DNA of 64,000 nucleotides from Escherichia coli (GTDB lineage Bacteria > Pseudomonadota > Gammaproteobacteria > Enterobacterales > Enterobacteriaceae): the NCBI RefSeq assembly GCF_044324785.1, contig NZ_CP172127.1. One strand, given 5' to 3'. The position numbers were made by a program, and so were the translations under genes. The notes beneath the pieces were generated by a model. That model was given only the letters and a program-made list of their open reading frames with translations, did not search any database and was not told the origin of the DNA. This document shows, one piece after another, positions 1 to 64,000 of this stretch. Positions within the stretch are counted from its first letter, which is position 1, and each line of letters starts with the position of its first letter.

Positions 1-148
1 TGACCGCTCACTCTAGACAATATTTATTAATAATCCAATTGTTGAACTCAGAGAATATGCATAAATCGGCAATTTTTTTATGTCGATGGGATGAGCCTGA
101 TTCGTTTGTAAAATCAGGCAAATTTTTGCAAAGGCGGATGATCAGAAT

Positions 149-1492
149 TTAAAGCAAACCACAGCGACGTTTACTGCGTTCTTCCGCTTCCTGATAAAGC
201 TGGAACTCATCCAAAACCGGGCAGCCCAACGCCTGCTCAAATGCTTCGCGACTGGCATTACCGTGACTGCGTGCCTGCGTTTCATTACCCAGATTTGACT
301 GGAAGATCCCCGCCGCGCTAACAGGCAAGAAATCTTCATAGGTAATGGGTTGCGCCACTACCCAACCACGTTCAATTAAGGGCTGTGGATCGTCTCCGGG
401 ATGAATCGCCTGACGATGCGCCTCACCTGAAGGCGTCAGACGGTACCGGAACCATGCCAACCCTTGCTGACGCATTAAAAACTCACTGTCAGGAAAAGTG
501 CGGAAGGTTTCCTGTAAATGCATTTGGTGAGTGAGATTATCCTGCCCGGTTCCAGCGTTCCGCAGTAGATCATCATACAGTTGTCGCCCTTTCGGCGTTA
601 ATGCCACGCCACGCTGCTCTATTTCACCAAAGCGCGCGGTATGCGTGCCCTGTTTCTGCCCTACAAACAACACCGTCTCTTCCAGTGCTTTAAAGCTAGT
701 CTGGCGTAGTAAAATCGGTACCTCGCGGCGCGGCGGCCCTTCGATCAGAATTTTTGGTTCAATTCCGCATTCAGGCATCATCGACTGCACCCGGTCAATA
801 TCCAGCGTGCGTGGCGTCAGGTGGTTGATATGGCATCCAGGAAAACAGACCACATCAGCAATCAGACGATGTTCGTTATGCAAGGCGCGATAGGTTACTT
901 CATCCACCGTTGCTGACTGGTGCCAGCGAAACGTTTCCAGAGCTTCCTGCACAAACTCCTGTGCCTGTGTTTCGTTAAAACCGCCCTGCTGCTCATATTC
1001 CTCTAACAGTTGTCGACAACATGGGGTGAAGATATCGCGCTGACGCAGAATCTCCGCCGCTTTCTGGCGCAAAATTTCGTTCTCGATAAGCTCAAGGCGG
1101 AGTAATGAAGTAAAAACGCGGAAGGGATTACGCGCCAGAGAAGCATCATCAATGGGCCGAAATGCTGTCGAATGTACCGGCACCCCCGCCTGCGAGAGAT
1201 CGTAATAGCTCACCGGGTACATCCCCATAATGGCAAACATCCGCCGAAGAGTAGCAAGCTCTTGTGCAGTCCCAACACGAATCGCCCCATGACGTTCAAC
1301 ATTCAGTCGCGCCAGCTCGTCTGCATTTACCATTTTTTCGTGCAGTTGAGGATTGTTTTCCAGCACAGCCAGATTCACATCAGCTACCAGTTCCAGCAGC
1401 GTACCGTACTGCGGAACTTCTTGCTGGTACATGGCTGACATTGCCTGCGAAAACTGTTCCCGAATCTCATCCGCCGTGATGCTGTTCGCCAT
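149..1492 (-). CDS. ydcJ: DUF1338 family protein YdcJ (HglS-like 2-oxoadipate dioxygenase/decarboxylase family)
   Basis: 447-aa ORF beginning MANSITADEIREQ; position next to ydcI/trg matches K-12 synteny; length as expected. Confidence 0.85.
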   Translation of the reverse strand: MANSITADEIREQFSQAMSAMYQQEVPQYGTLLELVADVNLAVLENNPQLHEKMVNADELARLNVERHGAIRVGTAQELATLRRMFAIMGMYPVSYYDLSQAGVPVHSTAFRPIDDASLARNPFRVFTSLLRLELIENEILRQKAAEILRQRDIFTPCCRQLLEEYEQQGGFNETQAQEFVQEALETFRWHQSATVDEVTYRALHNEHRLIADVVCFPGCHINHLTPRTLDIDRVQSMMPECGIEPKILIEGPPRREVPILLRQTSFKALEETVLFVGQKQGTHTARFGEIEQRGVALTPKGRQLYDDLLRNAGTGQDNLTHQMHLQETFRTFPDSEFLMRQQGLAWFRYRLTPSGEAHRQAIHPGDDPQPLIERGWVVAQPITYEDFLPVSAAGIFQSNLGNETQARSHGNASREAFEQALGCPVLDEFQLYQEAEERSKRRCGLL

Positions 1493-1708
1493 AGTGTCTG
1501 CCTCCAGTGGTCAGTAATCTGGAGTGTAGGTAACCGCATTCACTCTGGCGGGAAGAATTTACAAACTGTGATCTCGCCGCGAAAACATCAATATTATCCA
1601 TTTTGCTGTAACATAATTGCTTTAATTGTTAATAATATTTTGCAATCAAGTTATCATAATCAAACAACTTCACTTGTCAGCGACACCGCTTCGTTTTTAA
1701 CATCGCTT

Positions 1709-2632
1709 ATGGAAAAAAATAGTCTGTTTAGTCAGCGCATCCGTTTGCGCCACCTTCATACATTCGTAGCTGTCGCACAACAAGGAACTTTGGGGCGCGC
1801 GGCTGAAACCCTTAATTTGAGTCAACCTGCGCTCTCTAAGACATTGAATGAACTGGAGCAGCTGACGGGCGCTCGCTTGTTTGAGCGTGGTCGTCAGGGG
1901 GCGCAACTTACCTTACCCGGCGAACAATTTTTAACGCATGCAGTCAGAGTTCTTGACGCCATCAACACTGCCGGACAGTCGCTTCATCGTAAAGAAGGTC
2001 TTAATAATGATGTCGTCAGGGTTGGTGCACTACCTACTGCGGCACTGGGGATATTACCTTCGGTTATAGGTCAGTTTCATCAGCAACAAAAAGAGACGAC
2101 CTTGCAAGTTGCGACAATGAGTAACCCTATGATTCTTGCGGGTTTAAAAACCGGGGAAATCGATATCGGCATTGGTCGGATGTCAGATCCTGAACTGATG
2201 ACCGGACTTAATTACGAACTGCTGTTTCTTGAATCGCTGAAGCTGGTTGTCCGCCCTAATCACCCGCTACTTCAGGAGAACGTAACGCTAAGCCGGGTGC
2301 TGGAATGGCCGGTCGTTGTATCACCAGAAGGCACTGCGCCACGCCAGCATTCAGATGCATTAGTGCAGAGCCAGGGCTGTAAAATTCCTTCGGGTTGTAT
2401 CGAAACGCTGTCTGCTTCGCTATCTCGTCAACTTACGGTTGAATACGACTACGTGTGGTTTGTCCCTTCTGGCGCGGTAAAAGACGACCTGCGTCATGCC
2501 ACGCTGGTGGCCCTGCCTGTTCCGGGTCATGGTGCAGGCGAACCGATTGGAATACTGACCCGCGTAGATGCGACGTTCTCTTCTGGTTGCCAGTTGATGA
2601 TTAACGCTATTCGAAAATCAATGCCGTTCTGA
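1709..2632 (+). CDS. ydcI: LysR-family transcriptional regulator YdcI
   Basis: N-terminal HTH (LRHLHTFVAVAQQGTLGRAAETLNLSQPALSKTLNELE); start set at internal ATG (MEKNSLF) to give 307 aa, the track ORF has a 47-codon upstream extension; divergent from ydcJ. Confidence 0.85.
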   Translation: MEKNSLFSQRIRLRHLHTFVAVAQQGTLGRAAETLNLSQPALSKTLNELEQLTGARLFERGRQGAQLTLPGEQFLTHAVRVLDAINTAGQSLHRKEGLNNDVVRVGALPTAALGILPSVIGQFHQQQKETTLQVATMSNPMILAGLKTGEIDIGIGRMSDPELMTGLNYELLFLESLKLVVRPNHPLLQENVTLSRVLEWPVVVSPEGTAPRQHSDALVQSQGCKIPSGCIETLSASLSRQLTVEYDYVWFVPSGAVKDDLRHATLVALPVPGHGAGEPIGILTRVDATFSSGCQLMINAIRKSMPF

Positions 2633-2669
2633 AAGGTGAAGGGATCTGTCGATCCCTCCTTTAACATTT

Positions 2670-4310
2670 TCACACCGTAGCGAAACTAACTGGTTCACCA
2701 GCTCCGCGAGGTTCTGCCGACACAGAATGTTTGTTCAGACGGAATACGTCCACCGCCTCAGTTAATCGTGCCGCCTGTTCTTCAAGGGACACCGCCGCCG
2801 CTGAGGCCTCTTCTACCAGAGAAGCATTCTGTTGCGTCACCTTATCCATTTCAGAAATCGCCTGGCTAACCTGTGTTATGCCTCTGCTTTGTTCATCCGA
2901 GGCGGCGGCGATTTCCTGCATGATATGTGTGACACTCGCGACGGCATCAACAATAGTGCTCATGGTTTTCCCTGCCGTTGCCACCTCATCCGACCCCAGG
3001 TCAATTAACCTGACTGATTCACTGATCAAGCCTTCAATCTCTTTCGACGCCTGAGCGCTGCGGCTTGCGAGTGTCCGTACTTCGCTGGCGACAACGGCAA
3101 ATCCACGCCCTTGCTCACCCGCTCGCGCGGCTTCAACGGCAGCATTCAGTGCCAGAATATTCGTCTGGAAAGCAATACTGTTGATGACGGCGGTGATCTC
3201 AGAAATTTTCTTCGAACTCGTGGAGATAGCGCCCATCGTTTTTACTACACCGGAAACCGTCTGCCCGCCATCGCTGGCTTTAATAGAAGCCTCCTGCGCC
3301 AGTTTGCTGGCATAATGCGCGTTATCCGCATTCTGTTTCACCGTCGCAGTGAGTTGCTCCATGCTGGCGGCAGTTTGTTCAATTGCCGCCGCTTGTTCTT
3401 CAGTGCGAGATGAAAGGTCCGCATTGCCAGCGGAAATTTCGCTGGTGCCACGATAAATCTCTTCCGCGCCCTGTCGAACGGTCCCTACTGTCATCCCCAG
3501 TGAATGCTGCATTTGCTGTAAATGACGACTTAAGCGACCGATTTCATTACGACCCGCCGGTTCATCATTCATCGTCAGATCGCCACTGGCGATTTTTTCA
3601 ATTCGTTGTGCGGCATGTTGCAGTGGACGAATGACAATCCGACGTAGCACTATAAATGTTATCAGCGTCATGACCAGGGCAAGCACAAACGCGCCAATCA
3701 TGAACATCCCACCCAGGCGGGTGCGCTGATGGGCCAGTTCCGCCAGTTGGTTGGCTCTGGTGCTACGTATCTTAACGGCTTTGCTCAAAATATCGGTATA
3801 AGCATTATCCAGCGGTCGGATCTGCTCACTTTCATGATTGATAATCGCTTCAAACATGCCATTTTTGGCATATTTCAACATCGGTTGCATACCCGTGATA
3901 TAAGCCTGGAAGCGTTGATTTAATTCAGTGTCGAGGGCTTCATCAGCAGGTGTTTTCACCGGCCGATTCTGATAAGCACGATACCCTTGCTGCGACTGTT
4001 TAATCTCCGATTCGGCTTGCGCAATATTTCGCTTCATTGCTTCCATTTCCGCAATACGACTCGCTGCCCCGGCCTGAATCATATTGATCCGGGCTGAACG
4101 CAAAAAATCTGAACTGTTCGCTAACCCGGTCCGAATCTCAATCTCCGCAGTAACATCCCGCTGATCGCGATCGGCCTGCCAAAGGAAATAGCCGGCCAGG
4201 GCTGAACTTAATGCGAATAGAACTAAGATACCGCCAAGAATGCAGGCAAATAACGGAACCAGCCTGATGTGATGCAAAAAACCTAATCGCTGTGAGGGAG
4301 TTGTAATCAT
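2670..4310 (-). CDS. trg: methyl-accepting chemotaxis protein III (ribose/galactose sensor)
   Basis: 546-aa ORF with two TM segments, HAMP and conserved MCP signalling domain ([32 protein letters not shown]); synteny. Confidence 0.9.
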
Positions 4311-4589
4311 TACCGTTGTCTCTCGTCCAGGTTTACTCCTGATAGAAAGTCATCGGCACTTGACGGTAATTACTTATGACCAAAAACCTCTTTGCGTCAC
4401 ATTTTTACAACAATTATGGCAGAGAAGAATAATGCCATTGGAATGAAGAGAGTAACGAATGGCTAAACCGAATGACGAAAAATTCTGGAAAACAGCACGC
4501 AATTTCGTCAAGTGATTATTTTCGTCCCTAAGGAAACCTCATAGGATGCCTGCGGGTGCCTGAGACTTTCTGTTTTCAGGCTAACCGGG

Positions 4590-4655
4590 AATCAGAAAGA
4601 CGAAGGCCCCGACCGATATTTCTATCAACCGAGGCCAACGAATGAACCAAGCAAT
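4590..4655 (-). ncRNA. sokB: Sok-type antisense RNA of the hokB locus (approximate boundaries)
   Basis: Minus-strand promoter-like TTGCCG-17nt-TAACAT overlapping the mokB start; hok/sok loci carry a short antisense RNA here; ends not determinable by eye. Confidence 0.35.
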
Positions 4656-4659
4656 TCAG

Positions 4660-4849
<190 letters not shown>

Positions 4850-4920
4850 GGGCAAGCGCGGGGATTTTCCCCGCGCATCTGACTAGCAGATTCATTTTCT
4901 CATGGCACCCCTTTTACACT

Positions 4921-5094
4921 TCAGTTAGTGCATGTTTTTTTCGATGCACTAATAGAACCATCATTACAGACAAATTTGCCGCCTGCCGTACAGTGTGAGA
5001 TCCCCCCTTTCGAACCAGAACAGGGTTTGCGCCCGGCATCGGCATAAAAGGAAGCAAGCGCTCCCATAACCAAGATAAGTGCCAGTTTTTTCAT
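4921..5094 (-). CDS. ydcA: small secreted Cys-rich protein YdcA
   Basis: 57-aa product MKKLALILVMGALASFYADAGRKPCSGSKGGISHCTAGGKFVCNDGSISASKKTCTN with signal peptide; GGAGG 4 nt upstream of ATG; below the 60-aa cutoff of the ORF track. Confidence 0.85.
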   Translation of the reverse strand: MKKLALILVMGALASFYADAGRKPCSGSKGGISHCTAGGKFVCNDGSISASKKTCTN

Positions 5095-5264
5095 ATAACC
5101 TCCATGGTTTATCGAATCTTATGTTCGATTTGAACGTTATACGCTGGTTTATTTTGATACCGTTGATGAGATCAAAGATCGGGTGAATTGATTAAAAATA
5201 AGCCAGATGGACGTATGGGCAAGGATTATGGTTTTATTTGTCATACAAATAAATATAATAGGCG

Positions 5265-5328
5265 CTTCCGATGTAGACCCGTATTCTTCGCCTGTACCAC
5301 GGGTCGGTTTTAGTACAGGCGTTTTCTT
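5265..5328 (+). ncRNA. rydC: Hfq-dependent small RNA RydC
   Basis: Sequence CTTCCGATGTAGACCCGTATTCTTCGCCTGTACCACGGGTCGGTTTTAGTACAGGCGTTTTCTT matches RydC as I recall it; TATAAT -10 at 5254-5259; terminal hairpin plus U-tract; ydcA/cybB spacer as in K-12. Confidence 0.8.
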
Positions 5329-5338
5329 TAAATATCCT

Positions 5339-5869
5339 TCAGGAACGTTTACGCGGCATCATGCGTAGAAGTGTGTTGTCCTTCCAGAAATAGTGGTGTG
5401 CCAGTGCAGCCGCAGCGTGCAACCCGATGACAAAGTATCCCAGATTCGCCAGCGTTTCATGCCACGACTTTAAGCTATCAACCCGTTCGAAATTGGCCTC
5501 TGATGCATAAGGCATCGTCATACCAAACGCAAACCACGGGTTACCCCGGTTATACATCATCACCAAACCAATCACTGGCAGCGCAATAAACAGGAGATAG
5601 ATCACCAAATGTCCCAAATGCGCCAGTCCCGTCATCATCGGTTTTGGCTTAGGTATAATCGGCGGGGTTGGGTATTTCAGCCTTAACAAAAGACGAACCA
5701 CCATCAGCACGAGAATTGTGATGCCACAGGAAACATGAATCATGTTGATGAGCGGCCGATCGCTACGTGGGAAGAAACCACGAAACTCCATTGCGCAATA
5801 CGCTGCGATAACCAGCAAAAAGACCAGCCAGTGAATGCTGATTTGTAACCTTGAGTATTTATTTTCCAT
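5339..5869 (-). CDS. cybB: cytochrome b561
   Basis: 176-aa product from MENKYSRLQISIHWLVF (track ORF has 12 extra N-terminal codons); multi-TM with conserved His; synteny. Confidence 0.9.
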   Translation of the reverse strand: MENKYSRLQISIHWLVFLLVIAAYCAMEFRGFFPRSDRPLINMIHVSCGITILVLMVVRLLLRLKYPTPPIIPKPKPMMTGLAHLGHLVIYLLFIALPVIGLVMMYNRGNPWFAFGMTMPYASEANFERVDSLKSWHETLANLGYFVIGLHAAAALAHHYFWKDNTLLRMMPRKRS

Positions 5870-6057
5870 AACATTTCCTGCTTTAAAACAATTTGCCGTT
5901 AACATAACGAGCTTTTCTTAAAATTTCATTAAATATTGTTCACCCGTTTTCAGTACGTTACGTTTCACGGCAAGAATGTAGATTGCCCATCCCGCCATCC
6001 TGGTCTAAGCCTGGAAAGGATCAATTTTCATCCGAACGTTCCTGACAGGAGAAGACC

Positions 6058-7059
6058 ATGAGTAAAGTTGGTATTAACGGTTTTGGTCGTATCGGTCGAC
6101 TGGTGTTGCGTCGATTACTTGAAGTCAAAAGCAACATAGACATTGTTGCTATTAATGATCTCACTTCCCCAAAAATTCTCGCCTACCTGTTGAAACATGA
6201 TTCAAACTACGGACCGTTCCCCTGGAGCGTTGATTTTACGGAAGATTCACTTATCGTTGATGGAAAAAGCATCGCGGTTTACGCCGAAAAAGAGGCTAAA
6301 AATATTCCATGGAAAGCGAAAGGCGCAGAAATCATTGTCGAATGTACTGGCTTTTATACCTCCGCCGAGAAATCGCAGGCGCACCTTGATGCTGGTGCGA
6401 AGAAGGTGTTGATTTCCGCCCCTGCCGGTGAAATGAAAACCATCGTTTATAACGTCAATGACGACACACTGGATGGCAACGACACCATTGTTTCCGTGGC
6501 GTCATGCACCACTAACTGCCTTGCGCCGATGGCCAAAGCCTTGCACGACAGTTTCGGAATAGAAGTCGGCACGATGACGACCATTCATGCCTATACCGGC
6601 ACTCAGTCACTGGTGGATGGTCCGCGAGGTAAAGATCTACGCGCTTCACGTGCAGCGGCAGAAAATATCATTCCCCACACTACAGGTGCGGCAAAAGCCA
6701 TTGGTCTGGTGATCCCGGAACTGAGCGGCAAACTGAAAGGTCATGCGCAACGCGTGCCGGTGAAAACAGGTTCGGTCACTGAGCTGGTATCGATTCTCGG
6801 AAAAAAAGTGACTGCCGAAGAGGTGAATAACGCACTTAAACAAGCAACCACCAATAACGAGTCATTTGGTTATACCGATGAAGAAATAGTCTCTTCCGAT
6901 ATCATTGGCAGCCATTTCGGTTCGGTGTTTGATGCCACGCAAACGGAAATTACCGCCGTGGGCGATTTACAACTGGTGAAAACGGTCGCCTGGTACGATA
7001 ACGAATATGGCTTCGTCACGCAGCTTATTCGCACCCTCGAAAAATTCGCTAAACTCTGA
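6058..7059 (+). CDS. gapC: glyceraldehyde-3-phosphate dehydrogenase paralog (intact)
   Basis: 333-aa uninterrupted ORF with NAD-binding [10 protein letters not shown] and catalytic [10 protein letters not shown] motifs; between cybB and aldA. Confidence 0.85.
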
Positions 7060-7066
7060 CGCGCAC

Positions 7067-7095
7067 AGGCGGAGGAAAAAACCTCCGCCTCTTTC
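7067..7095. terminator. hairpin between convergent gapC and aldA
   Basis: AGGCGGAGG-AAAAAA-CCTCCGCCT stem-loop followed by CTTTC; sits between two convergent stop codons. Confidence 0.5.
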
Positions 7096-7100
7096 ACTCA

Positions 7101-8540
7101 TTAAGACTGTAAATAAACCACCTGGGTCTGCAGATATTCATGCAGGCCATGTTTACCATCTGCGCCGCCAATACCAGATTTACGCCATCCGGCGTGGAAG
7201 CCTTGCATAGCTTCGAAGTTTTCACGGTTGATGTAAGTTTCACCAAACTTCAGCCCTTTAATGGCTTTCATCGCGACGTTCAGATTTTGGGTATAGATTG
7301 ATGAGGTCAGGCCGTAATCACTGTCATTAGCCATTGCGATAGCGTCTTCCAGCGTGTCAAATGCGACCACTGGCAGCACCGGGCCAAAGGTTTCCTCGTG
7401 CATAATCGACATTTCCTGGCGAACATCCAGTAGCAATGTCGGCGGATAATAATATCCTTTCCCCTCTACCGCTTTGCCACCCAACGCCACTCTCGCCCCT
7501 TCTTCTACTGCGCGCGCCACTTTTTGCTCGACCCTTTCCAGCGCCGCGGCGTTAATCAACGGCCCCATCGCAATGTCGTTGCGTTCAGCGGGGTTACCAA
7601 ATTGAACCGCCTGCATCGCTTCACCCAGCCGATTGACGAACTGATCATAAATGCCTTTCTGTACATAAACACGTTCTGCACAGTTACACACTTGCCCACT
7701 ATTAATGACGCGTGAATCAACGATGGCTTTGACTGCCAGTTCAAGATCGGCATCGTCCATTACGATAGCTGGTGCTTTACCACCCAATTCCAGACACACT
7801 TTGGTGATGTTTTTCGCCGCAGTCGCCATGATCTTTTCACCTGCAGAGACGCTGCCTGTCATACTGACCATTGCGACCTTTGGGTTACCCGCCAGTTCTT
7901 GCCCAACGGTTTCACCACGCCCCAGAACAAGGTTAAACACGCCGCGCGGAAGGCCTATTTCATCGACGATTTTGGCGAATGCAATCGCATTGTTTGGCGT
8001 AAATTCACTGGGTTTAATGACAATGGTATTACCAGTCAAAAGAGCGGGAGCCATTTTGCGGGCAATGAGGAAGAACGGGAAGTTCCACGGCAGAATGCCG
8101 GTAGTCACACCAAGCGCACGTTTAAACAGAAGAATATTTTCTCCTGGACGATCGCTTTGAATAATCTCGCCCTCGTAACGCCGTGCCCACTCCGCCATGT
8201 AATCGATATAGTCCGCAGTAAAAGCCACTTCGACTTCAGCCAGCTGCTGGATCTTGCCCCCTTCTTCAACAATCAGCGCACTGATTTCACTGGCGCGTTC
8301 GCGGATCCCGGCGGAGATTTTGCGCAACCAACTGGCGCGTTCAATGGCAGGCAACGCTTCCCATTCTGGTTGTGCACGTTCTGCTGCATCGATTGCCTTA
8401 CGGGCATCCTCGGCCTGACCATCGGGAATGCGGGAAATGACAGCCTCAGTAGCAGGGTTTACCACATCAATCCATGCGTCTCCACGCCAGGTAACAAACT
8501 GTCCATCGATATACATAGGATGTTGAACGGGTACTGACAT
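7101..8540 (-). CDS. aldA: lactaldehyde dehydrogenase
   Basis: 479-aa aldehyde dehydrogenase family ORF (catalytic Cys in GQVCNCAERVYV context, ELGGKAP motif); synteny. Confidence 0.9.
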   Translation of the reverse strand: MSVPVQHPMYIDGQFVTWRGDAWIDVVNPATEAVISRIPDGQAEDARKAIDAAERAQPEWEALPAIERASWLRKISAGIRERASEISALIVEEGGKIQQLAEVEVAFTADYIDYMAEWARRYEGEIIQSDRPGENILLFKRALGVTTGILPWNFPFFLIARKMAPALLTGNTIVIKPSEFTPNNAIAFAKIVDEIGLPRGVFNLVLGRGETVGQELAGNPKVAMVSMTGSVSAGEKIMATAAKNITKVCLELGGKAPAIVMDDADLELAVKAIVDSRVINSGQVCNCAERVYVQKGIYDQFVNRLGEAMQAVQFGNPAERNDIAMGPLINAAALERVEQKVARAVEEGARVALGGKAVEGKGYYYPPTLLLDVRQEMSIMHEETFGPVLPVVAFDTLEDAIAMANDSDYGLTSSIYTQNLNVAMKAIKGLKFGETYINRENFEAMQGFHAGWRKSGIGGADGKHGLHEYLQTQVVYLQS

Positions 8541-8736
8541 TGGCGACTCCTGTGATTTATATGTTTGTTTTTGGTAAATGCATTGTTAATTAACATCAAT
8601 CATCATAGAGACGGCATCGTGAAAGGACAATTCTGTGAAGGGCTTCATAAAAACAAGTGTAAAAGGAATAAAAGGCAGAAATAAACGTCAGGAGTCATGC
8701 CCGTTTGCAAACAAATGGTTAACAAACGGGCAATTT

Positions 8737-9537
8737 TTAACGTAACGAGCGACTTTCCATCGCCTCGATGAGCACCGCATCGTGTTTCAGCGTTTGCCAT
8801 GCCTGGATGACTTCTGCCGGAAAATCAACGTGAACGATAAAATCTCGCCCGCGTGGACCGTAGCCATCGCTATCATCGCGTAAACGTGGCAGCTCGCCAG
8901 TGAGTAGTGAGAGATAACGCTCAACCGGCCATAATCCTTGCAACGGATTAACAAAGATTACACTGTCTGCGTTGTTTCCTAGCTGAGGAACGAATCCGGG
9001 ATAACTTAACCAGCGAGGTGCATCGGGATTGTCCCCAGTCATACGGCGGAACGTCGCCATCGTGCGCCGCTGCATGGTGGGGTCCTGAACAACGATAGCC
9101 GTATGAACTCGTTCTACGGCCTGATTCAATAGCGCGATGCTAAAGCGTGCGTTTTCACCGCAGTTTGTTGACTGGTCTTCAATCCAGATTTTTTCATGCG
9201 GAATGTGCCAGAACTGATGAGCGATATCCGCCAGGATGGTCGCTTCTGCTCTGCCAGTGGTGCGAATAGTGTTGTAGTGCGGATGCTGTGCGATGGCACT
9301 ATACAAAAAAGTTGTCGAGTGACCGATACCACCACTAATCAGTAGAGGAATTTGCTGATCGCGGGCAATCTTGCATGCCGCATCGATAGTTGGCATAACC
9401 GCATTGCCTGCAAGGATCACGCAATCGGCCTGATACGGCATCTCACCGGAGAAATCATCCTGCGCCAGCCACTGACCGATAACATTTATGGCATCTATGG
9501 TTGCCGGCGAAAGCGTCGGAAACGGGGTAATGTTCAT
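8737..9537 (-). CDS. ydcF: DUF218-domain protein YdcF
   Basis: 266-aa ORF; position between aldA and hrpA; length matches. Confidence 0.8.
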
Positions 9538-9926
9538 GGTTCCTCCTTATCGTTTCCTTAAGAATACTGCGTGAGATAATAATGAGAAGCGGAGCACTCT
9601 GAAAGGAAGATGATGCTTTTTCTATCGCGCCATCGCGAACCAGACACTGGTTTTAGTCATACTGTATTTGCGGAGAAACTGTTGATAAAACATCTATAAC
9701 ATAATGTTCTATCATTTTTAAGTGACAGATAAGTTGGTGTGATATTTATGAAATATTCATTCTTATATTTCTCAATCAATGAGAACATTTGCAACACGCT
9801 CATTAATGGGAAATCCTTAAATTTAAATTGAATAATATCTGGCCTGAGCTATAAACTACTATCCGTCTAAGGAGACAAATTGTCCTTTTTATTCATCAAC
9901 ATAATACTATATGTCGAGAAACATAC

Positions 9927-10421
9927 ATGAAAAAAATGTTTCAACTTTTAGAAACCGCCTGGCCTGCCGTAAAAACAACAGGACTTACAGGTTGCGTAAC
10001 CGCTCCGGAAACTGAAGATAACCTTCTTTTATTAGAGGATAAATACGCAACACATATTCCAAAAGACTATCGGCAGTTATTGTCTCATTTTGGCGCATGT
10101 CATTTTGCCGATCCTCAAATTTATACTTTGAAGGATCTGGACAGATATTACCCTCTATTTTTGCAACAATGGGAAGATTATAAAAAAGAATATCCATTAT
10201 TGAACAACATTGATCCTTTTCCTGTTGGCAGTTTTGGCGATGGGAGTGTAGCTTTTCTTGACCGCAACAGCCTAAAAATTTATATTCTCATTCATGATTT
10301 TGGTATATTTTCCGATGATGTCGGTGATTTCCCTTGTGAGTTATGCTTTGAAAATTTTGGTGAGTTAGTGGAAATGCAAGTTGAAATGATTCTTTATTTA
10401 CAGCAATGTGGAGTCTCATGA
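9927..10421 (+). CDS. hypothetical protein, candidate SMI1/KNR4 (SUKH-1)-like immunity protein
   Basis: 164-aa ORF in visibly AT-rich DNA; motifs IPKDYRQLL...FG and PFPVGSFGDGSVAFLD resemble SUKH/SMI1 family signatures; weak SD, start uncertain (ATG at 9927 or 9936). Confidence 0.45.
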   Translation: MKKMFQLLETAWPAVKTTGLTGCVTAPETEDNLLLLEDKYATHIPKDYRQLLSHFGACHFADPQIYTLKDLDRYYPLFLQQWEDYKKEYPLLNNIDPFPVGSFGDGSVAFLDRNSLKIYILIHDFGIFSDDVGDFPCELCFENFGELVEMQVEMILYLQQCGVS

Positions 10422-10717
10422 AAAATAAAATCATCACTCCTGTCCTTACTGAAAACAAAGTGAATTTGATAGCAGAAAAATATTGTAAAAAGTATAATCT
10501 TAATGGCTCGCTGGCATACAAAATCACTGCTATTAAATTTCTTCCTGATGGTATGAAATCATACGACCTTGATATTCCATTATGGATGGTAGTCAGAGAT
10601 GTTAAAGGTTGGGATGATATGGAAATTACGATTTTTATTTCTGACAAAAACAGTGAAGTTCTTTGTTGCAGTAATATTTGGTATCCAGTATATCGTCCTC
10701 ATCAAGCAGATTTGTAA
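10406..10717 (+). CDS. hypothetical protein (no recognisable family)
   Basis: 103-aa ORF overlapping the preceding ORF by 16 nt, GGAG 4 nt upstream of ATG (translational coupling); AT-rich. Confidence 0.4.
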   Translation: MWSLMKNKIITPVLTENKVNLIAEKYCKKYNLNGSLAYKITAIKFLPDGMKSYDLDIPLWMVVRDVKGWDDMEITIFISDKNSEVLCCSNIWYPVYRPHQADL

Positions 10718-10763
10718 TAAGCACGTAAGGAGTATCTCCCTTGCTATTTTTCAGAATTCATAA

Positions 10764-10798
10764 AGAAAAAACCCGGCGCTAAATGCTTACCGGGTTTT
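10764..10798. terminator. rho-independent terminator downstream of hrpA (bidirectional)
   Basis: A-tract, CCCGG...CCGGG stem, T-tract; 25 nt past the hrpA stop. Confidence 0.6.
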
Positions 10799-10822
10799 AG
10801 ATTTATCAGTCAAATAGCAGGG

Positions 10823-13800
10823 TTAACCGCTAATCTGCTCCATCGCCTGCAAAATACGCTTATCTGAAATCGGATAAGGCGTACCAAGTTGTTGAGCGAA
10901 GTAACTAACGCGCAACTCTTCTATCATCCAACGGATCTCTTTCACGTCTTCATCCTCACGACGTGCGGGCGGCAGTTTGTTGATCCATTGCTGCCACGCC
11001 TGCTGGACGTTTTCGACTTTCAGCATCTGAGCACGGTCGCGATGCGGATCAACCGCCAGTTTTTCCAGCCGTTTTTCAATCGCCTGCAAATATCGCAGCG
11101 TGTCGCCCAGCCGTTTAAAACCGTTGCCAGTGACAAAACCGCGATACACCAGCCCGCCCATCTGCGCTTTAATGTCAGAAAGCCCCAGCGCCATGGTCAT
11201 ATCCACCCGCCCTTTCAGGCGTTTGTTGATATTGAACACTGCCGTAAGGATTTGCTCGACCTGCTTTGCAATATCCACCACCGTGTCGTTCAGTTCAGCG
11301 CGAACTTTTTCATGCAGCGCAGCAAAGCCTTCTTCCGTCCAGACCGGGCCACCATTGGCGTCGATCAGTTGATCCACACCGCAGGAGATACAGTCGTCGA
11401 TCAGCTCCAGCACTTTGCCATACGGGTTAAAGTACAGCCCAAGTTTGGCTTTGTTTGGCAACTTCTCATGCAAGTATTTGATTGGTGAAGGAATATTCAG
11501 CAGCAGTAAACGACGAAGACCGTTCCACATCGCTTGCTTTTGTTCCAGCGGGTTATCAAACAGTTTGATCGCCACGCTGTCGCGCTCATCCACCAACGCT
11601 GGCCACGCCTTCACTTTGTAGTTGCCACGCTTCTGTTCGTAGCTTTCCGGCAGCTGACCAAAACTCCAGATATGTAAGCCGCTCTGCTCGATACCGTCAT
11701 CCGCCACCGCAGACAGCGTTTCCTGCACTTTGCCTTTCAGAGCATCTTTCAGATCCTGTAATGAGCGCCCTTCTTTTAACTTCTTGTTTTTGTCATCCAC
11801 CACACGGAAGGTGATTTTCAGGTGATCGGGCACCTGATCCCAGTGCCAGTCTTCGCGGTCAACGGTGACGCCAGTCATCCGCCGTAGCTCTCGTTCAAGA
11901 CTGTCGAGCAACGGCAATTCCAGCGGTGTGACGCGGCCTAGAAACGCTTCGGCGTAGTTTGGCGCGGGCACAAAATTACGGCGTACTGGTTTCGGCAACG
12001 ATTTAATCAGTGCGATGATCAGTTCACGACGCAGGCCGGGGATCTGCCACTCAAACCCGTTCTCCTCAACCTGATTAAGCAGCGGCAGCGGGATATGCAC
12101 AGTCACACCGTCAGCATCCGCGCCGGGCTCAAACTGATAACTCAAACGCAGCTTGAGATTGCCCTGATGCCAGAAGTTCGGGTAATCCAGCTTGCTGATC
12201 TTTTCCGCCCCTTCTTTGATCAACATGCTCTTTTCAAAGTTGAGCAAATCAGGCGTTTCGCGGCTGACTTTTTTCCACCAGCTGTCGAAGTGACGTGCGG
12301 AGATCACATCGTGGCTGATGCGCTGGTCGTAAAACTCAAACAGCGTTTCGTCATCCACCAGAATATCGCGGCGACGTGTTTTGTGTTCCAGTTCTTCCAC
12401 TTCGGCCCGTAGTTTCAGGTTTTCACGGAAGAATGCGTGACGCGTCTGCCAGTCACCTTCCACCAGCGCATGGCGAATAAAGAGTTCACGGCATAACGCC
12501 GGATCGATCTGGCTGTAGTTGACCTTACGCGCGGCAACAATCGGCAACCCGTAAACAGTGACTTTTTCCGTTGCCATCACCGCGCCCTGCGCCCGTTCCC
12601 AGTGTGGTTCGCTGTAGGTGCGTTTAATTAAATGCTGAGCAACTGGCTCCACCCATTCTGGATCGATGCGTGCCGCAATGCGCCCCCACAGGCGGCTGGT
12701 TTCTACCAGTTCCGCCACCATTACCCATTTCGGCGGTTTTTTAAATAAGCCGGAACCGGGGAAAATGGAGAAACGCGCGTTACGTGCGCCGGTATATTCT
12801 TGTTTATCGGCATCTTTCATGCCGATATGGGAAAGTAAACCCGTCAGCAACGCAATATGAATTTCACGATACTCCGCCGGTTCGCTGTTAACCGGAATGC
12901 CAAGTTCTTTCACCACCTGGCGCAACTGGGTGTAGATATCCTGCCATTCGCGCACGCGCAGATAGTTGAGATAATCGGTACGACACAGGCGACGGAAGGC
13001 GTTTGAAGAAAGCGCCTTTTGCTGCTCGCCAAGATAATTCCACAGATTTACAAACGCGAGGAAGTCGGATTCTTTGTCGTGGAAGCGACGATGTTTTTCG
13101 TCCGATGCCTGCTGTTTGTCCATCGGTCGTTCGCGCGGATCCTGGATGGAGAGCGCGGACGTGATAATCATCGCCTCACGCACGCAGCCATGTTTTTGCG
13201 CTTCCAGCACCATACGCGCCAGACGAGGATCGACAGGCAACTGCGAGAGCTGGCGACCGAGCGGCGTCAGTTTATAGGCGCTGGCCTGTTCATCCGTGGT
13301 GATCGCGCCCAGCTCTTCGAGCAGACGCACGCCATCCTGGATATTACGTTTATCCGGTGCTTCGACAAATGGGAACGCGGCGATATCGCCCAACCCCAGC
13401 GCGGTCATCTGTAAAATAACCGAGGCCAGGTTGGTACGCAGAATCTCCGGATCGGTAAACTCCGGGCGCGAGAGGAAATCGTCTTCGGAATAGAGACGAA
13501 TACAGATCCCTTCGGACACACGACCACAGCGGCCTTTACGCTGGTTGGCAGACGCCTGCGAAATGGGCTCAATCGGCAAACGCTGCACTTTGGTGCGATA
13601 GCTGTAGCGGCTGATACGCGCCGTACCTGGGTCGATAACGTATTTAATCCCCGGTACGGTCAGCGACGTTTCCGCGACGTTGGTCGCCAGCACAATGCGC
13701 CGTCCACTGTGCGACTGGAACACGCGGTTCTGTTCGCTGTTCGAAAGCCGCGCATAAAGCGGCAAGATTTCGGTATGGCGTAAGTTCAGCTTGTTCAGCG

Positions 13801-14725
13801 CATCGGCGGTATCGCGAATTTCCCGCTCACCGCTCATAAAGATCAGAATGTCGCCGGGACTTTCCTGGCTCAGTTCGTCTACGGCGTCAAAAATCGCCTG
13901 CAACTGATCGCGCTCGGTGTCATCGGCTTCTTCAACAATCGGGCGATAGCGCACTTCCACCGGATAGGTCCGACCGGAGACTTCGATAATCGGCGCATTA
14001 TTAAAGTGGCGCGAAAAGCGTTCCGGGTCGATAGTCGCGGAAGTGATAATGATTTTTAGGTCAGGACGCCGCGGCAGCAACTCTTTCAAATAGCCGAGCA
14101 GAAAATCGATATTCAGGCTGCGTTCGTGCGCTTCGTCAATAATGATAGTGTCGTACTGCATCAGCAGGCGGTCTTGCTGGATCTCCGCCAGCAGGATACC
14201 GTCGGTCATCAGCTTGACCATCGTGTTATCACTTACGTGATCGCTGAAACGCACTTTGTAACCGATGCAACCGCCCGGCTCAGTTTTCAGCTCTTCCGCA
14301 ATACGGTTGGCCACCGTTCGTGCCGCCAGACGACGCGGCTGGGTATGGCCGATCAGCCCTTTAATCCCGCGGCCCAACTCCATACAGATTTTCGGTAGCT
14401 GAGTCGTTTTACCGGAACCCGTTTCCCCGGCGACGATCACTACCTGGTGATCACGAATTGCTTCGAGAATGTCCTGCTTTTTCTGACTAACCGGCAAATT
14501 GTCAGGATAAGTGATTTCCGGTCGTGCCGCTTCACGCAGCAGGACTTTCCCTGCCGCATGGTCAATCTCTTTCGCCATCTCCTGGAAAATGGCCTGTTGT
14601 GCATCAGGATTTTTAACCTTCTTCACGCCGTGCAGACGGCGAGAAAAACGCAGTCTGTCGCGCAGCATCAGCGAATCCAGCCGCTGCTGCAAGGCCGTAA
14701 AGGTCAATTTTTGTTGTTCTGTCAT
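10823..14725 (-). CDS. hrpA: ATP-dependent RNA helicase HrpA (DEAH-box)
   Basis: 1300-aa ORF with Walker A GETGSGKTTQLPK, DEAH (IIDEAHERS) and HA2/OB regions; synteny. Confidence 0.95.
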   Translation of the reverse strand: MTEQQKLTFTALQQRLDSLMLRDRLRFSRRLHGVKKVKNPDAQQAIFQEMAKEIDHAAGKVLLREAARPEITYPDNLPVSQKKQDILEAIRDHQVVIVAGETGSGKTTQLPKICMELGRGIKGLIGHTQPRRLAARTVANRIAEELKTEPGGCIGYKVRFSDHVSDNTMVKLMTDGILLAEIQQDRLLMQYDTIIIDEAHERSLNIDFLLGYLKELLPRRPDLKIIITSATIDPERFSRHFNNAPIIEVSGRTYPVEVRYRPIVEEADDTERDQLQAIFDAVDELSQESPGDILIFMSGEREIRDTADALNKLNLRHTEILPLYARLSNSEQNRVFQSHSGRRIVLATNVAETSLTVPGIKYVIDPGTARISRYSYRTKVQRLPIEPISQASANQRKGRCGRVSEGICIRLYSEDDFLSRPEFTDPEILRTNLASVILQMTALGLGDIAAFPFVEAPDKRNIQDGVRLLEELGAITTDEQASAYKLTPLGRQLSQLPVDPRLARMVLEAQKHGCVREAMIITSALSIQDPRERPMDKQQASDEKHRRFHDKESDFLAFVNLWNYLGEQQKALSSNAFRRLCRTDYLNYLRVREWQDIYTQLRQVVKELGIPVNSEPAEYREIHIALLTGLLSHIGMKDADKQEYTGARNARFSIFPGSGLFKKPPKWVMVAELVETSRLWGRIAARIDPEWVEPVAQHLIKRTYSEPHWERAQGAVMATEKVTVYGLPIVAARKVNYSQIDPALCRELFIRHALVEGDWQTRHAFFRENLKLRAEVEELEHKTRRRDILVDDETLFEFYDQRISHDVISARHFDSWWKKVSRETPDLLNFEKSMLIKEGAEKISKLDYPNFWHQGNLKLRLSYQFEPGADADGVTVHIPLPLLNQVEENGFEWQIPGLRRELIIALIKSLPKPVRRNFVPAPNYAEAFLGRVTPLELPLLDSLERELRRMTGVTVDREDWHWDQVPDHLKITFRVVDDKNKKLKEGRSLQDLKDALKGKVQETLSAVADDGIEQSGLHIWSFGQLPESYEQKRGNYKVKAWPALVDERDSVAIKLFDNPLEQKQAMWNGLRRLLLLNIPSPIKYLHEKLPNKAKLGLYFNPYGKVLELIDDCISCGVDQLIDANGGPVWTEEGFAALHEKVRAELNDTVVDIAKQVEQILTAVFNINKRLKGRVDMTMALGLSDIKAQMGGLVYRGFVTGNGFKRLGDTLRYLQAIEKRLEKLAVDPHRDRAQMLKVENVQQAWQQWINKLPPARREDEDVKEIRWMIEELRVSYFAQQLGTPYPISDKRILQAMEQISG

Positions 14726-14916
14726 AACGTTAGTGGGCAGTAGGCTGCCTGATTAATTTTCTTTTAAATGATAGATATAGAGTACCACATCGCGGCTTTC
14801 TATGCGTTGTTCAATAAATTCGAACATAGGCTTCGATTTATTGCGCTATCTCTGTGGCAGGATTGTGAATAAAGTGTCAACAAGCAACGGGGCATCGCCC
14901 ATTCAAACATCTATAA

Positions 14917-15531
<615 letters not shown>

Positions 15532-15584
15532 CCGGACACGGTCTTGATGTGGACTGTAGATATTCAGTCCACATCTCAATCCAC

Positions 15585-18648
<3,064 letters not shown>

Positions 18649-18663
18649 TTACTCTATTTTCCT

Positions 18664-19560
18664 TCAGTAACAGCAGTAGCGAATAAAATAAAAAAATACC
18701 GGAGCGGTGAAAATTAATGAGTCAATCCTGTCAAGGAGTCCGCCATGTCCTGGTAATAGTTTTCCGCTATCTTTAACACCAACATCTCGTTTGATGGCTG
18801 ACATCACTACATCGCCGCAAAAACCACTAATACCAATTAACAAACCCGCTAATAATGCCTGTAATGTATCTAGCGGTGTCAGCAACGGTCCAATAATCAG
18901 TGACGCAATCATGGTGGTGATTACGCCGCCCATCAGACCTTCCAATGTTTTTCCCGGGCTGACTTTAGGGACCACTTTTCTTCTGCCGCAGGATTTTCCC
19001 CATAAATACTGTGCAATATCGTTTGACTCGGTTAATGCCAAAAGAAATAACACCAGTAACGCCCCGCCCTGGATATTTGTGGTTGGCAACATTAATAACC
19101 AGGCGGCATGACTCAAGGTGAAAACGGTCATTATCCAGCCACAAAAAATGGCACTCACGGTATGCAGAAAACCAGAGGGGTCACCCACTAAAACTCGCCA
19201 GGTGGCTAATATCAGAAACCCAGCCAAAGGTATAAATAACAGAAACAGCTCAAAGCAATTAAAACCGATAAGCAAATAGTTAAGAGGAATACCCCAATAT
19301 AACCAACGCGGAAAATGTACAGATATAAGCGTACAATATTCTTTCAATGCCAGAAAACTTATCAGCGCAAAAAACGTCAATGTCATCCAGCGTGGACCTG
19401 AAATCACCATTGAAAAACAAATGACGATGCCCCACCAGGTACGAATACGTAATGTAACTTCATCCCCTTTTCTCTCCGGTAACCGCCATACTAGAAAACG
19501 GTTTATCAGCGTTGCTAAAATTAACAACGCGAAAAGTGTTGCCAGAGATTTTTCCAGCAT
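18664..19560 (-). CDS. ynbB: CDP-diglyceride synthetase (CdsA)-like phosphatidate cytidylyltransferase paralog
   Basis: 298-aa polytopic ORF with CdsA signature SAIKRDVGVKDSGKLLPGHGGLLDRIDS; start codon overlaps ynbA stop (TAATG). Confidence 0.85.
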   Translation of the reverse strand: MLEKSLATLFALLILATLINRFLVWRLPERKGDEVTLRIRTWWGIVICFSMVISGPRWMTLTFFALISFLALKEYCTLISVHFPRWLYWGIPLNYLLIGFNCFELFLLFIPLAGFLILATWRVLVGDPSGFLHTVSAIFCGWIMTVFTLSHAAWLLMLPTTNIQGGALLVLFLLALTESNDIAQYLWGKSCGRRKVVPKVSPGKTLEGLMGGVITTMIASLIIGPLLTPLDTLQALLAGLLIGISGFCGDVVMSAIKRDVGVKDSGKLLPGHGGLLDRIDSLIFTAPVFFYFIRYCCY

Positions 19561-20165
19561 TATCTTTCAGCGCTCATAAGAAGCACACTCCGACAACGAT
19601 TAATCGCAGTCCAGAGAAGCAGAATTGAAGCAATGCTCCATAAAAGATTATTCCATTGCATCCATTGTGGATAAATGGCAATGGCCAGCCCCCACAGACC
19701 AAATATTAACGCGCGATCGCTTTTGCCAAATGGACCGACATAACTACAAATACCGTTAATCGTCTGCGCGAGTAAACCGCAAAACTCGGTCAATATGGTG
19801 CAAAATAACATGAGTATCACGAGTGATGCATTACTTTCAGGTAAAAATAAAAACGGTAAATAGAGCGCAATATCGGAAATAACATCGCCAGTCTCATTCA
19901 AAATCGCCCCAAGACGTGTTTGCTGATTGCACTCGCGCGCCAACATGCCATCCAGCGCATTGAGTGCCATACGAATAAAAAGCACGATGGGCAATAGCAA
20001 AAAGAGGATGGGTTGTGCGACCAACATCAACAGCAATCCGGTAAAAAGAGAAAGCGCCAGTGCAGCAAGAGTGATGTGATTCGCTGTAACATGGTGCTTA
20101 TAAAGCCAAAACATCGTCGGCCTTAACAGCGACTGAAAGAGCGGTTTTATCTGGTAGAGCGTCAT
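19560..20165 (-). CDS. ynbA: CDP-alcohol phosphatidyltransferase family protein
   Basis: 201-aa polytopic ORF (start MTLYQIK) with DG..AR...GD...D-like motif (LDGMLARECNQQTRLGAILNETGDVISD). Confidence 0.8.
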   Translation of the reverse strand: MTLYQIKPLFQSLLRPTMFWLYKHHVTANHITLAALALSLFTGLLLMLVAQPILFLLLPIVLFIRMALNALDGMLARECNQQTRLGAILNETGDVISDIALYLPFLFLPESNASLVILMLFCTILTEFCGLLAQTINGICSYVGPFGKSDRALIFGLWGLAIAIYPQWMQWNNLLWSIASILLLWTAINRCRSVLLMSAER

Positions 20166-20335
20166 TATCAATCCTTGATAATTCTGTTTGCGCTATGGTG
20201 CATCAATTCCCCTGACGGAGATATCGCAACACGCCGCTTCATTAAAAATTCAGAATATATCAAGGTATTGGGGACTCACCGTCAGGAATGCTTATCCCCA
20301 ATAAATCAAGTGGTTAAAAATTATTACGCTGTTAT

Positions 20336-22642
20336 TCAATACAACTCATCAAGTTTTCTCATCGCTTGTTCCCGTATTGCGCGCGTCTTACCGTTAAGCG
20401 CCAGCTGCCGAACTAAATCCAGTTCAGGGTTAACAAGCTCTAACGCCAGCAAAGGATCACGTTTCAGCCTCGCCTTTAATACATCAACTGGAAAACGGGG
20501 ATTATTCATCGCCACAATCCACCACTCGGGATCAATTTCTGCCGCCAGTACTGCAGGCGGTGTGTGGCGGTTGTTAAGTGCGCCGAACTTGAAAAATGTG
20601 AGATTGCTTTTCGCCAGTGTACTCCACCATATACGATCCGGTTGTTTTGCCAGTACATCCAGTTGTGCTAACGCATCGGGGTCTAGTGCATAATAAACAC
20701 GTAACGCTTCGTTAACCTGCGCACGGGAACTGTTTTCCTGCCTCAGAAAAAACTTCGCCCAAATATCATTGCGTGGCATATTTTGCTGTAATTCCTTGAG
20801 GACAACAGCGGGTAAATTATCCCAACTAACTAATGCACTCTCTAAAAAGTCCCAGCCTTCCGAACGTATCAGAGAGGTGGCATTTAATAGCATCTGGTCA
20901 TCAACTTCACCGTGGCTAATCAGCTCAGACAAAATCATATCAGCGCTGGTTTCATATGCATCTGAATCTGCTTTCGGATTATTTTTTCGATGCGATAAAG
21001 CGCGATGCCAAATTTTTTGTTTCATCGCCGTACTCAGATACTGATTTTTCGCCAGATTACTCCACCCCGCAGGATCGTTGAAACGTGTCAATAACCGTTG
21101 TAAAGCAGCGTCAGAGTGAATTACCTGCATATCCCCACAGCAAAAATAGGCAGGAAATTTTTTCTCCATCTTTTTAACAAAATTAAACTGTAAGTTATCT
21201 GGCAATGCTAAAAATAACACACGTATTAGATCATCGTCATTCTCGAATTTTTGGTGTAAATATACTGCTATTTTGTCACTCTCTTGTGGCGTCATCCGCA
21301 ACAATTGACCATGGTGTTTCATCTCTGCCAGCTTTGACGCTAAGCTTGTGACAACATCGTTTGATGAATCGTTCGCCAACTGCATTGCCTGATTGTAGGT
21401 GAGTTGTCCTCCAGCACCGACCTGACGAATAGAGAAATCATCACTGCGGATATAGCCATCAATAATGGATTCGGGCAATAACCACGCATCTTTATAAAGC
21501 TCCTGAATGATCATACCCCAATCTCTTTTCGCCAGAGTCATGACGATATCCAGAGGGAGATTTTCACGTAGCGCAAGATTCAACGGACCGACACCATCAG
21601 GTAGATGACTAATTCGCGTCATTATTTCGACAGAGAGCGGTTCACGGTCGAGCAACCCCAGAACAACAGGCTGGTAACCCAATTGCTGATCGGTCAACTC
21701 CAGAATCTCATTGTCAGGCATATATCTCGCCATACTTGCAATCGTTTGTCCATCATTGCTATTAATAAGTTGTTTGCGTAGGTTAGCTGAAATTCCTTTA
21801 AGCCTTGGGAGAGTTCGCATTATGGCAAGATCAAATGTCGCAATGTCTCGTCCTTCAAATGCAGCAACTTTGCCTTCATCCAGCATTTGTAATTCCTGCA
21901 CTAATTCAGGTGAAGGCTTAGGGCGAAACAGCGCTTCTTTTTTCATCTGATTACAGACATTCCCTGCTATGCGAATATTGCTTCGCTTAAAAATTTCTTT
22001 CAGAGCATCTTCATCATTTATTAGCCCCCAATAATATGCATCAGGATTTATTATCATCAGCGCTTTTTTGACATTTTCAGTGTCATTTTTGTCACTCGCA
22101 CGGACCATGAATTCACTATTTGTCGAAGACGCAACAACAGGTGCAATTATGTCATTGATAAATATCCCACGCGCATTAATACTCCCCTTAATCGTAGACG
22201 GATTATCGTAATATGAGTCGATAAATACCAGTCCACTTGCATTTATCGAACCGGTAATTAACAGTGGTGAATCCGTAACTATATTCGTTGCCGTCACGTT
22301 ACCGAGAATAACCCATGGATTAGAAAGAGAGAAAGTGGAAATATTACCTTTGACTGTCAAATTGCCAAGAACAATCAATTTTTGATTACTCTCTATATTA
22401 CCTTCTACCACTAAATCGCCACGATGCACTTTCCAGTCCGATGCAGATAAACCGAAGGGGACAAGATTCACGCTACTGTTGATAGCTTGTTCAACTTGTT
22501 GTTTATCTTCAGCGGTAGCCGCAGAAAAAAATGGTTCAATATCAACTGCATTTGCAACACATCGAAGTTCCGCCTGTACTGGAAGACTCAGCATAAACAG
22601 GGGAAGTAAACCTATCCAGCTGCAAATCCTGGGCTTAAACAT
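20336..22642 (-). CDS. ydbD: large secreted protein YdbD
   Basis: 768-770 aa ORF with signal peptide (MFKPRICSWIGLLPLFMLSLPVQA); AT-rich; start ambiguous by 2 codons; synteny. Confidence 0.8.
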   Translation of the reverse strand: MFKPRICSWIGLLPLFMLSLPVQAELRCVANAVDIEPFFSAATAEDKQQVEQAINSSVNLVPFGLSASDWKVHRGDLVVEGNIESNQKLIVLGNLTVKGNISTFSLSNPWVILGNVTATNIVTDSPLLITGSINASGLVFIDSYYDNPSTIKGSINARGIFINDIIAPVVASSTNSEFMVRASDKNDTENVKKALMIINPDAYYWGLINDEDALKEIFKRSNIRIAGNVCNQMKKEALFRPKPSPELVQELQMLDEGKVAAFEGRDIATFDLAIMRTLPRLKGISANLRKQLINSNDGQTIASMARYMPDNEILELTDQQLGYQPVVLGLLDREPLSVEIMTRISHLPDGVGPLNLALRENLPLDIVMTLAKRDWGMIIQELYKDAWLLPESIIDGYIRSDDFSIRQVGAGGQLTYNQAMQLANDSSNDVVTSLASKLAEMKHHGQLLRMTPQESDKIAVYLHQKFENDDDLIRVLFLALPDNLQFNFVKKMEKKFPAYFCCGDMQVIHSDAALQRLLTRFNDPAGWSNLAKNQYLSTAMKQKIWHRALSHRKNNPKADSDAYETSADMILSELISHGEVDDQMLLNATSLIRSEGWDFLESALVSWDNLPAVVLKELQQNMPRNDIWAKFFLRQENSSRAQVNEALRVYYALDPDALAQLDVLAKQPDRIWWSTLAKSNLTFFKFGALNNRHTPPAVLAAEIDPEWWIVAMNNPRFPVDVLKARLKRDPLLALELVNPELDLVRQLALNGKTRAIREQAMRKLDELY

Positions 22643-22705
22643 ATGCACTCCATGCCATTAAAAAAGAAACAAAAGGGAAATGCATCTTTCCCTTTTGTAT
22701 ATTCG

Positions 22706-23566
22706 TTATTCTCGCGAAATACCATCCAACGTAGACAACACTTCCTCAGAAAAATGCAATTTTTCAGCAGCCATATTCTCCCGTAAATGCGCAACAGAAG
22801 ATGTTCCAGGAATCAACAAAATATTCGGTGAACGTTGTAACAGCCACGCCAGCGCCACCTGCATTGGTGTTGCACCCAGGCTCGCTGCTACATCCGAAAG
22901 TGTGGAGGATTGCAGCGGCGTAAAGCCCCCAAGCGGGAAGAACGGCACGTAGGCAATGCCATCGCGGGCCAAATCATCAATCATTGCGTCATCAGCACGA
23001 TGAGCAATGTTGTATTCGTTCTGCACACAGACGATTTCGGTAATCTTACGCGCCTCTGCGACCTGCGTCGGTGTGACGTTGCTCAGGCCAATATGTTTTA
23101 CCAGGCCTTGTTGTTGCATCTCTGTCAGCACGGTCAGGCTGGCTTCAATCGATCCTTCCGCCGGGCCATGACCATCCCCCATCATGACGCGCAGGTTAAC
23201 CACATCCAGTACGTCCAGGCCGAGATTACGTAGATTATCGTGTACCGCTTTTTGCAGCTCTGCCGGAGAAAATGCGGGCAACCAGGAAGCATCCTCACCA
23301 CGCCGTGCACCAATTTTAGTGACAATTGTCAGGTCGTCAGAGTAAGGATGTAGCGCTTCGCGGATAATCTGATTGGTGACGTGCGGACCATAAAAGTCGC
23401 TGGTATCAATGTGATTGACGCCCAATGCCAGCGCCTCGCGCAGCACGGTTATAGCAACGTGGCGATCTCTTGGGGGGCCAAAAACCCCAGGGCCTGCCAG
23501 TTGCATCGCGCCATAACCAAGACGGTTAACGGATTTTGTACCGAGAGTAAATGTGTTGCTGCTCAT
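22706..23566 (-). CDS. pdxI: aldo-keto reductase (pyridoxine 4-dehydrogenase PdxI / YdbC)
   Basis: 286-aa AKR-family ORF; synteny between ydbA and ydbD. Confidence 0.8.
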   Translation of the reverse strand: MSSNTFTLGTKSVNRLGYGAMQLAGPGVFGPPRDRHVAITVLREALALGVNHIDTSDFYGPHVTNQIIREALHPYSDDLTIVTKIGARRGEDASWLPAFSPAELQKAVHDNLRNLGLDVLDVVNLRVMMGDGHGPAEGSIEASLTVLTEMQQQGLVKHIGLSNVTPTQVAEARKITEIVCVQNEYNIAHRADDAMIDDLARDGIAYVPFFPLGGFTPLQSSTLSDVAASLGATPMQVALAWLLQRSPNILLIPGTSSVAHLRENMAAEKLHFSEEVLSTLDGISRE

Positions 23567-23721
23567 CGCACCCTGCCCTGTAATAAAACGGATTAAGAAA
23601 AATCAGTATAGAAACGAAAAGAGATAAATAATGCGAAGGCGTAAACAAGATTACTGGATGAGTTGCTCTATTGTCCTTGAAGACACCAAAACAAAACGCC
23701 TAAAGCATCGCATCCGGCAAT

Positions 23722-23754
23722 AAAAAACCGCAACCTGTATCAGCATTGCGGTTT
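23722..23754 (-). terminator. rho-independent terminator of ydbA
   Basis: On the coding strand: stem ACCGCAA/TTGCGGT followed by TTTTTT, 20 nt past the ydbA stop. Confidence 0.7.
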
Positions 23755-23773
23755 AGGTATCACATGCTAAAAA

Positions 23774-32441: not shown

Positions 32442-35077
32442 TGTTTTTCCTCACACTCTTTTCCTTGCGGACAGTCATTTCCCGGCAGACGCGCGTTCTG
32501 CTCCAACCATGCCTGGAGATTATCGCCAAAGCGTAAACTGCGCCACAGCGTAAAAATATTCTCTTCATGATGGTAATTAAGGTTTACCGTACCGCTTTTA
32601 CCATCAACGCGACTGGTGCCTGTAATGTTGGCCTGCATGGTTAATAAACCGAGATTATCTAAGTTAATTTTTGTCGATGAACGGCTAATTTCCATATAGC
32701 GCAACCAGTTAATTGCTGAACCCGCGGTCATATTGTCTTTCACTACCGCATCTGCGGTGTCTTTATCCAGCCGCAAGGTCATTGGCCCGCTATTTGCCAG
32801 CCAACCATCTTTCACTATCCATTTTTCGTTGTTTAGCCATAACGGCAATGCACCACTAAATGCCCCGGACATGGCGAATTGTTTCGGATTGACGGCGCTA
32901 ACCAGTTCGCTGGATGAGAGATTATTCAGCCGCAACAGCGCCGGGTCATGTTGCGGCATACGTAATTGTTTCATCAGCACGTTACCGCCTAACACATCGA
33001 CGCTAACATCAGTCAACAGCAATGGTTCTTCTTCTGTCCACGGATAGCGCCCTTGCAAATCAGCCGTAATATTTTTCGCTGTCACCAGATTAATCACTTC
33101 GGCAATTCGCAACGTAACGGGGCCGCGAGTCCCCAGATGCCAGGCTCCATCGGCAAAACGGAAAGGCAGGACAAAATCGACACCGTTAACCTGATTATCT
33201 GGCATCCAGGCACTACCGCCTTTCAACACACCGTGCCCTCCCGCGCGGAATCCTTGTTCAGGCGCAGCAGAAAATGCGACCTGGGCATATAGTTCGCCAT
33301 CGCGTAAGTTCATCTTCCAGTCGGGTGGCACCAGCGGCTGGAATACGGTCAGTGATTGTTTAGGCCACCAGGCGTTACCGCGCAGACGAATACCGTCCCA
33401 GCGACCACTTACCCGAACCGGGCCAATCTCACCAGCATGTAAATCGCCTTTAAAAAGGAAATACGTCGGATCGCGTCCATCGACGCTAAATTTTAAGGTT
33501 GATGGCGGTAACACACTGCCGCCAGTGAACAGCGTTTGCCCGGCGTCCAGTGACAGCGCGCCGCTAAAGGAGGGATGCTGTGCGTCACGTACCCAGACGA
33601 CGGGCTTGTCGAGAATTAGTCGCGGCTTTTCTACCGTCATCGTACCGTATTGTAACTGGTCGAAACCGGTGGAGAGATCGGTCAGCGTAATCGTGCTGTC
33701 ATGCCACTCACCCTTTCCTGCGACGTCCCAGGTGGCATTCATCGGTGTAAAACTGCCTTTTCCCCAGTAGCGCCACTGCCAGCGGCCAGCGTCAGGGAGA
33801 AAATCATTCGCCAGTCCATCCATATGCAGCACGAAATCGCCCAGTTCATTTTCATGCGCCTGCAAAATGGCCTGCAAACGTCCGTCAACACCACGTTGGG
33901 TGACTTTTACACCCGCTAAAGGCCAGCGGATTTCATCGATGTCCAGCGAATCGATGACTCTTCCCTTCGAACGTAATAACGCGCCTGGCTCAAAGGCCAG
34001 CGTTGGGTCAGTCAGACTTCCGCTTAGCTGCGCAGGTAAGCGGGCATATAAAATGAGATCCGCCTGTTTCGCTTCACCGGTCAGCTGCAAAGGCAGCTGG
34101 CTGTTATCCATGCTTAATTTTCCAGGGCCAAAATTAAGCACCGCGTTGCCTTTACCCGCTTGCCCCTGGGTCAGCACACTAAGTCGTCCGCTGACCAGAG
34201 CGTTCTCGAGCCCTGCCTGCCAGTTGTCGACTTTGACACCCAGTCGGCCACTCAAAGGAAAACCTGCATACGGCCAACTCCAGCGACCATCGCTTACGGT
34301 CAATTGTTGACGAGTAATTTGCCACGGCAAATCGAGCAACGGATCGCCGTTATCCCGTGCCAGCACAATCAATTGCCCGCTATTTTCCTGCCAGTCCAGC
34401 TCTGCATCCACCAGTGACGGTTCCTGCGGCAAGTTAAACGTCGCAGTAGTATGCCCACTGACAGGAAGTCCATCCGGCACGAGCGGCATAGTAAATTCCC
34501 CCGCCAGTTTAACCGGCGGCTGATTTTCAAACGCGACGACATCCAGTTCGCTGACTGTAAGTTGTTGCCCTTTCAGCTGGCCTTGAAATTTAACTTTTTC
34601 GCCCTGATAACGCAGTTGCTGGATATCAGAGGTTAATGCGAGAGAGAGTTTTCCCTGCCATTCCTGCCAGGGAGAAAAAATCAGTTTATCGATATTGATC
34701 CAGGTGTTAGGCAGCATGGACTGCCACTGCGCGAGGGTTTTTGGAGCGGCTGGCGATTGCTCCGTCTGCGGCAATTTCGCCAGACAAGCAGAATCAAGTT
34801 CTACCGTGCCGACGTTCAATAACCAGCGGCTGGGATGTGAAAGGCTGGCGTTGGTGATATGCGCAAGCTGACAATCTCCCACCAGATAACGGAGATCGGG
34901 AATGATTAAACCTTTACGCGTAATGCGTGGGCTTTCATCTAATGCAATACGTGTCCCGAGCGGTAGCCAGATGCCCGCCAGCGTGGGAACCCACAAGCCG
35001 AGCGTCATCAGCAGCGTCAACGGCACAAGAATAATCAGTAATAACAGCGCGAGAACGGCTTTATATTTACCCAGCAT
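32438..35077 (-). CDS. ydbH: AsmA-like (TamB/YhdP-related) envelope protein YdbH
   Basis: 879-aa ORF with N-terminal TM anchor and long periplasmic region; synteny next to ldhA. Confidence 0.85.
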   Translation of the reverse strand: MLGKYKAVLALLLLIILVPLTLLMTLGLWVPTLAGIWLPLGTRIALDESPRITRKGLIIPDLRYLVGDCQLAHITNASLSHPSRWLLNVGTVELDSACLAKLPQTEQSPAAPKTLAQWQSMLPNTWINIDKLIFSPWQEWQGKLSLALTSDIQQLRYQGEKVKFQGQLKGQQLTVSELDVVAFENQPPVKLAGEFTMPLVPDGLPVSGHTTATFNLPQEPSLVDAELDWQENSGQLIVLARDNGDPLLDLPWQITRQQLTVSDGRWSWPYAGFPLSGRLGVKVDNWQAGLENALVSGRLSVLTQGQAGKGNAVLNFGPGKLSMDNSQLPLQLTGEAKQADLILYARLPAQLSGSLTDPTLAFEPGALLRSKGRVIDSLDIDEIRWPLAGVKVTQRGVDGRLQAILQAHENELGDFVLHMDGLANDFLPDAGRWQWRYWGKGSFTPMNATWDVAGKGEWHDSTITLTDLSTGFDQLQYGTMTVEKPRLILDKPVVWVRDAQHPSFSGALSLDAGQTLFTGGSVLPPSTLKFSVDGRDPTYFLFKGDLHAGEIGPVRVSGRWDGIRLRGNAWWPKQSLTVFQPLVPPDWKMNLRDGELYAQVAFSAAPEQGFRAGGHGVLKGGSAWMPDNQVNGVDFVLPFRFADGAWHLGTRGPVTLRIAEVINLVTAKNITADLQGRYPWTEEEPLLLTDVSVDVLGGNVLMKQLRMPQHDPALLRLNNLSSSELVSAVNPKQFAMSGAFSGALPLWLNNEKWIVKDGWLANSGPMTLRLDKDTADAVVKDNMTAGSAINWLRYMEISRSSTKINLDNLGLLTMQANITGTSRVDGKSGTVNLNYHHEENIFTLWRSLRFGDNLQAWLEQNARLPGNDCPQGKECEEKQ

Positions 35078-35284
35078 GGGTAGTTAATATCCTGATTTAG
35101 CGAAAAATTAAGCATTCAATACGGGTATTGTGGCATGTTTAACCGTTCAGTTGAAGGTTGCGCCTACACTAAGCATAGTTGTTGATGAATTTTTCAATAT
35201 CGCCATGGCTTTCAATTATATTTGAAATTTTGTAAAATATTTTTAGTAGCTTAAATGTGATTCAACATCACTGGAGAAAGTCTT

Positions 35285-36274
35285 ATGAAACTCGCCGTTT
35301 ATAGCACAAAACAGTACGACAAGAAGTACCTGCAACAGGTGAACGAGTCCTTTGGCTTTGAGCTGGAATTTTTTGACTTTCTGCTGACGGAAAAAACCGC
35401 TAAAACGGCCAATGGCTGCGAAGCGGTATGTATTTTCGTAAACGATGACGGCAGCCGCCCGGTGCTGGAAGAGCTGAAAAAGCACGGCGTTAAATATATC
35501 GCCCTGCGCTGTGCCGGTTTCAATAACGTCGACCTTGACGCGGCAAAAGAACTGGGGCTGAAAGTAGTCCGTGTTCCAGCCTATGATCCAGAAGCCGTTG
35601 CTGAACACGCCATCGGTATGATGATGACGCTGAACCGCCGTATTCATCGCGCGTATCAGCGTACTCGTGACGCCAACTTCTCTCTGGAAGGTCTGACCGG
35701 CTTTACTATGTATGGCAAAACGGCAGGCGTTATCGGTACCGGTAAAATCGGTGTGGCGATGCTGCGCATTCTGAAAGGTTTTGGTATGCGTCTGCTGGCG
35801 TTCGATCCGTATCCAAGTGCGGCGGCACTGGAACTCGGTGTGGAGTATGTCGATCTGCCAACCCTGTTCTCTGAATCAGACGTTATCTCTCTGCACTGCC
35901 CGCTGACACCGGAAAACTACCATCTGTTGAACGAAGCCGCCTTTGATCAGATGAAAAATGGCGTGATGATCGTCAATACCAGTCGCGGTGCATTGATTGA
36001 TTCTCAGGCGGCAATTGAAGCGCTGAAAAATCAGAAAATTGGTTCGTTGGGTATGGACGTGTATGAGAACGAACGCGATCTGTTCTTTGAAGACAAATCC
36101 AACGACGTGATCCAGGATGACGTATTCCGTCGTCTGTCTGCCTGCCACAACGTGCTGTTTACCGGGCACCAGGCATTCCTGACAGCAGAAGCACTGACCA
36201 GTATTTCTCAGACTACGCTGCAAAACTTAAGCAATCTGGAAAAAGGCGAAACCAGCCCGAACGAACTGGTTTAA
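35285..36274 (+). CDS. ldhA: fermentative D-lactate dehydrogenase
   Basis: 329-aa 2-hydroxyacid dehydrogenase, GxGxxG (GVIGTGKIG); begins MKLAVYSTKQYDKKYLQQVNE. Confidence 0.95.
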   Translation: MKLAVYSTKQYDKKYLQQVNESFGFELEFFDFLLTEKTAKTANGCEAVCIFVNDDGSRPVLEELKKHGVKYIALRCAGFNNVDLDAAKELGLKVVRVPAYDPEAVAEHAIGMMMTLNRRIHRAYQRTRDANFSLEGLTGFTMYGKTAGVIGTGKIGVAMLRILKGFGMRLLAFDPYPSAAALELGVEYVDLPTLFSESDVISLHCPLTPENYHLLNEAAFDQMKNGVMIVNTSRGALIDSQAAIEALKNQKIGSLGMDVYENERDLFFEDKSNDVIQDDVFRRLSACHNVLFTGHQAFLTAEALTSISQTTLQNLSNLEKGETSPNELV

Positions 36275-36281
36275 TCTTGCC

Positions 36282-36310
36282 GCTCCCCTGCATTCCAGGG
36301 GAGCTTATTC
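36282..36310 (+). terminator. rho-independent terminator of ldhA
   Basis: GCTCCCCTG-CATTCC-AGGGGAGC hairpin followed by TTATTC. Confidence 0.6.
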
Positions 36311-36384
36311 AGATAATCCCCAAAGACCTTTCATCCTCTATTCTTAAAATAGTCCTGAGTCAGAAACTGTAATTGAGAACCACA

Positions 36385-36807
36385 ATGAAGAAAGTAGCCG
36401 CGCTCGTTGCGCTAAGCCTGCTGATGGCGGGATGTGTAAGTAATGACAAAATTGCTGTAACCCCAGAACAGCTACAGCATCATCGCTTTGTGCTGGAAAG
36501 CGTAAACGGTAAGCCCGTGACCAGCGATAAAAATCCGCCAGAAATCAGCTTTGGTGAAAAGATGATGATTTCCGGCAGCATGTGTAACCGCTTTAGCGGT
36601 GAAGGCAAACTGTCTAATGGTGAACTGACAGCCAAAGGGCTGGCAATGACCCGTATGATGTGCGCTAACCCGCAGCTTAATGAACTCGATAACACCATTA
36701 GCGAAATGCTGAAAGAAGGTGCACAAGTGGATCTGACCGCGAACCAGTTAACGCTGGCGACCGCGAAACAGACATTAACTTATAAGCTGGCGGATTTAAT
36801 GAATTAA
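36385..36807 (+). CDS. hslJ: heat-shock lipoprotein HslJ
   Basis: 140 aa from MKKVAALVALSLLMAGC (lipobox); synteny. Confidence 0.85.
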   Translation: MKKVAALVALSLLMAGCVSNDKIAVTPEQLQHHRFVLESVNGKPVTSDKNPPEISFGEKMMISGSMCNRFSGEGKLSNGELTAKGLAMTRMMCANPQLNELDNTISEMLKEGAQVDLTANQLTLATAKQTLTYKLADLMN

Positions 36808-37070
36808 TAGCTGCCACAGCTCCCGGCGGCAAGTGACTGTTCGCTACAGCGTTTGCCGTTGGGTAATGCACACATCCCAATCGCCGTACCATCCAGTTGA
36901 CGGGCAACAGAAAGCGAACCGCCGATCATTGCACAATTTGCTTCTCCACTACTGGACATCGACGCTTTTAAACCTGGCGCTACGTGCGCCGCAGTCGCCT
37001 GTTGAACAGGTTCACTACTACACGCCGACAACAATAAAGCGGCACACCCTACCCAAAACGCTGCTCGCAT
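36804..37070 (-). CDS. ydbJ: DUF333 lipoprotein YdbJ
   Basis: 88-aa ORF with lipobox (LLSAC); stop codon overlaps hslJ stop by 3 nt (convergent). Confidence 0.75.
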   Translation of the reverse strand: MRAAFWVGCAALLLSACSSEPVQQATAAHVAPGLKASMSSSGEANCAMIGGSLSVARQLDGTAIGMCALPNGKRCSEQSLAAGSCGSY

Positions 37071-37343
37071 CTTTTCTTCCTCTGATCTTCAAGCCAAACG
37101 ACACCGCCATAAATAATAGGCAGCACAGAGGGCGACGTCGAGAGCTGTCCTGCGCGTTGCCCCGCATTTTTACTTTTTTATGGCTATTTTTTTGCCCTCT
37201 GTTTGATCAAAACATTCATTACGCTGATGTGGGGGACACAAAAGCGAAAATGCAGAAGAAAGCCATTTGCTAAAATTGAAAGATAACTACTGGGCGCGCA
37301 GCAATTTCGTGCGCCCCTCATTTGCGCAATGTAAGGGTGTCAT

Positions 37344-40300
37344 ATGATTACTATTGACGGTAATGGCGCGGTTGCTTCGGTGGCGTTTCGCACCAGTGAA
37401 GTTATCGCCATCTACCCTATTACCCCCAGTTCCACGATGGCAGAACAGGCTGATGCATGGGCCGGAAACGGCTTGAAAAACGTCTGGGGAGACACACCAC
37501 GCGTGGTTGAAATGCAGTCGGAAGCAGGTGCTATCGCTACCGTGCATGGCGCTTTGCAGACGGGTGCCCTTTCAACATCGTTTACGTCATCGCAGGGTTT
37601 GCTGCTGATGATCCCGACGCTGTACAAACTGGCAGGCGAACTCACACCGTTTGTCCTACATGTAGCGGCACGTACCGTTGCCACACATGCACTCTCTATT
37701 TTTGGCGATCATTCCGACGTCATGGCGGTGCGCCAGACGGGTTGCGCGATGTTGTGTGCGGCAAACGTCCAGGAAGCGCAAGACTTTGCTCTCATTTCGC
37801 ACATCGCGACGCTGAAAAGCCGCGTGCCATTTATTCATTTCTTTGATGGTTTCCGCACGTCCCACGAAATCAATAAAATTGTCCCGCTGGCCGATGACAC
37901 GATTCTTGATCTCATGCCGCAGGCCGAAATTGATGCTCATCGCGCCCGGGCACTCAACCCGGAACATCCGGTGATCCGCGGTACGTCCGCCAATCCTGAC
38001 ACTTATTTCCAGTCTCGCGAAGCCACCAACCCCTGGTACAACGCGGTCTATGACCATGTTGAGCAGGCGATGAATGATTTCGCTGCCGCGACAGGTCGTC
38101 AGTATCAGCCGTTTGAGTATTACGGGCATCCGCAAGCTGAACGAGTGATTATCCTGATGGGCTCAGCCATTGGCACCTGTGAAGAAGTGGTTGATGAATT
38201 GCTAACCCGTGGCGAAAAAGTCGGCGTGCTGAAAATTCGCCTGTACCGCCCCTTCTCAGCCAAACACTTGCTACAAGCTCTGCCGGGATCCGTACGCAGC
38301 GTGGCGGTACTGGACAGAACCAAAGAACCCGGTGCCCAGGCAGAACCGCTCTATCTGGATGTGATGACCGCACTGGCAGAAGCCTTTAATAATGGCGAGC
38401 GCGAAACCCTGCCCCGTGTCATTGGTGGGCGCTATGGTCTTTCATCCAAAGAATTTGGCCCGGACTGTGTACTGGCGGTATTTGCCGAGCTCAACGCGGC
38501 TAAACCGAAAGCGCGCTTTACGGTTGGTATTTACGATGATGTGACCAATCTGTCACTGCCGTTGCCGGAAAACACCCTGCCAAACTCGGCGAAACTTGAA
38601 GCCTTGTTTTATGGCCTTGGTAGTGATGGCAGCGTTTCCGCGACCAAAAACAATATCAAGATTATCGGTAATTCCACGCCGTGGTACGCACAGGGCTATT
38701 TTGTTTACGACTCCAAAAAGGCGGGCGGCCTGACGGTTTCTCACCTTCGCGTGAGCGAGCAGCCGATTCGTTCCGCTTATCTCATTTCCCAGGCTGATTT
38801 TGTTGGCTGCCACCAGTTGCAGTTTATCGATAAATATCAGATGGTTGAACGTTTAAAACCTAGCGGCATTTTCCTGCTCAACACGCCGTACAGCGCAGAT
38901 GAAGTGTGGTCGCGCTTGCCGCAGGAAGTTCAGGCCGTGTTAAACCAGAAAAAAGCGCGCTTCTATGTGATTAACGCGGCGAAAATCGCCCGCGAATGTG
39001 GCCTGGCGGCCCGTATTAATACCGTCATGCAGATGGCTTTTTTCCATCTGACGCAAATTCTGCCTGGCGATAGCGCCCTCGCAGAATTGCAGGGTGCGAT
39101 TGCCAAAAGTTACAGTAGCAAAGGTCAGGATCTGGTGGAGCGCAACTGGCAGGCTCTGGCGCTGGCGCGTGAATCCGTAGAAGAAGTTCCGTTGCAGCCG
39201 GTTAATCCGCACAGCGCCAATCGACCGCCTGTGGTTTCCGATGCCGCTCCTGATTTCGTGAAAACCGTTACCGCGGCGATGCTCGCCGGGCTTGGTGATG
39301 CCCTCCCCGTTTCGGCGCTGCCGCCAGACGGCACCTGGCCGATGGGCACCACGCGCTGGGAAAAACGCAATATCGCCGAAGAGATCCCCATCTGGAAAGA
39401 GGAACTCTGTACCCAATGTAACCACTGCGTCGCCGCTTGCCCACACTCAGCTATTCGCGCAAAAGTGGTACCGCCTGAAGCGATGGAAAACGCCCCTGCC
39501 AGCCTGCATTCGCTGGATGTGAAATCGCGTGATATGCGCGGGCAGAAATATGTCTTGCAGGTGGCACCGGAAGATTGCACCGGCTGTAACCTGTGCGTCG
39601 AAGTTTGCCCGGCGAAAGACCGTCAGAATCCAGAGATTAAAGCCATCAATATGATGTCGCGCCTGGAACATGTCGAAGAAGAGAAAATCAATTACGATTT
39701 CTTCCTCAACCTGCCAGAAATCGACCGTAGCAAACTGGAACGTATTGATATTCGTACATCGCAGCTGATTACACCGCTGTTTGAATATTCAGGTGCTTGC
39801 TCCGGTTGTGGCGAGACGCCGTATATTAAATTGCTGACTCAGCTCTATGGCGACCGGATGTTGATCGCTAACGCCACGGGCTGTTCTTCAATTTATGGCG
39901 GTAACCTGCCCTCTACACCGTATACTACCGATGCCAACGGTCGAGGACCGGCATGGGCGAACTCGCTGTTTGAAGATAACGCCGAATTTGGCCTTGGTTT
40001 CCGCCTGACGGTCGATCAACACCGTGTCCGCGTGCTGCGTCTGCTGGATCAATTTGCCGATAAAATCCCGGCTGAATTACTAACTGCGTTGAAATCAGAC
40101 GCCACGCCAGAGGTTCGTCGTGAACAGGTTGCAGCTTTACGCCAGCAACTCAAAGATGTTGCCGAAGCACATGAACTGCTACGTGACGCAGATGCGCTGG
40201 TGGAAAAATCAATCTGGCTGATTGGCGGCGACGGCTGGGCTTACGATATCGGCTTTGGCGGTTTGGATCATGTATTGAGTTTGACAGAAAACGTCAACAT

Positions 40301-40868
40301 TCTGGTGCTGGATACGCAATGCTATTCCAACACCGGTGGTCAGGCGTCGAAAGCGACACCGCTGGGTGCAGTAACTAAGTTCGGCGAGCACGGCAAACGT
40401 AAAGCGCGTAAAGATCTTGGCGTCAGTATGATGATGTACGGTCATGTTTATGTGGCGCAGATTTCTCTCGGCGCGCAGCTCAACCAGACGGTGAAAGCGA
40501 TTCAGGAAGCGGAAGCGTATCCGGGGCCATCGCTGATCATCGCTTATAGCCCCTGTGAAGAGCATGGTTACGATCTGGCACTCAGTCACGACCAGATGCG
40601 CCAACTCACTGCTACCGGCTTCTGGCCGCTATATCGCTTTGATCCGCGTCGTGCCGATGAAGGCAAACTGCCGCTGGCGCTGGATTCACGCCCGCCGTCA
40701 GAAGCACTGGAAGAAACGTTACTTCATGAGCAGCGTTTCCGTCGTCTGAATTCGCTGCAGCCAGAAGTGGCAGAACAGTTATGGAAAGATGCTGCAGCTG
40801 ATTTGCAAAAACGCTATGACTTCCTGGCACAAATGGCCGGAAAAGCGGAAAAAAGCAACACCGATTAA
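37344..40868 (+). CDS. ydbK: pyruvate:flavodoxin/ferredoxin oxidoreductase (PFOR)
   Basis: 1174-aa ORF with two 4Fe-4S ferredoxin motifs (CTQCNHCVAACP, CTGCNLCVEVCP) and TPP-binding region (GGDGWAYDIGFGG). Confidence 0.95.
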   Translation: MITIDGNGAVASVAFRTSEVIAIYPITPSSTMAEQADAWAGNGLKNVWGDTPRVVEMQSEAGAIATVHGALQTGALSTSFTSSQGLLLMIPTLYKLAGELTPFVLHVAARTVATHALSIFGDHSDVMAVRQTGCAMLCAANVQEAQDFALISHIATLKSRVPFIHFFDGFRTSHEINKIVPLADDTILDLMPQAEIDAHRARALNPEHPVIRGTSANPDTYFQSREATNPWYNAVYDHVEQAMNDFAAATGRQYQPFEYYGHPQAERVIILMGSAIGTCEEVVDELLTRGEKVGVLKIRLYRPFSAKHLLQALPGSVRSVAVLDRTKEPGAQAEPLYLDVMTALAEAFNNGERETLPRVIGGRYGLSSKEFGPDCVLAVFAELNAAKPKARFTVGIYDDVTNLSLPLPENTLPNSAKLEALFYGLGSDGSVSATKNNIKIIGNSTPWYAQGYFVYDSKKAGGLTVSHLRVSEQPIRSAYLISQADFVGCHQLQFIDKYQMVERLKPSGIFLLNTPYSADEVWSRLPQEVQAVLNQKKARFYVINAAKIARECGLAARINTVMQMAFFHLTQILPGDSALAELQGAIAKSYSSKGQDLVERNWQALALARESVEEVPLQPVNPHSANRPPVVSDAAPDFVKTVTAAMLAGLGDALPVSALPPDGTWPMGTTRWEKRNIAEEIPIWKEELCTQCNHCVAACPHSAIRAKVVPPEAMENAPASLHSLDVKSRDMRGQKYVLQVAPEDCTGCNLCVEVCPAKDRQNPEIKAINMMSRLEHVEEEKINYDFFLNLPEIDRSKLERIDIRTSQLITPLFEYSGACSGCGETPYIKLLTQLYGDRMLIANATGCSSIYGGNLPSTPYTTDANGRGPAWANSLFEDNAEFGLGFRLTVDQHRVRVLRLLDQFADKIPAELLTALKSDATPEVRREQVAALRQQLKDVAEAHELLRDADALVEKSIWLIGGDGWAYDIGFGGLDHVLSLTENVNILVLDTQCYSNTGGQASKATPLGAVTKFGEHGKRKARKDLGVSMMMYGHVYVAQISLGAQLNQTVKAIQEAEAYPGPSLIIAYSPCEEHGYDLALSHDQMRQLTATGFWPLYRFDPRRADEGKLPLALDSRPPSEALEETLLHEQRFRRLNSLQPEVAEQLWKDAAADLQKRYDFLAQMAGKAEKSNTD

Positions 40869-40896
40869 ATGTTCTGGATAAGAATTATCCAATTCT

Positions 40897-41006
40897 AAAA
40901 AAAAGCCCGAACGACTGTTCGGGCTTGTCTTTTTATATGTTGGAAAATCAGTGGCAATGCAATGGCCCAACAGAAAATAAAATCTGTGACAATAAAGGCA
41001 TATAAC
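40897..41006 (-). ncRNA. micC: small RNA MicC (repressor of ompC/ompD mRNAs)
   Basis: Minus strand reads GTTATATGCCTTTATTGTCACAGATTTTATTTTCTGTTGGGCCATTGCATTGCCACTGATTTTCC...AAGCCCGAACAGTCGTTCGGGCTTTTTTTT, matching MicC; ydbK/ompN spacer; its hairpin doubles as ydbK terminator. Confidence 0.85.
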
Positions 41007-41233
41007 CCGCGCAGAATAACGTATAGCAAATTAAAAGTATAATTTTTATTTTGTATGTATTATCTCCAATACATTCACCAGACTTATTATCATTTCAGAA
41101 GAATTATTTGATTAAGGTTTTACTTAAGGCGTAACAAATAATATTTATCGGCTAACTGAACTTCTCCTTTAGGATGTTTTCACTCCCCGAAATGGGGATA
41201 AAAGGCAAATAAAATAACTAAAGGATTTATTCA

Positions 41234-42367
41234 ATGAAAAGCAAAGTACTGGCACTTTTAATTCCTGCCCTGCTCGCCGCAGGTGCTGCACATGCAGCCG
41301 AAGTTTATAATAAAGACGGCAACAAATTAGATCTGTATGGCAAAGTTGATGGCCTGCATTATTTTTCTGATAATTCAGCGAAAGATGGCGACCAGAGCTA
41401 TGCGCGTCTGGGTTTTAAAGGCGAAACCCAAATTAACGATCAACTAACTGGCTACGGTCAATGGGAATACAATATTCAGGCAAACAACACTGAATCCTCA
41501 AAAAACCAGTCATGGACCCGTCTGGCATTTGCCGGATTGAAATTTGCAGATTACGGTTCTTTCGATTACGGACGTAATTATGGCGTAATGTACGACATCG
41601 AAGGCTGGACCGATATGCTGCCTGAATTTGGCGGTGACTCTTATACCAATGCAGACAACTTTATGACTGGTCGAGCCAATGGCGTCGCGACTTATCGTAA
41701 TACTGATTTCTTCGGTCTGGTAAATGGTCTGAACTTCGCGGTGCAGTATCAAGGTAACAACGAAGGTGCCAGTAATGGTCAGGAAGGCACCAACAACGGA
41801 CGTGATGTTCGCCATGAAAACGGTGACGGCTGGGGTCTTTCCACAACATATGATTTAGGCATGGGCTTTAGCGCTGGTGCGGCATACACCTCTTCTGACC
41901 GCACCAATGACCAGGTTAACCATACTGCGGCGGGTGGTGATAAAGCAGACGCATGGACTGCTGGGCTAAAATACGATGCTAACAATATTTACCTGGCAAC
42001 CATGTATTCAGAAACGCGTAATATGACCCCGTTTGGCGACAGCGATTATGCTGTTGCAAACAAAACCCAGAACTTTGAAGTTACTGCACAGTACCAGTTT
42101 GATTTTGGTCTGCGTCCGGCAGTCTCTTTCCTGATGTCTAAAGGCCGTGACCTGCACGCTGCCGGTGGTGCAGACAACCCGGCAGGTGTTGATGATAAAG
42201 ATCTGGTTAAATACGCCGATGTTGGCGCGACTTACTATTTCAACAAAAATATGTCCACCTACGTTGACTATAAAATCAACCTGTTGGATGAAGATGACAG
42301 CTTCTACGCTGCCAACGGCATCTCTACCGATGATATTGTCGCTTTAGGTCTGGTTTATCAGTTCTAA
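41234..42367 (+). CDS. ompN: outer-membrane porin OmpN
   Basis: 377-aa general porin with signal peptide and C-terminal YQF; divergent from micC. Confidence 0.9.
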
Positions 42368-42376
42368 ATCCTCCTG

Positions 42377-42401
42377 CCCGCTGTTATGGCGGGCTTTTTC
42401 T
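42377..42401 (+). terminator. rho-independent terminator of ompN
   Basis: GCCCGCTGTTATGGCGGGC hairpin plus TTTTT. Confidence 0.8.
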
Positions 42402-42426
42402 GCTTATTCTTCCTCCTTTGATCTAA

Positions 42427-42942
<516 letters not shown>

Positions 42943-42960
42943 CACTAACGCCCGCACATT

Positions 42961-42985
42961 GCTGCGGGCTTTTTGATTCATTTCG
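42961..42985 (+). terminator. rho-independent terminator of uspF
   Basis: CCCGCA-CATTGC-TGCGGG hairpin plus CTTTTT. Confidence 0.75.
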
Positions 42986-43117
42986 CAAATGTGCTGACAT
43001 TTTCCCCTCTAATCCGTACCATACACGCCACTGTTTTTATATCAGATTTCTTATGCTGGGCATTCCGGCATGACGCATACTCTTCTGATGCCATATAACG
43101 AATTGAGTCGCTTTTAA

Positions 43118-44053
43118 ATGTCGCAAAATCAAGAAATTAGTAAGAAAGAACAATACAACCTGAACAAATTACAAAAACGTCTGCGTCGTAACGTGGGCGA
43201 AGCCATTGCTGACTTCAATATGATTGAAGAAGGCGATCGCATCATGGTTTGCCTCTCCGGGGGTAAAGACAGCTATACCATGCTGGAGATTCTGCGCAAT
43301 TTGCAGCAAAGCGCGCCAATCAATTTTTCGCTGGTGGCTGTTAACCTCGATCAAAAGCAACCGGGCTTCCCGGAACACGTTCTGCCCGAGTATCTTGAAA
43401 AGCTGGGCGTTGAGTACAAGATTGTTGAAGAGAACACTTACGGTATCGTGAAAGAGAAAATTCCAGAGGGCAAAACCACTTGCTCACTGTGTTCTCGCCT
43501 GCGTCGCGGTATCCTTTATCGTACCGCAACGGAACTAGGGGCGACGAAGATCGCACTGGGTCACCATCGTGACGATATCCTGCAAACGCTGTTCTTAAAT
43601 ATGTTCTACGGTGGCAAGATGAAAGGTATGCCTCCGAAACTGATGAGCGATGATGGCAAACATATCGTGATTCGTCCGCTGGCCTACTGCCGCGAGAAAG
43701 ATATTCAGCGCTTTGCCGATGCAAAAGCGTTCCCGATTATTCCGTGCAACCTGTGCGGTTCACAGCCTAACCTGCAACGTCAGGTAATTGCTGACATGTT
43801 GCGTGACTGGGATAAACGTTATCCGGGGCGTATCGAGACGATGTTCAGCGCAATGCAGAATGTGGTGCCGTCGCATCTGTGCGATACCAACCTGTTCGAT
43901 TTCAAAGGCATTACCCACGGTTCTGAAGTGGTTAACGGGGGTGATCTGGCGTTTGATCGCGAAGAGATCCCACTACAACCGGCGGGCTGGCAGCCAGAAG
44001 AAGATGAAAATCAGTTGGATGAGTTACGACTGAATGTGGTTGAAGTGAAATAA
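43118..44053 (+). CDS. ttcA: tRNA-cytidine(32) 2-sulfurtransferase
   Basis: 311-aa ORF with PP-loop SGGKDS and CxxC motifs; N-terminus [19 protein letters not shown]. Confidence 0.9.
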
Positions 44054-44060
44054 CCAGGAT

Positions 44061-44135
44061 AGCGCCCGATGCGCAAGCGTATCGGGCTACTCTTATGGAG
44101 GCCGGATAAGACGCGGCCAGCGTCGCGTCCGGCAA
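44061..44135. repeat. REP/BIME-type extragenic palindromes
   Basis: GCCCGATGCGCAAGCGTATCGGGC and GCCGGATAAGACGCGGCCAGCGTCGCGTCCGGC palindromes between convergent ttcA and dbpA. Confidence 0.65.
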
Positions 44136-44181
44136 TCCCGGAGAAGATGTTTACTCTTGCACCCTGCGATTCAACATTTCA

Positions 44182-45555
44182 TTATTTTAATAACCGCACC
44201 CGGCACGTTTTTCCTTTAATCTTCCCGCCCTGCAACTGTTTCCATGCTTTATGAGCAACAGCCTGACGCACCGCGACATAGACATGCGCCGGATGCACGG
44301 CGATTTTGCCAATATCTGCGCCATCAAGCCCGATATCTCCTGTCAGCGCACCTAATACATCACCCGGGCGCATTTTGGCTTTTTTCCCGCCATCGATACA
44401 TAACGTTGCCATTTCGGCTTCCAGCGGCACAATGGAACTATTAACTGGCGGCGTTTGCCAGTTAAGTTTTATCTGCAACATGTCAGAAATGATATTGGCC
44501 CGCTGTGCTTCTTCCGGGGCACAGAAACTGATCGCCAGACCGCTATTTCCTGCACGCGCTGTGCGACCGATGCGATGTACATGAACTTCAGGATCCCACG
44601 CCAGCTCAAAGTTCACCACCAGCTCAAGCGATTTAATATCCAGACCTCGCGCAGCAACATCAGTCGCAACCAGTACACGGGCGCTACCGTTAGCAAAACG
44701 TACCAGGGTCTGATCGCGATCGCGTTGCTCCAGATCGCCGTGTAACGACAATGCACTTTGCCCTACTTCATTCAGCGCGTCGCAGACAGCCTGGCAATCT
44801 TTTTTGGTATTGCAAAACACCACACAAGAGGATGGCTGATGCAAGCTTAATAACCGTTGCAACAGAGGAATTTTGCCTTTACTGGATGTCTCATAAAATT
44901 GTTGTTCAATGGGTGGCAAAGCATCTGTTGAGTCAATTTCAATCGCCAAAGGATCGCGTTGCACTCGTCCGCTGATTGCGGCGATGGCTTCCGGCCAGGT
45001 TGCCGAAAACAGAAGCGTCTGTCGAGATGCAGGCGCAAAACGGATGACATCATCAATGGCATCGCTAAATCCCATATCCAGCATGCGGTCGGCCTCATCC
45101 ATCACCAAAGTATTCAGCGCATCCAGTGATACCGTGCCTTTTTGCAAGTGATCCAGCAAACGACCCGGCGTTGCCACGATAATATGCGGCGCATGTTGCA
45201 ACGAATCACGCTGCAAACCGAACGGTTGACCACCGCACAACGTCAAAATTTTGGTATTTGGCAGAAAACGCGCCAACCGACGCAATTCACCTGCCACCTG
45301 ATCCGCCAGTTCACGCGTAGGACACAGCACTAAAGCCTGGGTTTGAAATAGCGACGCATCAATTTGCTGTAACAAGCCGAGGCCAAAAGCCGCCGTTTTG
45401 CCGCTGCCGGTTTTCGCCTGCACGCGAACATCTTTTCCGGCAAGGATCGCCGGAAGCGCGGCGGCCTGCACCGGCGTCATGGTTAAATAACCCAACTCAT
45501 TAAGGTTCGTGAGTTGGGCGGGAGGCAAAACATTCAGGGTAGAAAAAGCGGTCAC
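44182..45555 (-). CDS. dbpA: ATP-dependent 23S rRNA-specific DEAD-box helicase
   Basis: 457-aa ORF with Walker A (AKTGSGKTAAF), DEAD box (VMDEAD), SAT and HRIGRTAR motifs; GTG start. Confidence 0.9.
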   Translation of the reverse strand: MTAFSTLNVLPPAQLTNLNELGYLTMTPVQAAALPAILAGKDVRVQAKTGSGKTAAFGLGLLQQIDASLFQTQALVLCPTRELADQVAGELRRLARFLPNTKILTLCGGQPFGLQRDSLQHAPHIIVATPGRLLDHLQKGTVSLDALNTLVMDEADRMLDMGFSDAIDDVIRFAPASRQTLLFSATWPEAIAAISGRVQRDPLAIEIDSTDALPPIEQQFYETSSKGKIPLLQRLLSLHQPSSCVVFCNTKKDCQAVCDALNEVGQSALSLHGDLEQRDRDQTLVRFANGSARVLVATDVAARGLDIKSLELVVNFELAWDPEVHVHRIGRTARAGNSGLAISFCAPEEAQRANIISDMLQIKLNWQTPPVNSSIVPLEAEMATLCIDGGKKAKMRPGDVLGALTGDIGLDGADIGKIAVHPAHVYVAVRQAVAHKAWKQLQGGKIKGKTCRVRLLK

Positions 45556-45584
45556 AATCTATTCTCGTGGTCATCGACGCAAAG

Positions 45585-45758
45585 TTAGCAGGCGCGTATC
45601 CTCGCAGATCTACGCTCACGATGCGACAATTTAATCGGTTCTTCATCGGGTGGTGGGTCAGGCATGGGTTGCGGGCGAGGGATTGGATCGGGCACAGGAA
45701 CAGGATCGCCAGGAATCGGTTCAGGGACAGGAATTTGCAAATAAATAAGTGTCGTCAT
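45585..45758 (-). CDS. hypothetical proline-rich small protein (57 aa)
   Basis: ATG preceded by GGAGGG SD at 5-nt spacing; product MTTLIYLQIPVPEPIPGDPVPVPDPIPRPQPMPDPPPDEEPIKLSHRERRSARIRAC; stop 29 nt before dbpA start; below the track cutoff. Confidence 0.45.
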   Translation of the reverse strand: MTTLIYLQIPVPEPIPGDPVPVPDPIPRPQPMPDPPPDEEPIKLSHRERRSARIRAC

Positions 45759-45815
45759 ATTTCCCTCCGGTCATTGGGTGGACTCTTAAAGGGTAGACGC
45801 TGATAAATAACAGGC

Positions 45816-45937
45816 AAAAAAAAGCCGACTCATCAAAGTCGGCGTCGTACGAATCAATTGTGCTATGCAGTAATTCAAAAAAGGAAGTAAGACAATATGG
45901 AGCGCAACGCCCATCGCTTGACGTTGCATTCACCTGC
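45816..45937 (-). ncRNA. fnrS: FNR-activated small RNA FnrS
   Basis: Minus strand reads GCAGGTGAATGCAACGTCAAGCGATGGGCGTTGCGCTCCATATTGTCTTACTTCC...GAGTCGGCTTTTTTTT, matching FnrS; zntB/dbpA spacer as in K-12. Confidence 0.85.
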
Positions 45938-45972
45938 AAGGGAGATATTGCCCTGAATGGGTAGAGAGTTTA

Positions 45973-45986
45973 TTGACTTCGCTCAA
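45973..45986. promoter_or_regulatory. FNR binding site of the fnrS promoter
   Basis: TTGAC-TTCG-CTCAA (consensus TTGAT-N4-ATCAA) centred about 42 bp upstream of the inferred FnrS 5' end, i.e. class II spacing. Confidence 0.7.
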
Positions 45987-46032
45987 ACTTTGCGGCGTTT
46001 TTGTATACAGACAGCCGGAAAAATTGCTTTTG

Positions 46033-47037
<1,005 letters not shown>

Positions 47038-47270
47038 TTATTTTGTAGTCTAGCCTTCTGGCCCTGTTACGCAACATCTCATCACCCCATTACCCTGAAA
47101 TGATTAATAAAATTCTGTCTAAATTGAATACAAAAAGCAAAATGCTTTTCCATATACAAACCGTGTGAAGTGTTAAATAGCGTCTATCATTATCAGAATT
47201 ATCTGATCATATGACGTGGCTTTTTTGCGATCGGATAGCAACAAAAATTGATAAAAATAATGGGATCTCA

Positions 47271-48503
47271 ATGATTACGCACAACTTCAATACCCTGGAC
47301 TTACTCACCAGTCCTGTCTGGATCGTTTCGCCCTTTGAGGAACAGTTAATTTATGCCAATAGCGCGGCGCGACTGTTGATGCAAGACCTCACGTTTAGTC
47401 AGCTACGAACCGGTCCCTATTCCGTCTCCTCACAAAAAGAACTGCCAAAATACCTCTCCGATCTGCAAAACCAACACGATATTATCGAAATCCTCACCGT
47501 TCAGCGCAATGAAGAGGAAACAGCATTGAGCTGTCGGCTTGTTTTGCGAAAGCTGACAGAAGCAGAACCGGTGATTATTTTCGAAGGTATCGAAGCACCG
47601 GCAACGCTGGGTTTAAAAGCCAGTCGCTCGGCAAATTATCAGCGCAAAAAACAAGGTTTTTATGCGCGCTTTTTTCTGACTAACTCTGCACCAATGTTGT
47701 TGATTGACCCGTCACGAGATGGACAAATCGTCGATGCTAACCTCGCCGCGCTCAATTTCTATGGTTATAACCATGAAACGATGTGCCAGAAACATACCTG
47801 GGAAATAAATATGCTCGGGCGTCGCGTCATGCCTATCATGCATGAAATCTCGCATTTACCCGGTGGTCATAAGCCTTTGAATTTTATTCATAGGCTGGCG
47901 GATGGTTCGACTCGTCATGTGCAGACCTATGCCGGTCCGATTGAAATTTATGGCGACAAGCTCATGTTATGTATTGTGCATGATATTACTGAGCAAAAAC
48001 GGCTGGAGGAGCAGCTGGAACATGCTGCCCACCATGACGCGATGACAGGATTACTGAATCGGCGACAGTTTTATCACATTACCGAGCCAGGCCAAATGCA
48101 GCACCTCGCCATCGCCCAGGATTACAGCTTGTTGCTCATCGACACCGATCGTTTTAAACACATTAACGATCTCTATGGGCATTCTAAAGGTGATGAGGTG
48201 TTATGCGCCCTCGCCCGCACTCTCGAAAGTTGCGCTCGCAAAGGCGATTTGGTGTTTCGTTGGGGAGGCGAAGAGTTTGTCTTATTGCTACCAAGAACCC
48301 CACTGGATACCGCGCTTTCGCTGGCTGAAACTATCCGCGTAAGCGTGACAAAAGTGAGTATTTCGGGCTTACCACGCTTTACCGTCAGCATTGGTGTGGC
48401 GCATCACGAAGGAAATGAAAGCATCGATGAACTGTTTAAACGCGTTGATGATGCTTTGTATCGGGCGAAAAATGATGGACGCAACCGCGTGCTGGCGGCA
48501 TAA
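47271..48503 (+). CDS. dgcM: diguanylate cyclase DgcM (PAS-GGDEF)
   Basis: 410 aa from MITHNFNTLDLL; GGEEF active-site motif (RWGGEEFVLLL); track ORF has a 20-codon extension. Confidence 0.85.
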   Translation: MITHNFNTLDLLTSPVWIVSPFEEQLIYANSAARLLMQDLTFSQLRTGPYSVSSQKELPKYLSDLQNQHDIIEILTVQRNEEETALSCRLVLRKLTEAEPVIIFEGIEAPATLGLKASRSANYQRKKQGFYARFFLTNSAPMLLIDPSRDGQIVDANLAALNFYGYNHETMCQKHTWEINMLGRRVMPIMHEISHLPGGHKPLNFIHRLADGSTRHVQTYAGPIEIYGDKLMLCIVHDITEQKRLEEQLEHAAHHDAMTGLLNRRQFYHITEPGQMQHLAIAQDYSLLLIDTDRFKHINDLYGHSKGDEVLCALARTLESCARKGDLVFRWGGEEFVLLLPRTPLDTALSLAETIRVSVTKVSISGLPRFTVSIGVAHHEGNESIDELFKRVDDALYRAKNDGRNRVLAA

Positions 48504-48523
48504 GCCGCGGATGCGTCTCGAGA

Positions 48524-49087
48524 TCAACGACTGCGCTTAGCGTGGCGCTCCCAGTTTTCTTGCTTCGCCTGCGCCGTTTTACGTAGTGCGACGTAACACG
48601 CCCCGCTGCCGCCATGATGCGGTAGCGCGGTGCAATATGCCTGAACATCATCAAATTCGGTCAGCCAGCGCGCCACATAGCTGCGGACAATATTGGCATG
48701 CGATTTATCATCCCGCCCTTTACCATGAATAATCAGCACGTTACGCAAACCATCCGCCAGGGCTTGTTGAATAAAACTGAACACCATTTTGCGGCACTCT
48801 TCCACCGGCTGGCGCAAAAGATTCAGGCTCGCCTGTTGCGGATATTTACCACTGCGCAGCTTATCCAGCACCCCATGTTGCAACCCTTCCCGCCGAAACT
48901 CCAGCGGCTGACTTAGTGGGATGATGTCGAGAAATCCGGTGGTGAGGAAATTATCAAGCTGCAGCGTGTCGATACGCTGCGGCGCACGTTGGTTACGCGT
49001 TGGATGCCAGTGGACATCGGTAGCACGTTTCAGCGGCTGGACATCTTCCATGGCGTCAAGAAACAGCGATTTGTCGTCAAGGTTCAT
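48524..49087 (-). CDS. smrA: Smr-domain endonuclease SmrA (YdaL)
   Basis: 187-aa ORF with Smr domain (LIIHGKGRDD); next to dgcM as in K-12. Confidence 0.85.
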   Translation of the reverse strand: MNLDDKSLFLDAMEDVQPLKRATDVHWHPTRNQRAPQRIDTLQLDNFLTTGFLDIIPLSQPLEFRREGLQHGVLDKLRSGKYPQQASLNLLRQPVEECRKMVFSFIQQALADGLRNVLIIHGKGRDDKSHANIVRSYVARWLTEFDDVQAYCTALPHHGGSGACYVALRKTAQAKQENWERHAKRSR

Positions 49088-49281
49088 GTAACCTCCTATG
49101 CACCTTCACACGTCGTGATTCAGACGGGTTAATTGTTCATACTTACTGCATCGTTCCCTTCACAGATTGAAACAATACTCTACTTCATACCTGTGAGTAT
49201 CTGCGCAGGCGGGGCATTTTATACTAGCCTGTTAGCAGTATCGAACAGTTTAGCCCGAGTTTAATTCAGCACAGGCTCCGA

Positions 49282-50796
49282 TCAGGATGATTTATTCATA
49301 GCAGGAACCAACAAAAATGCGATAAATAACAGACCACTGATTAGCAGAAAGGTATCCGAAAATGCCATAGTTTGCGCCTCCCTCAGCATCAATTGACTTA
49401 ATAATTTGGTTGAAGCCAGTATTTCCGATGTCTGGTCACTTCCACTGCGATTAAAAAACAAAGCACTTCTGGAAATGAAGTCATTCACCGTATGGGGAAC
49501 AGAAACCATTTTTTCACCCATTCTCGAAAAATGAAAATTAGTTCGATTATTGAGAATAGAGCCACACAGGGCAATACCAATCGCGCCCCCAAGATTACGT
49601 GTTAAATTAAATACACCAGAGGCTAACTTCAGCCGTTCTTTTGGAATTCCCCCCAGCGTTAATGTTACGATGGGGGCCATCGCAAACTGCTGCGAAATCC
49701 CTCTAATTGCCTGTGGAAACAGTAACTCCTGCCATCCCCATTCGTGGGTTATCGGGGTAAAAAGATACATTGAAAACACAAATCCACCCAGCCCCGCCAT
49801 CAACAGCCATCGCAGATTTATTTTTTTACTTAACCAGAAGTAAAAGGGAACAGAAAATAACTGGAAAATACCTGTTGTGCAAACGGCAAAACCTATCTCT
49901 TCGGCATTTAATCCGCGAACCTGCCCCAAAAACACAGGTATTAAATATACAGTAGAGAATATCCCAACCCCTCCAGAAAAAGAAAAAAAACATCCCAGCG
50001 TGAAATTTTTATCCTTAAAAGCATGAAGATCCATTATCGGATTGGATATTGTAAGTGTACGCACAGCAAATAAAATAAAACTCACCAATGCCAGAACTGA
50101 TGTCAGCAAAATAGTATTATCATCCAGCCATCCCCAGCGCGCTCCTTCTTCAACGGTATATTCCAGACATCCCAGTGTCATGGCCAACAGGATAATACTC
50201 GGATAATCAGCAACTTTCAGTAAAGAGAGATCAGGTTTATCAAAATTAACCAGAAAAGGAATACTCAAAACTAAATATATGCCAGGTAATATATTGATAT
50301 AAAATAGCCATCGCCAGTCGAGATTATCAGTGATCCAGCCCCCCAGAGTTGGCCCTAGCGTCGGTGACAGTGAGGCCAGCGCACTGACTACCGCAGCAGC
50401 CAACCCCAGCTCTTTACCCTGGTAATAAATAAACGCCGTCGTGAAAACTAAAGGGATCATGGATGCGCCAGCCGCTCCCTGTAAAGCACGAAACAAAATC
50501 ATGATCTGAATATTCCATGCAAGTCCACACGCGATACTCATTAAAGTAAATATTCCCGCGGATAGAGTAAAAAGCCAACGAGTGGAAAATACCCGTGACA
50601 GCCACCCAGAGAGCGGAATAACAATAATCTCAGCAATTAAATAGCTGGTCTGAAGCCAGGCCATTTCGTCTTTACCTGCGGACAGACCACCACCTATTTC
50701 ATTTAGGGATGACGATACAATTTGAATATCAAGCTGAGCAATAAATAATCCCATACACATACTGGCGAAAGCAATATGTTTACGCATAGACATCAT
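49282..50796 (-). CDS. MFS transporter, DHA2 (EmrB/QacA-like, 14-TMS) family
   Basis: 504-aa hydrophobic ORF; start overlaps the upstream MFP gene stop (ATGA); visibly AT-rich; not part of the K-12 gene order I recall. Confidence 0.75.
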   Translation of the reverse strand: MMSMRKHIAFASMCMGLFIAQLDIQIVSSSLNEIGGGLSAGKDEMAWLQTSYLIAEIIVIPLSGWLSRVFSTRWLFTLSAGIFTLMSIACGLAWNIQIMILFRALQGAAGASMIPLVFTTAFIYYQGKELGLAAAVVSALASLSPTLGPTLGGWITDNLDWRWLFYINILPGIYLVLSIPFLVNFDKPDLSLLKVADYPSIILLAMTLGCLEYTVEEGARWGWLDDNTILLTSVLALVSFILFAVRTLTISNPIMDLHAFKDKNFTLGCFFSFSGGVGIFSTVYLIPVFLGQVRGLNAEEIGFAVCTTGIFQLFSVPFYFWLSKKINLRWLLMAGLGGFVFSMYLFTPITHEWGWQELLFPQAIRGISQQFAMAPIVTLTLGGIPKERLKLASGVFNLTRNLGGAIGIALCGSILNNRTNFHFSRMGEKMVSVPHTVNDFISRSALFFNRSGSDQTSEILASTKLLSQLMLREAQTMAFSDTFLLISGLLFIAFLLVPAMNKSS

Positions 50797-51824
50797 CTCT
50801 CATCAACACTGACGGTGACGGACAGTCCCGGGCGAAGAAGTTGCTTTAATTCCTTTGCGTCGTCAAATGCAATCCGTACCGGGACACGCTGAACAATTTT
50901 GGTGAAATTGCCAGTGGCATTTTCTATCGGAATCAAGCTGAAACTGGCTCCTGTCGCTGGGGAAAGGCTTTCAATGTGACCGTGAAACACTTCCCCTTTG
51001 AGAATATCAGCACGGATCTCAGCCTTCATTCCTGGCTTCATTCCCGCTATTTGGTTTTCTTTATAATTTGCATCAACCCACAACTCACTGACTGGTACTA
51101 GTGAAACTAACGATGTGCCGCCTTCCACCCAACTGCCTGTATGGGCGCTGCGGTTTGCGACAATGCCATCAATCGGCGCACGAACAAGGGTATATTCCAG
51201 ATCCAGTAGTGCCTGAGTCAAAGCGGCCTGAACTTCTTCGATACTTGCACGTACGTTTTCTTCCTGAGCAGATAAAACTGCCAGCCGTTGCTTCTCCACC
51301 ATGAAATCGTTCGCGGCTTTGCGCTCCTTTGCTGCGACCTGCTGGTAGTCAAACCTGGCGTTATCAATAATTTGTTGCGATATTGCCGCTGATTGTGCGA
51401 GTTTTTCATAACGTTCAGTATCTCGCAGGCGCTTTTGCTCCTCATGTTTTACTGCCTGCCATGTTTCACTGGCACTTTGAATTATCGACTGCTGCATCGC
51501 AATAGTGGCTTGAATGCTTTCGAGATTGGCTTTGCTACTTTTTATTTTTGCCTCAAGCCTGGCGACATTTGCACGATAATCCCGATCATCGAGACGCAGG
51601 ATAATATCGCCTTTTTTTACGCTCTGATTATCGCGCACCTCTATAGCAGAAATATAACCAGAAACTTTACTTGCCACCGTGGTGATATTACCACCAATGT
51701 AAGCATCATCCGTCGTCTGTATAAATCTTCCTTTGCTTACCCACCAGATAAAAAAGACAACGCCAGCCAAAATAATACCGATCGCTACCACCCCAATAAG
51801 CTGTTTTTTAGAAATTATCATCAC
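50793..51824 (-). CDS. HlyD/EmrA-family membrane fusion protein
   Basis: 343-aa ORF with N-terminal TM anchor, coiled-coil region and C-terminal beta-barrel-like region. Confidence 0.75.
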   Translation of the reverse strand: MMIISKKQLIGVVAIGIILAGVVFFIWWVSKGRFIQTTDDAYIGGNITTVASKVSGYISAIEVRDNQSVKKGDIILRLDDRDYRANVARLEAKIKSSKANLESIQATIAMQQSIIQSASETWQAVKHEEQKRLRDTERYEKLAQSAAISQQIIDNARFDYQQVAAKERKAANDFMVEKQRLAVLSAQEENVRASIEEVQAALTQALLDLEYTLVRAPIDGIVANRSAHTGSWVEGGTSLVSLVPVSELWVDANYKENQIAGMKPGMKAEIRADILKGEVFHGHIESLSPATGASFSLIPIENATGNFTKIVQRVPVRIAFDDAKELKQLLRPGLSVTVSVDER

Positions 51825-51917
51825 TCTTTACACCGTATATATCCGGAAACTTGCATTCGTCATATTTAAAATTTAACATGGCTTATTTGATGATTTCTGA
51901 CAAAATACCTACTGTAA

Positions 51918-52733
51918 ATGACAATCACACTGCAACCCAAAGCATCACCAGGGCATCACATTATCGGACTGGATTCGGAACATCTGAATGGAGGCACAGT
52001 TCCCTGGCATAAACATCTCTATGCCCAGTTGCTTTACCCGGCTGAAGGAGTCGTTCGTGTATGGGCTGGAGAAAGCGTCTGGCTAGTCCATGCCAGCAGC
52101 GCGCTTTGGCTGCCCCCACAAATGCCGCATAAGTTTGTTGCGACAGGCAACGTACTTTTAAAAACCGTACTGGTTTCAGAAGCGGAAAGTGAAACGCTGG
52201 GAAAAGTTTGCTTCATGACGGGTATTTCACCCCTGTTAAGAGAATTACTAATTGCAATTAACCAACTTCCACCGTCGCAAAGTACCACAGATAAACAACA
52301 GTTACGTTTTTCAGCCCTCGAGACACTGATACTTCAGGAAATAAAAATGGGGGTGAAAATGTCACTTGAACTCCCTTGGCCAAATGATGAGCGGCTACAG
52401 CAGCTTTGTGAGAATTTGCTAAACAACCAAGGGTATCTACCAACACTGGATAATCTAGCGGATAAAATTAACGTCAGTAGCCGTACACTCATGCGCTTAT
52501 TTGTTAAAGAGACGGGATTAACATTTCGCCACTGGGTTCAGCAAATGCACGTTATTTCTGCAGTGACGCTTCTTGATGATGGATATTCGTTGACCAAAAT
52601 TGCCCATCGTCTGGGCTATGCCTCAGCTGAATCGTTCGGCAATATGTTTAAGCGTCGAACGGGCTACTCGCCCGGTAAATTTACTCGTCGATTAACGATG
52701 CATGATTATGCAATCACAAGACAAATGATTTAA
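51918..52733 (+). CDS. AraC/XylS-family transcriptional regulator (cupin + HTH)
   Basis: 271-aa ORF; C-terminal AraC-type HTH (SRTLMRLFVKETGLTFRHWV...IAHRLGYASAESFGNMFKRRTGYSPGKF); divergent from the MFP-MFS pair, 93-bp shared promoter region. Confidence 0.75.
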   Translation: MTITLQPKASPGHHIIGLDSEHLNGGTVPWHKHLYAQLLYPAEGVVRVWAGESVWLVHASSALWLPPQMPHKFVATGNVLLKTVLVSEAESETLGKVCFMTGISPLLRELLIAINQLPPSQSTTDKQQLRFSALETLILQEIKMGVKMSLELPWPNDERLQQLCENLLNNQGYLPTLDNLADKINVSSRTLMRLFVKETGLTFRHWVQQMHVISAVTLLDDGYSLTKIAHRLGYASAESFGNMFKRRTGYSPGKFTRRLTMHDYAITRQMI

Positions 52734-52803
52734 CTTATATTTTCGTGAAATCTGTCACTGAAGAAAATTGGCAACGGATGGGTAAAACCGTTATAACACT
52801 GTC

Positions 52804-52898
52804 ACCGGTCACCAGGACCCCAGGCCGGATTTAAGACGAGGATGCACTGCTGTGTGTACTGTAGAGTCTGGCGGATGTCGACAGACTCTATTTTTTTA
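52804..52898 (+). ncRNA. mcaS: small RNA McaS (IsrA)
   Basis: ACCGGTCACCAGGACCCCAGGCCGGATTTAAGACGAGGATGCACTGCTGTGTGTACTGTAGAGTCTGGCGGATGTCGACAGACTCTATTTTTTT matches McaS as I recall it; terminator hairpin plus U-tract; convergent with abgR. Confidence 0.8.
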
Positions 52899-52905
52899 TG
52901 CAGTT

Positions 52906-64000: not shown

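Follow-up and report, generated by a model that had tools for sequence, protein, structure and literature searches.

The 64-kb window analysed here, by which we mean the whole stretch of 64,000 nucleotides under study, almost certainly carries an intact rydC locus (5236-5329) together with standard MicC, FnrS, McaS and SokB genes in their usual contexts, with the closer spacing of these genes explained by common presence/absence polymorphisms. The small RNA content of the window, SokB included, is already known and consists of textbook E. coli regulators that nearly all E. coli genomes carry. The identification has little importance beyond correct annotation, but is useful as a positive control for the placement of sRNA genes from sequence alone.

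Small RNA genes in the window

We identified exactly five RNA families by scanning the whole window with Rfam release 15 (Infernal) at the curated gathering thresholds. These were RydC (RF00505, 92.5 bits vs. a gathering threshold of 48, E-value 5e-17, model positions 1-64 of 64), MicC (RF00121, 127.5 vs. 90 bits), FnrS (RF01796, 134.8 vs. 60 bits), McaS (RF00115, 113.5 vs. 42 bits, full length), and sok (RF01794, 111.5 vs. 59 bits, 4554-4705 on the plus strand). A permissive scan of the whole window (E<=0.1) returned no further sRNA families. E-values of the sRNA matches ranged from 1e-17 to 1e-24 and therefore rule out chance. RydC, MicC, FnrS, and McaS had been called recognisable by sequence in an earlier note on this DNA, and the Rfam matches and the alignments to the K-12 genes give the same coordinates, the four sRNAs having been placed to within one base by that first reading of the sequence alone. 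All four score far above their thresholds, and the terminator hairpin with U-tract that the note described for each of them is present in the folds, those of MicC and FnrS being recovered by the terminator scan as well.

Alignment to K-12 showed that RydC (b4597, 65/65) and FnrS (b4699, 122/122) are identical to their K-12 counterparts, MicC (b4427) is identical at 109 of 110 positions, and McaS (b4426) is identical at 73 of 74 positions over its last 74 nt (3' part). Given this near-identity to characterised genes, the published mechanisms are therefore transferable with high confidence. For this strain, expression, Hfq binding, YieP binding at 5236-5250, and the control of targets are inferred or drawn from the literature. 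Coordinates of all features are compiled in the table.

Table. Features of the rydC locus and of the other sRNA loci in the 64-kb window, in order of position
Feature	Position	Strand	Basis and remarks
hokB mRNA leader and hokB toxin ORF (4700-4849, 49 aa)	4554-4849	+	Rfam RF01794 and ORF
SokB antisense RNA, 57 nt	4596-4652	-	56/57 identical to K-12 b4429
ydcA, 57-aa secreted small protein	4921-5094	-	ORF; equals K-12 b1419; divergent from rydC
Putative operator of YieP (GntR/FadR-type repressor), ATTTGTATGACAAAT	5236-5250	-	Motif match; -29 to -15 of rydC
rydC -10 box, TATAAT	5254-5259	+	Read from sequence; five bases before C5265
rydC gene, RydC sRNA, 64-65 nt	5265-5329 (Rfam 5265-5328)	+	RF00505 and K-12 alignment
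RydC 5' single-stranded seed, decamer CUUCCGAUGU	5265-5274	+	Unpaired in Rfam consensus and in fold
RydC pseudoknot helix S1, 7 bp	5276-5282 with 5299-5305 (nt 12-18 with 35-41)	+	Rfam structure line
RydC helix S2, terminator stem, 9 bp	5289-5297 with 5313-5321 (nt 25-33 with 49-57)	+	Minimum-free-energy fold
cybB (cytochrome b561 / superoxide oxidase)	5339-5869	-	ORF; convergent with rydC; annotated cybB in matching genomes
SUKH/SMI1-KNR4 (immunity-protein-like) gene	9927-10421		Within 1.1 kb insertion
micC gene, MicC sRNA	40897-41006 (Rfam 40889-41009)	-	RF00121 and K-12 alignment
MicC terminator hairpin	40903-40926		Terminator scan; T-tract on both strands
fnrS gene, FnrS sRNA	45816-45937 (Rfam 45820-45937)	-	RF01796 and K-12 alignment
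FNR-box-like TTGAGCGAAGTCAA	45973-45986	-	Centred near -42 of fnrS; identical to K-12
3.6 kb island that K-12 lacks	49098-52697		Between smrA and mcaS; MFS (DHA2-like) permease, HlyD-type adaptor, AraC-family regulator
mcaS gene, McaS/IsrA sRNA, minority allele	52804-52899	+	Rfam RF00115
fnr gene, activator of fnrS	59029-59781	+	ORF; collinear with K-12 b1334

MicC resembles K-12 b4427 and the RF00121 family in sequence and in position between divergent ompN (41234-42367, +) and convergent ydbK/pfo (37344-40868, +). Its 5' ompC-pairing region and body are unchanged, and the single difference, a C-to-U change in the terminator stem, converts an A·C mismatch of K-12 into an A-U pair in agreement with the Rfam consensus and leaves a perfect stem. 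The 110 nt upstream of micC are identical to K-12 at 107 positions. MicC represses ompC. As judged from its sequence, the MicC hairpin probably also terminates ydbK/pfo, which ends at 40868. FnrS is like K-12 b4699 and RF01796 in that the RNA, the zntB-ynaL/dbpA intergenic position, and the FNR-like box are all shared; its terminator consists of an 8-bp stem followed by eight U (fold and terminator scan). The only difference is a promoter substitution at -4, the upstream 110 nt being otherwise identical (109/110). The FNR consensus is TTGAT-N4-ATCAA, and by comparison with it TTGAGCGAAGTCAA is a putative FNR site for fnrS. MicC, FnrS, and McaS are the standard Hfq-dependent sRNA genes, intact and in the setting in which they are normally found.

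A hokB/sokB type I toxin-antitoxin locus lies approximately 420-670 bp upstream of rydC and was outside the sRNA list of the earlier note. It is like that of K-12, with a 49-aa HokB ORF and a 57-nt SokB (56/57) between trg and ydcA, and nothing notable is different. The Rfam 'sok' model matches the strand of the hokB mRNA (+) and not the SokB strand (-), on which a hairpin and T-tract are found at 4636-4605. The toxin gene hokB has SokB as its antisense partner.

The rydC locus

The rydC locus is like K-12 b4597 and RF00505 in sequence, seed, pseudoknot helices, U-tail, TATAAT box, divergent ydcA, and convergent cybB 9-10 nt away. It differs from K-12 in one base of the promoter spacer, which is G5240 in the window and A in K-12. 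The rydC region is present at an identity of at least 95% in 5,415 of 5,426 complete E. coli genomes. The U-tail UUUUCUUU directly follows helix S2, with S2 and tail spanning 5289-5329 (+). Helix S2 forms in the minimum-free-energy structure and, with this tail behind it, constitutes the intrinsic terminator. Six distinct sequences were found among all RydC loci gathered in the genome and metagenome scans and make up the RydC alignment, namely that of the window, four metagenomic/Escherichia variants, and Citrobacter sp. R56. All 16 pseudoknot pairs (S1 and S2) are standard in all six, and pairing falls to 25-41% in the same alignment when the 3' partner is slid as a control. Helix S1 is invariant, while S2 has three compensatory double changes, all from Citrobacter sp. 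R56, and the S2 covariation is thus supporting evidence for the pseudoknot from a single lineage, not independent proof. The seed CUUCCGAUGU is invariant in the aligned relatives save for one C1U variant. The pattern scanned over a 298-Gb genome collection, TTCCGATGTNGACCCG with 15 specified bases, was too short and gave chance matches in unrelated phyla; the only real RydC loci among the matches listed were those of Citrobacter sp. R56 and an Escherichia-like contig. A metagenome scan with a longer RydC pattern yielded 76 loci, nearly all of which are E. coli-type, and the analysis of pseudoknot covariation is therefore limited to the six-sequence comparison. The seed of the H-type RydC pseudoknot is known to pair with cfa mRNA (PMC11340327, PMC4337610), and a crystal structure of RydC with Hfq has been published (PMC4337610).

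No recognisable -35 element was found for rydC, and the sigma-70 promoter scan calls no full site here, matching the published description of this promoter as a perfect -10 without an obvious -35 (PMC11340327). The 110 nt upstream of rydC are identical to K-12 at 109 positions, the sole difference being that at 5240, within the putative YieP operator. The operator sequence ATTTGTATGACAAAT (5236-5250, -) matches the ChIP-exo YieP motif atTTGTaTGAcaAAT (PMC7642389) at 15 of 15 positions and is the only zero-mismatch match to this motif within the window, whereas the K-12 form matches at 14 of 15 positions, with A in place of G at 5240. Among the RydC loci sampled, the perfect form (G5240) occurred in 65 and the K-12 form (A) in 14. 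We infer from the motif match that YieP binds at 5236-5250 upstream of rydC. Repression of rydC by YieP has been shown genetically and is approximately 20-fold in E. coli and 7.5-fold in Salmonella (PMC11340327), and rydC and ydcA were chosen as candidate YieP targets in a ChIP-exo/RNA-seq study from 2020 (PMC7642389); rydC is missing from one published YieP ChIP-exo regulon. The G/A polymorphism in the putative operator could make K-12 atypically leaky for rydC, which would be a smaller variant of the rewiring considered for McaS below and is likewise improbable.

In the mechanism that we propose, rydC transcription would start at C5265 from a sigma-70 promoter with a consensus -10 and no -35. 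The putative YieP operator would overlap the promoter spacer, so that YieP would be expected to keep rydC off unless relieved. The 64-65 nt RydC is predicted to fold as an H-type pseudoknot in which the 7-bp helix S1 is interleaved with the 9-bp helix S2. S2 and the UUUUCUUU tail would act both as intrinsic terminator and as the 3' end bound by Hfq. Together with Hfq, the seed CUUCCGAUGU would pair with the long cfa leader and stabilise this mRNA, leading to more cyclopropane fatty acid synthesis. Published work has established that seed-cfa pairing stabilises cfa mRNA and counteracts Rho termination and that RydC also represses csgD, yejABEF, trpE, and pheA (PMC11340327, PMC4337610, PMC3985669). 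FnrS represses yieP at the level of translation and so indirectly activates rydC (PMC11340327); in this strain, FnrS under FNR control would likewise block yieP translation and indirectly turn on rydC. This known chain, FNR -> FnrS ⊣ yieP ⊣ rydC -> cfa, would join two sRNAs of the window, with cfa, yieP, and hfq located outside it.

Spacing of the sRNA genes, the cybB junction, and the McaS allele

The window corresponds to K-12 1,394,133-1,496,779 in inverted order and is collinear with it at 96-99% identity (alignment to K-12). Two K-12 segments have no counterpart within the window, the Rac prophage (K-12 1,411,942-1,434,958; 23.0 kb) and a catabolic segment with feaR, feaB, tynA, paaZ-paaY, and ynbG (K-12 1,446,202-1,465,356; 19.2 kb). 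The absence of Rac and paa had been noted earlier and holds, but to speak of their removal relative to K-12 is the wrong direction for Rac, where it is K-12 that carries an insertion, and the missing paa segment is wider than described and takes in feaRB and tynA. A 43-bp overlap at 43125-43167 marks the unoccupied, intact attachment site in ttcA. Of 5,426 complete E. coli genomes, 2,485 (46%) have an uninterrupted ttcA-uspF junction and hence an empty Rac site, and in the other approximately 54% something is inserted there. Loss of Rac also takes away two K-12 sRNAs, RalA and KilS. The genes paaA-E are present in 3,154 of the 5,426 complete genomes (58%) and missing from 42%. Both the Rac and the fea-tynA-paa absences are common presence/absence polymorphisms. 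As the earlier note had proposed, the sRNA genes are closer together than in K-12, because the ttcA site holds no prophage and the fea-tynA-paa segment is absent; the span from mcaS to rydC is 85.8 kb in K-12 and 47.6 kb in the window, despite two insertions relative to K-12 (1.1 kb, 9611-10748; 3.6 kb, 49098-52697) that partly offset the shrinkage.

It is very improbable that the proximity of the four sRNAs, together with fnr and dgcM, constitutes a selected regulatory neighbourhood in which compaction matters for co-inheritance or co-regulation. The 110 kb of K-12 that match the window do contain seven annotated ncRNAs, roughly three times the K-12 genome average, fnr lies 13 kb from fnrS, and dgcM, a gene of the csgD pathway, is located between fnrS and mcaS. 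Moreover, the FnrS ⊣ yieP ⊣ rydC relation puts two of the sRNAs in one published circuit (PMC11340327), and csgD is repressed by both RydC and McaS (PMC6061853). All four sRNAs, however, act in trans via diffusible RNAs, so that their distance from one another should be of no consequence, yieP, cfa, and csgD map to other parts of the genome, and the 5' neighbour of rydC varies between genera (PMC11340327). Nor is the spacing conserved, given the frequencies of a filled Rac site and of paa among complete genomes and the additional gain of 3.6 kb beside mcaS in this strain. With approximately 100 annotated sRNA genes in the 4.64 Mb of K-12, about 1.4 sRNAs are expected per 64 kb and P(>=4) is approximately 0.05 per window, by a rough Poisson estimate, and several such windows per genome are therefore expected by chance. 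Non-random clustering was rejected on this estimate, which puts the sRNA clustering close to chance. The shortened spacing is best seen as the product of common polymorphisms without demonstrated functional meaning, with no evidence that proximity matters.

The arrangement of rydC and cybB invites another reading, namely that the RydC terminator hairpin also ends the convergent cybB transcript, or that their abutment is a site of antisense interference between cybB read-through and RydC, which we consider unlikely. Between the RydC 3' end and the cybB stop codon (5339-5341, -) there are 9-10 nt, just as in K-12, so that the earlier description of RydC as convergent with cybB and of its terminator as abutting the cybB stop is fair, and a 9-nt gap to a 65-nt RydC recurs in 71 of the 78 loci in which a cybB-type stop was found. 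In addition, most species have cybB on the 3' side of rydC (PMC11340327), and the symmetry of the S2 hairpin is sufficient for it to form on both strands. In the direction of cybB, however, the hairpin is followed by AAGAAUAC, with one U in eight bases, and the terminator scan has no minus-strand site there, in contrast to the MicC hairpin with its T-tract on both strands. We thus do not claim termination of cybB by the RydC hairpin, for lack of a U-tract on the cybB side and of a minus-strand terminator in the scan.

McaS bears on two further readings. It is like K-12 b4426 and RF00115 in length, three-hairpin architecture, GGA motifs, terminator, adjacent abgR, and proximal promoter. The 10 differences from K-12 comprise nine substitutions in nt 6-20 (5' hairpin), where the loop is UCACCAGGACCCCAG in the window and GCAGAGGAGACAAU in K-12, and C36A. 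A 120-nt McaS query (52780-52899) was found at an identity of at least 95% in 1,465 of 5,426 genomes (~27%) and at 90-95% (K-12 type) in 3,873; the allele of the window is therefore a maintained, common minority allele, and that of K-12 is the majority allele. Upstream, homology to K-12 extends to about -106 and gives way there to the 3.6 kb island that separates mcaS from smrA in the window; the AraC-family ORF of this island stops 70 nt short of the McaS start. That one or more of the sRNA matches is a decayed or silent relic, McaS being the best candidate on account of its clustered substitutions and this upstream break, is exceedingly improbable. McaS matches the family model over its full length at 113.5 bits and retains the 5' stem, the GGA motif of the loop, the other two hairpins, and the terminator (fold and alignment), its proximal promoter is conserved with K-12 including a CRP-like GTGA-N6-TCAC element, the same allele is maintained in approximately 1,465 of 5,426 genomes, and neither the other three sRNAs nor their promoters differ appreciably from those of K-12. 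An intact McaS gene is thus the preferred reading. In K-12, McaS represses csgD, activates flhD, and titrates CsrA. The minority allele and the 3.6 kb island may be linked, their counts being close (1,465 and 1,316 of 5,426 genomes, respectively, as marginal counts). If they are truly linked, McaS expression might be rewired in these lineages relative to K-12, by read-through from the island or by its AraC-family regulator, and CsrA titration and other loop-dependent activities might be altered too, although we regard such rewiring as quite improbable. The nucleotides of McaS that pair with csgD are not given in the available part of PMC6061853. Possible annotation lines are the perfect YieP motif at rydC, the existence of two McaS alleles in the species, and a minority allele that is about as frequent as the adjacent efflux island.

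Other differences from K-12 in the window

Only strain N3 (CP031609), from a human rectal swab, has an identity of at least 99% to the window over 4000-8000 among complete RefSeq E. coli genomes, the other 5,417 complete genomes having 95-99%, and the source lineage is thus rare among complete genomes. N3 shares the 1.1 kb insertion (9611-10748), which sits between ydcF and hrpA and, from its SUKH/SMI1-KNR4 gene, looks like an orphan immunity cassette; a 103-aa ORF in this insertion had no Pfam match. In place of the feaR-feaB-tynA-paa segment, the window has an AT-rich, non-coding spacer of 450 bp (31477-31926), which occurs in only two of 5,426 complete genomes, those of N3 and 19KM1831. The 3' end of ydbL, next to this spacer, looks unusually divergent in megablast. 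A 768-bp insertion at 62692-63459 with InsA/InsB-type ORFs, across which the K-12 alignment overlaps by 9 bp, looks like a copy of IS1 between ynaI and mppA, and IS5F, which is next to ynaJ in K-12, is absent from the window at 61313-61316. Two genes that are pseudogenes in K-12 are intact in the window. The gene gapC (6058-7059, +) is a 333-aa glyceraldehyde-3-phosphate dehydrogenase ORF, and ydbA (23774-31459, -), which is split by IS2 and IS30 in K-12, is a 2,561-aa autotransporter-like ORF that holds about ten tandem repeats of ~294 bp (self-offset BLAST matches).

Follow-up and report, generated by a model that had tools for sequence, protein, structure and literature searches.

The gapC Locus

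The stretch of DNA that was analyzed, further referred to as the window, comprises 64,000 nucleotides of Escherichia coli contig NZ_CP172127.1. Its gapC gene is located at positions 6058–7059 on the plus strand and is read from an ATG start through 333 codons to a TGA stop at 7057–7059, with zero internal stops, so that the uninterrupted reading frame described in the first-pass annotation is confirmed. The gene is flanked by cybB (5339–5869, minus strand), from which it diverges, and by aldA (7101–8540, minus strand), with which it converges. In K-12 and strain N3, gapC has these two neighbors in identical order, which identifies the locus as the gapC locus of E. coli. Just downstream of cybB, a match to the RydC family of Rfam was found at 5265–5328 (gathering threshold).

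A Shine–Dalgarno sequence, AGGAG, can be read on the plus strand at 6047–6051, 6 nt 5′ of the ATG. Such a site had been proposed earlier, and the string then quoted, CAGGAGAAGACC, corresponds to positions 6046–6057. In an alignment, the block around this site, CTGACAGGAGAA.ACCATGAG, is kept in 14 E. coli alleles as well as in Citrobacter. The divergent intergenic region between cybB and gapC (5870–6057; plus strand with respect to gapC) presumably contains the gapC promoter. Two blocks within this region, TTGCCC (5983–5988) and CTGGTCTAAGCCTGG (6000–6014), are common to the aligned sequences of E. coli, Citrobacter, and Klebsiella. Based on this cross-genus conservation and on the K-12 literature discussed below, the promoter is presumed to lie at these blocks. 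A consensus scan of positions 5800–7200 did not reveal a sigma-70 consensus promoter.

At the other end of the gene, the 41-bp spacer between gapC and aldA contains a 9-bp G+C-rich hairpin (7067–7090; no strand assigned) with the core GGCGGAGG-AAAAAA-CCTCCGCC. Folded as RNA, it has an energy of -18.5 kcal/mol (z = -4.2), and none of 200 shuffled sequences was as stable. With its weak T-run, the hairpin was missed by the scan for consensus terminators. It is likely to be the shared transcription stop of gapC and aldA. The gapC gene is monocistronic.

Family Membership and Catalytic Residues

The NAD-binding and active-site motifs on which the initial assignment to the glyceraldehyde-3-phosphate dehydrogenases (GAPDHs) was based are both present in the translation, and the Pfam and NCBIfam models agree with them. 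The Rossmann-fold dinucleotide-binding motif INGFGRIGR is encoded by codons 6–14 (6073–6099, plus strand), and the active site SCTTNCLAP, containing the nucleophile Cys150 and additionally Cys154, by codons 149–157 (6502–6528, plus strand). The protein has the two-domain architecture in Pfam, i.e., an N-terminal NAD-binding Rossmann domain (Gp_dh_N, residues 3–102, E = 2.9e-35) and a C-terminal catalytic domain (Gp_dh_C, residues 155–313, E = 1.2e-57). The NCBIfam equivalog for GAPDH type I, TIGR01534, is matched over its entire length (profile 1–330 of 330) with 446.7 bits at a cut-off of 367.2 (E = 4.8e-134). These motif and domain matches in 6058–7059 are far beyond chance.

The more specialized models fit less well. 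The two models for erythrose-4-phosphate dehydrogenase (Epd) both failed, TIGR01532 scoring 276.5 bits against a cut-off of 530.55 and NF010058 scoring 279.8 against 539. The model of the ArsJ-associated GAPDH, NF033735, failed as well (307.3 bits, cut-off 450), and GapC stays far under the cut-offs of the other specialized GAPDH models of NCBIfam. An arsJ gene is not among the neighbors of gapC, its flanks being cybB and aldA.

At the level of single residues, G8, G10, G13, D34, C150, H177, T180, T182, P189, and R232 are all present; the codons of Asp34 and His177 are found on the plus strand at 6157–6159 and 6586–6588, respectively. Cys150, His177, Thr180, Thr182, and Arg232 occupy the same positions as numbered in the structures of EcGAPDH1, an E. 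coli enzyme treated in the next section. Asp34 and Pro189 are, in line with established GAPDH knowledge, the NAD-preferring residues that are known as Asp32 and Pro188 in the numbering of Bacillus stearothermophilus.

Enzymatic Mechanism

The GapC protein of the window is identical, over its full length, at 332 of 333 residues to EcGAPDH1 (PDB 7C5F) and its mutant series (7C5G-R). Both are products of the same gene, and all catalytic residues are shared. The sole difference is at position 29, where the window encodes isoleucine and EcGAPDH1 has valine. Val29 is the crystallized and commonest allele, whereas the Ile29 of the window is a conservative change that places here the residue which GapA has as well.

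EcGAPDH1 has been purified, assayed, and crystallized with NAD, phosphate, glyceraldehyde-3-phosphate (G3P), the thioacyl intermediate, and 1,3-bisphosphoglycerate (Zhang et al., 2021, Biomolecules; PMC8615399). The enzyme turns over G3P with NAD, with a Km for G3P of 0.73 mM, in assays at pH 10 and 50°C (PMC8615399). Mutagenesis identified C150 and H177 as essential residues: C150A is inactive, and activity drops 10^3 to 10^4-fold in C150S and H177A (Zhang et al., 2021; PMC8615399). For the characterization of the wild-type enzyme, the same paper cites work from 2020 by Zhang et al. (Acta Cryst F 76:406). The lowest RMSD of EcGAPDH1, 1.0 Å, is with the Staphylococcus aureus enzyme (PMC8615399).

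Because this near-identical protein has been assayed and all relevant residues are found in GapC of the window, the biochemical mechanism is essentially shown, for the Val29 protein, rather than inferred. By analogy with EcGAPDH1, Cys150 of the window protein would attack the aldehyde of G3P with His177 acting as base, the hydride would be passed to NAD+ with formation of a thioacyl-enzyme, and inorganic phosphate would then cleave the thioester to release 1,3-bisphosphoglycerate. The gene is very probably functional. We consider it highly likely that gapC of the window is an intact wild-type allele encoding a classical tetrameric, NAD-dependent, phosphorylating GAPDH (EC 1.2.1.12) that acts as an accessory isozyme.

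Relation to GapA, Epd, and Eukaryotic GAPDHs

GapC shares the fold, the catalytic Cys and His, the SCTTNCLAP motif, and NAD-dependence with GapA, the housekeeping enzyme, but the two proteins are only 47% identical. They also differ in conservation within the species: in 5424 genomes, gapA is conserved to 99% or more, whereas gapC has 95–99% identity in most. Epd (GapB) has the superfamily and the domain pair in common with GapC, but the identity of GapC to K-12 Epd amounts to 40% and GapC fails the Epd cut-offs.

In the first-pass annotation, the protein was placed in a eukaryote-like GapC lineage. This placement does not hold when lineage is judged by the reciprocal bit scores of GapC and GapA against the same PDB entries (for GapC, among its top 60 matches). 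GapA reaches 466–495 bits against eukaryotic cytosolic GAPDH entries and GapC about 303–316 against the same. For the lobster enzyme (1GPD), the scores are 314 bits for GapC and 467 for GapA, and for yeast TDH3 (3PYM) 303 and 483, respectively. The human enzyme (1U8F) and Arabidopsis "GAPC1, cytosolic" (4Z0H) are matched by GapA with 483 and 469 bits, and fall outside the top 60 of GapC, i.e., below 302 bits. The 303–314 bits of GapC against the eukaryotic entries among its top matches contrast with 463 bits against the GAPDH of Lactobacillus acidophilus (5J9G). On these scores, the eukaryote-like paralog of E. coli is GapA and not GapC. That plant GapC bears the same name is coincidental.

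Besides the L. acidophilus enzyme, GapC matches the S. aureus GAPDHs (3K73/3HQ4) with about 404–408 bits and the chains 6IQM, 8HMN, and 7WWW with 463–482 bits. A further group of chains at about 415 bits is presumably from Streptococcus, 4QX6 being taken to be the enzyme of S. agalactiae. Among solved structures with a nameable organism, the nearest relatives of GapC are the GAPDHs of Lactobacillus, Staphylococcus and, presumably, Streptococcus. These belong to another phylum and are the main glycolytic enzyme in those bacteria, whereas GapC of E. coli is an accessory copy.

The Lesions of K-12

It had been noted before that gapC is a pseudogene in K-12, and this is in agreement with the RefSeq annotation, which reads "frameshifted; internal stop" for MC4100 and "pseudogene gapC b4493" for MG1655. 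The K-12 pseudogene (b4493; formerly gapC_1, b1417, and gapC_2, b1416) shares the locus and the cybB and aldA flanks with the window. The alignment with K-12 gapC that had been suggested as a check was carried out with the MC4100 pseudogene. Over 1002 nt, the pairwise alignment has 97% DNA identity with 28 differences, approximately 22 of which are at third positions, and it locates two disabling lesions.

The first lesion site is position 6172 (plus strand), where the window has an A (AAA, Lys39) and K-12 a T, turning codon 39 into the stop codon TAA. The second site is the run of seven A residues at 6801–6807 (plus strand; codons 248–250, GGA AAA AAA), which has lost 1 bp in K-12. The resulting A6 run causes a frameshift straight into a TGA. 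The window has neither lesion. The frameshift matches the historical division of the gene into gapC_1 and gapC_2. K-12 gapC additionally carries R18G compared to the window.

At least one genome, that of strain EH08-18-36, carries the stop at codon 39 but not the frameshift, which fits an order of events in which the nonsense mutation came first and the frameshift second. In the K-12-like lineage, which represents about a fifth of the sequenced genomes, gapC would then have been lost by a nonsense mutation followed by a frameshift.

Intact and Broken Alleles in E. coli

Of 5426 complete E. coli genomes, 5417 have the gapC locus, 5408 of them at full length with 96–100% DNA identity. Five records classed as plasmids were matched as well. 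To count the alleles at codon 39 and at the A-run, allele-specific queries of 32 nt were used on the same 5426 genomes. The sense allele AAA39 was detected in 3711 genomes and the K-12 allele TAA39 in 1154 (approximately 21%), the remaining genomes, about 552, having other SNPs within the probe. The A6 allele of K-12 was detected in 1046 genomes. A 33-nt query for the A7 allele gave no match, probably because its A-run was masked as low-complexity sequence, and how often this site is intact is derived from the complementary A6 count together with the match lengths. In an evenly spaced sample of 39 full-length matches, seven were 1 bp short. Altogether, most E. coli genomes have an intact gapC, roughly three quarters of them, with an upper bound near 79%.

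Annotation of individual copies is in line with these counts. Twelve full-length copies were sampled blindly among the matches that are not short, including those of O157:H7, O111, NC101, ECOR29, and an ETEC strain, and all 12 are annotated as intact 333-aa proteins, as is the copy of N3, the best match to the window. The exact protein of the window can be found on no fewer than 1000 public contigs and is identical to WP_000048646.1, the product in N3 and CUVET16-394. Other forms of damage have been found too. In LF82, an in-frame deletion of 57 bp removes 19 aa just before Cys150, and some variants have C-terminal frameshifts that lead to products of 383 aa.

An evenly spaced listing of TAA39 carriers consists mostly of natural isolates and not of K-12 derivatives. 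Their sources are humans, pigs, poultry, dogs, vegetables, fish meat, bullfrog, and marine sediment, and the listed 6A carriers include river water. As TAA39 is mostly found in natural isolates, the lesion is a lineage polymorphism and not a product of laboratory domestication. The K-12-type lesion thus predates domestication, contrary to some descriptions.

The earlier suggestion that this strain may express a third GAPDH alongside gapA and epd stands in part. An intact paralog does coexist with both genes, but this is not special to the strain, the intact state being that of the majority. As gapA was found in 5425 of the 5426 genomes, and epd likewise in 5425, having a third paralog is the normal condition of E. 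coli.

Selection and History

For a set of 13 intact alleles, dN averages 0.004 and dS 0.086, resulting in a ratio of 0.046; 66 of the 79 polymorphic sites are at third codon positions. This pattern points to strong purifying selection on the protein. Orthologs with 87–90% identity are found in Citrobacter, Klebsiella, Trabulsiella, Phytobacter, Scandinavium, and [Enterobacter] lignolyticus, and the ortholog of E. albertii has 97% identity. Citrobacter retains the arrangement cybB-gapC-aldA-ydcF-hrpA, and in Klebsiella the part gapC-aldA-ydcF is conserved. In addition, the G+C content of gapC, 48.1%, is close to the window mean of 48.8%. From the orthologs, the synteny, and the local G+C content, it follows that gapC has long been established in this branch of the Enterobacteriaceae.

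It has been stated that gapC was laterally acquired by E. coli (PMC1796617). At the level of the species, this is rejected by the synteny with Citrobacter and Klebsiella and by the local G+C content. An older transfer of gapC into an enterobacterial ancestor is conceivable.

Expression and Role

The evidence on gapC regulation all comes from K-12, in which the product is truncated. The intergenic region of gapC_1 and cybB contains a sigma-S ChIP-seq peak (PMC4447067). Transcripts of gapC are increased in slow-growing PTS- strains and decreased upon inactivation of rpoS (PMC2759082), and gapC_1 is among the genes with changed expression in carbon-limited chemostats (PMC4512719). According to PMC2949598, a paper from the Espinosa-Urgel group, Espinosa-Urgel and Kolter (1998) reported that environmental isolates have an intact gapC and express it preferentially in fresh water. 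In the searchable literature, no phenotype of gapC loss in E. coli was found. Knock-outs of genes called gapA and gapC in Klebsiella pneumoniae (PMC8243499) were not used, as these names are not confidently mappable to the E. coli paralogs.

Considering these data together, the most likely role of GapC is that of a sigma-S-dependent accessory GAPDH for slow growth or life outside the host. The protein would act as an accessory isozyme beside the housekeeping enzyme GapA. Transcription would start mainly from a sigma-S-dependent promoter, in conditions of slow growth, carbon limitation, or life outside the host, and the gene would be retained by purifying selection in most E. coli. As approximately 21% of the genomes do without it, gapC is dispensable in at least some niches.

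A stronger version of this role is possible, although it is put forward here with considerable reserve: GapC might not be a redundant spare but a niche-specific, sigma-S-driven isozyme that helps the cell to survive at low temperature or away from the host, in which case loss of gapC would be the sign of an ecological shift. A large natural lineage, comprising about 1150 of the 5426 genomes, is fixed for the K-12-type null allele (TAA39, later 6A), and its members were sampled from humans, pigs, poultry, dogs, water, and sediment.

It is improbable that gapC of the window, while intact, is cryptic, i.e., not meaningfully expressed and becoming a pseudogene as in K-12. Such a state would be in keeping with the independent routes of decay (nonsense and frameshift in K-12, the genome with the nonsense codon only, the LF82 deletion, and the 383-aa variants), the lack of a consensus promoter in the scan described above, and the approximately 21% of genomes that dispense with the gene. 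However, the dN/dS of 0.046 extends across divergent phylogroups and argues for ongoing selection on the protein, and the gene and its synteny are kept across genera. Moreover, the Shine–Dalgarno sequence and the upstream blocks are conserved, and the promoter region is bound by sigma-S and transcriptionally responsive even in K-12.

Still less credit can be given to the idea that GapC has the GAPDH fold but a main substrate or role other than glycolytic G3P oxidation, such as erythrose-4-phosphate (Epd-like), an ArsJ-type function, the NADP-dependent gluconeogenic GapB type, or a moonlighting function at the cell surface. GapA already serves glycolysis in E. coli, gapC has been grouped with putative gluconeogenic, rpoS-dependent genes (PMC2759082), and the L. 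acidophilus enzyme is among the nearest solved relatives; for a related GAPDH, that of L. johnsonii, release and binding of host components have been reported. Against this, the near-identical EcGAPDH1 uses G3P and NAD. The Epd models (277–280 bits vs. 530–539) and the ArsJ-type model (307 vs. 450) fail while the GAPDH-I equivalog passes, Asp34 and Pro189 favor NAD, and there is no adjacent arsJ.

Strains outside the K-12-like lineage probably have two active phosphorylating GAPDHs. This is relevant to metabolic models, the design of gapA knock-outs, and flux engineering that are based on K-12 assumptions. The intactness of gapC outside K-12, the enzyme activity, and the crystal structure are all published, and the significance beyond correct annotation is slight. 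The small additions made here are the window coordinates of the two K-12 lesions, the null-allele frequency of approximately 21%, and the correction that the eukaryote-like paralog of E. coli is GapA and not GapC.

The Rest of the Window and Strain N3

Compared to the 5426 complete E. coli genomes, the window is best matched by N3, isolated from a human rectal swab, at 99.1%, and all others are at about 97.4%. Given these values, the source lineage of the window seems to be sparsely sampled. N3 is identical to the window at gapC and has 98.5–99.1% identity elsewhere. In N3 (NZ_CP031609.1), aldA, nifJ, ynaL, abgB, and an MFS transporter gene are flagged as frameshifted, whereas the corresponding reading frames in the window are intact, for example aldA (7101–8540) and nifJ/ydbK (37344–40868). 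The N3 frameshifts look like homopolymer errors of the assembly rather than biology.

A two-gene insert is located between ydcF and hrpA (9927–10720, plus strand). It encodes a protein of the SMI1/KNR4 family, for which NCBIfam gave no match, and an ORF of about 100 aa. The insert is annotated in N3 and absent from the MC4100 locus of K-12.

On the minus strand, a single uninterrupted ORF of 2561 aa spans 23774–31459. It matches the model of autotransporter adhesin BigA with 2081 bits, below the cut-off of 3400, and contains tandem repeats of about 294 bp at about 27.9–31.1 kb. The N3 counterpart is annotated as two pieces, one of which is frameshifted. The K-12 counterpart, ydbA, is an IS-interrupted pseudogene, so that this ORF would represent a further K-12 pseudogene with an intact copy in the window.

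Lastly, several small RNAs match their Rfam families at the gathering threshold, namely the sok antitoxin (sokB of the hokB locus) at 4554–4705, MicC at 40889–41009, FnrS at 45820–45937, and McaS at 52804–52899.

What the first reader, a model, noticed from the sequence alone, without database searches (positions are those of the whole stretch)
9538..10822. AT-rich two-ORF islet between ydcF and hrpA with a candidate SUKH/SMI1-like immunity protein
Seen: the spacer between the 3' end of hrpA and the 5' end of ydcF is about 1.28 kb and much more AT-rich than the flanking genes. It holds two same-strand ORFs (164 and 103 aa) that overlap by 16 nt, with GGAG 4 nt before the second ATG. The 164-aa product carries IPKDYRQLLSHFG and PFPVGSFGDGSVAFLD (h.hG..G.GD.h.hD-like) patterns that resemble SMI1/KNR4 (SUKH-1) immunity proteins of polymorphic-toxin, CDI and T6SS systems. 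The 103-aa product matches no family I recognise. Knowledge: as I recall, K-12 has only a short hrpA-ydcF spacer and no gene there. Inference: a horizontally acquired orphan immunity pair, or a small toxin/antitoxin-like or defence module, with no cognate toxin in the window.
Basis: partly seen in the sequence, partly recalled or inferred. Interest (0 to 1): 0.6.

Follow-up and report, generated by a model that had tools for sequence, protein, structure and literature searches.

The report
Orphan SUKH immunity-type gene islet
A small AT-rich insert between two core E. coli genes carries a gene of the SUKH "anti-toxin immunity" family plus a tiny unknown partner gene, with no toxin nearby; it is a fairly ordinary, already annotated, strain-variable leftover of bacterial warfare genes whose function has not been tested.

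Summary
Window 9538-10822 is a 1285-bp spacer of 35% GC between ydcF and hrpA, whose flanks are about 50-54% GC. It holds two translationally coupled + strand genes.

- **ORF1** (9927-10421, 164 aa) is a SUKH/SMI1-KNR4 protein by Pfam. RefSeq already names it so.
- **ORF2** most likely starts at 10418, giving 99 aa with an ATGA overlap. It has no database family. It belongs to a very rare family and has a confident PepSY/cystatin-like predicted fold.
- **Distribution:** K-12 has an empty 271-bp spacer. Only 185 of 5426 complete E. coli genomes carry the islet, and other strains carry different cassettes at the same site.
- **History:** E. fergusonii has the fuller arrangement ydcF-SUKH-ORF2(frameshifted)-DUF2262-hrpA, so the E. 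coli forms look like deletion derivatives.
- **Relatives:** ORF1's nearest relatives outside Escherichia (39-43% identity) mostly lie in long polyimmunity-type arrays of gut Clostridia.
- **Linked genes:** No toxin, phage, plasmid, TA or defence signature is linked to the islet.
- **Selection:** dN/dS is about 0.3 against E. fergusonii, but recent changes within E. coli are nearly all nonsynonymous.

Best reading: an eroding remnant of an acquired polyimmunity-type array, that is, an orphan immunity gene plus a small inhibitor-like protein. It is a new member of a known kind, of low to moderate interest.

The parts
9538..10822 (.). AT-rich accessory islet filling the ydcF-hrpA intergenic site (1285 bp, 34.9% GC)
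   Evidence: At least 80% of it is present in 185 of 5426 complete E. coli genomes. K-12 has 271 bp at this site.
9538..9610 (-). Conserved ydcF-proximal end of the spacer (about 73 bp), shared by all locus variants; presumably the ydcF 5' leader or promoter-proximal region (inference)
   Evidence: 96-97% identical between the window, K-12, the DUF2262-type and the three-gene-type spacers.
9653..9803 (-). Gene relics. A 48-aa ORF fuses a diverged C-terminus of the 149-aa protein with the N-terminus of the 125-aa protein of the alternative three-gene cassette. RefSeq marks 66 bp here as a pseudogene fragment.
9927..10421 (+). ORF1: 164 aa, acidic (pI 4.5), cytoplasmic, SUKH-1/SMI1-KNR4 family immunity-type protein
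   Evidence: Pfam SUKH_6, SUKH_5 and SMI1_KNR4. All 29 relatives tested hit SMI1_KNR4. The RefSeq name is 'SMI1/KNR4 family protein'. No hydrophobic segment. dN/dS 0.34 against E. fergusonii.
10410..10413 (+). GGAG Shine-Dalgarno for ORF2, 4 nt before the ATG at 10418
   Evidence: Read directly from the sequence.
10418..10717 (+). ORF2: 99 aa (103 aa if started at 10406), ATGA overlap with the ORF1 stop. Member of a rare unnamed family with a PepSY/cystatin-like helix plus 4-strand fold.
10725..10744 (+). Terminator-like hairpin followed by a T-run, just after ORF2
   Evidence: Consensus scan only.
10749..10822 (-). Conserved hrpA-proximal end of the spacer. It includes the GC-rich hairpin 10770-10796 followed by a T-run on the - strand (probable hrpA terminator) and is shared with K-12.
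   Evidence: 86-97% identical in all variants. The hairpin was read from the sequence. The terminator role is inferred.

Best explanation
The islet is the eroded remnant of a small, horizontally acquired, heterogeneous polyimmunity-type gene array lodged between ydcF and hrpA.

ORF1 is an orphan SUKH-1 immunity-type protein. By analogy with its superfamily, it would sit in the cytoplasm and bind and block the C-terminal toxin domain of a polymorphic toxin injected by a competitor. Candidate delivery routes are CDI, Rhs/T6SS or similar, and the toxin is probably a nuclease.

ORF2 is co-transcribed and translationally coupled through the ATGA overlap. It is an independent cassette encoding a small cytoplasmic PepSY/cystatin-like protein, most likely a second binding or inhibitor protein rather than an obligate partner.

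Shown here: family membership of ORF1, the fold class of ORF2, gene coupling, accessory and mosaic distribution, absence of a linked toxin, and long-term purifying selection.

Inferred: toxin neutralisation, the identity of any target toxin, and expression.
For: - **Family:** ORF1 matches three SUKH Pfam models. All 29 relatives tested match SMI1_KNR4 and SUKH_6, best 8e-13.
- **Context of relatives:** its nearest relatives outside Escherichia (39-43% identity) lie in long same-strand arrays. These carry Imm51, DUF1963, DUF4241, DUF4259, DUF6881, SUKH-3 and a 2073-aa Imm68/Imm33/SUKH/SUFU polyprotein. That is the 'heterogeneous polyimmunity locus' and 'polyimmunity protein' pattern of PMC3482391, section 39.
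- **Strain variability:** the site differs between strains, as that paper describes for such loci. 185 genomes carry SUKH+ORF2, 5 carry DUF2262, 587 carry three other small genes, and the rest are empty.
- **Mosaic history:** the variants hold relics of each other, and E. fergusonii holds SUKH+ORF2+DUF2262 together.
- **Coupling:** a 4-nt overlap and a Shine-Dalgarno motif link the two genes.
- **Protein properties:** both products lack hydrophobic segments, and ORF1 is acidic.
- **No linked toxin:** none in about 75 kb of synteny.
- **Real genes:** dN/dS is 0.34 and 0.28 against E. fergusonii. Synonymous changes are 17.5 of 41 against 20% expected, p about 1e-3.
Against: - No cognate toxin was identified. 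No toxin-linked paralogue of ORF1 above 45% identity appeared among the 120 best of 247 hits listed from 5.8 billion proteins.
- The ORF1 relatives are in Gram-positive gut Clostridia, and whether their toxins ever reach E. coli is unknown.
- ORF2 relatives were never found in immunity arrays, so its immunity role is a guess from fold and position.
- Recent E. coli evolution shows 10 nonsynonymous against 2 synonymous changes. ORF2 is frameshifted in E. fergusonii, and one strain has IS1 inside ORF1. All three fit decay as well as diversifying selection.
- No + strand sigma-70-like promoter was found upstream of ORF1 by the simple scan.
- The ORF1 structure model was too poor to confirm the fold.
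Confidence: 0.5

Rival explanations
1. Functionless relic: the two genes are leftovers of an old array that now drift neutrally in E. coli on the way to deletion. They confer no immunity or other benefit.
For: - The window against carrier strain 118UI shows ORF1 with 5 of 5 changes nonsynonymous and ORF2 with 5 of 7. ydcF shows 4 of 27 and hrpA 2 of 88, Fisher p 2e-9.
- ORF2 is frameshifted in both E. fergusonii loci.
- IS1 disrupts ORF1 in strain 2017C-4173W12.
- The neighbouring genes are already reduced to relics.
- Most E. coli genomes have lost the segment.
- No promoter-like site lies upstream of ORF1.
Against: - Both frames are intact in the window and in all five RefSeq carriers inspected.
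- The exact window alleles occur on about 250 contigs.
- dN/dS is about 0.3 over the E. coli to E. fergusonii distance.
- A 164-codon frame in 35% GC DNA does not persist by chance.
- The recent counts are small: 12 changes in all.
Confidence: 0.27
2. A SUKH protein with a role unrelated to immunity, for example a Syd-like or Smi1/Knr4-like adaptor or chaperone that binds a host protein, with ORF2 as its partner or regulator.
For: The SUKH superfamily includes members that are not immunity proteins, such as E. coli Syd, which binds SecY (PMC3113570, sections 6 and 16). In one relative context ([Eubacterium] sulci type) the SUKH gene sits among housekeeping genes next to a zinc-ribbon protein rather than in an array.
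Against: - ORF1 matches the SUKH-1, SUKH-5 and SUKH-6 Pfam models; Syd-type relatives were not tested separately.
- Three of four relative contexts are polyimmunity arrays.
- Presence in 3.4% of genomes with repeated loss argues against a housekeeping role.
- The ORF1-ORF2 pairing is not conserved elsewhere.
Confidence: 0.1
3. A self-contained toxin-immunity, toxin-antitoxin or anti-phage defence pair in which ORF2 is a small toxin or effector and ORF1 its neutraliser.
For: Two small overlapping genes in an AT-rich accessory islet is the typical layout of TA and mini-defence modules. ORF2 carries conserved D61, GWDD and CC positions that could mark a functional site.
Against: - Neither protein matches any PADLOC, Pfam or NCBIfam toxin, antitoxin or defence model.
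- The ORF2 fold is an inhibitor or propeptide-type fold, not a known toxin fold.
- ORF2 relatives occur alone, without a SUKH neighbour.
- ORF1 relatives occur without ORF2.
- The E. fergusonii ORF2 is frameshifted while ORF1 is kept.
- There are no copies on phages or on true plasmids.
Confidence: 0.06

Closest known systems
SUKH-1 (SMI1/KNR4, PF09346) immunity proteins of polymorphic toxin systems, e.g. B. subtilis YobK (Zhang, Iyer and Aravind 2011, PMC3113570)
   Same: Profile-level sequence membership. Small, acidic and cytoplasmic. Carries the N-terminal IPxxYrxLL motif and the central GxxGDGsxxFxD motif, both among the invariant or nearly invariant columns of the family alignment.
   Different: No adjacent toxin gene. 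No solved structure is related by sequence. Only about 40% identical to its nearest relatives outside Escherichia, which are in Clostridia and not Proteobacteria. Function untested.
Heterogeneous polyimmunity loci and orphan immunity genes (Zhang et al. 2012, PMC3482391, section 39)
   Same: Same-strand, tightly packed small genes. Strong strain-to-strain variation at a fixed site. No toxin in the locus. The ORF1 relatives reside in such loci.
   Different: Only two intact genes, and only one of them belongs to a recognised immunity family. No adjacent recombinase. The array is shrinking by deletion rather than growing.
PepSY domain (PF03413) and cystatin-like inhibitor folds (FoxB 7abw, YpeB 5boi, YpmB 2gu3, M4/M36 protease propeptides)
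   Different: ORF2 itself has no Pfam PepSY match. It has no signal peptide or membrane segment, whereas, from my own knowledge rather than a test here, PepSY proteins are typically extracytoplasmic. It has its own conserved GWDD and CC motifs.

Membership tests
SUKH superfamily, SUKH-1 / SMI1_KNR4 (ORF1) | Significant match to the family's sequence profiles | tested here: met
   SUKH_6 3.4e-6, SUKH_5 2e-5, SMI1_KNR4 2.7e-5 over residues 27-129. All 29 aligned relatives match SMI1_KNR4 and SUKH_6 at E <= 0.001, best 7.9e-13. RefSeq names it an SMI1/KNR4 family protein.
SUKH superfamily, SUKH-1 / SMI1_KNR4 (ORF1) | [quoted passage not shown] | tested here: inconclusive
There is no sequence-detectable PDB relative.
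SUKH immunity proteins (functional class) | Genomic linkage to a polymorphic toxin gene or residence in a polyimmunity array | tested here: inconclusive
   In E. coli there is no toxin gene in about 75 kb of synteny. The only neighbours are ORF2, gene relics and, in E. fergusonii, DUF2262. Relatives at 39-43% identity are in polyimmunity arrays in 3 of 4 contexts.
SUKH immunity proteins (functional class) | Binds and neutralises a cognate toxin domain | not testable with these tools
   Needs binding and competition experiments. No candidate toxin was identified.
Polyimmunity locus (PMC3482391) | Tandem, same-strand, probably polycistronic genes of several immunity families | tested here: inconclusive
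   Two overlapping + strand genes, but only ORF1 belongs to a recognised immunity family. ORF2 and the proteins of the alternative cassettes have no immunity-family match.
Polyimmunity locus (PMC3482391) | Gene content differs between strains of one species | tested here: met
   Four states occur at the same site: 185, 5 and 587 genomes for the three cassettes, and the remainder empty, out of 5426.
PepSY domain PF03413 (ORF2) | Match to the Pfam profile | tested here: not met
   ORF2 has no Pfam hit even at E <= 10. Only 1 of 12 family members reaches PepSY, at 5e-4.
PepSY domain PF03413 (ORF2) | Helix plus 4-stranded sheet fold | tested here: met
   [not shown]
PepSY domain PF03413 (ORF2) | Extracytoplasmic location (signal peptide or membrane anchor), as typical of PepSY proteins (my knowledge) | tested here: not met
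   The maximum 19-residue Kyte-Doolittle hydropathy is 0.63, and there is no hydrophobic N-terminus.
Toxin-antitoxin or anti-phage defence systems | Either protein matches a known toxin, antitoxin or defence model | tested here: not met
   No PADLOC hit at E <= 1. There is no NCBIfam hit and no TA-type Pfam hit.

The most novel reading that the evidence does not exclude
ORF2 founds a new family of cytoplasmic PepSY-like inhibitor or immunity proteins, marked by conserved W, D, GWDD and CC positions. It has only about a dozen 50%-identity clusters among 1.84 billion representative proteins, and it is fused or coupled to an unknown 113-aa domain in Sebaldella-like organisms. It may protect E. 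coli against a toxin class for which no immunity family is yet known, either alone or as a complex with the SUKH protein.
Probability: 0.15. Interest if true: 0.45.

Novelty: new member of a known kind. Interest (0 to 1): 0.27.

Why it matters
If ORF1 and ORF2 really neutralise incoming toxins, the ydcF-hrpA site would be a small chromosomal hotspot where Escherichia strains store and swap "pre-emptive" immunity genes, apparently sourced from gut Clostridia. That would add an E. coli example to the acquired interbacterial defence idea and could help explain strain-level competition in the gut. ORF2 would add a new small inhibitor family. As it stands, the main gene is already correctly named in RefSeq and the biology is what would be expected for the family.

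Tried and rejected
- **ORF1 structure:** the single-sequence AF2 model was too poor to use (pLDDT 45). PDB sequence searches with ORF1 or its family profile gave only chance hits.
- **ORF2 in curated libraries:** nothing in Pfam, NCBIfam, PADLOC, PHROGs or PDB sequences. BFVD viral structures gave no significant match.
- **More ORF2-family loci:** pattern scans found none in GTDB species genomes, IMG/VR or JGI metagenomes.
- **ORF2 relatives' neighbourhoods:** the contigs are short, with unrelated neighbours (AraC/GyrI-like regulator twice, APH-like kinase, glycerate kinase, CoA-disulfide reductase, MazE, ribosomal genes). No functional theme emerged.
- **Phage or plasmid origin:** no copies on phages. 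The only 'plasmid' hits were a mislabelled E. coli chromosome and the Subdoligranulum array.
- **RNA element:** no Rfam match of note.
- **Antisense 119-aa ORF 10288..10647 (-):** rejected as a shadow frame, because it is broken into 66-aa and 42-aa pieces in E. fergusonii.
- **DUF2262/DUF7021 protein as a SUKH relative:** hhalign probability 0.5%, rejected.
- **Literature:** no paper mentions this locus or DUF2262.

Full report
**1. What is there**

ydcF occupies 8737..9537 (-) and hrpA 10823..14725 (-). The spacer between them is 9538-10822, 1285 bp. Its GC content is 34.9%, against roughly 48-57% in the flanking genes.

Two + strand ORFs lie in it, opposite in orientation to both neighbours. 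ORF1 is 9927..10421 (164 aa). ORF2 is 10406..10717 (103 aa) in its longest form. GGAG sits at 10410-10413, 4 nt before a second ATG at 10418. That start gives a 99-aa product whose ATG overlaps the ORF1 stop as ATGA, and it is the start RefSeq annotates. I take 10418 as the real start.

A terminator-like hairpin with a T-run follows ORF2 at 10725-10744. After it comes the conserved hairpin at the hrpA 3' end, 10770-10796.

In 2000 shuffles of the spacer, an open frame of at least 164 codons appeared once and one of at least 99 codons appeared 171 times. ORF1 is therefore non-random by length alone, while ORF2 needs other support (section 3).

**2. ORF1 is a SUKH protein**

Pfam gives SUKH_6 at 3.4e-6, SUKH_5 at 2e-5 and SMI1_KNR4 at 2.7e-5 over residues 27-129.

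A word-indexed search with ORF1 alone found only Escherichia sequences. A tblastn hit in a Subdoligranulum variabile replicon (39% identity, E 5e-26) allowed a profile search that returned 247 relatives of about 150 aa at 32-45% identity. All 29 that I aligned match SMI1_KNR4 and SUKH_6, best 7.9e-13.

RefSeq already calls the protein 'SMI1/KNR4 family protein', and the exact window allele is on record on 257 contigs.

The protein is acidic (pI 4.5) and has no hydrophobic segment. I could not confirm the fold. The single-sequence AF2 model was poor (pLDDT 45), and no solved structure is detectable by sequence.

**3. ORF2 is a rare small protein with a PepSY/cystatin-like fold**

ORF2 has no Pfam, NCBIfam, PADLOC, PHROG or PDB sequence match.

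An exhaustive HMMER search of 1.84 billion representative proteins found 12 hits. Nine of them are distant, at 38-46% identity. They share conserved W56, D61, GWDD (64-67), CC (84-85) and PH positions.

ORF2 has no signal peptide or membrane segment.

Its relatives lie on short low-GC contigs with unrelated neighbours. In one contig the gene overlaps a 113-aa gene, and that gene is fused to it in P0016 and apparently in the Sebaldella protein. That domain has no family either.

Scans of GTDB genomes, IMG/VR and JGI metagenomes found no further members.

**4. The locus is a variable, mosaic site**

Of 5426 complete E. coli genomes:
- 185 (3.4%) carry at least 80% of the islet, all at 98.5% identity to the window.
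- 5 carry a DUF7021/DUF2262 gene instead.
- 587 carry three other small genes of 125, 149 and 112 aa with no family.
- The rest, including K-12 with a 271-bp spacer and no gene, match only the conserved ends.

All variants share about 73 bp next to ydcF and about 74-99 bp next to hrpA.

The variants contain relics of one another. The DUF2262-type spacer keeps the last 14 or so codons of ORF2. The window keeps fused fragments of the 149-aa and 125-aa genes at 9653-9803 (-).

E. fergusonii has the fuller arrangement ydcF, relic, SUKH, ORF2, DUF2262 (convergent), hrpA. Its ORF2 carries a 1-nt deletion near codon 14 in both loci examined. The window's islet is therefore a deletion derivative of an older and larger array, not a fresh two-gene insertion.

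One E. coli strain has IS1 inside ORF1. Five RefSeq carriers have identical islets and nearly identical flanks, so they share one haplotype.

**5. Selection and history**

*Window against E. fergusonii.* ORF1 has dN/dS 0.34 and ORF2 (codons 15-99) 0.28. hrpA has 0.03 and ydcF 0.12. Synonymous changes make up 17.5 of 41 changes against 20% expected under neutrality, p about 0.0004-0.0013. Both frames have therefore been under purifying selection, though weakly. Their dS (0.10 and 0.18) is lower than that of hrpA (0.33).

*Window against E. coli 118UI.* The islet ORFs have dS 0-0.035 against 0.137 in the flanks, which is 2 of 157 against 109 of 873 synonymous sites, p 2e-6. Changes run 10 nonsynonymous to 2 synonymous, against 6 to 109 in the flanks, p 2e-9.

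I read this as follows. The islet has been exchanged between lineages and species more recently than its flanks diverged, presumably by recombination through the conserved ends. Recent evolution within E. coli is either relaxed or diversifying. The counts are too small to separate those two.

**6. Context of relatives**

The Subdoligranulum homologue sits in a same-strand array with DUF1963, DUF4241, DUF5713, Imm51, DUF6966, DUF6881 and DUF4259 proteins. Two other relatives lie in similar arrays. One of these also encodes a 2073-aa Imm68/Imm33/SUKH/SUFU polyprotein. The other carries SUKH-3, DUF1963 and DKNYY.

These correspond to the heterogeneous polyimmunity loci and polyimmunity proteins described in PMC3482391 (section 39). 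That paper proposes that such loci act as pre-emptive protection against toxins of non-kin strains and notes that they differ between strains. A fourth context ([Eubacterium] sulci type) is not an array.

ORF2-like genes are absent from all these arrays. The ORF1-ORF2 pairing is therefore specific to Escherichia, and the two genes look like independent cassettes.

**7. What is not there**

- No rhs, cdiA, T6SS or other toxin gene lies in the roughly 75 kb syntenic to the window in a carrier strain.
- There is no defence or TA model match.
- There are no phage copies and no true plasmid copies.
- There is no Rfam element.
- No + strand promoter-like site lies upstream of ORF1 in a simple scan. 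The islet's AT-richness makes H-NS silencing plausible, which is inference only.

**8. Verdict**

The best-supported explanation, at confidence about 0.5, is an eroding remnant of an acquired polyimmunity-type array. It consists of an orphan SUKH immunity-type gene plus a translationally coupled small PepSY-like protein that may be a second inhibitor.

The main rival, at about 0.27, is that the genes are now functionless relics. A role for the SUKH protein unrelated to immunity (about 0.1) and a self-contained TA or defence pair (about 0.06) are less likely.

ORF1 is a member of SUKH by sequence. Its immunity function is inferred and untested. ORF2 works, at most, like a PepSY/cystatin-type binder. 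It is not a Pfam PepSY member and lacks the usual extracytoplasmic location.

Novelty: a new member of a known kind. The main gene is already correctly named in RefSeq, and nothing has been published on the locus. Interest is low to moderate.

Noticed in passing
window 49282-52733: A second accessory islet: an EmrB-like DHA2 MFS efflux pump (503 aa, TIGR00711 2e-121), an EmrA-like adaptor (342 aa) and a divergent AraC-family regulator (271 aa) lie between dgcM and abgR. Carrier strain 118UI has only smrA at that position.
   Followed up: partly
window 23774-31459 (-): A single 2561-aa open frame lies at the ydbA autotransporter position. The homologue in strain 118UI is 1939 aa. From memory, K-12 ydbA is an IS-disrupted pseudogene.
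   Followed up: no
[not shown]
   Followed up: partly
L024 4811-5611 compared with window 8737-9537: ydcF is unusually diverged between the window and E. fergusonii: 77% nucleotide identity and dS 1.26, against 93% and dS 0.33 for the adjacent hrpA. aldA is also absent from the E. fergusonii locus. This suggests an old recombination or replacement boundary right at the islet.
   Followed up: no
L011 106-769; P0016: In low-GC organisms the ORF2-like gene is translationally coupled to a 113-aa domain with no known family, and in P0016 and the Sebaldella termitidis protein D1AJU5 it appears fused to it. Two other relatives sit near AraC/GyrI-like (Cass2) regulators.
   Followed up: partly
L015 9997-14465: A giant polyimmunity protein (2073 aa; Imm68, Imm33, SUKH, DUF4261, SUFU, DUF7832, DUF4253 and more) closes the Clostridia array that holds an ORF1 relative.
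   Followed up: no

Follow-up and report, generated by a model that had tools for sequence, protein, structure and literature searches.

A predicted exported beta-helix and alpha-solenoid protein encoded by ydbD of Escherichia coli, an accessory gene that appears independent of the neighbouring ynbABCD genes

The ydbD gene lies in a 64,000-nucleotide stretch of an Escherichia coli chromosome (RefSeq assembly GCF_044324785.1, contig NZ_CP172127.1), referred to hereafter as the window, in which the order hrpA-azoR-ynbDCBA-ydbD-pdxI-ydbA is found on the minus strand. Its start codon is the ATG at position 22642, and its product is named 'DUF2773 domain-containing bactofilin' by RefSeq/PGAP. Since RefSeq annotates the same CDS, the gene is already public, as is its bactofilin-like label; essentially the same description of ydbD is thus on record and, at this level, little is new. 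Searches of the literature for DUF2773 and for periplasmic bactofilins returned no characterisation. The gene and the elements preceding it are given below.

20336–22642, minus strand: ydbD coding sequence of 768 codons and a TGA stop (20336–20338), taken from the list of open reading frames and identical in extent to the RefSeq CDS.
22648–22651, minus strand: Shine-Dalgarno sequence GGAG, 5 nt 5' of the ydbD ATG, read from the sequence.
22659–22698, minus strand: intrinsic-terminator-like hairpin with a 12-bp stem and a U-tract, in the gap from the pdxI stop to the ydbD start (terminator scan).

The hairpin that follows pdxI (RNA fold -18.6 kcal/mol, z -3.4) leaves approximately 16 nt before the ydbD ATG. 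The scan for sigma-70 promoters yielded nothing above chance, with 6 sites found and 7.6 expected. Sigma-E sites resembling GGAACTT-N15-17-TCTGA/TCAAA were sought in the 450 bp upstream of ydbD, accepting matches at no fewer than 5 of the 7 and 4 of the 5 positions, and none passed apart from one weak candidate at approximately 410 bp. Overexpression of sigma-E raised ydbD 3.9-fold in one array, and no ynb gene is named in the main text of that report (PMC2731931). As a consensus sigma-E promoter was not found upstream, the induction of ydbD by sigma-E may be indirect. In minimal medium with glucose, YdbD contributes less than 1 ppm of monomers (bioRxiv 10.1101/038851).

The base composition of ydbD (GC 42.9%, GC3 39.3%) is lower in GC than that of the whole window (48.8%), in agreement with the initial annotation, which had described an AT-rich gene situated directly upstream of ynbABCD on the same strand; the latter also holds, with 170 bp between the ydbD stop and the ynbA ATG. 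Low values are observed for ynbA (44.6%) and ynbB (42.8%) as well, and pdxI on the other side has a GC of 52.1% and a GC3 of 51.6%. Comparison with the ortholog in E. albertii gave an overall dN/dS of 0.17 for ydbD, with values of 0.10-0.20 in the regions encoding the mature protein and, for comparison, 0.034 for pdxI. A ratio of 0.17 over the full gene indicates purifying selection, though of a relaxed kind, and hence a functional gene. Neither the PADLOC nor the PHROGs library of protein families contains a match to YdbD, and therefore an origin of the gene in a defence system or a phage is not indicated.

In a set of 5426 complete E. coli genomes, 3990 matched ydbD, 4605 ynbABC and 5264 the pdxI flank, so that ynbABC occurs in at least 615 more of these genomes than ydbD. 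Four arrangements were encountered: ydbD and ynbABCD both present, as in the window; ynbDCBA-pdxI, seen in one strain, in which ydbD is deleted and its first 30 nt and the region upstream of ynbA are kept; azoR-pdxI, with both ydbD and ynbABCD missing; and, at the same locus in E. albertii, pdxI-ydbD-azoR, with ynbABCD missing. ydbD is thus an accessory gene within a variable, low-GC chromosomal segment. A profile search of contigs with a narrower alignment (A4) retrieved two Escherichia loci. The genomic contexts of more distant homologs, which include proteins of Tahibacter amnicola and of a Pseudomonadota MAG, were sampled protein by protein; six such homologs each have a different, unrelated neighbourhood, and CDP-alcohol transferase or CdsA-like genes occur in none of the six.

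Structure prediction, sequence profiles and family alignments divide the product of ydbD into the following regions.

22571–22642, minus strand: Sec-type signal peptide MFKPRICSWIGLLPLFMLSLPVQA, codons 1-24, with the predicted cut before E25 (n/h/c regions, hydropathy, pLDDT).
22436–22570, minus strand: small alpha/beta element, codons 25-69, with a conserved helix at 44-57, the presumed N-terminal cap (models, family alignment).
22094–22435, minus strand: right-handed triangular beta-helix, codons 70-183, of 5-6 rungs with G-N/D/S-I/L/V motifs.
21893–22093, minus strand: helical linker, codons 184-250, ending in the family-conserved L-F-R motif (models, alignments A1 and A2).
20582–21892, minus strand: alpha-solenoid of degenerate LRV/HEAT-like repeats, codons 251-687 (model, Foldseek, family profile).
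20339–20581, minus strand: DUF2773 (PF10971), codons 688-768, the last repeats of the solenoid (Pfam E 7.3e-46).

The signal peptide was called heuristically, by reading of the sequence and a hydropathy scan. The N-terminus comprises a positive n-region (MFKPR), a hydrophobic core of 15 residues (ICSWIGLLPLFMLSL) and the sequence PVQA before E25, with V at -3 and A at -1; a charged n-region, an h-region and small residues at -3 and -1 are thus all present, and neither a lipobox nor a twin-arginine motif is found, as is usual for substrates of Sec and SPase I. The core is the sole strongly hydrophobic segment in the hydropathy scan of the whole protein, and residues 1-24 are the only ones with a pLDDT below 50 in the AlphaFold2 model. 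The signal peptide proposed by the initial annotation is therefore upheld, and YdbD is probably exported and located in the periplasm. A comparable N-terminal hydrophobic segment is present in approximately two-thirds of the aligned family members, in the two closest non-Escherichia relatives the signal is restored by in-frame upstream starts, and the paralog of O157:H7 begins with MNRINILVICMVLFFMTGNACA, followed across the cut by TEW. About one-quarter of the aligned members have no obvious signal peptide, so that a periplasmic location is not inherent to the module.

The full-length AlphaFold2 model (pLDDT 88.4, pTM 0.77) was based on an alignment from an exhaustive HMMER search, consisting of 164 representatives at E ≤0.001, of which approximately 30 are full-length, with 23-30% identity. 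A separate model of residues 25-245 had a pLDDT of 88.5 and a pTM of 0.87. Each rung of the beta-helix is made of 17-21 residues with three short strands. The degenerate N-terminal repeats of the G-N-I/V type that were noticed at the outset are real: residues 70-160 contain seven copies of G[NDS][ILV] and the remaining 677 residues a single one, and not one of 20,000 shuffles placed seven copies within 91 residues (mean maximum 1.08). The suggestion of a beta-helical or bactofilin-like fold, for which structure prediction had been proposed as the check, is likewise confirmed by the right-handed triangular beta-helix obtained. The region of residues 25-69 can be aligned across the family, including its short stand-alone members, and would, on the basis of the models, cap the beta-helix. 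On the other side, at least 90% of the family members retain R240 of the L-F-R motif. Foldseek found no significant match for the N-domain in the PDB, and Pfam holds no model of its own for this type of beta-helix module. Elsewhere the module stands by itself or is fused with LRR, ankyrin or DUF285 repeats; as these are interaction domains, such fusions fit a role in interactions.

Residues 188-768, approximately 580 in number, are wholly helical in the model, with about 45 helices, and the long helical region predicted to follow the repeats is thus recovered as an all-alpha superhelical repeat fold. The best Foldseek matches of the solenoid (CAND1, PP2A-A and importin-beta) are weak and of a generic HEAT/ARM kind, with E of approximately 1e-3 and TM of approximately 0.2. 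With the family profile, the leucine-rich repeat variant (LRV) protein of Azotobacter vinelandii (1lrv) is matched at an E-value of 4.9e-13, and among the 51 aligned members Pfam matches were found to LRV_2 in 19, to LRV in 15 and to HEAT in 14; PF01816, PF25591 and PF02985 were detected in the relatives only and not in the sequence of E. coli YdbD itself. The profile match, the Pfam matches of the relatives and the all-alpha solenoid make up the likeness to 1lrv and to HEAT-like solenoids, from which YdbD differs in having no LRV or HEAT score of its own, no Fe-S domain and a much longer solenoid that is fused to a beta-helix. The DUF2773 match is strong (154.7 bits, gathering cut-off 25) and, as placed by the model, the domain would simply be the end of the solenoid, its last few helices.

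The nearly invariant positions in the family alignments are Gly, Leu and one Arg, and neither Pfam nor NCBIfam contains an enzyme family that matches YdbD; together these leave no catalytic signature in the protein, which is probably not an enzyme. The reading that we prefer, with a probability of roughly 55%, is that YdbD is a Sec-exported, non-enzymatic protein of the cell envelope, likely a binding scaffold or adaptor, encoded by a unit separate from ynbABCD. Following this reading, a soluble repeat protein would be exported by Sec and, on removal of the 24-residue signal peptide, the mature protein would consist of the short right-handed triangular beta-helix, with conserved helical elements on either side of it, in rigid connection with the LRV/HEAT-like alpha-solenoid of about 580 residues. 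The surfaces of the solenoid and the beta-helix may then hold a protein or glycan partner in the periplasm. The protein would be present in very low amounts under laboratory conditions, and its level would rise when the envelope stress response is on. 'Scaffold' is the reading that repeat proteins receive by default and points to no particular ligand.

The proximity of ydbD to the ynb lipid module had led the initial annotation to suggest that the two are co-regulated or functionally linked. Two elements in the gap between ydbD and ynbA, both outside ydbD, bear on this suggestion.

20266–20303, minus strand: stable stem-loop not followed by a U-run, 32 nt 3' of the ydbD stop (RNA fold, z -2.8).
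20250–20257, minus strand: TATTCTGA, located 5' of ynbA, which fits the central motif for BglJ-RcsB, wwTTCykA (pattern search).

It may be envisaged that ydbD and ynbABCD form one transcriptional and functional module, in which the genes are co-transcribed by read-through and YdbD acts in the periplasm on the lipid product of the Ynb proteins. The two share a strand across the 170-bp gap, and the terminator scan of that gap found no canonical terminator, the stem-loop at 20266-20303 not being called; in view of the latter's want of a U-run, read-through into ynbA may occur. Low GC is common to ydbD, ynbA and ynbB, the whole ydbD-ynbABCD block is missing from some strains, ydbD and ynbB are both fitness-relevant in one transposon screen, and ydbD and ynbC are both upregulated in one mutant transcriptome. 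Against these stands the finding that ynbA has an activator-dependent promoter of its own: the intergenic fragment alone, in Stratmann-type fusions, carries a promoter that is activated by BglJ-RcsB, with the start mapped by 5'-RACE, a binding site whose centre precedes the ynbA start by 65-68 bp, and a loss of activation on mutation of that site (PMC3950696). With 38 matches in the window where 35 are expected, the 8-mer wwTTCykA shows no enrichment, and the position of the copy at 20250-20257 therefore does no more than agree with the published geometry. The genes of an operon are expected to have no promoter between them, and here one is published (PMC3950696); the initial annotation had itself set independent transcription from ynbA against the link that it proposed. 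The stem-loop after the ydbD stop may also weigh against a single transcript.

The distribution of the genes leads in the same direction. Co-occurrence and adjacency, by which operons are also recognised, are not conserved, all four combinations of presence and absence of ydbD and ynbABCD being found in Escherichia: ynbABC outnumbers ydbD, one strain has lost ydbD and retains the upstream region of ynbA, and E. albertii carries ydbD and no ynbABCD. Furthermore, CDP-alcohol transferase and CdsA-like genes are missing from the paralog locus as well as from the six contexts of the distant homologs. With presence and absence uncoupled and the relatives in unrelated contexts, these data argue against a functional link, and a single module is unlikely; ydbD is better regarded as a unit separate from ynbABCD. 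The joint phenotypes in the screen and the transcriptome, along with the low GC, would be compatible with one silenced AT-rich domain, and the shared fitness flag and co-upregulation leave some room for shared regulation of ydbD and the ynb genes.

Bactofilins are cytoplasmic proteins that often have an N-terminal membrane-targeting peptide and carry no secretion signal. YdbD shares with the bactofilins of known structure (BacA of Caulobacter, 2n3d, and that of Thermus, 6ria) a triangular beta-helix that has a hydrophobic core and about 18 residues to each rung; a right-handed triangular beta-helix of approximately six windings, the fold that defines bactofilins, is present in YdbD, and it superposes on nearly all of the bactofilin core at 2.0-2.5 A, as other right-handed beta-helices also superpose on the N-domain. 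YdbD could on this account be a true bactofilin, its beta-helix polymerising end to end into a periplasmic filament decorated by the solenoid arms, and the RefSeq name and a sub-threshold Pfam Bactofilin (PF04519) match spanning residues 77-142 speak for this. The match, however, reaches 19.8 bits with the N-terminal 181 residues and 16.3 bits with the full-length protein against a cut-off of 27.9, and the Pfam E-value is below 0.01 in only 2 of the 51 family members. A search of the PDB sequences with the N-domain profile did not find a bactofilin, nor did the Foldseek search give a significant match. Bactofilins are small (approximately 100-200 residues) with disordered tails and free ends, whereas YdbD is predicted to be exported by a Sec-type signal peptide, has 768 residues and carries ordered, conserved helices at both ends of the beta-helix, those that follow it with a pLDDT mostly above 85, in addition to the solenoid. 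The few copies per cell are also unfit for a structural polymer. A filament-forming bactofilin is thus improbable, and in view of the sub-threshold score, the secretion signal, the size and the flanking helices YdbD is described here as having a bactofilin-like fold and is not filed as a bactofilin. It is very doubtful that proteins of the YdbD type constitute a widespread, undescribed exported class of bactofilin-like proteins, induced by envelope stress, that would self-associate in the periplasm and recruit envelope partners through the solenoid.

Other beta-helical proteins were also compared with YdbD. The C-terminal domain of MinC is likewise a small right-handed beta-helix, with a 'GD-hydrophobic ... 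GN-hydrophobic' rung motif; the matches to MinC are marginal and far below threshold (NCBIfam E 0.0096, 15 bits where the cut-off is 273; PDB 4v02, E 0.4), and MinC, unlike YdbD, inhibits division from within the cytoplasm and has another partner domain. Tapirin (6n2b), HxuA (4i84), FHA (1rwr) and the 'putative adhesins' of Bacteroides (3ljy and 3pet) show 8-15% identity to YdbD, which has far fewer rungs and an additional large helical domain, and which lacks the two-partner or autotransporter export machinery of beta-helical adhesins and secretion domains. A function of YdbD as an enzyme or adhesin of the beta-helix type, directed at a polysaccharide or surface in the manner of pectinase-type lyases, tapirins or the passenger domains of secreted adhesins, is very unlikely: its 5-6 rungs provide no long groove, no cluster of conserved acidic or basic catalytic residues and no enzyme family match were found, an outer-membrane translocation domain, a lipobox and a two-partner secretion partner are all absent, and the identity to such beta-helix matches is 8-19%.

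A direct role in methylglyoxal detoxification, which one source gives in the name 'protein involved in detoxification of methylglyoxal' and which reportedly has its cited basis in a screen by Kim et al. 2007 (J Microbiol) that two papers cite, is hardly credible in spite of the neighbouring aldo-keto reductase gene, since that enzyme is now named pyridoxine 4-dehydrogenase, the phenotype in a screen can be indirect, and the architecture modelled for YdbD, that of an exported protein built of repeats and devoid of oxidoreductase, glyoxalase and thiol-dependent domains, contains nothing that suggests a detoxifying enzyme. The preferred reading of YdbD continues to be that of an exported envelope protein, likely a binding scaffold or adaptor.

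ydbD belongs to the remaining E. coli genes without a tested function. The present analysis removes as unsupported the tempting link to ynbABCD by guilt of association. If YdbD polymerised in the periplasm, bactofilin biology would be extended beyond the cytoplasm, which the present evidence makes unlikely. The beta-helix module emerges as a domain family that awaits curation and is found repeatedly in company with other interaction repeats, and the 'DUF2773 / bactofilin' label is turned into a concrete and testable architecture, namely an exported protein in which a capped beta-helix would be joined to an LRV-type solenoid.

The interval between azoR and pdxI (window 15585-22642; comparison loci L006, L007 and L014) is variable in Escherichia, where four arrangements were observed: ynbDCBA together with ydbD, ynbDCBA without ydbD, ydbD without ynbDCBA (E. 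albertii), and neither ynbDCBA nor ydbD. The features located in and beside this segment are as follows.

Window 20266-20303, minus strand: hairpin with a 10-bp stem, shortly past the ydbD stop and shortly ahead of the ynbA promoter region
Window 22187-22366 (approximate; ydbD codons 93-152): region affected by the deletion in the 711-aa ydbD allele (proteins P0009 and P0011-P0017)
Window 23774-31459, minus strand: unbroken ydbA autotransporter ORF, 2561 aa

The hairpin is devoid of a U-tract, and may represent a 3'-end stabiliser, a weak terminator or an element without a role. Near-identical repeats of ~100 aa (GKTTVDGKDSTGTEINGNNGKVIQDGDLDVSGGGHGIDITGD...) form a long array in the ydbA ORF. 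The equivalent gene is split and frameshifted in strain N3, and ydbA is absent from E. albertii.

Length variants of ydbD were also observed in E. coli. An allele of 711 aa, which in the form of P0012 is present on 88 contigs, lacks 57 residues within the beta-helix owing to an in-frame deletion of about three rungs between 'KGN-I' and 'KGS-I', two repeated rung motifs, and its RefSeq name omits 'bactofilin'. The variant P0001 (890 aa) exceeds the normal length by 122 residues and is 93% identical to the query across 62% of the latter; the extra length possibly stems from a duplication within the protein or from an assembly artefact. An IS1 insertion lies within ydbD in one strain (match H9).

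The YdbD module made up of N-terminal cap, beta-helix and 'FR' is not represented by a family of its own in Pfam. In other bacteria (P0137, P0144, P0152, P0157, P0168 and P0177) it either forms stand-alone proteins of ~215-240 aa or is joined to LRR, ankyrin or DUF285 repeats, and a signal peptide is frequently missing.

A second, full-length ydbD paralog (759-767 aa, 29% identical), comprising a signal peptide, the beta-helix module and the DUF2773 end, was identified between ppnP and rdgC. Of the 5426 complete E. coli genomes, at least 434 carry it, as do cryptic Escherichia clades. Loci with the paralog include the following.

L016, E. coli O157:H7: paralog at 4026-6305 and SF0329-family gene at 6302-6751
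L008, E. whittamii: paralog at 5923-8226
L009: paralog locus

The SF0329-family gene (149 aa) directly follows the paralog with a 4-bp overlap. In K-12, the position of the paralog is taken by ykiA, a remnant. The targets of BglJ-RcsB include ykiA (PMC3950696). The beta-helix module of the ppnP-rdgC paralog is nearer to the family consensus than that of YdbD.

What the first reader, a model, noticed from the sequence alone, without database searches (positions are those of the whole stretch)
36802..36808. Convergent stop-codon overlap of hslJ and ydbJ
Seen: hslJ TAA (36805-36807) and ydbJ TAA on the opposite strand (36804-36806) share bases, so the two lipoprotein mRNAs must overlap at their 3' ends. 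Inference: possible mutual antisense interference or shared termination.
Basis: seen in the sequence. Interest (0 to 1): 0.12.

Follow-up and report, generated by a model that had tools for sequence, protein, structure and literature searches.

The report
Ordinary four-base overlap of two gene ends
Two small E. coli envelope-protein genes on opposite strands, hslJ and ydbJ, end in the shared palindrome TTAA; this is a common, cost-free and already annotated way for facing genes to abut, and its one real consequence, that the two mRNAs overlap at their tails, has already been reported.

Summary
The + strand at 36804-36807 reads TTAA. The hslJ stop TAA is at 36805-36807 and the ydbJ stop TAA is on the opposite strand at 36806-36804. 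The stops share 2 bases and the coding sequences overlap by 4.

It is not unusual. RefSeq annotates the same overlap. [CT]TA[AG] is the published modal class of convergent overlaps, and E. coli has 58-75 convergent overlapping pairs. All four tetramers are synonymous for both proteins.

Across 46 Enterobacteriaceae species loci the genes are always tail-to-tail, but the distance drifts: -7, -4, 0 to +13, and +45 to +124 where repeats have inserted. Salmonella has +32 and Cronobacter 0.

The transcripts must overlap. ydbJ-hslJ is already listed as a convergent "excludon" of MG1655 (NAR 2025).

I found no shared bidirectional intrinsic terminator. A hairpin just after the hslJ stop is stable only on the hslJ strand and has no U-tract. 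One published Term-seq study calls no 3' end in this region. The same study reports bicyclomycin-sensitive (Rho) termination regions on both strands.

The best reading is a neutral, compact junction. Each transcript runs antisense into its partner and is ended mainly by Rho. Regulatory interference is untested. Low interest; already known.

The parts
36385..36807 (+). hslJ CDS (140 aa, META-domain lipoprotein), stop TAA at 36805-36807 followed in frame by TAG at 36808-36810
   Evidence: RefSeq annotation
36804..37070 (-). ydbJ CDS (88 aa, DUF333 lipoprotein), stop TAA at 36806-36804
   Evidence: RefSeq annotation; homologues at 75-99% identity across Enterobacteriaceae
36804..36807 (.). TTAA palindrome: the 4-nt CDS overlap. 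36804 is the third base of the hslJ Asn codon and of the ydbJ stop. 36807 is the third base of the hslJ stop and of the ydbJ Tyr codon.
   Evidence: variants CTAG and TTAG in other genera leave both proteins unchanged
36809..36863 (+). Two hairpins in the hslJ-direction RNA directly after its stop: 36809-36821 (5 bp) and 36822-36863 (18 pairs, 4 of them G.U). They lie inside the last 18 codons of ydbJ and no U-tract follows. Candidate 3' stabiliser for the hslJ mRNA, not a canonical terminator.
   Evidence: -30 kcal/mol, z -2.92 on the + strand against -23.5, z -0.14 on the - strand; covariation inconclusive
36801..36832 (-). Weak terminator-like site for ydbJ: a 7-pair hairpin at 36832..36811 made of ydbJ's own last codons, then the A/U-rich tail CUAUUAAUUC across the stop
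   Evidence: 3 sites found in the region against 2.1 expected from shuffles, so not significant on its own
36988..37128 (+). C-rich, G-poor stretch of the hslJ-direction RNA (C/G up to 3.2), antisense to the ydbJ 5' end and leader: a plausible Rho loading (rut) region
37130..37195 (+). Weak hairpin (37130-37163) followed by U-runs in the ydbJ-ydbK intergenic region. Possible backstop for hslJ-direction readthrough before ydbK. The E. albertii version has a better stem.
   Evidence: z 0.15, not significant; L003 hit at +343
36239..36272 (-). Terminator-like hairpin AAACCAGUUCGUUCGGGCUGGUUU plus CGCCUUUUUC on the ydbJ-direction strand, inside the last codons of ldhA, about 565 nt past the ydbJ stop. 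Its tail end corresponds to MG1655 1441889 (+), the coordinate of a bicyclomycin-sensitive termination region.
   Evidence: (z -3.55)
37113..37141 (-). Sigma-70-like promoter match upstream of ydbJ (TCGACG, 17 nt spacer, TATTAT)
   Evidence: 1 found against 1.5 expected from shuffles; a consensus match only

Best explanation
This is an ordinary compact tail-to-tail junction between two independently transcribed genes. It is not a dedicated regulatory device.

In the phase in which hslJ meets ydbJ, the reverse complement of ydbJ's stop (TTA) plus the next base forms a stop for hslJ. That base is always a purine, because ydbJ ends in Tyr (TAY). So -4 is the furthest hslJ can run. The overlap costs neither protein anything, because all four tetramers [CT]TA[AG] are synonymous.

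No intergenic DNA is left, so neither gene has its own terminator between the stops. Each transcript continues as untranslated antisense RNA into the partner gene. There it is ended mainly by Rho, with weak hairpin backstops further on. These lie near 37130-37195 for the hslJ direction and at 36272-36239 for the ydbJ direction. The hslJ RNA is probably trimmed back to the stable hairpin at 36822-36863.

Shown here: the geometry, the synonymy, the conserved adjacency with drifting spacing, and the lack of a canonical terminator. Shown in published data: overlap of the transcripts, and bicyclomycin-sensitive termination regions on both strands. Inferred: where exactly each RNA ends, and that interference is small at the low expression of both genes.
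For: Geometry and annotation.

Class frequency: 4 bp is the modal overlap, the four tetramers are named, and E. coli has 58 convergent overlaps of which only 21 carry a predicted rho-independent terminator on either gene (PMC2174442). Another count gives 75 convergent overlapping pairs in E. coli (PMC4161906).

Spacing drifts among 46 species loci: -7 in 3, -4 in 13 (TTAA 9, CTAG 3, TTAG 1), 0 to +13 in 26, and +45 to +124 in 4. Salmonella has +32 and Cronobacter 0.

No canonical terminator follows either stop in the window or consistently in 26 related loci.

No curated Term-seq 3' end lies between MG1655 1440800 and 1441999 in three growth conditions (PMC7815308).

The same paper lists Rho termination regions at 1441889 (+) and 1441748 (-). 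At 1441889 (+) the upstream/downstream reads are 80/17 untreated and 77/69 with bicyclomycin, giving a score of 4.2 and p = 1.5e-6. At 1441748 (-) they are 64/72 and 61/176, giving a score of 2.56 and p = 3.8e-5. The coordinate mapping was verified.

A C-rich, G-poor stretch lies downstream of the hslJ stop.

The pair is listed as a convergent excludon (PMC12288877).
Against: The gene pair is tail-to-tail in every Enterobacteriaceae locus examined, and 42 of 46 have 13 nt or less between the stops. This could reflect selection for overlapping transcription rather than mere deletion bias.

The hairpin after the hslJ stop is strand-specific (z -2.9 against -0.1) and largely retained (82% of cells paired). 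This hints at a function on the hslJ RNA.

The Rho data have 800-nt resolution and come from one culture. The 1441748 (-) region sits upstream of hslJ, so it may report ldhA readthrough rather than the hslJ 3' end.

No direct 3'-end data exist for either gene in the material I could reach.
Confidence: 0.68

Rival explanations
1. Functional convergent excludon. The obligatory 3' overlap, extended by readthrough into the partner gene, causes transcriptional interference and RNase III cleavage of the RNA duplex. As a result HslJ and YdbJ are expressed in a mutually exclusive way.
For: ydbJ-hslJ is in the published MG1655 excludome. The tail-to-tail adjacency is conserved in 46/46 species loci plus Salmonella and Cronobacter. 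ydbJ-direction transcription appears to cross all of hslJ before a bicyclomycin-sensitive stop near the ldhA 3' end. Both strands give similar read counts in one culture.
Against: With overlapping CDSs, the ExcludonFinder criterion is met trivially whenever both genes are transcribed. No pair-specific reciprocal expression, dsRNA or RNase III data exist, and p19 validation was not feasible for convergent pairs. Spacing varies from -7 to +124, and repeats or an IS1 insert at the junction without loss of either gene's neighbourhood. Both genes are weakly expressed, so polymerase collisions and duplexes should be rare (inference).
Confidence: 0.18
2. Shared bidirectional terminator. The hairpin at 36809-36863 serves both genes, possibly helped by head-on RNA polymerase collisions as proposed for convergent gene pairs.
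For: The hairpin lies within 2 nt of both stops and can form on either strand. On the ydbJ strand it is followed by the A/U-rich CUAUUAAUUC, which the scan picked up. Collision-driven termination at stem-loops between convergent genes has been described (bioRxiv 10.1101/2022.10.23.513370).
Against: No U-tract follows the hairpin on the hslJ strand, and the - strand fold is no better than shuffles (z -0.14). The hairpin lies inside translated ydbJ codons. The scan hit rate equals the shuffle expectation. No Term-seq 3' end was called in the region. Covariation is no better than coding conservation explains. Species with 45-124 nt inserts keep the genes.
Confidence: 0.1
3. Annotation artefact. 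One ORF end is miscalled or ydbJ is not a real gene, so there is no true overlap.
For: ydbJ is short (88 aa), has no NCBIfam model, and was added late to the K-12 annotation (locus tag b4529).
Against: The DUF333 match reaches residue 83 of 88. YdbJ is 75-99% identical over its full length, with the same C-terminus, in 46 species, which is more conserved than HslJ. The HslJ equivalog model covers residues 1-140. Stop codons are unambiguous, unlike start codons.
Confidence: 0.02

Closest known systems
4-bp convergent stop-stop overlaps of prokaryotic genes ([CT]TA[AG]); Lillo & Krakauer 2007 (PMC2174442)
   Same: Opposite-strand convergent genes, exactly 4 nt shared, and a tetramer (TTAA) that is one of the four named. 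It falls among the 58-75 convergent overlapping pairs counted in E. coli.
   Different: Nothing differs; it is a textbook member.
Convergent excludons (ExcludonFinder, Sanmartin et al., NAR 2025, PMC12288877)
   Same: Convergent neighbours whose transcription units overlap at the 3' ends. This exact pair is in their Table 1.
   Different: The overlap starts in the coding sequences themselves rather than in 3' UTRs. For this pair there is no evidence of reciprocal expression or RNase III processing.
Bidirectional intrinsic terminators between convergent genes (Ju et al. 2019 SEnd-seq, as cited in PMC7815308 and bioRxiv 10.1101/2022.10.23.513370)
   Same: A GC-rich stem-loop placed at the boundary of two convergent genes.
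   Different: There is no A-tract/U-tract symmetry, the stem is stable on one strand only, it lies inside ydbJ coding sequence, and no mapped 3' end was found.
Rho-dependent termination of untranslated or antisense RNA, with 3' trimming back to a protective stem-loop (Dar & Sorek 2018, PMC6061677; Adams et al. 2021, PMC7815308)
   Same: The RNA past each stop codon is untranslated and antisense to a gene. Bicyclomycin-sensitive regions are reported on both strands. A C-rich, G-poor tract lies downstream of hslJ, and a stable hairpin sits right after the hslJ stop.
   Different: Resolution is 800 nt. The exact ends and the trimming are inferred, not observed.

Membership tests
4-bp convergent stop-stop gene overlap | Two protein-coding genes on opposite strands, converging | tested here: met
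4-bp convergent stop-stop gene overlap | Overlap of exactly 4 nt formed by CTAA, TTAA, CTAG or TTAG | tested here: met
   TTAA at 36804-36807; class definition in PMC2174442
Convergent excludon | Transcription units of the two neighbours overlap | not testable with these tools
   Not measured here. It is a logical necessity given the CDS overlap, and the pair is listed in the MG1655 excludome from RNA-seq (PMC12288877).
Convergent excludon | Reciprocal (mutually exclusive) expression of the two genes | not tested
   No pair-specific data found. Both strands give similar read counts in one bulk culture, which does not settle the question at the single-cell level.
Convergent excludon | RNase III-dependent processing of the sense/antisense duplex | not testable with these tools
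   p19 dsRNA validation was not feasible for convergent pairs.
Bidirectional intrinsic terminator | GC-rich stem-loop at the gene boundary that is stable on both strands | tested here: not met
   + strand -30 kcal/mol, z -2.92; - strand -23.5 kcal/mol, z -0.14
Bidirectional intrinsic terminator | U-tract 3' of the stem on both strands | tested here: not met
   The + strand stem is followed by UAAUGCACAC. The - strand has only CUAUUAAUUC.
Bidirectional intrinsic terminator | Mapped RNA 3' ends at the element | tested here: inconclusive
   No Term-seq 3' end between MG1655 1440800 and 1441999 in PMC7815308. The genes are weakly expressed, so absence is weak evidence. Other datasets could not be reached.
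Rho-dependent termination | Readthrough increases when Rho is inhibited by bicyclomycin | tested here: inconclusive
   Published regions at 1441889 (+), score 4.2, and 1441748 (-), score 2.56. The windows are 800 nt and there was one culture. The second region is upstream of hslJ.
Rho-dependent termination | Untranslated, C-rich, G-poor RNA of about 80 nt upstream of the stop region | tested here: met
   hslJ direction: C/G up to 3.2 at +180..+320. ydbJ direction is weaker, 1.5-1.8 at +160..+260.
   HslJ LLMAG-C17 and YdbJ LLLSA-C17, read. The MG1655 record names HslJ a lipoprotein. No dedicated predictor was run.

The most novel reading that the evidence does not exclude
The persistent tail-to-tail packing of hslJ and ydbJ across Enterobacteriaceae is selected. 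Under this reading the strand-specific hairpin encoded within ydbJ's last 18 codons is the 3'-end-forming or stabilising element of the hslJ mRNA. The two transcripts would form a genuine excludon that makes the CysB-repressed lipoprotein HslJ and the DUF333 lipoprotein YdbJ mutually exclusive.
Probability: 0.1. Interest if true: 0.35.

Novelty: already known. Interest (0 to 1): 0.08.

Why it matters
It matters little. At most the locus is a convenient, naturally varied test case for what happens to termination and expression when convergent genes have no intergenic DNA. The variants available are spacing from -7 to +124, an IS1 insertion in one E. coli strain, and repeat inserts in Klebsiella, Raoultella and Enterobacter. 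The general phenomenon, the class of overlap and this specific pair are all already in the literature and in the annotation.

Tried and rejected
1. Rfam scan of 35000-38500 at E <= 1 found no RNA family.

2. Direct 3'-end data.
- The supplements of PMC7815308 have no Term-seq end in the region. They gave only two low-resolution Rho regions.
- PMC6131387 (SMRT-Cappable-seq) and PMC12207403 (TERMITe) do not mention the genes.
- The supplements of PMC9023263, PMC6061677, PMC8848933 and PMC12288877 are not held.
- My guessed PMC ids for Ju et al. 2019 (SEnd-seq) and for Thomason et al. 2015 (TSS map) returned no held paper.

3. Covariation test of the post-stop hairpin on 46 species. 82.2% of cells are paired against 81.4% in shuffles, 3 pairs have double changes, and 12-14 of 500 shuffles do as well. 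This is inside the tool's stated false-positive range and is confounded by ydbJ coding constraint, so it is inconclusive.

4. A functional link through gene fusion. I recalled DUF333-META fusions but could not confirm them. There were none among 242 close homologues, none among 10 long DUF333 representatives scanned with Pfam, and none in a phmmer search of HslJ against all 268 retrieved proteins. The only hits in that search were three chimeras that look like assembly or amplification artefacts.

5. A scan for a conserved canonical terminator downstream of either stop in 26 loci found nothing consistent.

6. The weak hairpin plus U-runs at 37130-37195 folds no better than shuffles (z 0.15). 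I keep it only as a candidate.

Full report
**What is there**

The window is E. coli chromosome. Locally it carries:
- ydbH, 32438-35077, - strand
- ldhA, 35285-36274, + strand
- hslJ, 36385-36807, + strand
- ydbJ, 36804-37070, - strand
- ydbK/nifJ, 37344-40868, + strand

The + strand reads ...GAT TTA ATG AAT TAA TAG... across the junction. The hslJ stop is TAA at 36805-36807. The ydbJ stop is TAA on the other strand at 36806-36804. The stops share two bases, and the CDSs share the palindrome TTAA (36804-36807).

Both genes are real.
- HslJ hits META (PF03724, 1.9e-25) and the NCBIfam HslJ equivalog over residues 1-140 (2.2e-78).
- YdbJ hits DUF333 (PF03891, 1.1e-13) up to residue 83 of 88.
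- Both carry lipobox-type N-termini, read.

RefSeq annotates the same 4-nt overlap in C600 and MG1655. The locus is present in 5412 of 5426 complete E. coli genomes. A 71-nt stretch around the junction is at least 99% identical to the window in 5118 of them. The junction and the hairpin next to it are base-for-base identical to MG1655, with no indels between 36230 and 37343.

**Is it more than chance?**

No. The reverse complement of TAA or TAG is TTA or CTA, and shifted by one base and followed by a purine it reads TAA or TAG. ydbJ ends in Tyr (TAY), so the next base is always a purine. In this phase hslJ therefore cannot read past ydbJ's stop, and -4 is the built-in limit.

Position 36804 is the third base of both the hslJ Asn codon and the ydbJ stop. 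Position 36807 is the third base of both the hslJ stop and the ydbJ Tyr codon. All four tetramers [CT]TA[AG] therefore leave both proteins unchanged, so the overlap is free. Three of the four occur in relatives: TTAA, CTAG and TTAG.

The literature already describes this.
- 4 bp is the modal overlap length.
- The four convergent tetramers are named.
- E. coli has 58 convergent overlaps, of which 19 have a predicted rho-independent terminator for one gene and 2 for both (PMC2174442).
- Another count gives 75 convergent overlapping pairs (PMC4161906).

**Comparative picture**

A scan of one genome per species returned 47 loci. One of them (L048) is an E. coli contaminant in a Bacillales assembly, which leaves 46. 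In all 46, hslJ and ydbJ are convergent neighbours. The distance between CDS ends is:

| Distance | Loci | Notes |
|---|---|---|
| -7 | 3 | |
| -4 | 13 | four Escherichia species, the K. oxytoca group, some Raoultella, one Enterobacter |
| 0 to +13 | 26 | Citrobacter mostly +13 |
| +45 to +124 | 4 | GC-rich palindromic or ERIC-like repeats have inserted |

Salmonella has +32 and Cronobacter 0, with the same ydbK-ydbJ-hslJ-ldhA-ydbH synteny. A 58%-identical DUF333 homologue elsewhere has no META neighbour. In one E. coli strain an IS1 sits exactly at the junction.

So the adjacency and the tightness are conserved, but the 4-nt overlap itself is one drifting state among several. YdbJ (75-99% identity) is more conserved than HslJ (51-99%).

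**Termination**

Nothing lies between the stops, so any terminator must sit in the partner gene or beyond it.

*hslJ strand.* The RNA folds directly after the stop into a 5-bp hairpin (36809-36821) and an 18-pair hairpin (36822-36863).
- The fold is -30 kcal/mol with z -2.92. The same DNA on the ydbJ strand gives -23.5 kcal/mol with z -0.14, because four G.U pairs become C.A mismatches.
- No U-tract follows the hairpins.
- Across 46 species 82% of pair cells are kept, but covariation does not exceed what ydbJ's coding conservation explains.

*ydbJ strand.* A 7-pair hairpin made of ydbJ's own last codons is followed by CUAUUAAUUC. This was a scan hit, but the scan found no more sites than shuffles give.

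*Related loci.* A homemade scan of 26 related loci found no conserved canonical terminator after either stop.

*Further downstream.*
- The hslJ-direction RNA has a C-rich, G-poor stretch (C/G up to 3.2) at about 36988-37128.
- It also has a weak hairpin with U-runs at 37130-37195 (not significant).
- The ydbJ-direction RNA meets the complement of the ldhA terminator and then a strong hairpin plus U-tract at 36272-36239, inside ldhA's last codons (z -3.55).

**Published transcript data**

The conversion is MG1655 coordinate = 1478128 minus window coordinate.

Adams et al. 2021 (PMC7815308) list no curated Term-seq 3' end between 1440800 and 1441999 in three growth conditions. They do list two bicyclomycin-sensitive Rho termination regions:

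| Coordinate (strand) | Position | Untreated reads (up/down) | Bicyclomycin reads (up/down) | Score | p |
|---|---|---|---|---|---|
| 1441889 (+) | ydbJ direction, antisense to ldhA | 80/17 | 77/69 | 4.2 | 1.5e-6 |
| 1441748 (-) | hslJ direction, 5 nt upstream of the hslJ ATG | 64/72 | 61/176 | 2.56 | 3.8e-5 |

- 1441889 maps to window 36239, the last base of the 36248-36239 tail and the base just after the U-run of the - strand hairpin.
- The 800-nt upstream window of that region covers ydbJ and all of antisense hslJ.

The resolution is 800 nt and there was one culture. The data therefore show only that both strands are transcribed at similar low levels, and that Rho limits how far that transcription runs.

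ExcludonFinder (PMC12288877) lists ydbJ-hslJ among 165 convergent excludons present in at least 50% of 58 MG1655 RNA-seq samples. With overlapping CDSs that criterion is met whenever both genes are transcribed.

The overlap of the two mRNAs is necessary and has been reported. A shared terminator is not supported. Mutual interference is a published class-level hypothesis that is untested for this pair.

My best explanation, at 0.68, is a neutral, compact junction with mainly Rho-dependent, diffuse termination inside and beyond the partner gene. The rivals are a functional excludon (0.18), a shared bidirectional terminator (0.10) and an annotation artefact (0.02).

**Other checks**

- Rfam finds nothing in the region.
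- I could not confirm a remembered DUF333-META fusion.
- As background, hslJ is CysB-repressed and has been linked to novobiocin susceptibility, although a recent deletion study saw no effect (PMC9769978).

**Novelty and interest**

This is already known, both as an annotation and as a class, and the pair is already named in an excludon catalogue. Interest is low.

Noticed in passing
L053 (NZ_CM151390.1, E. coli 11A20CPO008), locus 1732-2509: An IS1A element is inserted exactly at the hslJ/ydbJ junction. hslJ is annotated as a pseudogene missing its C-terminus, while ydbJ is intact. This is a natural variant that separates the two genes.
   Followed up: partly
L029:3421-3544; L024:3424-3509; L028:3424-3497; L033:3400-3444: In four species the junction holds inserts of 45-124 nt. 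The L029 insert resembles an ERIC/IRU element, judged by eye from ...AAGTAAGTGACTG...GCAGCTCGAAGTATGCCGGGTATAG. The others are GC-rich palindromes of REP type.
   Followed up: no
window 36239-36272 (- strand), inside the last codons of ldhA: There is a strong terminator-like hairpin plus U-tract on the strand antisense to ldhA (z -3.55). The end of its tail equals MG1655 1441889 (+), the coordinate of a bicyclomycin-sensitive region in PMC7815308. In MG1655 the stem has one mismatch (window 36254 A against T).
   Followed up: partly
proteins P0084, P0136, P0168 (Logan/ENA short contigs): Three predicted proteins are HslJ/YdbJ chimeras joined at short shared motifs (SGE, C, ATA), although the genes lie on opposite strands. 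They are most likely inverted amplification or assembly chimeras, not natural fusions.
   Followed up: partly
L048 (NZ_VLXZ01000060.1, 413 nt, coverage 1.3x); L029; L015: A contig in an Alkalicoccobacillus porphyridii assembly is 98-100% identical at protein level to the E. coli hslJ/ydbJ junction, which points to contamination. Records labelled Chryseobacterium sp. 18061 and uncultured Raoultella carry Enterobacteriaceae or Citrobacter-like versions of the locus, which points to mislabelling.
   Followed up: no
window 36300-37150, search: Five of the 5417 matches to the hslJ-ydbJ region are on records classed as plasmids, and some genomes have two copies. I did not inspect these.
   Followed up: no
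window 36805-36810: hslJ ends with tandem in-frame stops TAA TAG. The second stop overlaps ydbJ's Tyr and Ser codons.
   Followed up: no

Follow-up and report, generated by a model that had tools for sequence, protein, structure and literature searches.

The uspF-ttcA junction of an Escherichia coli chromosome as an unoccupied attachment site of Rac-family prophages

In Escherichia coli K-12 the prophage Rac is inserted between ttcA and ttcC' (Liu et al. 2015, Sci Rep 5:16074, PMC4632033), and owing to the imperfect match of attL and attR its excision, whether natural or driven by XisR, leaves TtcA with four altered residues at the N-terminus (PMC4632033). Strains with no rac-like prophage at this locus, such as O103:H2 12009, UMN026 and S. 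flexneri 8401, have the N-terminus of the excision product TtcA', which these authors regard as the ancient form and which is outperformed by the lysogen form in the presence of carbenicillin (PMC4632033). The annotation of K-12 MG1655 gives the gene order ttcA (b1344), intR, xisR, ralR, recT, recE, kilR, racR and the rest of Rac, followed by the 51-bp pseudogene ttcC and then uspF, ompN and ydbK; the feature "cryptic prophage Rac" covers 1411899-1434958 (23,060 bp), in line with the original prediction that a Rac prophage of roughly 23 kb separates ttcA and uspF in this strain. In this strain the ttcA start codon and eight codons belong to the phage half of attL, the intR stop codon being 51 bp upstream, and the K-12 protein begins with MQENQQITKKEQYNL, which is of the phage type, MQENQQIT (Q2, E3, Q6 and T8).

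Other Rac-like prophages (CP-933R, Sp10, Rac-SA53 and vB_EcoS-683R6) use the same ttcA site and are as such possible occupants of it rather than the site itself. An IntR-type integrase with 96-99% identity is found in a handful of phage-collection records, including Rac-SA53 (KU052037) and vB_EcoS-683R6.

We report that the 64-kb stretch of E. coli DNA analysed here (referred to as the window) has uspF and ttcA side by side, and we assign positions 42943-43167, with a probability that we put at roughly 97%, as the unoccupied chromosomal attB of Rac-family lambdoid prophages.

The uspF-ttcA locus and its intergenic region

According to the list of open reading frames, uspF (universal stress protein F) is intact and occupies 42508-42942 on the plus strand, encoding 144 amino acids. 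The list also gives an upstream GTG at 42436; we took the ATG at 42508 as the start since the 144-residue form matches K-12 UspF at 143 of 144 positions, and the protein matches the NCBIfam equivalog NF011581 over its full length (303.3 bits; cut-off 166). The ttcA gene (tRNA 2-thiocytidine(32) synthetase) starts with ATG and covers 43118-44053, also on the plus strand. Its 311-residue product is a full-length match to the equivalog NF007972 (513.6 bits; cut-off 272) and is identical to K-12 TtcA at 306 of 311 residues (98%), the differences being at residues 2, 3, 6, 8 and 290. Residue 290 (codon at 43985-43987), which has no connection with Rac and is the sole difference outside the att-encoded N-terminus, is Gly here and Cys in K-12. 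The two genes are preceded by ydbK/nifJ (37344-40868) and ompN (41234-42367), both on the plus strand, and followed by dbpA (44182-45555) and zntB (46033-47016), both on the minus strand. A GC-rich palindromic, REP-like sequence was noted by eye at 44055-44140, between the convergent ttcA and dbpA.

The gap between uspF and ttcA (42943-43117) is exactly 175 bp, and no integrase, phage gene or substantial ORF was found in it, as had been anticipated from the first reading of this DNA (about 175 bp and free of phage genes). In a BLAST search with a 30-kb K-12 stretch as query, Rac DNA had no match anywhere in the 64-kb window, and neither integrase, excisionase nor other Rac genes were detected at the uspF-ttcA locus. 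Moreover, the syntenic annotated genomes carry only chromosomal genes, and no phage genes, around this site. The suggestion that Rac-borne functions are missing from the locus thus holds for the locus and for the window, and we limit it to these because Rac-like segments occur elsewhere in E. coli: they have a match in 5,397 of the 5,426 genomes, with a median of eight places per genome. These segments mostly sit in other lambdoid prophages, and elsewhere in the source genome prophages of this kind may well contribute genes resembling recET, kil or ral.

Directly 3' of uspF, at 42950-42975 on the plus strand, is a sequence resembling an intrinsic terminator, composed of the hairpin GCCCGCACATTGCTGCGGGC (42950-42969) and a TTTTT run. 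A consensus scan gave a stem of seven pairs, six of which are G-C, and neither K-12 nor any of four Rac-free strains shows a change in the hairpin; we consider it to be a putative terminator. Apart from two substitutions and one 1-bp indel, the 175-bp gap aligns with the K-12 uspF-ttcC sequence. It makes up the left, bacterial arm of attB, and the promoter and ribosome binding site native to ttcA presumably reside here. A sigma-70-like match at 42994-43022 (CTGACA-17-TACCAT) was tried as ttcA promoter and discarded as weak; two such matches were found with 2.4 expected by chance, and since this is no better than chance we claim no native ttcA promoter. Using Rfam, no match was obtained within the gap, and known small RNAs were found elsewhere in the window only, at their expected chromosomal places: sok of the hokB/sokB locus (4554-4705), RydC (5265-5328), MicC between ydbK and ompN (40889-41009), FnrS between dbpA/ynaL and zntB (45820-45937) and McaS (52804-52899).

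The attB core and the N-terminus of TtcA

Alignments place the attB region at 43118-43167 on the plus strand, within the first 17 codons of ttcA. It comprises a 26-bp core, AAGAAAGAACAATACAACCTGAACAA, at 43142-43167 (plus strand), which is exact and common to the window and both K-12 junctions, and an imperfect arm at 43118-43141 (plus strand), which differs at seven positions from the copy that the phage provides in K-12 attL. The end coordinate originally proposed for the empty site, 43160, falls inside this core, which however extends to 43167. While lysogens carry two copies of the core, and a single copy was used as the criterion for an unoccupied site, we found only one copy in the 64 kb, even when three mismatches were allowed (zero matches expected by chance).

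The original prediction called for an alignment with the attL and attR of K-12 Rac, and this alignment shows that the window has the left arm of attR joined to the right arm of attL. Specifically, in the three-way alignment the sequence from uspF through ATGTCGCAAAATCAAGAAATTAGT corresponds to the K-12 uspF-ttcC side, bar three small intergenic differences, and from the core onward it corresponds to the body of K-12 ttcA. The BLAST matches give the same picture: 40128-43167 matches the ompN/uspF/ttcC side and 43125-47066 the ttcA/dbpA/zntB side, and the two colinear matches overlap only in the 43-bp duplicated att segment (43125-43167), with no insert between them. The site is hence an attB, since it has a bacterial left arm, one core and a bacterial right arm. 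Being identical to sites known to be in use, 43142-43167 is predicted to be competent for IntR-mediated integration.

The annotated 26-nt att of Rac-SA53 aligns to the same positions, 43142-43167, and differs from the core of the window at three of 26 positions (GAGATA vs GAACAA). This "attP" was rejected as an independent attP and is effectively an attL core; the record begins inside ttcA and hence represents a prophage junction.

The N-terminus of TtcA encoded by the window is MSQNQEIS, i.e. of the non-lysogen type (TtcA'), which on the basis of the literature we take to be the ancestral form. That Rac provides K-12 TtcA with a different N-terminus, as stated in the original prediction, is borne out by the four differing residues, whose codons all lie on the phage arm. 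Because this arm holds the start codon and eight codons, expression of ttcA in a lysogen is necessarily driven by sequence brought in by the phage.

We propose that the site works as follows. The tyrosine integrase IntR of Rac-family phages recombines at the 26-bp core in ttcA codons 9-17, and the phage arm contributes a start codon plus a version of the first eight ttcA codons that diverges slightly from the bacterial one. A lysogen such as K-12 therefore makes TtcA with the phage-encoded MQENQQIT, with the original ttcA start staying beside uspF as the ttcC remnant. In the source genome nothing is integrated here, and uspF with its putative terminator is followed by the 175-bp region and the start of ttcA (MSQNQEIS) in their native form.

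Frequency and origin of the empty site in E. coli

To score the empty site we used a 965-bp query that runs from uspF into ttcA and includes 283 bp of the ttcA 5' end, and a genome was called empty when one contiguous place covered at least 80% of the query; an occupied site covers at most approximately 76%. The contiguous arrangement is present in 2,488 of 5,426 complete E. coli genomes, and the K-12 intR-ttcA junction (at least 86% coverage) in 2,909 of 5,426; in Rac-free genomes the latter query is matched by its 143 bp of ttcA alone. Together the two classes comprise 5,397 of the genomes, so that empty and occupied sites form a polymorphism of roughly 46:54, and the empty allele is ordinary in E. 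coli.

The number of finished genomes with this arrangement (2,488) also bears on whether the empty site could be an assembly artefact, in which a real prophage was lost by collapse across the duplicated att sequence. Such a collapse is a generic possibility for any repeat-flanked element, and we found no specific support for it here; the att duplication is imperfect and, at approximately 43-50 bp, too short to collapse an element of 20-50 kb. Moreover, a collapse would more likely keep the phage-type start of ttcA, and the window has a ttcC-type left arm and the non-lysogen N-terminus. We therefore regard an artefact as extremely improbable and continue to read the junction as a genuine attB.

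The locus had been described as the native Rac-free arrangement. Alignment and BLAST agree that it is free of Rac, but "native" is not provable, since precise excision by IntR and XisR regenerates exactly the same sequence (PMC4632033) and a site that was never occupied is on these grounds indistinguishable from a cured one. The site may thus once have held a Rac-like prophage and have been emptied by precise IntR/XisR-mediated excision, the junction being the scar. Natural and XisR-induced excision in K-12 gives exactly the TtcA' N-terminus (PMC4632033), and the finding that the occupied and empty states each account for about half of the E. coli genomes implies frequent gain and/or loss; however, the flanks hold no phage remnant, and an event that leaves no mark provides no positive evidence here. 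On balance we consider an excision at this site to be possible but rather unlikely.

Alternatively, an occupied site could have been replaced through homologous recombination with DNA of a Rac-free donor that brought in the empty allele. The window is mosaic, being nearly identical to strain N3 at 47-57 kb but having 5-14 mismatches to it in each 500 bp from 37.5 to 46.5 kb, and many unrelated strains share 99.9% identity with it in the 965 bp around the junction; both observations would fit an import. However, all three comparison genomes, including K-12, diverge little from the window at 42.5-43.0 kb, which is attributable to uspF and the intergenic region being conserved and not to an imported block. 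Divergence returns inside ttcA without clean recombination boundaries around the att site, and the mismatch-density profile against K-12, N3 and 120899, mosaic as it is, contains no import tract bracketing this site. This makes import improbable, more so than excision. Only tentatively, then, can it be suggested that a Rac-like prophage was lost recently in the source lineage, by excision or recombinational replacement, with TtcA reverting to TtcA'. If true, such a loss would have entailed the switch to TtcA' with its reported fitness effect under carbenicillin, and would be another case of a published phenomenon.

The surrounding window and comparison with known systems

Among the 5,426 complete E. 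coli genomes there is no close match to the whole window; the best is strain N3 (approximately 99% identical), and most of the others are 97.4-98.8% identical. The source would be a mosaic lineage missing from this set, or possibly a Shigella. Several features outside the att site were recorded. A 768-bp IS1 at 62692-63459 interrupts mppA (murein tripeptide-binding protein), which is intact in strains N3 and 120899; the element has 23-bp terminal inverted repeats (GGTGATGCTGCCAACTTACTGAT) and reading frames for InsA and InsB, and is flanked by a 9-bp target-site duplication, TACGCGCTT, at 62683-62691 and 63460-63468. On the minus strand, 23774-31459 is one uninterrupted ORF of 2,561 amino acids matching ydbA-type "beta strand repeat-containing / autotransporter" proteins, with internal tandem repeats of approximately 294 bp (off-diagonal BLAST matches spaced 294 bp). 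The gene is split or frameshifted in strain N3, and ydbA of K-12 is a pseudogene broken by IS2 and IS30. At approximately 31460-32440, the autotransporter gene comes straight after ydbL, an arrangement shared with N3, and the feaR-feaB-tynA-paa (phenylacetate/phenylethylamine) cluster, which adjoins ydbL in strain 120899 and also in K-12, is absent here. Finally, strain 120899 lacks, between smrA and abgR, a segment of approximately 3.6 kb (49098-52697); judging from the syntenic annotation of N3 it encodes a DHA2-family MFS efflux permease, an HlyD-family protein and an AraC-family regulator, and it ends approximately 100 bp before the McaS gene.

With respect to ttcA, our data indicate that the source strain is not a Rac lysogen at this gene and that its TtcA, with the N-terminus of the ancestral form, would be expressed from the upstream region native to the gene. 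The site would represent a free landing place for IntR-type lambdoid phages, including Rac-like phages unrelated to Stx such as Rac-SA53. The state of uspF-ttcA, a polymorphism near 50/50 in E. coli, is useful for strain typing; beyond annotation the finding is of little importance and we do not present it as a discovery.

Compared with the occupied site of K-12 MG1655, the window has the same order of ompN, uspF, ttcA, dbpA and zntB, an identical core and flanks that are approximately 98.2-98.4% identical, and it differs in that K-12 has 23 kb of Rac between two cores, a phage-encoded TtcA N-terminus and the ttcC remnant. The K-12 delta-rac derivative and the Rac-free O103:H2 strain 12009 have the same locus, 26-bp core, bacterial arms and TtcA' N-terminus as the window, and a 331-bp junction of the window is identical to that of O103:H2 str. 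12009. The empty uspF-ttcA site is accordingly already known, and we re-observe a published fact; relative to these two strains only the surroundings differ, the window belonging to a different, mosaic E. coli lineage.

What the first reader, a model, noticed from the sequence alone, without database searches (positions are those of the whole stretch)
45585..45758. Proline-rich 57-codon ORF with strong SD between fnrS and dbpA
Seen: an ATG preceded by GGAGGG at 5-nt spacing opens a 57-codon frame whose middle is a run of P-x-P repeats (IPVPEPIPGDPVPVPDPIPRPQPMPDPPPDEEP) including a PPP stretch; the stop lies 29 nt before the GTG start of dbpA. Knowledge: consecutive prolines stall ribosomes and need EF-P. 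Inference: either a real small protein or an EF-P-sensitive upstream ORF coupling dbpA expression to translation capacity. I cannot say from memory whether it is already annotated.
Basis: partly seen in the sequence, partly recalled or inferred. Interest (0 to 1): 0.5.

Follow-up and report, generated by a model that had tools for sequence, protein, structure and literature searches.

The report
Known small-protein gene ynaL upstream of dbpA
The proline-rich 57-codon ORF is real but already catalogued as the E. coli small-protein gene ynaL (b4743); its function is unknown, and its invariable position upstream of the ribosome-assembly helicase gene dbpA, plus an unusually invariant DNA stretch at its 3' end, suggest but do not prove a role in controlling dbpA.

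Summary
On the minus strand, 45585..45758 is a 57-codon ATG ORF with a strong SD, a P-x-P array ending in PPP, and a stop 29 nt before the dbpA GTG. FnrS lies upstream.

It is not new. It is ynaL (K-12 b4743; RefSeq "proline-rich small protein YnaL"; Pfam PF23677). The locus was once called ncRNA C0343, was recognised as coding in 2011, is covered in Ribo-seq, and was detected by chromosomal SPA tagging in 2018. I found no functional study.

Work here shows the order fnrS-ynaL-dbpA in 34 of 34 loci from about 13 Enterobacteriaceae genera. The ORF and its SD are intact everywhere. The C-terminal 40 residues are under purifying selection (dN/dS 0.01-0.2).

The EF-P idea is untested and weakened: PPP is replaced by PSP in E. 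albertii and a Citrobacter lineage.

One feature may be new. The last 17 codons hold two blocks that are invariant at the nucleotide level, one of them 20 nt, while dbpA's longest invariant run is 5 nt. These blocks include fixed rare codons AGA, AGG and AUA. No RNA structure, promoter, rRNA mimicry or FnrS pairing explains them.

The most likely role is a translated leader coupled to the weakly initiating dbpA. Interest is low to moderate.

The parts
45585..45758 (-). ynaL coding sequence (57 codons plus TAA), the ORF of the finding
   Evidence: The product is identical to K-12 YnaL. Pfam PF23677, E = 2.2e-40.
45763..45768 (-). Shine-Dalgarno GGAGGG of ynaL, 4 nt before the ATG
   Evidence: Conserved as GGAGGG or a near variant in all 30 loci. 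SD:anti-SD duplex -10.0 kcal/mol.
45648..45731 (-). Proline-rich region, codons 10-37: x-P repeats ending in PPP (45648..45656). This is the most C-rich, G-poor mRNA stretch on this strand of the window.
   Evidence: Amino acids are conserved while third codon positions vary freely (20 of 21 degenerate codons have synonymous variants). An 80-nt window here has C 47% and G 16%, in the top 0.02% of the 64 kb.
45621..45638 (-). Invariant nucleotide block A, CCGATTAAA(T/A)TGTCGCAT (codons P41-H46)
45591..45611 (-). Invariant nucleotide block B, (A)GATCTGCGAGGATACGCGCC (codons R50-A56). It contains the fixed rare codons AGA (45609..45611), AGG (45600..45602) and ATA (45597..45599).
   Evidence: A 19-20 nt run is invariant in 28 genomes, against a maximum of 5 nt anywhere in dbpA. 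Also invariant in Klebsiella, Raoultella, Kosakonia and Leclercia, with one or two substitutions in two of them.
45556..45584 (-). 29-nt spacer between the ynaL stop and the dbpA GTG; contains dbpA's weak SD-like CGAGA
   Evidence: The gap is 23-29 nt in 30 loci and 14 nt in Klebsiella and Raoultella. dbpA SD:anti-SD duplex is only -3.0 kcal/mol. No terminator-like site lies between the genes.
44182..45555 (-). dbpA (ATP-dependent RNA helicase DbpA, GTG start), the gene immediately downstream
45820..45937 (-). FnrS sRNA gene with its intrinsic terminator (stem 45824..45843), immediately upstream
45790..45799 (-). Conserved 5'-UTR motif CGTCTACCCT between the FnrS terminator and the ynaL SD. 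Its function is unknown; it could be a weak -10 (TACCCT) or an anti-SD (CCCU pairing with AGGG).
   Evidence: CTACCCT is invariant in the 18-sequence alignment. The promoter scan found no sigma-70 match.

Best explanation
Shown: the ORF is ynaL (b4743). It is a known, translated small-protein gene restricted to Enterobacteriaceae. It always sits between the sRNA gene fnrS and dbpA, on the same strand as dbpA, with no terminator between them.

Inferred mechanism: ynaL and dbpA form one bicistronic unit, and ynaL acts at least partly in cis as a translated leader.
- Ribosomes load efficiently on ynaL (GGAGGG + ATG) and read through the proline array.
- They terminate 14-29 nt before dbpA, whose own initiation signals are poor (GTG start, 3-nt SD match).
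- Termination-reinitiation therefore helps to set DbpA synthesis. Ribosome cover over the very C-rich proline-coding RNA also helps, because that RNA would otherwise be a good Rho loading site.
- The speed of passage through the P-x-P/PPP array and through the fixed rare codons AGA...AGG-AUA near the stop would then tie dbpA output to elongation capacity.

The 40 C-terminal residues are also selected at the peptide level, either as a nascent chain or as a free protein. The last 17 codons carry a further nucleic-acid signal of unknown nature.

Confidence is about 0.97 for the identity and about 0.4-0.5 for the cis-coupling mechanism. The figure below refers to the mechanism.
For: Identity:
- RefSeq annotation 'proline-rich small protein YnaL' lies under the match in 5392 of 5426 E. 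coli genomes.
- WP_001296046.1; K-12 b4743 at 1409308..1409481; Pfam YnaL PF23677, E = 2.2e-40.
- The identical sequence was SPA-tagged and detected (PMC6001520).
- Ribo-seq coverage, and earlier recognition as a 57-aa coding region (PMC5331693).

Gene reality:
- The ORF and its SD are intact in 30/30 plus 4/4 loci.
- dN/dS is 0.01-0.2 over the conserved 40 codons, with free synonymous change in the proline part.

Cis link to dbpA:
- The order fnrS-ynaL-dbpA holds in every locus.
- The gap is 14-29 nt and contains no terminator-like site.
- SD:anti-SD energy is -10.0 kcal/mol for ynaL against -3.0 for dbpA, and the dbpA GTG start is conserved.
- The N-terminal 16 residues are variable in sequence and length, while the C-terminal 40 are conserved, as in leader peptides.
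- The 3' third of ynaL is invariant at synonymous sites (1 of 13 codons with a synonymous variant against 20 of 21, Fisher p = 3e-7). Block B is a 19-20 nt invariant run, against a maximum of 5 nt in dbpA.
- The rare codons AGA, AGG and ATA are fixed in 27-29 of 29 sequences.
- The proline-coding stretch is a C>G outlier.

Precedents: mgtL's alternating Pro codons are EF-P-sensitive (PMC6460261), and polyproline stalling uncouples translation from transcription and allows Rho termination (PMC5021804).
Against: - There is no direct evidence that ynaL translation affects dbpA. No transcript map was available, so co-transcription is inferred only from geometry and the lack of a terminator.
- No promoter was identified for the unit.
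- No alternative RNA structures or covariation were found that would make a classical attenuator.
- Forty conserved residues are more than known arrest or leader peptides need. The tagged protein accumulates to detectable levels, which fits a trans-acting protein equally well.
- The stop codon position is not fixed. Klebsiella and Raoultella have 4-7 extra codons, which argues against a mechanism that depends on the exact register at termination.
- The invariant blocks could instead be a DNA-level element, such as an internal dbpA promoter or operator, unrelated to ynaL translation.
Confidence: 0.45

Rival explanations
1. YnaL works in trans. It would be a free, extended proline-rich peptide with an acidic P-x-P rod and a basic tail (KLSHRERRSARIRAC) that binds a partner, plausibly DbpA or a 50S assembly intermediate. 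Adjacency to dbpA would then reflect shared function, not cis control.
For: - Peptide-level purifying selection acts across 40 residues, with free synonymous change in the proline part.
- The SPA-tagged full-length protein is detectable in LB (PMC6001520).
- AlphaFold predicts a confident but extended segment at residues 21-40 (pLDDT about 90, no secondary structure, pTM 0.23), as expected for a polyproline-II ligand-type motif.
- The authors of PMC6001520 also suggest a function related to dbpA.
Against: - No partner is known and no homologue has a solved structure.
- The only family hits are low-complexity TonB-type proline regions far below cut-off.
- This model does not explain the invariance of synonymous sites and rare codons in the last 17 codons.
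- Overexpressing the old 'C0343' fragment gave no marked phenotype (PMC4606813). That construct may not have encoded the whole protein.
Confidence: 0.35
2. The PPP run makes ynaL an EF-P sensor: when EF-P activity is low, ribosomes stall at DPPPD and dbpA expression changes, either through lost coupling and Rho polarity or through an exposed RBS.
For: - D-PPP-D is in the window and in 110 of 120 homologue clusters.
- From established knowledge (Ude 2013, Doerfel 2013, Peil 2013), PPP, DPP and PPD are strong EF-P-dependent contexts.
- Precedents exist for EF-P-sensitive leader ORFs and for EF-P-dependent protection from Rho (PMC6460261, PMC5021804).
- DbpA, EF-P and ArgRS are all higher in exponential phase (PMC13393375). 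This is correlation only.
Against: - PPP is replaced by PSP in E. albertii and the C. youngae/freundii-type lineage, whose cluster P0060 was seen on 185 contigs. It is PPQ in C. amalonaticus. The rest of the peptide and both nucleotide blocks stay intact in these lineages.
- dbpA is not among the EF-P/Rho candidates listed in PMC5021804.
- No paper links ynaL to EF-P.
- Full-length protein is made in wild type, as expected either way.
Confidence: 0.18
3. The invariant blocks A and B are a DNA- or RNA-level signal for dbpA that is independent of ynaL translation. Candidates are an internal promoter or operator (block A contains TAAAWT, a -10-like hexamer), a 5'-terminal stabilising hairpin, or a CsrA-type site (GCG-AGGAUA-CGC, with GGA in a hairpin loop). 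ynaL would merely overlap this signal.
For: - The blocks are as conserved as the neighbouring sRNA FnrS and far more conserved than dbpA.
- They stay invariant where the ynaL stop has moved.
- Block B can form a small hairpin (-3.6 kcal/mol), and an AUCU-GCGA-GGAU mini-hairpin recurs in the folds.
Against: - No sigma-70 promoter was found by the scan, and no conserved -35 is visible.
- No significant structure or covariation was found.
- No Rfam family matches.
- The CsrA and promoter readings rest on motif resemblance recalled from memory, not on a test.
Confidence: 0.3
4. The ORF is not a gene: either a chance open frame or a non-coding RNA (the old C0343 call).
For: It was historically listed as ncRNA C0343. 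ORFs of this size are common in six-frame listings.
Against: - Frame, SD and length are conserved across about 13 genera, with dN/dS of 0.01-0.2.
- The protein has been detected and the ORF is covered in Ribo-seq.
- C0343 was removed from Rfam and no Rfam hit exists.
- There is no stable structure (z = -0.32).
Confidence: 0.02

Closest known systems
YnaL (E. coli K-12 b4743, YP_009518775.1 / WP_001296046.1; Pfam PF23677 'Protein YnaL-like'; formerly ncRNA candidate C0343)
   Same: It is the same gene. The 57-aa sequence is identical. The position between fnrS and dbpA is the same. There are 3 mismatches in 442 nt against K-12, and the two inside ynaL are synonymous.
   Different: Nothing differs. 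Published work covers only its existence and expression, and no function has been reported.
mgtL and mgtP, the proline-codon leader ORFs of Salmonella mgtA and mgtCBR (PMC6460261, PMC5299641)
   Same: Each is a short ORF directly upstream of the regulated gene and rich in proline codons. mgtL has alternating Pro at positions 3, 5, 7 and 9, and mgtP has consecutive Pro. Ribosome speed at these codons, which depends on EF-P and Pro-tRNA, sets downstream expression.
   Different: - Those ORFs are about 17 codons and act through mutually exclusive RNA stem-loops in a long leader. ynaL has 57 codons.
- ynaL has 40 residues under peptide-level selection.
- No alternative structures or terminator were found for ynaL.
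- No regulatory effect of ynaL has been shown.
EF-P-dependent maintenance of transcription-translation coupling against Rho (Elgamal, Artsimovitch and Ibba 2016, PMC5021804)
   Same: A polyproline motif in an upstream reading frame, together with C-rich, G-poor RNA, is the configuration in which loss of EF-P led to Rho-dependent loss of downstream expression. The ynaL proline stretch is a strong C>G outlier.
   Different: That effect was shown with artificial PPPPPP constructs and weakly for cadA. dbpA/ynaL was not among the candidates. In ynaL the C-rich RNA lies mostly upstream of the PPP, not downstream of it.
Ribosome arrest peptides acting at or near the stop codon (TnaC, SecM, SpeFL; from established knowledge)
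   Same: The N-terminus is variable and the conserved C-terminal segment has roughly the length the exit tunnel holds when the ribosome is at the end of the ORF. The ORF sits directly upstream of the controlled gene.
   Different: No stalling has been shown. The conserved segment is longer than known arrest motifs. The stop position shifts by 4-7 codons in Klebsiella and Raoultella. There is no sequence similarity to any known arrest peptide.
TonB proline-rich spacer and other low-complexity Pro-rich segments
   Same: X-Pro dipeptide repeats predicted to be extended. There are weak profile hits (NCBIfam TonB, E = 2.9e-4 at 20.8 bits; Pfam TonB_N, E = 0.75).
   Different: The hits fall far below the family cut-off (315 bits). 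They are compositional only, with no TonB domains, so this is not homology.

Membership tests
YnaL family (Pfam PF23677) | Significant full-length match to the family HMM | tested here: met
   E = 2.2e-40, 136.8 bits, residues 1-57 against model positions 1-57.
YnaL family (Pfam PF23677) | Orthologous position: between fnrS and dbpA, on the same strand as dbpA | tested here: met
   True of the window, of K-12, and of 30 plus 4 loci from other genomes.
YnaL family (Pfam PF23677) | Translated into protein | not testable with these tools
   Published for the identical K-12 sequence: SPA-tag immunoblot (PMC6001520) and Ribo-seq (PMC5331693). Supported here only indirectly by dN/dS.
EF-P-dependent polyproline stalling substrate | At least two or three consecutive proline codons in a strong context | tested here: met
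   D-P-P-P-D at codons 34-38. It is not universal in the family: 110 of 120 clusters have PPP, 5 have PP only, and 5 have none.
EF-P-dependent polyproline stalling substrate | Ribosome pausing or reduced output in efp mutants | not testable with these tools
   No data were found in the library.
Leader-peptide transcription attenuator (mgtL/mgtP, trpL type) | Short translated ORF in the 5' leader of the regulated gene | tested here: met
   ynaL ends 29 nt before dbpA, and 14-29 nt before it in other genera.
Leader-peptide transcription attenuator (mgtL/mgtP, trpL type) | Terminator and mutually exclusive RNA structures between or overlapping the ORF and the gene | tested here: not met
   - No terminator-like site lies between ynaL and dbpA.
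- The consensus fold is weak and without covariation.
- MFE z = -0.32.
- The spacer-to-block-B stem is no better than shuffles.
Leader-peptide transcription attenuator (mgtL/mgtP, trpL type) | Translation of the ORF changes downstream expression | not testable with these tools
   Needs reporter fusions.
Translationally coupled gene pair | Same strand, short distance, weak downstream initiation signals, no terminator | tested here: met
   - The gap is 14-29 nt.
- dbpA has a conserved GTG start and an SD duplex of -3.0 kcal/mol, against -10.0 for ynaL.
- No terminator lies between the genes.
Functional coupling itself was not tested.
Base-pairing sRNA (old C0343 annotation) | Stable conserved secondary structure, an Rfam model, and no coding signature | tested here: not met
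   There is no Rfam hit apart from FnrS and no significant structure. There is a clear coding signature. The family was removed from Rfam (PMC5331693).
23S rRNA hairpin-92 mimic (DbpA autoregulatory site) | Sequence similarity or complementarity of the conserved mRNA element to 23S rRNA | tested here: not met
   Local alignment scores were 19 and 16, against shuffle means of 19.2 and 18.9.
CsrA binding site | GGA motif in the loop of a short hairpin, usually with a second site at the SD | tested here: inconclusive
   Block B folds as GCG-AGGAUA-CGC at -3.6 kcal/mol. There is no GGA at the dbpA SD. The motif consensus is recalled from memory, and no binding data were available.

The most novel reading that the evidence does not exclude
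ynaL is a cis-acting gauge of translation capacity for ribosome biogenesis. Three features would together set how much of the 50S-assembly helicase DbpA is made, as a function of EF-P, Pro-tRNA and rare-tRNA supply:
- the P-x-P/PPP array;
- three rare codons fixed across genera (AGA, AGG-AUA) just before the stop;
- a 20-nt ultraconserved element embedded in the last 17 codons.

The conserved 40-residue peptide would act as a nascent chain inside the exit tunnel.
Probability: 0.2. Interest if true: 0.6.

Novelty: already known. Interest (0 to 1): 0.27.

Why it matters
As an ORF discovery it does not matter, because ynaL is already in K-12, RefSeq and Pfam.

What remains open is its function. 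The question is sharpened by two results obtained here. First, the peptide is under strong selection across Enterobacteriaceae and is never separated from dbpA. Second, its 3' end carries a nucleic-acid signal that is as conserved as an sRNA and includes fixed rare codons.

If ynaL proves to be a leader that couples DbpA synthesis to elongation capacity, it would be a new example of feedback from translation status to ribosome assembly, and it would give a function to one of the many orphan small proteins. The necessary experiments are simple reporter fusions.

Tried and rejected
- 23S rRNA mimicry or complementarity of the conserved element (DbpA binds hairpin 92): alignment scores were no better than shuffles. 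My remembered H92 sequence was also wrong and was corrected from the real rrlH sequence.
- Pairing with the adjacent sRNA FnrS: the duplex energy was weaker than for most shuffled targets.
- Conserved RNA structure: RNAalifold gave -16 kcal/mol over 349 columns with essentially no covariation. The single-sequence z-score was -0.32.
- Stem between the variable 9-nt spacer and the 3' end of block B: it looked attractive by eye but was not better than spacer shuffles (mean z = -0.36), and it is absent in several Enterobacter lineages.
- Sigma-70 promoter between the fnrS terminator and ynaL, or inside ynaL: the scan found none. Manual inspection found only weak candidates: TTGCCT-16-TACCCT upstream, and TAAAWT in block A without a -35.
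- Dual coding in the +1 frame (the 48-aa ORF at 45500..45646): its ATG is missing in 7 of 36 loci, it has no SD, and its tail is not conserved.
- Antisense ORF (45567..45803, + strand): its codons are in register with ynaL, so ynaL's free third positions would be its first positions. It is therefore not conserved.
- Homology to TonB or other proline-rich proteins: the hits are compositional only, and there is no PDB relative.
- Other copies of blocks A or B in the window: none meaningful.
- Literature search for a function: only existence and expression papers were found. Washietl 2011 could not be opened and is cited through PMC5331693.
- Not done: a test of whether the blocks exist upstream of dbpA in Enterobacterales that lack ynaL.

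Full report
**1. The observation**

On the minus strand of the window, an ATG at 45758 opens a 57-codon frame that ends with TAA at 45587..45585. Its product is MTTLIYLQIPVPEPIPGDPVPVPDPIPRPQPMPDPPPDEEPIKLSHRERRSARIRAC. It has 16 prolines, arranged as x-P repeats from residue 9 to 37 and ending in PPP at codons 35-37 (45656..45648).

- GGAGGG lies at 45768..45763, 4 nt before the ATG (5 nt from the GGAGG core).
- The stop is followed by exactly 29 nt and then the GTG of a 457-aa ORF that is DbpA.
- Upstream, Rfam finds FnrS at 45820..45937 (134.8 bits), with its terminator at 45843..45824.

The only omission is the strand.

**2. What it is**

The region matches 5392 of 5426 complete E. coli genomes at 95-100% identity. 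The feature under the match is annotated "ynaL: proline-rich small protein YnaL" (WP_001296046.1). In K-12 MG1655 it is b4743, at 1409308..1409481, between fnrS and dbpA. The window differs from K-12 at 3 of 442 positions from fnrS to dbpA+60, and both differences inside ynaL are synonymous. The protein matches Pfam PF23677 "Protein YnaL-like" end to end (E = 2.2e-40).

The history of the locus can be reconstructed from the literature.
- It was listed as the ncRNA candidate C0343.
- Washietl et al. 2011 (RNAcode) showed that it encodes a 57-aa protein, and it was removed from Rfam. Neuhaus et al. 2017 report this and add a ribosome-coverage value of 2.49 in EHEC (PMC5331693).
- It was an unidentified positive in a tetracycline Ribo-seq screen.
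- VanOrsdel et al. 2018 detected a chromosomal C-terminal SPA fusion by immunoblot in LB and named it YnaL. They printed the same 57-aa sequence and noted its adjacency to dbpA (PMC6001520).

I found no paper on its function, on EF-P or on dbpA regulation. Overexpressing "C0343" in an sRNA library had no marked phenotype (PMC4606813).

**3. Conservation**

A search of 5.8 billion proteins gave 162 homologues. All carry PF23677, and all those with a source name come from Enterobacteriaceae: Escherichia, Citrobacter, Salmonella, Enterobacter, Leclercia, Lelliottia, Klebsiella, Raoultella, Kosakonia, Pseudocitrobacter, Superficieibacter and Intestinirhabdus.

In an alignment of 32 of them, the first ~16 residues vary in sequence and length, while D18 to C57 is nearly invariant: DPvPxPDPIPRPQPMPDPPPDEEPIKLSHxxxRSARIRAC.

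I fetched 29 loci from one-genome-per-species contigs and four more from Klebsiella, Raoultella, Kosakonia and Leclercia.
- In all of them the order is (zntB-)fnrS-ynaL-dbpA on one strand.
- The ORF is intact and has a GGAGGG-type SD.
- The gap to dbpA is 23-29 nt, or 14 nt in Klebsiella and Raoultella, where the ORF is 4-7 codons longer.

Over the conserved 40 codons, pairwise dN/dS is 0.01-0.2. This is a genuine gene under purifying selection, which agrees with the published protein detection.

**4. The EF-P idea**

D-PPP-D is a strong EF-P-dependent context (established knowledge), and PPP is present in 110 of 120 homologue clusters. It is not universal, however.
- E. albertii and the C. 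youngae group have DPSPD.
- C. amalonaticus has DPPQED.
- Five clusters have no PP at all, including one seen on 185 Citrobacter contigs.

In those lineages the rest of the peptide and the surrounding nucleotides are unchanged. A sensor that depends on the PPP alone therefore cannot be the conserved function.

This objection is softened by mgtL, whose alternating, non-consecutive Pro codons are EF-P-sensitive (PMC6460261). Polyproline stalling without EF-P can also uncouple translation from transcription and let Rho terminate (PMC5021804), although dbpA is not among that paper's candidates. The ynaL proline stretch has 47% C and 16% G over 80 nt, which places it in the top 0.02% of windows in these 64 kb. 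It would be a good Rho loading site if left untranslated.

**5. An unexpected feature**

Selection changes character within the ORF.
- In codons 18-40 the amino acids are fixed but third positions vary freely. Of 21 degenerate codons, 20 have synonymous variants.
- In codons 41-46 and 50-56, only 1 of 13 has a synonymous variant (Fisher p = 3e-7).

This defines two nucleotide blocks. Block A is CCGATTAAA(T/A)TGTCGCAT (45638..45621). Block B is (A)GATCTGCGAGGATACGCGCC (45611..45591). They are separated by 9 variable nucleotides.

Block B is a 19-20 nt run invariant in 28 genomes. In the same genomes the longest invariant run in the whole 1371-nt dbpA is 5 nt, and dbpA's dS between these genomes is 0.8-3. 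Block B also holds the three rarest codons of these organisms, and they are fixed: AGA in 27 of 29 sequences, AGG in 29 of 29, and ATA in 29 of 29.

I could not identify what the blocks are.
- No Rfam family matches.
- No significant or covarying structure was found.
- No sigma-70 promoter was found.
- There is no similarity or complementarity to 23S rRNA.
- There is no pairing with FnrS.
- No conserved overlapping ORF exists in the +1 or antisense frame.
- There are no other copies in the window.

Untested possibilities are a CsrA-type hairpin (GCG-AGGAUA-CGC), a -10-like TAAAWT in block A, and a requirement for slow decoding just before the stop.

**6. Mechanism**

Shown: ynaL is translated and conserved. 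It is always 14-29 nt upstream of dbpA with no terminator between them. ynaL has strong initiation signals (SD duplex -10.0 kcal/mol, ATG) and dbpA has weak ones (-3.0 kcal/mol, GTG), conserved in both cases.

Inferred: the two genes form a bicistronic unit in which ynaL translation supports dbpA expression. This would work through termination-reinitiation coupling and through shielding of the C-rich RNA from Rho. The speed of passage through the proline array and the rare codons would modulate the output.

The peptide-level conservation of 40 residues can be read in two ways: as a nascent-chain effect, or as a trans-acting extended peptide. AlphaFold gives no secondary structure, pTM 0.23, and pLDDT of about 90 for residues 21-40. 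I rate the cis model at about 0.45, a trans-acting role (not exclusive of it) at about 0.35, and the PPP/EF-P-specific version at about 0.18.

**7. Comparison and verdict**

The finding is the known gene ynaL, so the novelty category is "already known". The regulatory hypothesis belongs to a known kind, represented by the proline-codon leader ORFs mgtL and mgtP and by EF-P-dependent coupling. ynaL fails one defining feature of classical attenuators, because no terminator or alternative structures were found.

The nucleotide-level ultraconservation and the fixed rare codons at the 3' end of ynaL are, as far as the searchable literature shows, undescribed. They make the cis-regulatory question directly testable with a handful of reporter constructs. 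Interest is low to moderate (0.27).

Noticed in passing
window 45591..45638 (minus strand): Two blocks inside the 3' third of ynaL are invariant at the nucleotide level, CCGATTAAAWTGTCGCAT and GATCTGCGAGGATACGCGCC. They stay invariant across about 13 genera even at synonymous sites, with the rare codons AGA, AGG and ATA fixed. dbpA's longest invariant run in the same genomes is 5 nt. The cause is unknown.
   Followed up: yes
window 45790..45799 (minus strand): The motif CGTCTACCCT, between the FnrS terminator and the ynaL SD, is invariant (CTACCCT) in 18 aligned genera while its flanks vary. It could be a weak -10 (TACCCT, with TTGCCT 16 nt upstream) or an anti-SD that pairs with AGGG of the ynaL SD.
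   Followed up: partly
window 47030..47077 (minus strand): The 15-codon ORF ynaN ([16 protein letters not shown]-12 b4773) is present as an exact match 13 nt upstream of zntB. This is a second annotated micro-ORF in the same neighbourhood, also placed directly in front of a larger gene.
   Followed up: partly
L009 (E. coli E69), P0053 (Salmonella enterica), P0110/P0106/P0007/P0003 (E. coli): Natural length variants occur in the proline array.
- E. coli E69 has an in-frame 33-nt deletion that removes 11 codons.
- One Salmonella cluster has a 10-residue duplication (PDPRPHPQPM twice).
- Several E. coli clusters are frameshifted at the CCA-CCA-CCC run into the +1 frame, giving products of 82-85 aa.

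The repeat is evidently prone to slippage.
   Followed up: partly
L019 (Silvania), L026 and L029 (Pseudocitrobacter), L036 (Leclercia): In these species the +1 frame of ynaL runs without a stop straight into the dbpA reading frame, giving stop-to-stop ORFs of 507-553 codons. A +1 shift in the proline run would therefore produce a YnaL-DbpA fusion. This is not conserved in other genera and is probably a coincidence of spacer length.
   Followed up: partly
L033 (Klebsiella quasipneumoniae), L034 (Raoultella terrigena): Here ynaL is 4-7 codons longer (…RIRACRSSVL, …RIRACQLRAL). Its stop lies only 14 nt before the dbpA GTG, inside dbpA's SD region. Blocks A and B are nevertheless kept.
   Followed up: yes
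H1, NZ_CP041425.1 (E. coli STEC388): In this strain the match to the fnrS-ynaL-dbpA region is split into two pieces, and an IS1A transposase is annotated under it. This is a natural insertion somewhere in the region that could serve as a ready-made polarity test.
   Followed up: no
window 44100..44138 (both strands): There are weak sub-threshold Rfam hits to naRNA4 (about 22-24 bits against a gathering score of 59.5) in the dbpA-ttcA intergenic region. This is probably a REP-type palindrome.
   Followed up: no

Follow-up and report, generated by a model that had tools for sequence, protein, structure and literature searches.

The minus strand of positions 45816-45937 of the window (the whole stretch of 64,000 nucleotides of E. 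coli DNA analyzed here) encodes the small RNA FnrS, 122 nt in length, with its 5' end (+1) at 45937 and its 3' end at 45816. We regard it as virtually certain that this is the known fnrS gene of E. coli, accompanied by its known class II FNR site. The gene and its FNR promoter are not new, having been characterised in 2010 and confirmed by ChIP-seq in 2013; the K-12 sRNA is said to have been characterised in that earlier year both by Durand and Storz and by Boysen et al. The case serves as a positive control, one in which an sRNA gene, a terminator, and a correctly spaced regulator site were recognised from raw sequence. In the same way, the comparative footprint described below (a fixed spacing, invariant TG/TCAA and C-13/A-12/T-8, and an A-tract) confirms known biology and is no discovery. 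What is said below of the RNA's identity and structure, of the box's sequence, position, and conservation, and of complementarity to targets comes from the present analysis, and FNR occupancy, anaerobic induction, Hfq dependence, and the repression of targets come from the literature on the identical sequence.

Identity and fold of the RNA

An Rfam scan of the whole window matched RF01796 on the minus strand at 45937..45820, with a score of 134.8 bits (E 4.4e-24), where the gathering score is 60, and the match extends over the full model, positions 1-119 of 119. In an alignment with fnrS of K-12 MG1655 (b4699, NC_000913.3 1409129-1409250), 122/122 nt are identical, so the initial annotation was right to name the FnrS sequence. 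It had placed the feature at 45816-45986, and this proves to be the span from the 3' end of the RNA to the far edge of the FNR box.

In the annotation of K-12 MG1655, fnrS sits between zntB and ynaL/dbpA. The window has the same neighbors, all on the minus strand: zntB (ydaN; 46033-47016) upstream of fnrS, ynaL, encoding a 57-aa proline-rich small protein (45585-45758), downstream of it, and dbpA (44182-45555), 29 nt after ynaL. Besides these neighbors and the 122-nt RNA, K-12 shares with the window the FNR box and the spacing of that box, along with the -10 hexamer and the terminator. Within promoter and RNA together, the sole change is in the discriminator at -4 (window 45941), where K-12 has T and the window has C. 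The T is the common form, found in 92% of species (115 distinct sequences, among the matches listed). Within E. coli, 5392 of the 5426 complete genomes contain the 401 bases around fnrS at 95% identity or more, as a rule in a single copy, and the 70-nt promoter allele of the window has an identical copy in 1359 of those 5392, or about a quarter. It is a lesser possibility that the C/T polymorphism at -4 could alter the strength of PfnrS between E. coli lineages.

The Rfam consensus structure and the minimum-free-energy fold both give a 5' stem-loop at nt 1-46 (45892..45937, minus strand), in which one helix joins nt 1-4 to nt 43-46 and another joins nt 7-18 to nt 27-38, leaving the loop AAGCGAUG. 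The first ten nucleotides of the RNA are invariant across species (among the matches listed). There follows a C/U-rich linker, CUUACUUCCUUUUUU, at nt 47-61 (45877..45891, minus strand), which the Rfam structure leaves unpaired and the predicted fold leaves mostly unpaired; its composition makes it a candidate for the anti-Shine-Dalgarno seed and, being U-rich, a candidate contact for Hfq. A second stem-loop occupies nt 62-87 (45851..45876, minus strand), as indicated by the Rfam structure and by the counts of pairs in other species. The initial annotation had described FnrS as complete with its terminator, and the terminator scan found it at 45816..45843 on the minus strand: an 8-bp hairpin (45843-45824; nt 95-114 in the Rfam structure) made up of GCCGACTT/TGAT/GAGTCGGC, with five G-C pairs among the eight, followed by T8 in the DNA, the U8 tail of the RNA (45823-45816). 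Hairpin and tail together make a putative Hfq-binding module.

To count covariation, 50 distinct species sequences were aligned and read against the Rfam structure. Standard pairs fill 95.7% of the cells, as against 29-45% when the partners are slid by one to three columns. At nine pairs both partners have changed in a compensatory way, most of these pairs lying in the terminator or the second hairpin, and in 500 shuffles the observed values were never attained. Taken helix by helix over the 50 species, helices 1 and 2, which form the 5' stem-loop, are paired in 100% and 91.7% of cases, with compensatory changes at two pairs; helices 3 and 4, which form the second stem-loop, in 95.7% and 98%, with compensatory changes at three pairs; and helix 5, the terminator, in 99.7%, with compensatory changes at four of its seven pairs. 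When the fold of the single sequence was compared with those of shuffled sequences, its stability showed little gain (z = -1.67). Support for the predicted fold comes from covariation, not from single-sequence stability.

A reading of fnrS as a dual-function (coding) RNA was considered and rejected. The mechanical list of open reading frames does contain two that overlap the gene on the minus strand, one of 47 aa (45786-45929) and one of 72 aa (45721-45939), but they run through the terminator and have no coding support.

The FNR box and the geometry of the promoter

A motif scan places the FNR box TTGAGCGAAGTCAA at 45973..45986 on the minus strand (the plus strand reads TTGACTTCGCTCAA). Distances are counted from +1 at 45937, the start given by the RefSeq annotation and by Myers 2013, and on that basis the box spans -49 to -36 and is centered at -42.5. 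It matches the consensus TTGAT-N4-ATCAA at eight of ten positions, with the TTGA and TCAA cores both whole. The box overlaps the -35 region, and its center lies within the range of -41.5 +/- 4 nt by which Myers et al. 2013 (PMC3688515) define class II. Table 1 of the same work gives the site at -42.5, under an FNR ChIP-seq peak at fnrS, and in its supplementary file 6 the fnrS site is the same 14-mer, TTGAGCGAAGTCAA. In the data of Myers 2013 (PMC3688515), the sigma-70 ChIP signal at fnrS is flagged as enriched under anaerobic growth, with listed values of 54 vs 11803. The initial annotation had spoken of a near-consensus site about 42 bp upstream, at a class II position, and had proposed checking it against FNR ChIP-seq data and the mapped start; the computed center, the published peak, and the published start all bear it out, and a non-activating distance is ruled out.

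How far these features are kept outside E. coli was seen in a scan of one genome per bacterial species, made with a degenerate pattern from nt 12-42 of the RNA. Since the pattern lies inside the RNA, conservation of the promoter is independent of the search. The scan yielded at least 120 loci in Enterobacterales, from genera that include Citrobacter, Enterobacter, Serratia, Yersinia, Erwinia, Pantoea, Dickeya, Pectobacterium, Photorhabdus, Edwardsiella, Hafnia, Arsenophonus, and Sodalis. Among the matches listed, 117 loci had enough flank for a search of the 125 bp upstream, and in 116 of them the best match to the FNR consensus has the very offset found in E. coli; in the one exception it is one base off.

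When 115 distinct promoter sequences from the matches listed were stacked without gaps, a footprint emerged. T-48, G-47, and the TCAA at -39..-36 never change, A-46 is kept in 95%, and the middle of the FNR box varies freely. Nearer the start, no sequence departs from C-13, A-12, and T-8, and 99% have G-14; this near-complete conservation (99-100%) therefore marks CAATAT, at -13 to -8 (45945..45950, minus strand), as the probable -10 hexamer. Positions -30..-25 and -80..-66 hold only 0-0.2 bits in the same set; neutral positions are therefore saturated. Conservation jumps to 100% exactly at +1 in these 115 sequences, a step that supports the annotated 5' end of FnrS. Farther upstream, an A-tract at -64 to -61 (45998..46001, minus strand) is 73-95% A, with up to 1.7 bits and unconserved flanks (among the matches listed). 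The tract is close to the FNR box on the upstream side, a position at which the C-terminal domain of the alpha subunit of RNA polymerase may dock.

From the center of the FNR box to the first base of the -10 hexamer is 29.5 bp, the canonical class II geometry. The center stands at -42.5 and not at the modal -41.5 because the discriminator is 7 nt long, and so the difference between fnrS and the usual class II FNR promoter vanishes when the distance is measured from the -10 hexamer. In other respects fnrS resembles class II FNR promoters such as those of dmsA, narG, nirB, and ydhY, which likewise have a 14-bp TTGA-N6-TCAA repeat overlapping the -35 region and no consensus -35. One of these, ydhY, also has its site at -42.5 in Myers 2013 (PMC3688515). 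A consensus scan of 45500-46300 found no sigma-70-type promoter, which is to be expected of a promoter that depends on an activator.

Could the box be a chance match, with fnrS under another regulator, ArcA or CRP for example, or transcribed constitutively? Statistics of the motif within the window might encourage the idea. The pattern TTGATNNNNATCAA, with up to two mismatches, occurs 60 times in the whole window when 41 occurrences are expected, so that such matches are frequent and the motif alone is not significant. Nor are perfect TTGA-N6-TCAA cores any commoner than chance: the window has three, 1.95 are expected, and 33 of 100 shuffles do equally well. The three are the fnrS box, the autoregulatory site of fnr, and an intragenic instance at 21078-21091, which is probably a chance match inside a 770-aa open reading frame. 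What sets the fnrS box apart from chance is not motif statistics but its fixed position and the conservation of its cores across species: its offset is identical in 116 of 117 species, and its cores are invariant amid randomised flanks (among the matches listed). There is in addition the FNR ChIP-seq peak over the exact 14-mer, together with the anaerobic enrichment of sigma-70, in the data of Myers 2013 (PMC3688515), and we find it scarcely credible that the match is fortuitous. A second way to detach the box from fnrS is to assign it to a neighbor; it might, for instance, serve the end of zntB as a roadblock or a site of repression. That gene ends at 46033, its stop codon 47 nt upstream of the box, with no terminator detected between the two, and the adjacency is itself conserved, zntB being directly upstream of fnrS in 93 of the 94 loci with enough flank (among the matches listed). 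Against this, the distance that separates the box from FnrS's 5' end and from the -10 hexamer is constant down to the nucleotide, and the gap from the end of zntB to +1 of FnrS ranges from 73 to 146 nt (both among the matches listed). Six loci of the Rahnella/Rouxiella type are telling, in that fnrS there has zntB on its other flank and on the opposite strand; the offset of the box is nonetheless the same in five of them, and the sixth is truncated upstream. Moreover, zntB (ydaN) is absent from those files of Myers 2013 that we used. Service to zntB is very improbable, if a shade less so than a match by accident.

It is more difficult to dispose of the idea that the main transcript is an fnrS-ynaL-dbpA mRNA, that its FNR-controlled leader gives rise to the sRNA as a by-product of partial termination, and that its role is to couple the synthesis of YnaL and DbpA to anaerobiosis. 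The ynaL start lies on the same strand, 57 nt past the 3' end of FnrS, behind a strong Shine-Dalgarno sequence (GGAGG), with dbpA 29 nt beyond the gene; the lack of any sigma-70-like promoter detected in 45500-46300 would fit, and ynaL may share an operon with dbpA, according to VanOrsdel et al. 2018. The terminator, however, is strong (eight pairs and U8), and compensatory changes keep it where a species lacks both ynaL and dbpA downstream. YnaL lies downstream of fnrS in just 17 of 120 loci, all Escherichia/Citrobacter/Enterobacter-like (among the matches listed), FnrS is documented as a discrete trans-acting sRNA (PMC11572966, PMC8915982), and dbpA is absent from the FNR expression and ChIP files of Myers 2013 that were available. 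It is therefore unlikely that the leader is the main product. A milder version, in which FNR could come to control YnaL, and the DbpA RNA helicase perhaps too, through partial read-through of the terminator, is improbable as well, though marginally less so; if true, fnrS would also act as a leader that responds to oxygen in Escherichia, Citrobacter, and Enterobacter. We continue with fnrS as a gene for a discrete sRNA, activated by FNR from its own class II site.

Pairing with target mRNAs and comparison with other sRNAs

FnrS has been found to be under the control of FNR and expressed anaerobically, and its pairing with the iscR mRNA is improved by Hfq (PMC11572966). Deletion of fnrS raises the expression of iscR 13-fold under anaerobic conditions (PMC11572966). 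The RNA's 5' end figures in published work as a second pairing region: that it pairs with azuC has been proven by compensatory mutations (PMC8915982), a finding that fits the invariance of nt 1-10.

Complementarity to targets was predicted with the seed alone (nt 39-62), taken from the window's own FnrS sequence. Against sodB, gpmA, iscR, and maeA of K-12, all four of them targets known from publications, the predicted duplexes range from -12.4 to -18.3 kcal/mol and cover the Shine-Dalgarno sequence and the AUG. The background was provided by 43 starts of open reading frames in the window, mechanically called and hence approximate, against which the same nucleotides give -8.1 +/- 2.4 kcal/mol, with at most one start as low as the targets. 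Full-length duplexes, in which nt 1-94 of FnrS were set against 90-nt target regions, were tried and rejected, as they gave unrealistic end-to-end pairing and separated targets poorly from background.

Among the starts within the window, the strongest pairing with the linker (-15.2 kcal/mol, with the Shine-Dalgarno sequence and the AUG covered) is that of a gene for an hglS/ydcJ-type 2-oxoadipate dioxygenase (149-1492, minus strand). This predicted pairing may be due to chance.

The course of events that best accounts for these observations is the following. The promoter would be of the sigma-70 type, with a weak -35 region and the CAATAT -10 hexamer, and would depend on the oxygen-sensing activator FNR. 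Under anaerobiosis, a dimer of [4Fe-4S] FNR would bind the box at -42.5 and recruit RNA polymerase, presumably through the contacts made by a class II activator. Transcription would start at window position 45937 and stop at the intrinsic terminator, producing the 122-nt Hfq-dependent sRNA. The C/U-rich linker and the 5' end of the RNA would then pair with the ribosome-binding regions of mRNAs that are unneeded without oxygen, among them those of sodB, maeA, gpmA, iscR, and azuC. Such pairing would block translation and lower the levels of the mRNAs, and the FNR regulon would in this way gain a negative control.

In giving an activator its repressor arm, FnrS is like other Hfq-dependent sRNAs that are made at the behest of a regulator, among them RyhB (Fur), OxyS (OxyR), ArcZ, MicC, and RydC. 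They have in common with FnrS a short transcript, an intrinsic terminator with its U tail, a single-stranded seed that pairs with ribosome-binding sites, and a single global regulator. FnrS differs from them in its input, which is the loss of oxygen as sensed through FNR, and in its set of targets, which comprises aerobic metabolism, oxidative stress, folate enzymes, iscR, and azuC. Its promoter has found a use outside its native setting: engineered E. coli Nissle therapeutics now employ PfnrS as a switch that is induced anaerobically.

Further FNR sites and other features of the window

The initial annotation had pointed out that the gene for the regulator lies in the same window and carries an FNR box of its own. 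Both statements hold: fnr, at 59029-59781, matches NF008365 with 529.9 bits, and the box TTGACAAATATCAA is found at 58996-59009. In Myers et al. 2013 (PMC3688515), the fnr promoter is repressed and has a site at -0.5, to which this box corresponds. As to whether fnr and fnrS are generally linked, more than 9 kb of upstream flank is available in 16 of the 120 loci among the matches listed, and fnr is seen in two.

The initial annotation had also named ydbK and ldhA as FNR-linked anaerobic genes of the window. They are present where it had put them, ydbK, encoding a pyruvate:flavodoxin oxidoreductase, at 37344-40868 and the gene for an ldhA-type D-lactate dehydrogenase at 35285-36274, but their ties to FNR fare differently. 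For ydbK the tie comes down to one weak ChIP peak, a low-scoring FNR peak at ydbK/ydbJ in a single dataset, to go by the available portion of Myers 2013 (PMC3688515). For ldhA it is unsupported, since the gene is absent from the text and supplements of Myers 2013 (PMC3688515) to the extent that they were at hand.

An FNR box that the initial annotation did not mention, TTGATCTAAATTAA, lies at 42418-42431 on the plus strand, about 83 bp upstream of the start codon of uspF (42508-42942), and it is a better FNR site than the fnrS box. On the other strand it reads TTAATTTAGATCAA, exactly the sequence that supplementary file 6 of Myers 2013 (PMC3688515) gives for uspF beneath an FNR ChIP-seq peak. 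Over 42942-43118, uspF is followed directly by ttcA, with no Rac prophage. In K-12, a prophage adjoins ttcA. Strain 504838 has an annotated intR integrase gene and a prophage next to ttcA.

Between smrA and McaS, at 49282-52733, lies an island that varies from strain to strain. It encodes an EmrB-like DHA2 MFS efflux permease together with an EmrA/HlyD-type adaptor, and also a divergent AraC-family regulator. Of 5426 complete E. coli genomes, 1316 carry the island, and a K-12 derivative lacks it. That count is close to the number of genomes with the window's fnrS promoter allele (1359), and because the two are nearly equal, the allele and the efflux island probably mark one lineage.

Four further RNAs in the window scored above their Rfam gathering thresholds: MicC (40889-41009, minus strand), McaS (52804-52899, plus strand), the sok antitoxin RNA (4554-4705, plus strand), and RydC (5265-5328, plus strand). 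Downstream of ynaI, at about 62692-63483, lies an IS1-like insertion sequence that thousands of plasmids match at 98-99% identity, and it is because of this element that the stretch from 40 to 64 kb has many plasmid matches.

Follow-up and report, generated by a model that had tools for sequence, protein, structure and literature searches.

The best point of comparison for the locus described here is the EmrAB-TolC efflux system of E. coli K-12, whose adaptor and permease are encoded by a two-gene operon. EmrR, a MarR-type regulator, is co-transcribed with emrAB. In a 64,000-nucleotide stretch of an E. coli chromosome (GCF_044324785.1 NZ_CP172127.1; hereafter the window) we found a second adaptor-permease operon that, like emrAB, has no outer-membrane factor gene of its own, but whose regulator is a divergently encoded cupin-AraC protein and not a MarR-type protein such as EmrR. 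EmrAB is core, whereas the pump of the window is accessory (27% of genomes) and a distant paralog. The islet carrying these genes (Table 1) comprises an AraC-type regulator and a two-part EmrAB-related membrane pump, and it was horizontally acquired.

Table 1. Positions of the islet, its genes and its flanks in the window.
Feature	Position	Strand	Basis or remark
smrA (DNA endonuclease SmrA), left core flank	48524..49087	-	NF033154 equivalog, RefSeq
MFS stop to smrA start spacer, 194 bp	49088..49281	-	Replaces ancestral smrA upstream region
Islet	49098..52697	.	3600 bp here, 111 unrelated bp in K-12-type genomes
DHA2-family MFS efflux permease, EmrB paralog	49282..50796	-	504 aa ORF, TIGR00711
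EmrA-like membrane fusion (periplasmic adaptor) protein (MFP)	50793..51824	-	TIGR01730, EmrA chain match
Divergent control region between MFP and AraC genes, 93 bp	51825..51917	.	Alignment
AraC/XylS-family regulator, N-terminal cupin domain, 271 aa	51918..52733	+	Pfam, AlphaFold, Foldseek
AraC last 11 codons (MHDYAITRQMI) and stop	52698..52733	+	Resident E. coli DNA, present in islet-free K-12
McaS sRNA, right flank	52804..52899	+	Rfam RF00115, 113.5 bits, E = 3.1e-21

The 3.6 kb of the islet hold three genes only, all with intact ORFs. The MFS protein matched the DHA2 model TIGR00711 in one full-length stretch (406 bits, cut-off 230.2; residues 9-496 on model positions 3-480 of 485) and the cryo-EM EmrB chain 8zal_J with E = 5.8e-56 (residues 12-489), while it scored 220.2 bits on the EmrB-specific model NF000391, whose cut-off is 925; judged by these alignments it is a paralog of EmrB and not EmrB itself. 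In DHA2 permeases, TM1 contains an acidic residue and TM5 the antiporter motif C (G-P-x-x-G-G). The translated permease contains LSPTLGPTLGGWI and AQLDIQIV, both invariant across the aligned orthologs, and by motif comparison it carries both motif C and the acidic TM1 residue. A crude Kyte-Doolittle scan (threshold 1.5) gave 12 peaks, of which two pairs overlapped to leave ~10 distinct segments; end-to-end alignments with orthologs and with EmrB, whose structure has 14 helices, imply a predicted total of 14 transmembrane segments.

The adaptor scored above the cut-off of the general adaptor model TIGR01730 (132.9 bits against 94.9) and aligned over its full length with the EmrA/EmrK model TIGR00998 (7-340 versus 2-334 of 334), although at 267.4 bits it remained under the cut-off of 390.8, as it did on the EmrA model NF011715 (207 bits, cut-off 563). 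It matched the cryo-EM EmrA chain 8zar_A with E = 2e-43 over residues 6-341, and a hydropathy scan identified one N-terminal hydrophobic anchor at residues 9-27. Direct reading of the sequence placed an ATGA at 50793-50796 in which the MFP stop and the MFS start overlap.

These results agree in most respects with the initial annotation, which had placed the three genes where ORFs and family matches now put them, had proposed an EmrAB paralog (both proteins indeed fall far under the EmrB and EmrA cut-offs) with an ATGA-coupled gene pair, and had described a divergent cupin-AraC regulator of 271 aa, consistent with the ORF and its Pfam domains. The identities it gave to the flanks were likewise recovered, for SmrA and AbgR with NCBIfam equivalog models and for McaS with Rfam, which recognized no other RNA gene in 47000-55000. 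Its adaptor length of 343 aa holds if translation starts at the GTG at 51824 and becomes 342 aa with the ATG at 51821 that RefSeq uses. The tripartite pump it envisaged is represented in the islet by adaptor and permease; the third component, having no gene there, is presumed.

The regulator is an AraC/XylS factor with a C-terminal double helix-turn-helix and an N-terminal AraC_binding/cupin region: a 99%-identical representative has the Pfam domains PF02311 (AraC_binding), PF07883 (Cupin_2), PF12833 (HTH_18) and PF00165, and in Foldseek the AlphaFold model (pLDDT 91.4) matched ToxT, Rns and CsvR over their full length, as well as the AraC dimerisation domain. In the 93-bp region that separates the regulator gene from the pump operon, a block beside the AraC start (~51868-51913) is conserved with Kluyvera and Providencia, and the region as a whole is 98.9% identical in the locus of the divergent Escherichia lineage E69. 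A consensus scan of this region found only weak sigma-70-like matches, and because counts of promoter and terminator consensus matches across the islet were no higher than in shuffles, we claim no promoter in it. We infer that AraC regulates the pump operon from this region.

The cupin domain also bears on what the pump may export. Its canonical metal-ligand positions are filled by H31, H33, Q37 and H71, none of which varies among 35 homologs reaching down to 28% identity. In Foldseek the domain itself matched quercetin dioxygenases as well as small metal-binding cupins, and the full-length neighbors ToxT and Rns bind fatty acids according to their Foldseek match descriptions. Together with the enrichment of the islet in B2-type extraintestinal strains, among them the pathogen IHE3034, these features would suit a module that exports an endogenous or host compound (a fatty acid, bile acid, siderophore-like chelator or signal) sensed through the cupin metal centre, and not a xenobiotic pump. 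However, no biosynthetic or uptake genes lie beside the module in E. coli, Kluyvera or Providencia, and the evidence points to no particular substrate, leading us to consider an endogenous or host substrate unlikely.

The islet may also have affected its neighbors. The smrA gene, whose product scored 252.8 bits on the NF033154 equivalog (cut-off 180), lies downstream of the pump operon in the same direction. No minus-strand intrinsic terminator was recognized in the spacer between them (fold z-score -0.59), which contains one weak promoter-like site at 49244-49216, and the 184 bp of islet DNA in this spacer (49098-49281) have no homology to the regions downstream of the Kluyvera or Providencia MFS genes. 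The ancestral smrA upstream region, still recognizable in K-12 and Citrobacter, has been replaced to ~10 bp from the smrA start codon, so that of the transcription toward the smrA promoter suggested in the initial annotation the direction stands, while the ancestral upstream region is gone. On the other side, McaS lies on the same strand as the AraC gene and starts 71 nt past its stop codon. A broader rewiring, in which the insertion put smrA 194 bp behind an AraC-controlled operon with no terminator between and so made SmrA co-induced with the pump, brought in a metal-dependent cupin-AraC sensor and left the AraC gene reading toward a variant mcaS allele, seems to us rather improbable.

Presence/absence mapping identified the islet in 1457 of 5426 complete E. 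coli genomes (~27%) and the K-12 empty site in 3850, in keeping with the earlier suggestion that the three genes are absent from K-12-type genomes. The junctions are identical in B2 strains and in E69, which argues that the acquisition was neither recent nor strain-specific. In an evenly spaced sample of 40 of the 1457 carriers, 33 retained the whole 3.6 kb as one collinear piece; in six, deletions destroy pump genes while AraC is spared, and a seventh is left with no more than the 3' part of the AraC gene. The pump is thus dispensable in some lineages, about one in six of the sampled carriers being altered.

These deletions, two of which are recurrent and remove MFP/MFS sequence while sparing AraC, could be taken to mean that the pump is a decaying pseudogene remnant without function and that the regulator alone is maintained. 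In every islet genome inspected, moreover, the RefSeq/PGAP annotation treats the MFS gene as a frameshifted pseudogene; two 1-bp deletions in strain N3 do shift its frame, and in E69 the gene is split, whether through a true frameshift or an error of assembly. Yet the 504-aa ORF is unbroken in the window and in B2 strain AZ167, and its product aligns end to end, last transmembrane helix included, with 505-aa orthologs of Kluyvera, Providencia and Hafnia (82% identity), so that for these two genomes we rejected the frameshift. The end coordinate assigned by PGAP matches 484- and 488-aa Shigella forms, which are the truncated ones, and the flag is apparently an artefact of a truncated Shigella-type reference. 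Values of dN/dS for the islet genes were 0.12-0.15 (~0.14 for MFS against E69 and ~0.15 for MFP) and all three ORFs are full length relative to orthologs; as far as sequence comparison can demonstrate it, the islet genes are under purifying selection and functional. With most sampled carriers collinear as well, we regard pump decay as very unlikely.

The islet was compared with the empty site to establish the direction of the event. By blastn against the DH10B locus, 111 bp stand in for the 3600-bp islet at the DH10B/MG1655-type site, and these have no homology above shuffles to any part of the islet on either strand. They do align with the DNA upstream of smrA in C. rodentium (z = 10.5, with 0 of 500 shuffles reaching the score) and in C. 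koseri (z = 2.9), whereas for the equivalent DNA in the window, which includes the MFS-smrA spacer, there is no homology to this Citrobacter DNA (z ~0). At the right junction (52697/52698) homology to K-12 starts at 52698. AraC orthologs from Kluyvera, Salmonella and Providencia (259-262 aa) have their last residue opposite T260 in the alignment, which places this junction at the ortholog C-terminus and means that the E. coli protein reads 11 extra codons from resident DNA; the resulting tail has a pLDDT of ~50. In a within-Escherichia comparison comprising one B2 genome and one divergent genome (E69), dS was 0.08-0.18 for islet genes and 0.34-0.96 for flanking genes against E69, and 0.004-0.024 and 0.05-0.12, respectively, against the B2 strain. 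The islet would therefore be younger than the lineage split, its dS being 2- to 10-fold below that of the flanks. We give very little credence to an ancestral islet that K-12-type strains deleted except for a scar formed by the final 36 bp of the AraC gene: K-12 does keep sequence homologous to those 36 bp and E69, a lineage ~9% divergent in the flanks, has the islet at the same site, but the 36 bp encode a tail absent from every ortholog in other genera and so represent resident DNA and not a gene remnant, the islet allele retains no trace of the Citrobacter-like smrA upstream sequence, and the low islet dS also stands against it. From these alignments the event can be considered settled as an insertion and not a loss in K-12.

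Horizontal acquisition, which had been inferred from composition, is now supported by junction and outgroup evidence. The AT-richness itself was upheld by calculation: GC content is 44.1% in the islet and 48.8% in the whole window, and GC3 is 0.39-0.43 for the islet genes against 0.51 +/- 0.06 for 37 other window ORFs, a real but moderate difference of ~1.3-1.8 SD. A second cluster in the window, at 18664-22648, is equally AT-rich. The islet is not a classical genomic island or integrative element of the kind marked by an integrase or transposase, a tRNA or att site and flanking direct repeats; no mobility genes were identified among its ORFs, and no direct or inverted repeats or target-site duplications were found at its ends (49098 and 52697). 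Plasmid cargo was also rejected, the tblastn matches being only to chromids, mislabelled chromosomes and distant homologs.

The best explanation, which we hold to be likely, is that the module was inserted between smrA and mcaS, was spread by recombination and encodes an AraC-controlled EmrAB-like pump. The three genes would have entered the smrA-mcaS interval in an Escherichia ancestor without mobility machinery, displacing the ancestral smrA upstream region, and the islet may later have passed between lineages by homologous recombination via the conserved flanks. The cupin domain of AraC would take up a small-molecule signal, and the regulator would act on the divergent promoter region. The translationally coupled adaptor and permease would then join an outer-membrane channel encoded elsewhere on the chromosome, most likely TolC, and the assembled pump would presumably use the proton gradient to export an amphipathic or aromatic compound. 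Unterminated pump transcripts would be expected to run on into smrA.

With ~27% of complete genomes carrying it, B2 extraintestinal pathogens included, the islet represents a common accessory efflux system, and the apparently wrong pseudogene label of its permease in RefSeq may have hidden the pump from resistome and pangenome analyses. It is also a clean case of gene gain without mobility genes, with both junctions mapped within a few bases, in which the insertion cost a resident promoter region and the regulator gene gained a C-terminal tail from host DNA. We consider the islet worth including in MIC and inducer screens of extraintestinal pathogenic E. coli. Literature searches by gene neighbors, RefSeq accessions, product names and abg/phylogroup found no paper on the three genes, and a search on cupin-AraC efflux regulators found nothing relevant.

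The nearest relatives of the module lie in other genera. A single scan of genome contigs recovered, besides Paraburkholderia loci, just one locus in Kluyvera and one in a divergent Escherichia. In Kluyvera cryocrescens and Providencia rettgeri the AraC gene is likewise divergent from an MFP-MFS pair, in unrelated neighborhoods, and at the level of gene order and similarity this demonstrates that the three genes form a module conserved in other genera. Orthologs from these two species and from Hafnia alvei, Citrobacter freundii and Salmonella enterica share the gene order and divergent layout (82% identity for MFS and 70-81% for AraC), an overlapping or abutting MFP-MFS junction and the conserved block beside the AraC start. 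They differ from the E. coli islet in their neighborhoods, in an AraC of 259-262 aa without the 11-residue tail, and in a divergent intergenic region ~22 bp longer. None is the direct donor, because dS against E. coli is saturated. At greater distance, an Acinetobacter AraC protein (44% identical) is also divergent from an MFS gene, and natural MFP-MFS fusions of 866-867 aa occur at 61% identity.

The Paraburkholderia MarR-MFP-MFS-OMF clusters (EmrRAB-OMF type) resemble the islet in having an MFS protein 51-52% identical and an EmrA-like adaptor adjacent, but have MarR in place of AraC and their own NodT-type outer-membrane factor immediately downstream. Because a 52%-identical homolog sits in such a cluster, an outer-membrane partner is to be expected for the islet pump as well. 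The islet adaptor and EmrA share the N-terminal membrane anchor and align nearly gap-free across the centre, but EmrA continues past residue 346 with a C-terminal extension that the islet adaptor lacks. The islet belongs to a well-known pump family, of which it is an ordinary, uncharacterised member, and is not a new kind of system.

Exactly three open reading frames occupy the islet, as the initial annotation had described: a DHA2 MFS transporter, a membrane fusion protein (MFP) whose stop codon overlaps the MFS start in an ATGA, and a divergent AraC-family regulator (table below). The transporter scored 406 bits against TIGR00711 (DHA2 efflux MFS, cut-off 230.2) in a single stretch spanning the whole model, and its best match among solved structures is E. 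coli EmrB (8zal_J, E = 5.8e-56, residues 12-489). The MFP, with a single N-terminal hydrophobic anchor, is a periplasmic adaptor resembling EmrA (8zar_A, E = 2e-43, residues 6-341) that falls under the EmrA/EmrK subfamily cut-off (267 vs. 390.8 bits). The regulator has AraC_binding, Cupin_2 and HTH_18 domains, and its model (pLDDT 91.4) has the full-length AraC architecture of ToxT, Rns and CsvR. Its residues H31, H33, Q37 and H71, at the positions of the classical cupin metal-ligand motif (HxHxxxQ ... H), do not vary among 35 homologs with identities as low as 28%, and hint at a candidate metal-containing sensor site; to our knowledge this quartet is unusual among AraC-family sensor domains. 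The flanking SmrA and AbgR matched their own NCBIfam equivalog models.

Features of the islet and of related loci (window positions unless a comparison locus is named)
Feature	Position	Strand	Basis
DHA2 MFS ORF, 504 aa	49282-50796	-	ORF read from window
MFP ORF, 343 aa (342 aa with RefSeq ATG start at 51821)	50793-51824	-	ORF read, RefSeq
AraC ORF, 271 aa, divergent from MFP/MFS	51918-52733	+	ORF read from window
McaS	52804-52899	+	Rfam, 113.5 bits
PGAP-flagged MFS gene	49282-50796; L001 3942-5395; L003 (AZ167) 6942-8397; L017 (IHE3034) 1744-3199; L018 1744-3199
abg deletion remnants	L003 10334-10877; L017 5136-5668; L009 (E69) about 4600-5043; window equivalent about 53025/53119 to 58163
Recurrent-deletion loci	L022 (EC444) 544-2820; L019 (HM670) 1744-2373
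ogt-smrA adjacency	L020 (C. rodentium) 5208-6564; L021 (C. koseri) 4964-6564
uspF-ttcA interval	42436-43118
Other AT-rich ORFs	18664-22648; 9927-10421

Homology to K-12 (DH10B) ends at window position 49097 and restarts at 52698, and the interval is 111 bp in K-12 vs. 3600 bp in the window, with no detectable similarity between the two when compared. The AT-richness noted initially was borne out, although it is moderate: the islet has 44.1% GC vs. 48.8% for the whole window, and the GC3 of its genes is 0.39-0.43 vs. 0.51 ± 0.06 for the 37 other ORFs. Two other stretches of the window have ORFs that match or exceed the islet in AT-richness (GC 0.37-0.44, GC3 0.29-0.48) and may be accessory DNA too. 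The proposed horizontal acquisition is supported on firmer evidence than base composition, namely the junctions, the outgroup and dS; in all, four lines of sequence evidence agree in pointing to a gain at this locus.

The direct neighbor of smrA in Citrobacter koseri and C. rodentium is ogt, and the region upstream of smrA in these two species aligns collinearly with the corresponding 111 nt of K-12 (z = 10.5 for C. rodentium, with the observed score reached by 0/500 shuffles; z = 2.9 for C. koseri), whereas the equivalent sequence of the window gave a z of about 0 against that region. The K-12 allele thus represents the ancestral smrA 5′ region, which was lost from the islet allele. At the other junction, the AraC orthologs of Kluyvera, Salmonella and Providencia (259-262 aa) have their last residue opposite T260 in the alignment, while the E. 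coli protein has 11 extra C-terminal residues (MHDYAITRQMI, modeled at a pLDDT of about 50) that are encoded exactly by DNA common to K-12, from 52698 onward. A single insertion with loss of the native AraC stop codon explains both the ortholog end and the K-12-shared tail; a deletion in K-12 as the source of this match between tail and junction would require coincidence. The islet genes have also diverged less than the flanking core genes, with dS values vs. E69, a divergent Escherichia genome, of 0.08-0.18 and 0.34-0.96, respectively, and vs. one B2 strain of 0.004-0.024 and 0.05-0.12. The window is itself recombinant: it carries the islet/B2/E69 haplotype as far as the middle of mcaS, where it switches to that of K-12, which continues into abgR. 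The islet and its ends lack an integrase, a transposase, a tRNA and terminal repeats, and a search for plasmid carriage showed that it is not plasmid cargo. Probably the islet entered by illegitimate recombination and later spread by homologous recombination via its flanks.

Islet sequence is present in 1457 of 5426 complete E. coli genomes (in 1316 of the 1457 over at least 80% of its length) and the K-12-type empty site in 3850, confirming that K-12-type genomes lack it. The locus has three configurations: the K-12 type, with abgRABT and without the islet; the window type, with islet and abg operon (313 genomes, including porcine O139:H1 and ETEC strains); and the B2 type (e.g., AZ167 and IHE3034), with the islet and a deletion from an abgR 3′ remnant to the last ~144 nt of abgT. 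In AZ167, IHE3034 and E69 only these remnants of abgR-abgA-abgB-abgT persist, that of abgR being diverged, and all three appear to share one and the same deletion. The two Citrobacter loci have neither the abg operon nor mcaS; as ogt adjoins smrA there, the abgRABT-mcaS block of E. coli may itself be lineage-specific. Elsewhere in the window, uspF ends 175 bp ahead of ttcA with no prophage at the position where K-12 has the Rac prophage; in AZ167, integrase and DUF1627 fragments lie upstream of ttcA.

The three islet genes carry generic annotation in thousands of genomes, and in every islet genome inspected RefSeq/PGAP labels the MFS gene "frameshifted," with an end 59 nt short of the real stop. 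Relative to the window, the gene in AZ167 is free of indels and encodes the identical uninterrupted 504 residues. Alignment to orthologs of 505 aa from Kluyvera, Providencia and Hafnia shows the E. coli ORF to be complete, the last transmembrane helix included. Because Shigella flexneri forms of 484 and 488 aa stop prematurely where PGAP's end coordinate falls, the flag looks like the product of a truncated reference and is likely a systematic annotation artefact. The dN/dS values of 0.12-0.15 indicate purifying selection on all three genes. Real lesions do occur: the MFS gene of strain N3 has two 1-bp deletions, and among 40 islet carriers sampled at even intervals we counted three with a 204-bp deletion spanning the MFP/MFS junction, three with a 1.85-kb deletion and one in which all that remains is the 3′ part of the AraC gene. 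Both recurrent deletions inactivate the MFP and MFS genes but spare the AraC gene.

The left junction falls about 10 bp from the start codon of smrA, at its Shine-Dalgarno sequence, and the 194 bp now ahead of smrA are islet-side DNA with one weak promoter-like match. As consensus scanning and folding revealed no recognizable minus-strand terminator in this stretch, transcripts of the pump operon could plausibly run on into smrA. The AraC gene points at mcaS, which starts 71 nt past its stop codon with no predicted terminator between. The 130 nt right of the islet (52698-52870 region) share only about 88% identity with K-12, and the 5′ hairpin loop of McaS reads GCAGAGGAGACAAT in K-12 vs. TCACCAGGACCCCAG in the window, with the CCGG/CCGG stem kept.

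The divergent AraC/MFP-MFS order recurs in unrelated neighborhoods in Kluyvera cryocrescens and Providencia rettgeri. As dS vs. Kluyvera is saturated, none of the module-bearing taxa is the immediate donor. MFS orthologs of ~82% identity are scattered across Citrobacter, Hafnia, Pluralibacter, Yokenella, Serratia and Salmonella; in Acinetobacter a 44%-identical AraC is likewise divergent from an MFS gene; natural MFP-MFS fusion proteins exist (866-867 aa, 61% identity); and conservation across genera extends to a block of the divergent intergenic region beside the AraC start. By these comparisons the three genes form a module. A 52%-identical Paraburkholderia system is ordered MarR-MFP-MFS-OMF, which supports the expected need of the E. 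coli pump for an outer-membrane factor (OMF); by analogy with EmrAB this partner would be TolC.

A literature search found no experimental study of the three genes. The initial interpretation as an acquired EmrAB-paralog efflux unit is upheld, and the pump is predicted to work like EmrAB-TolC, yet it is not EmrAB: its MFS scored 220 bits against the EmrB model (cut-off 925) and its MFP 207 bits against the EmrA model (cut-off 563), and its regulator is of the AraC family, in contrast to the MarR regulator of EmrAB-TolC. The islet thus encodes an uncharacterized further member of a well-known pump type.
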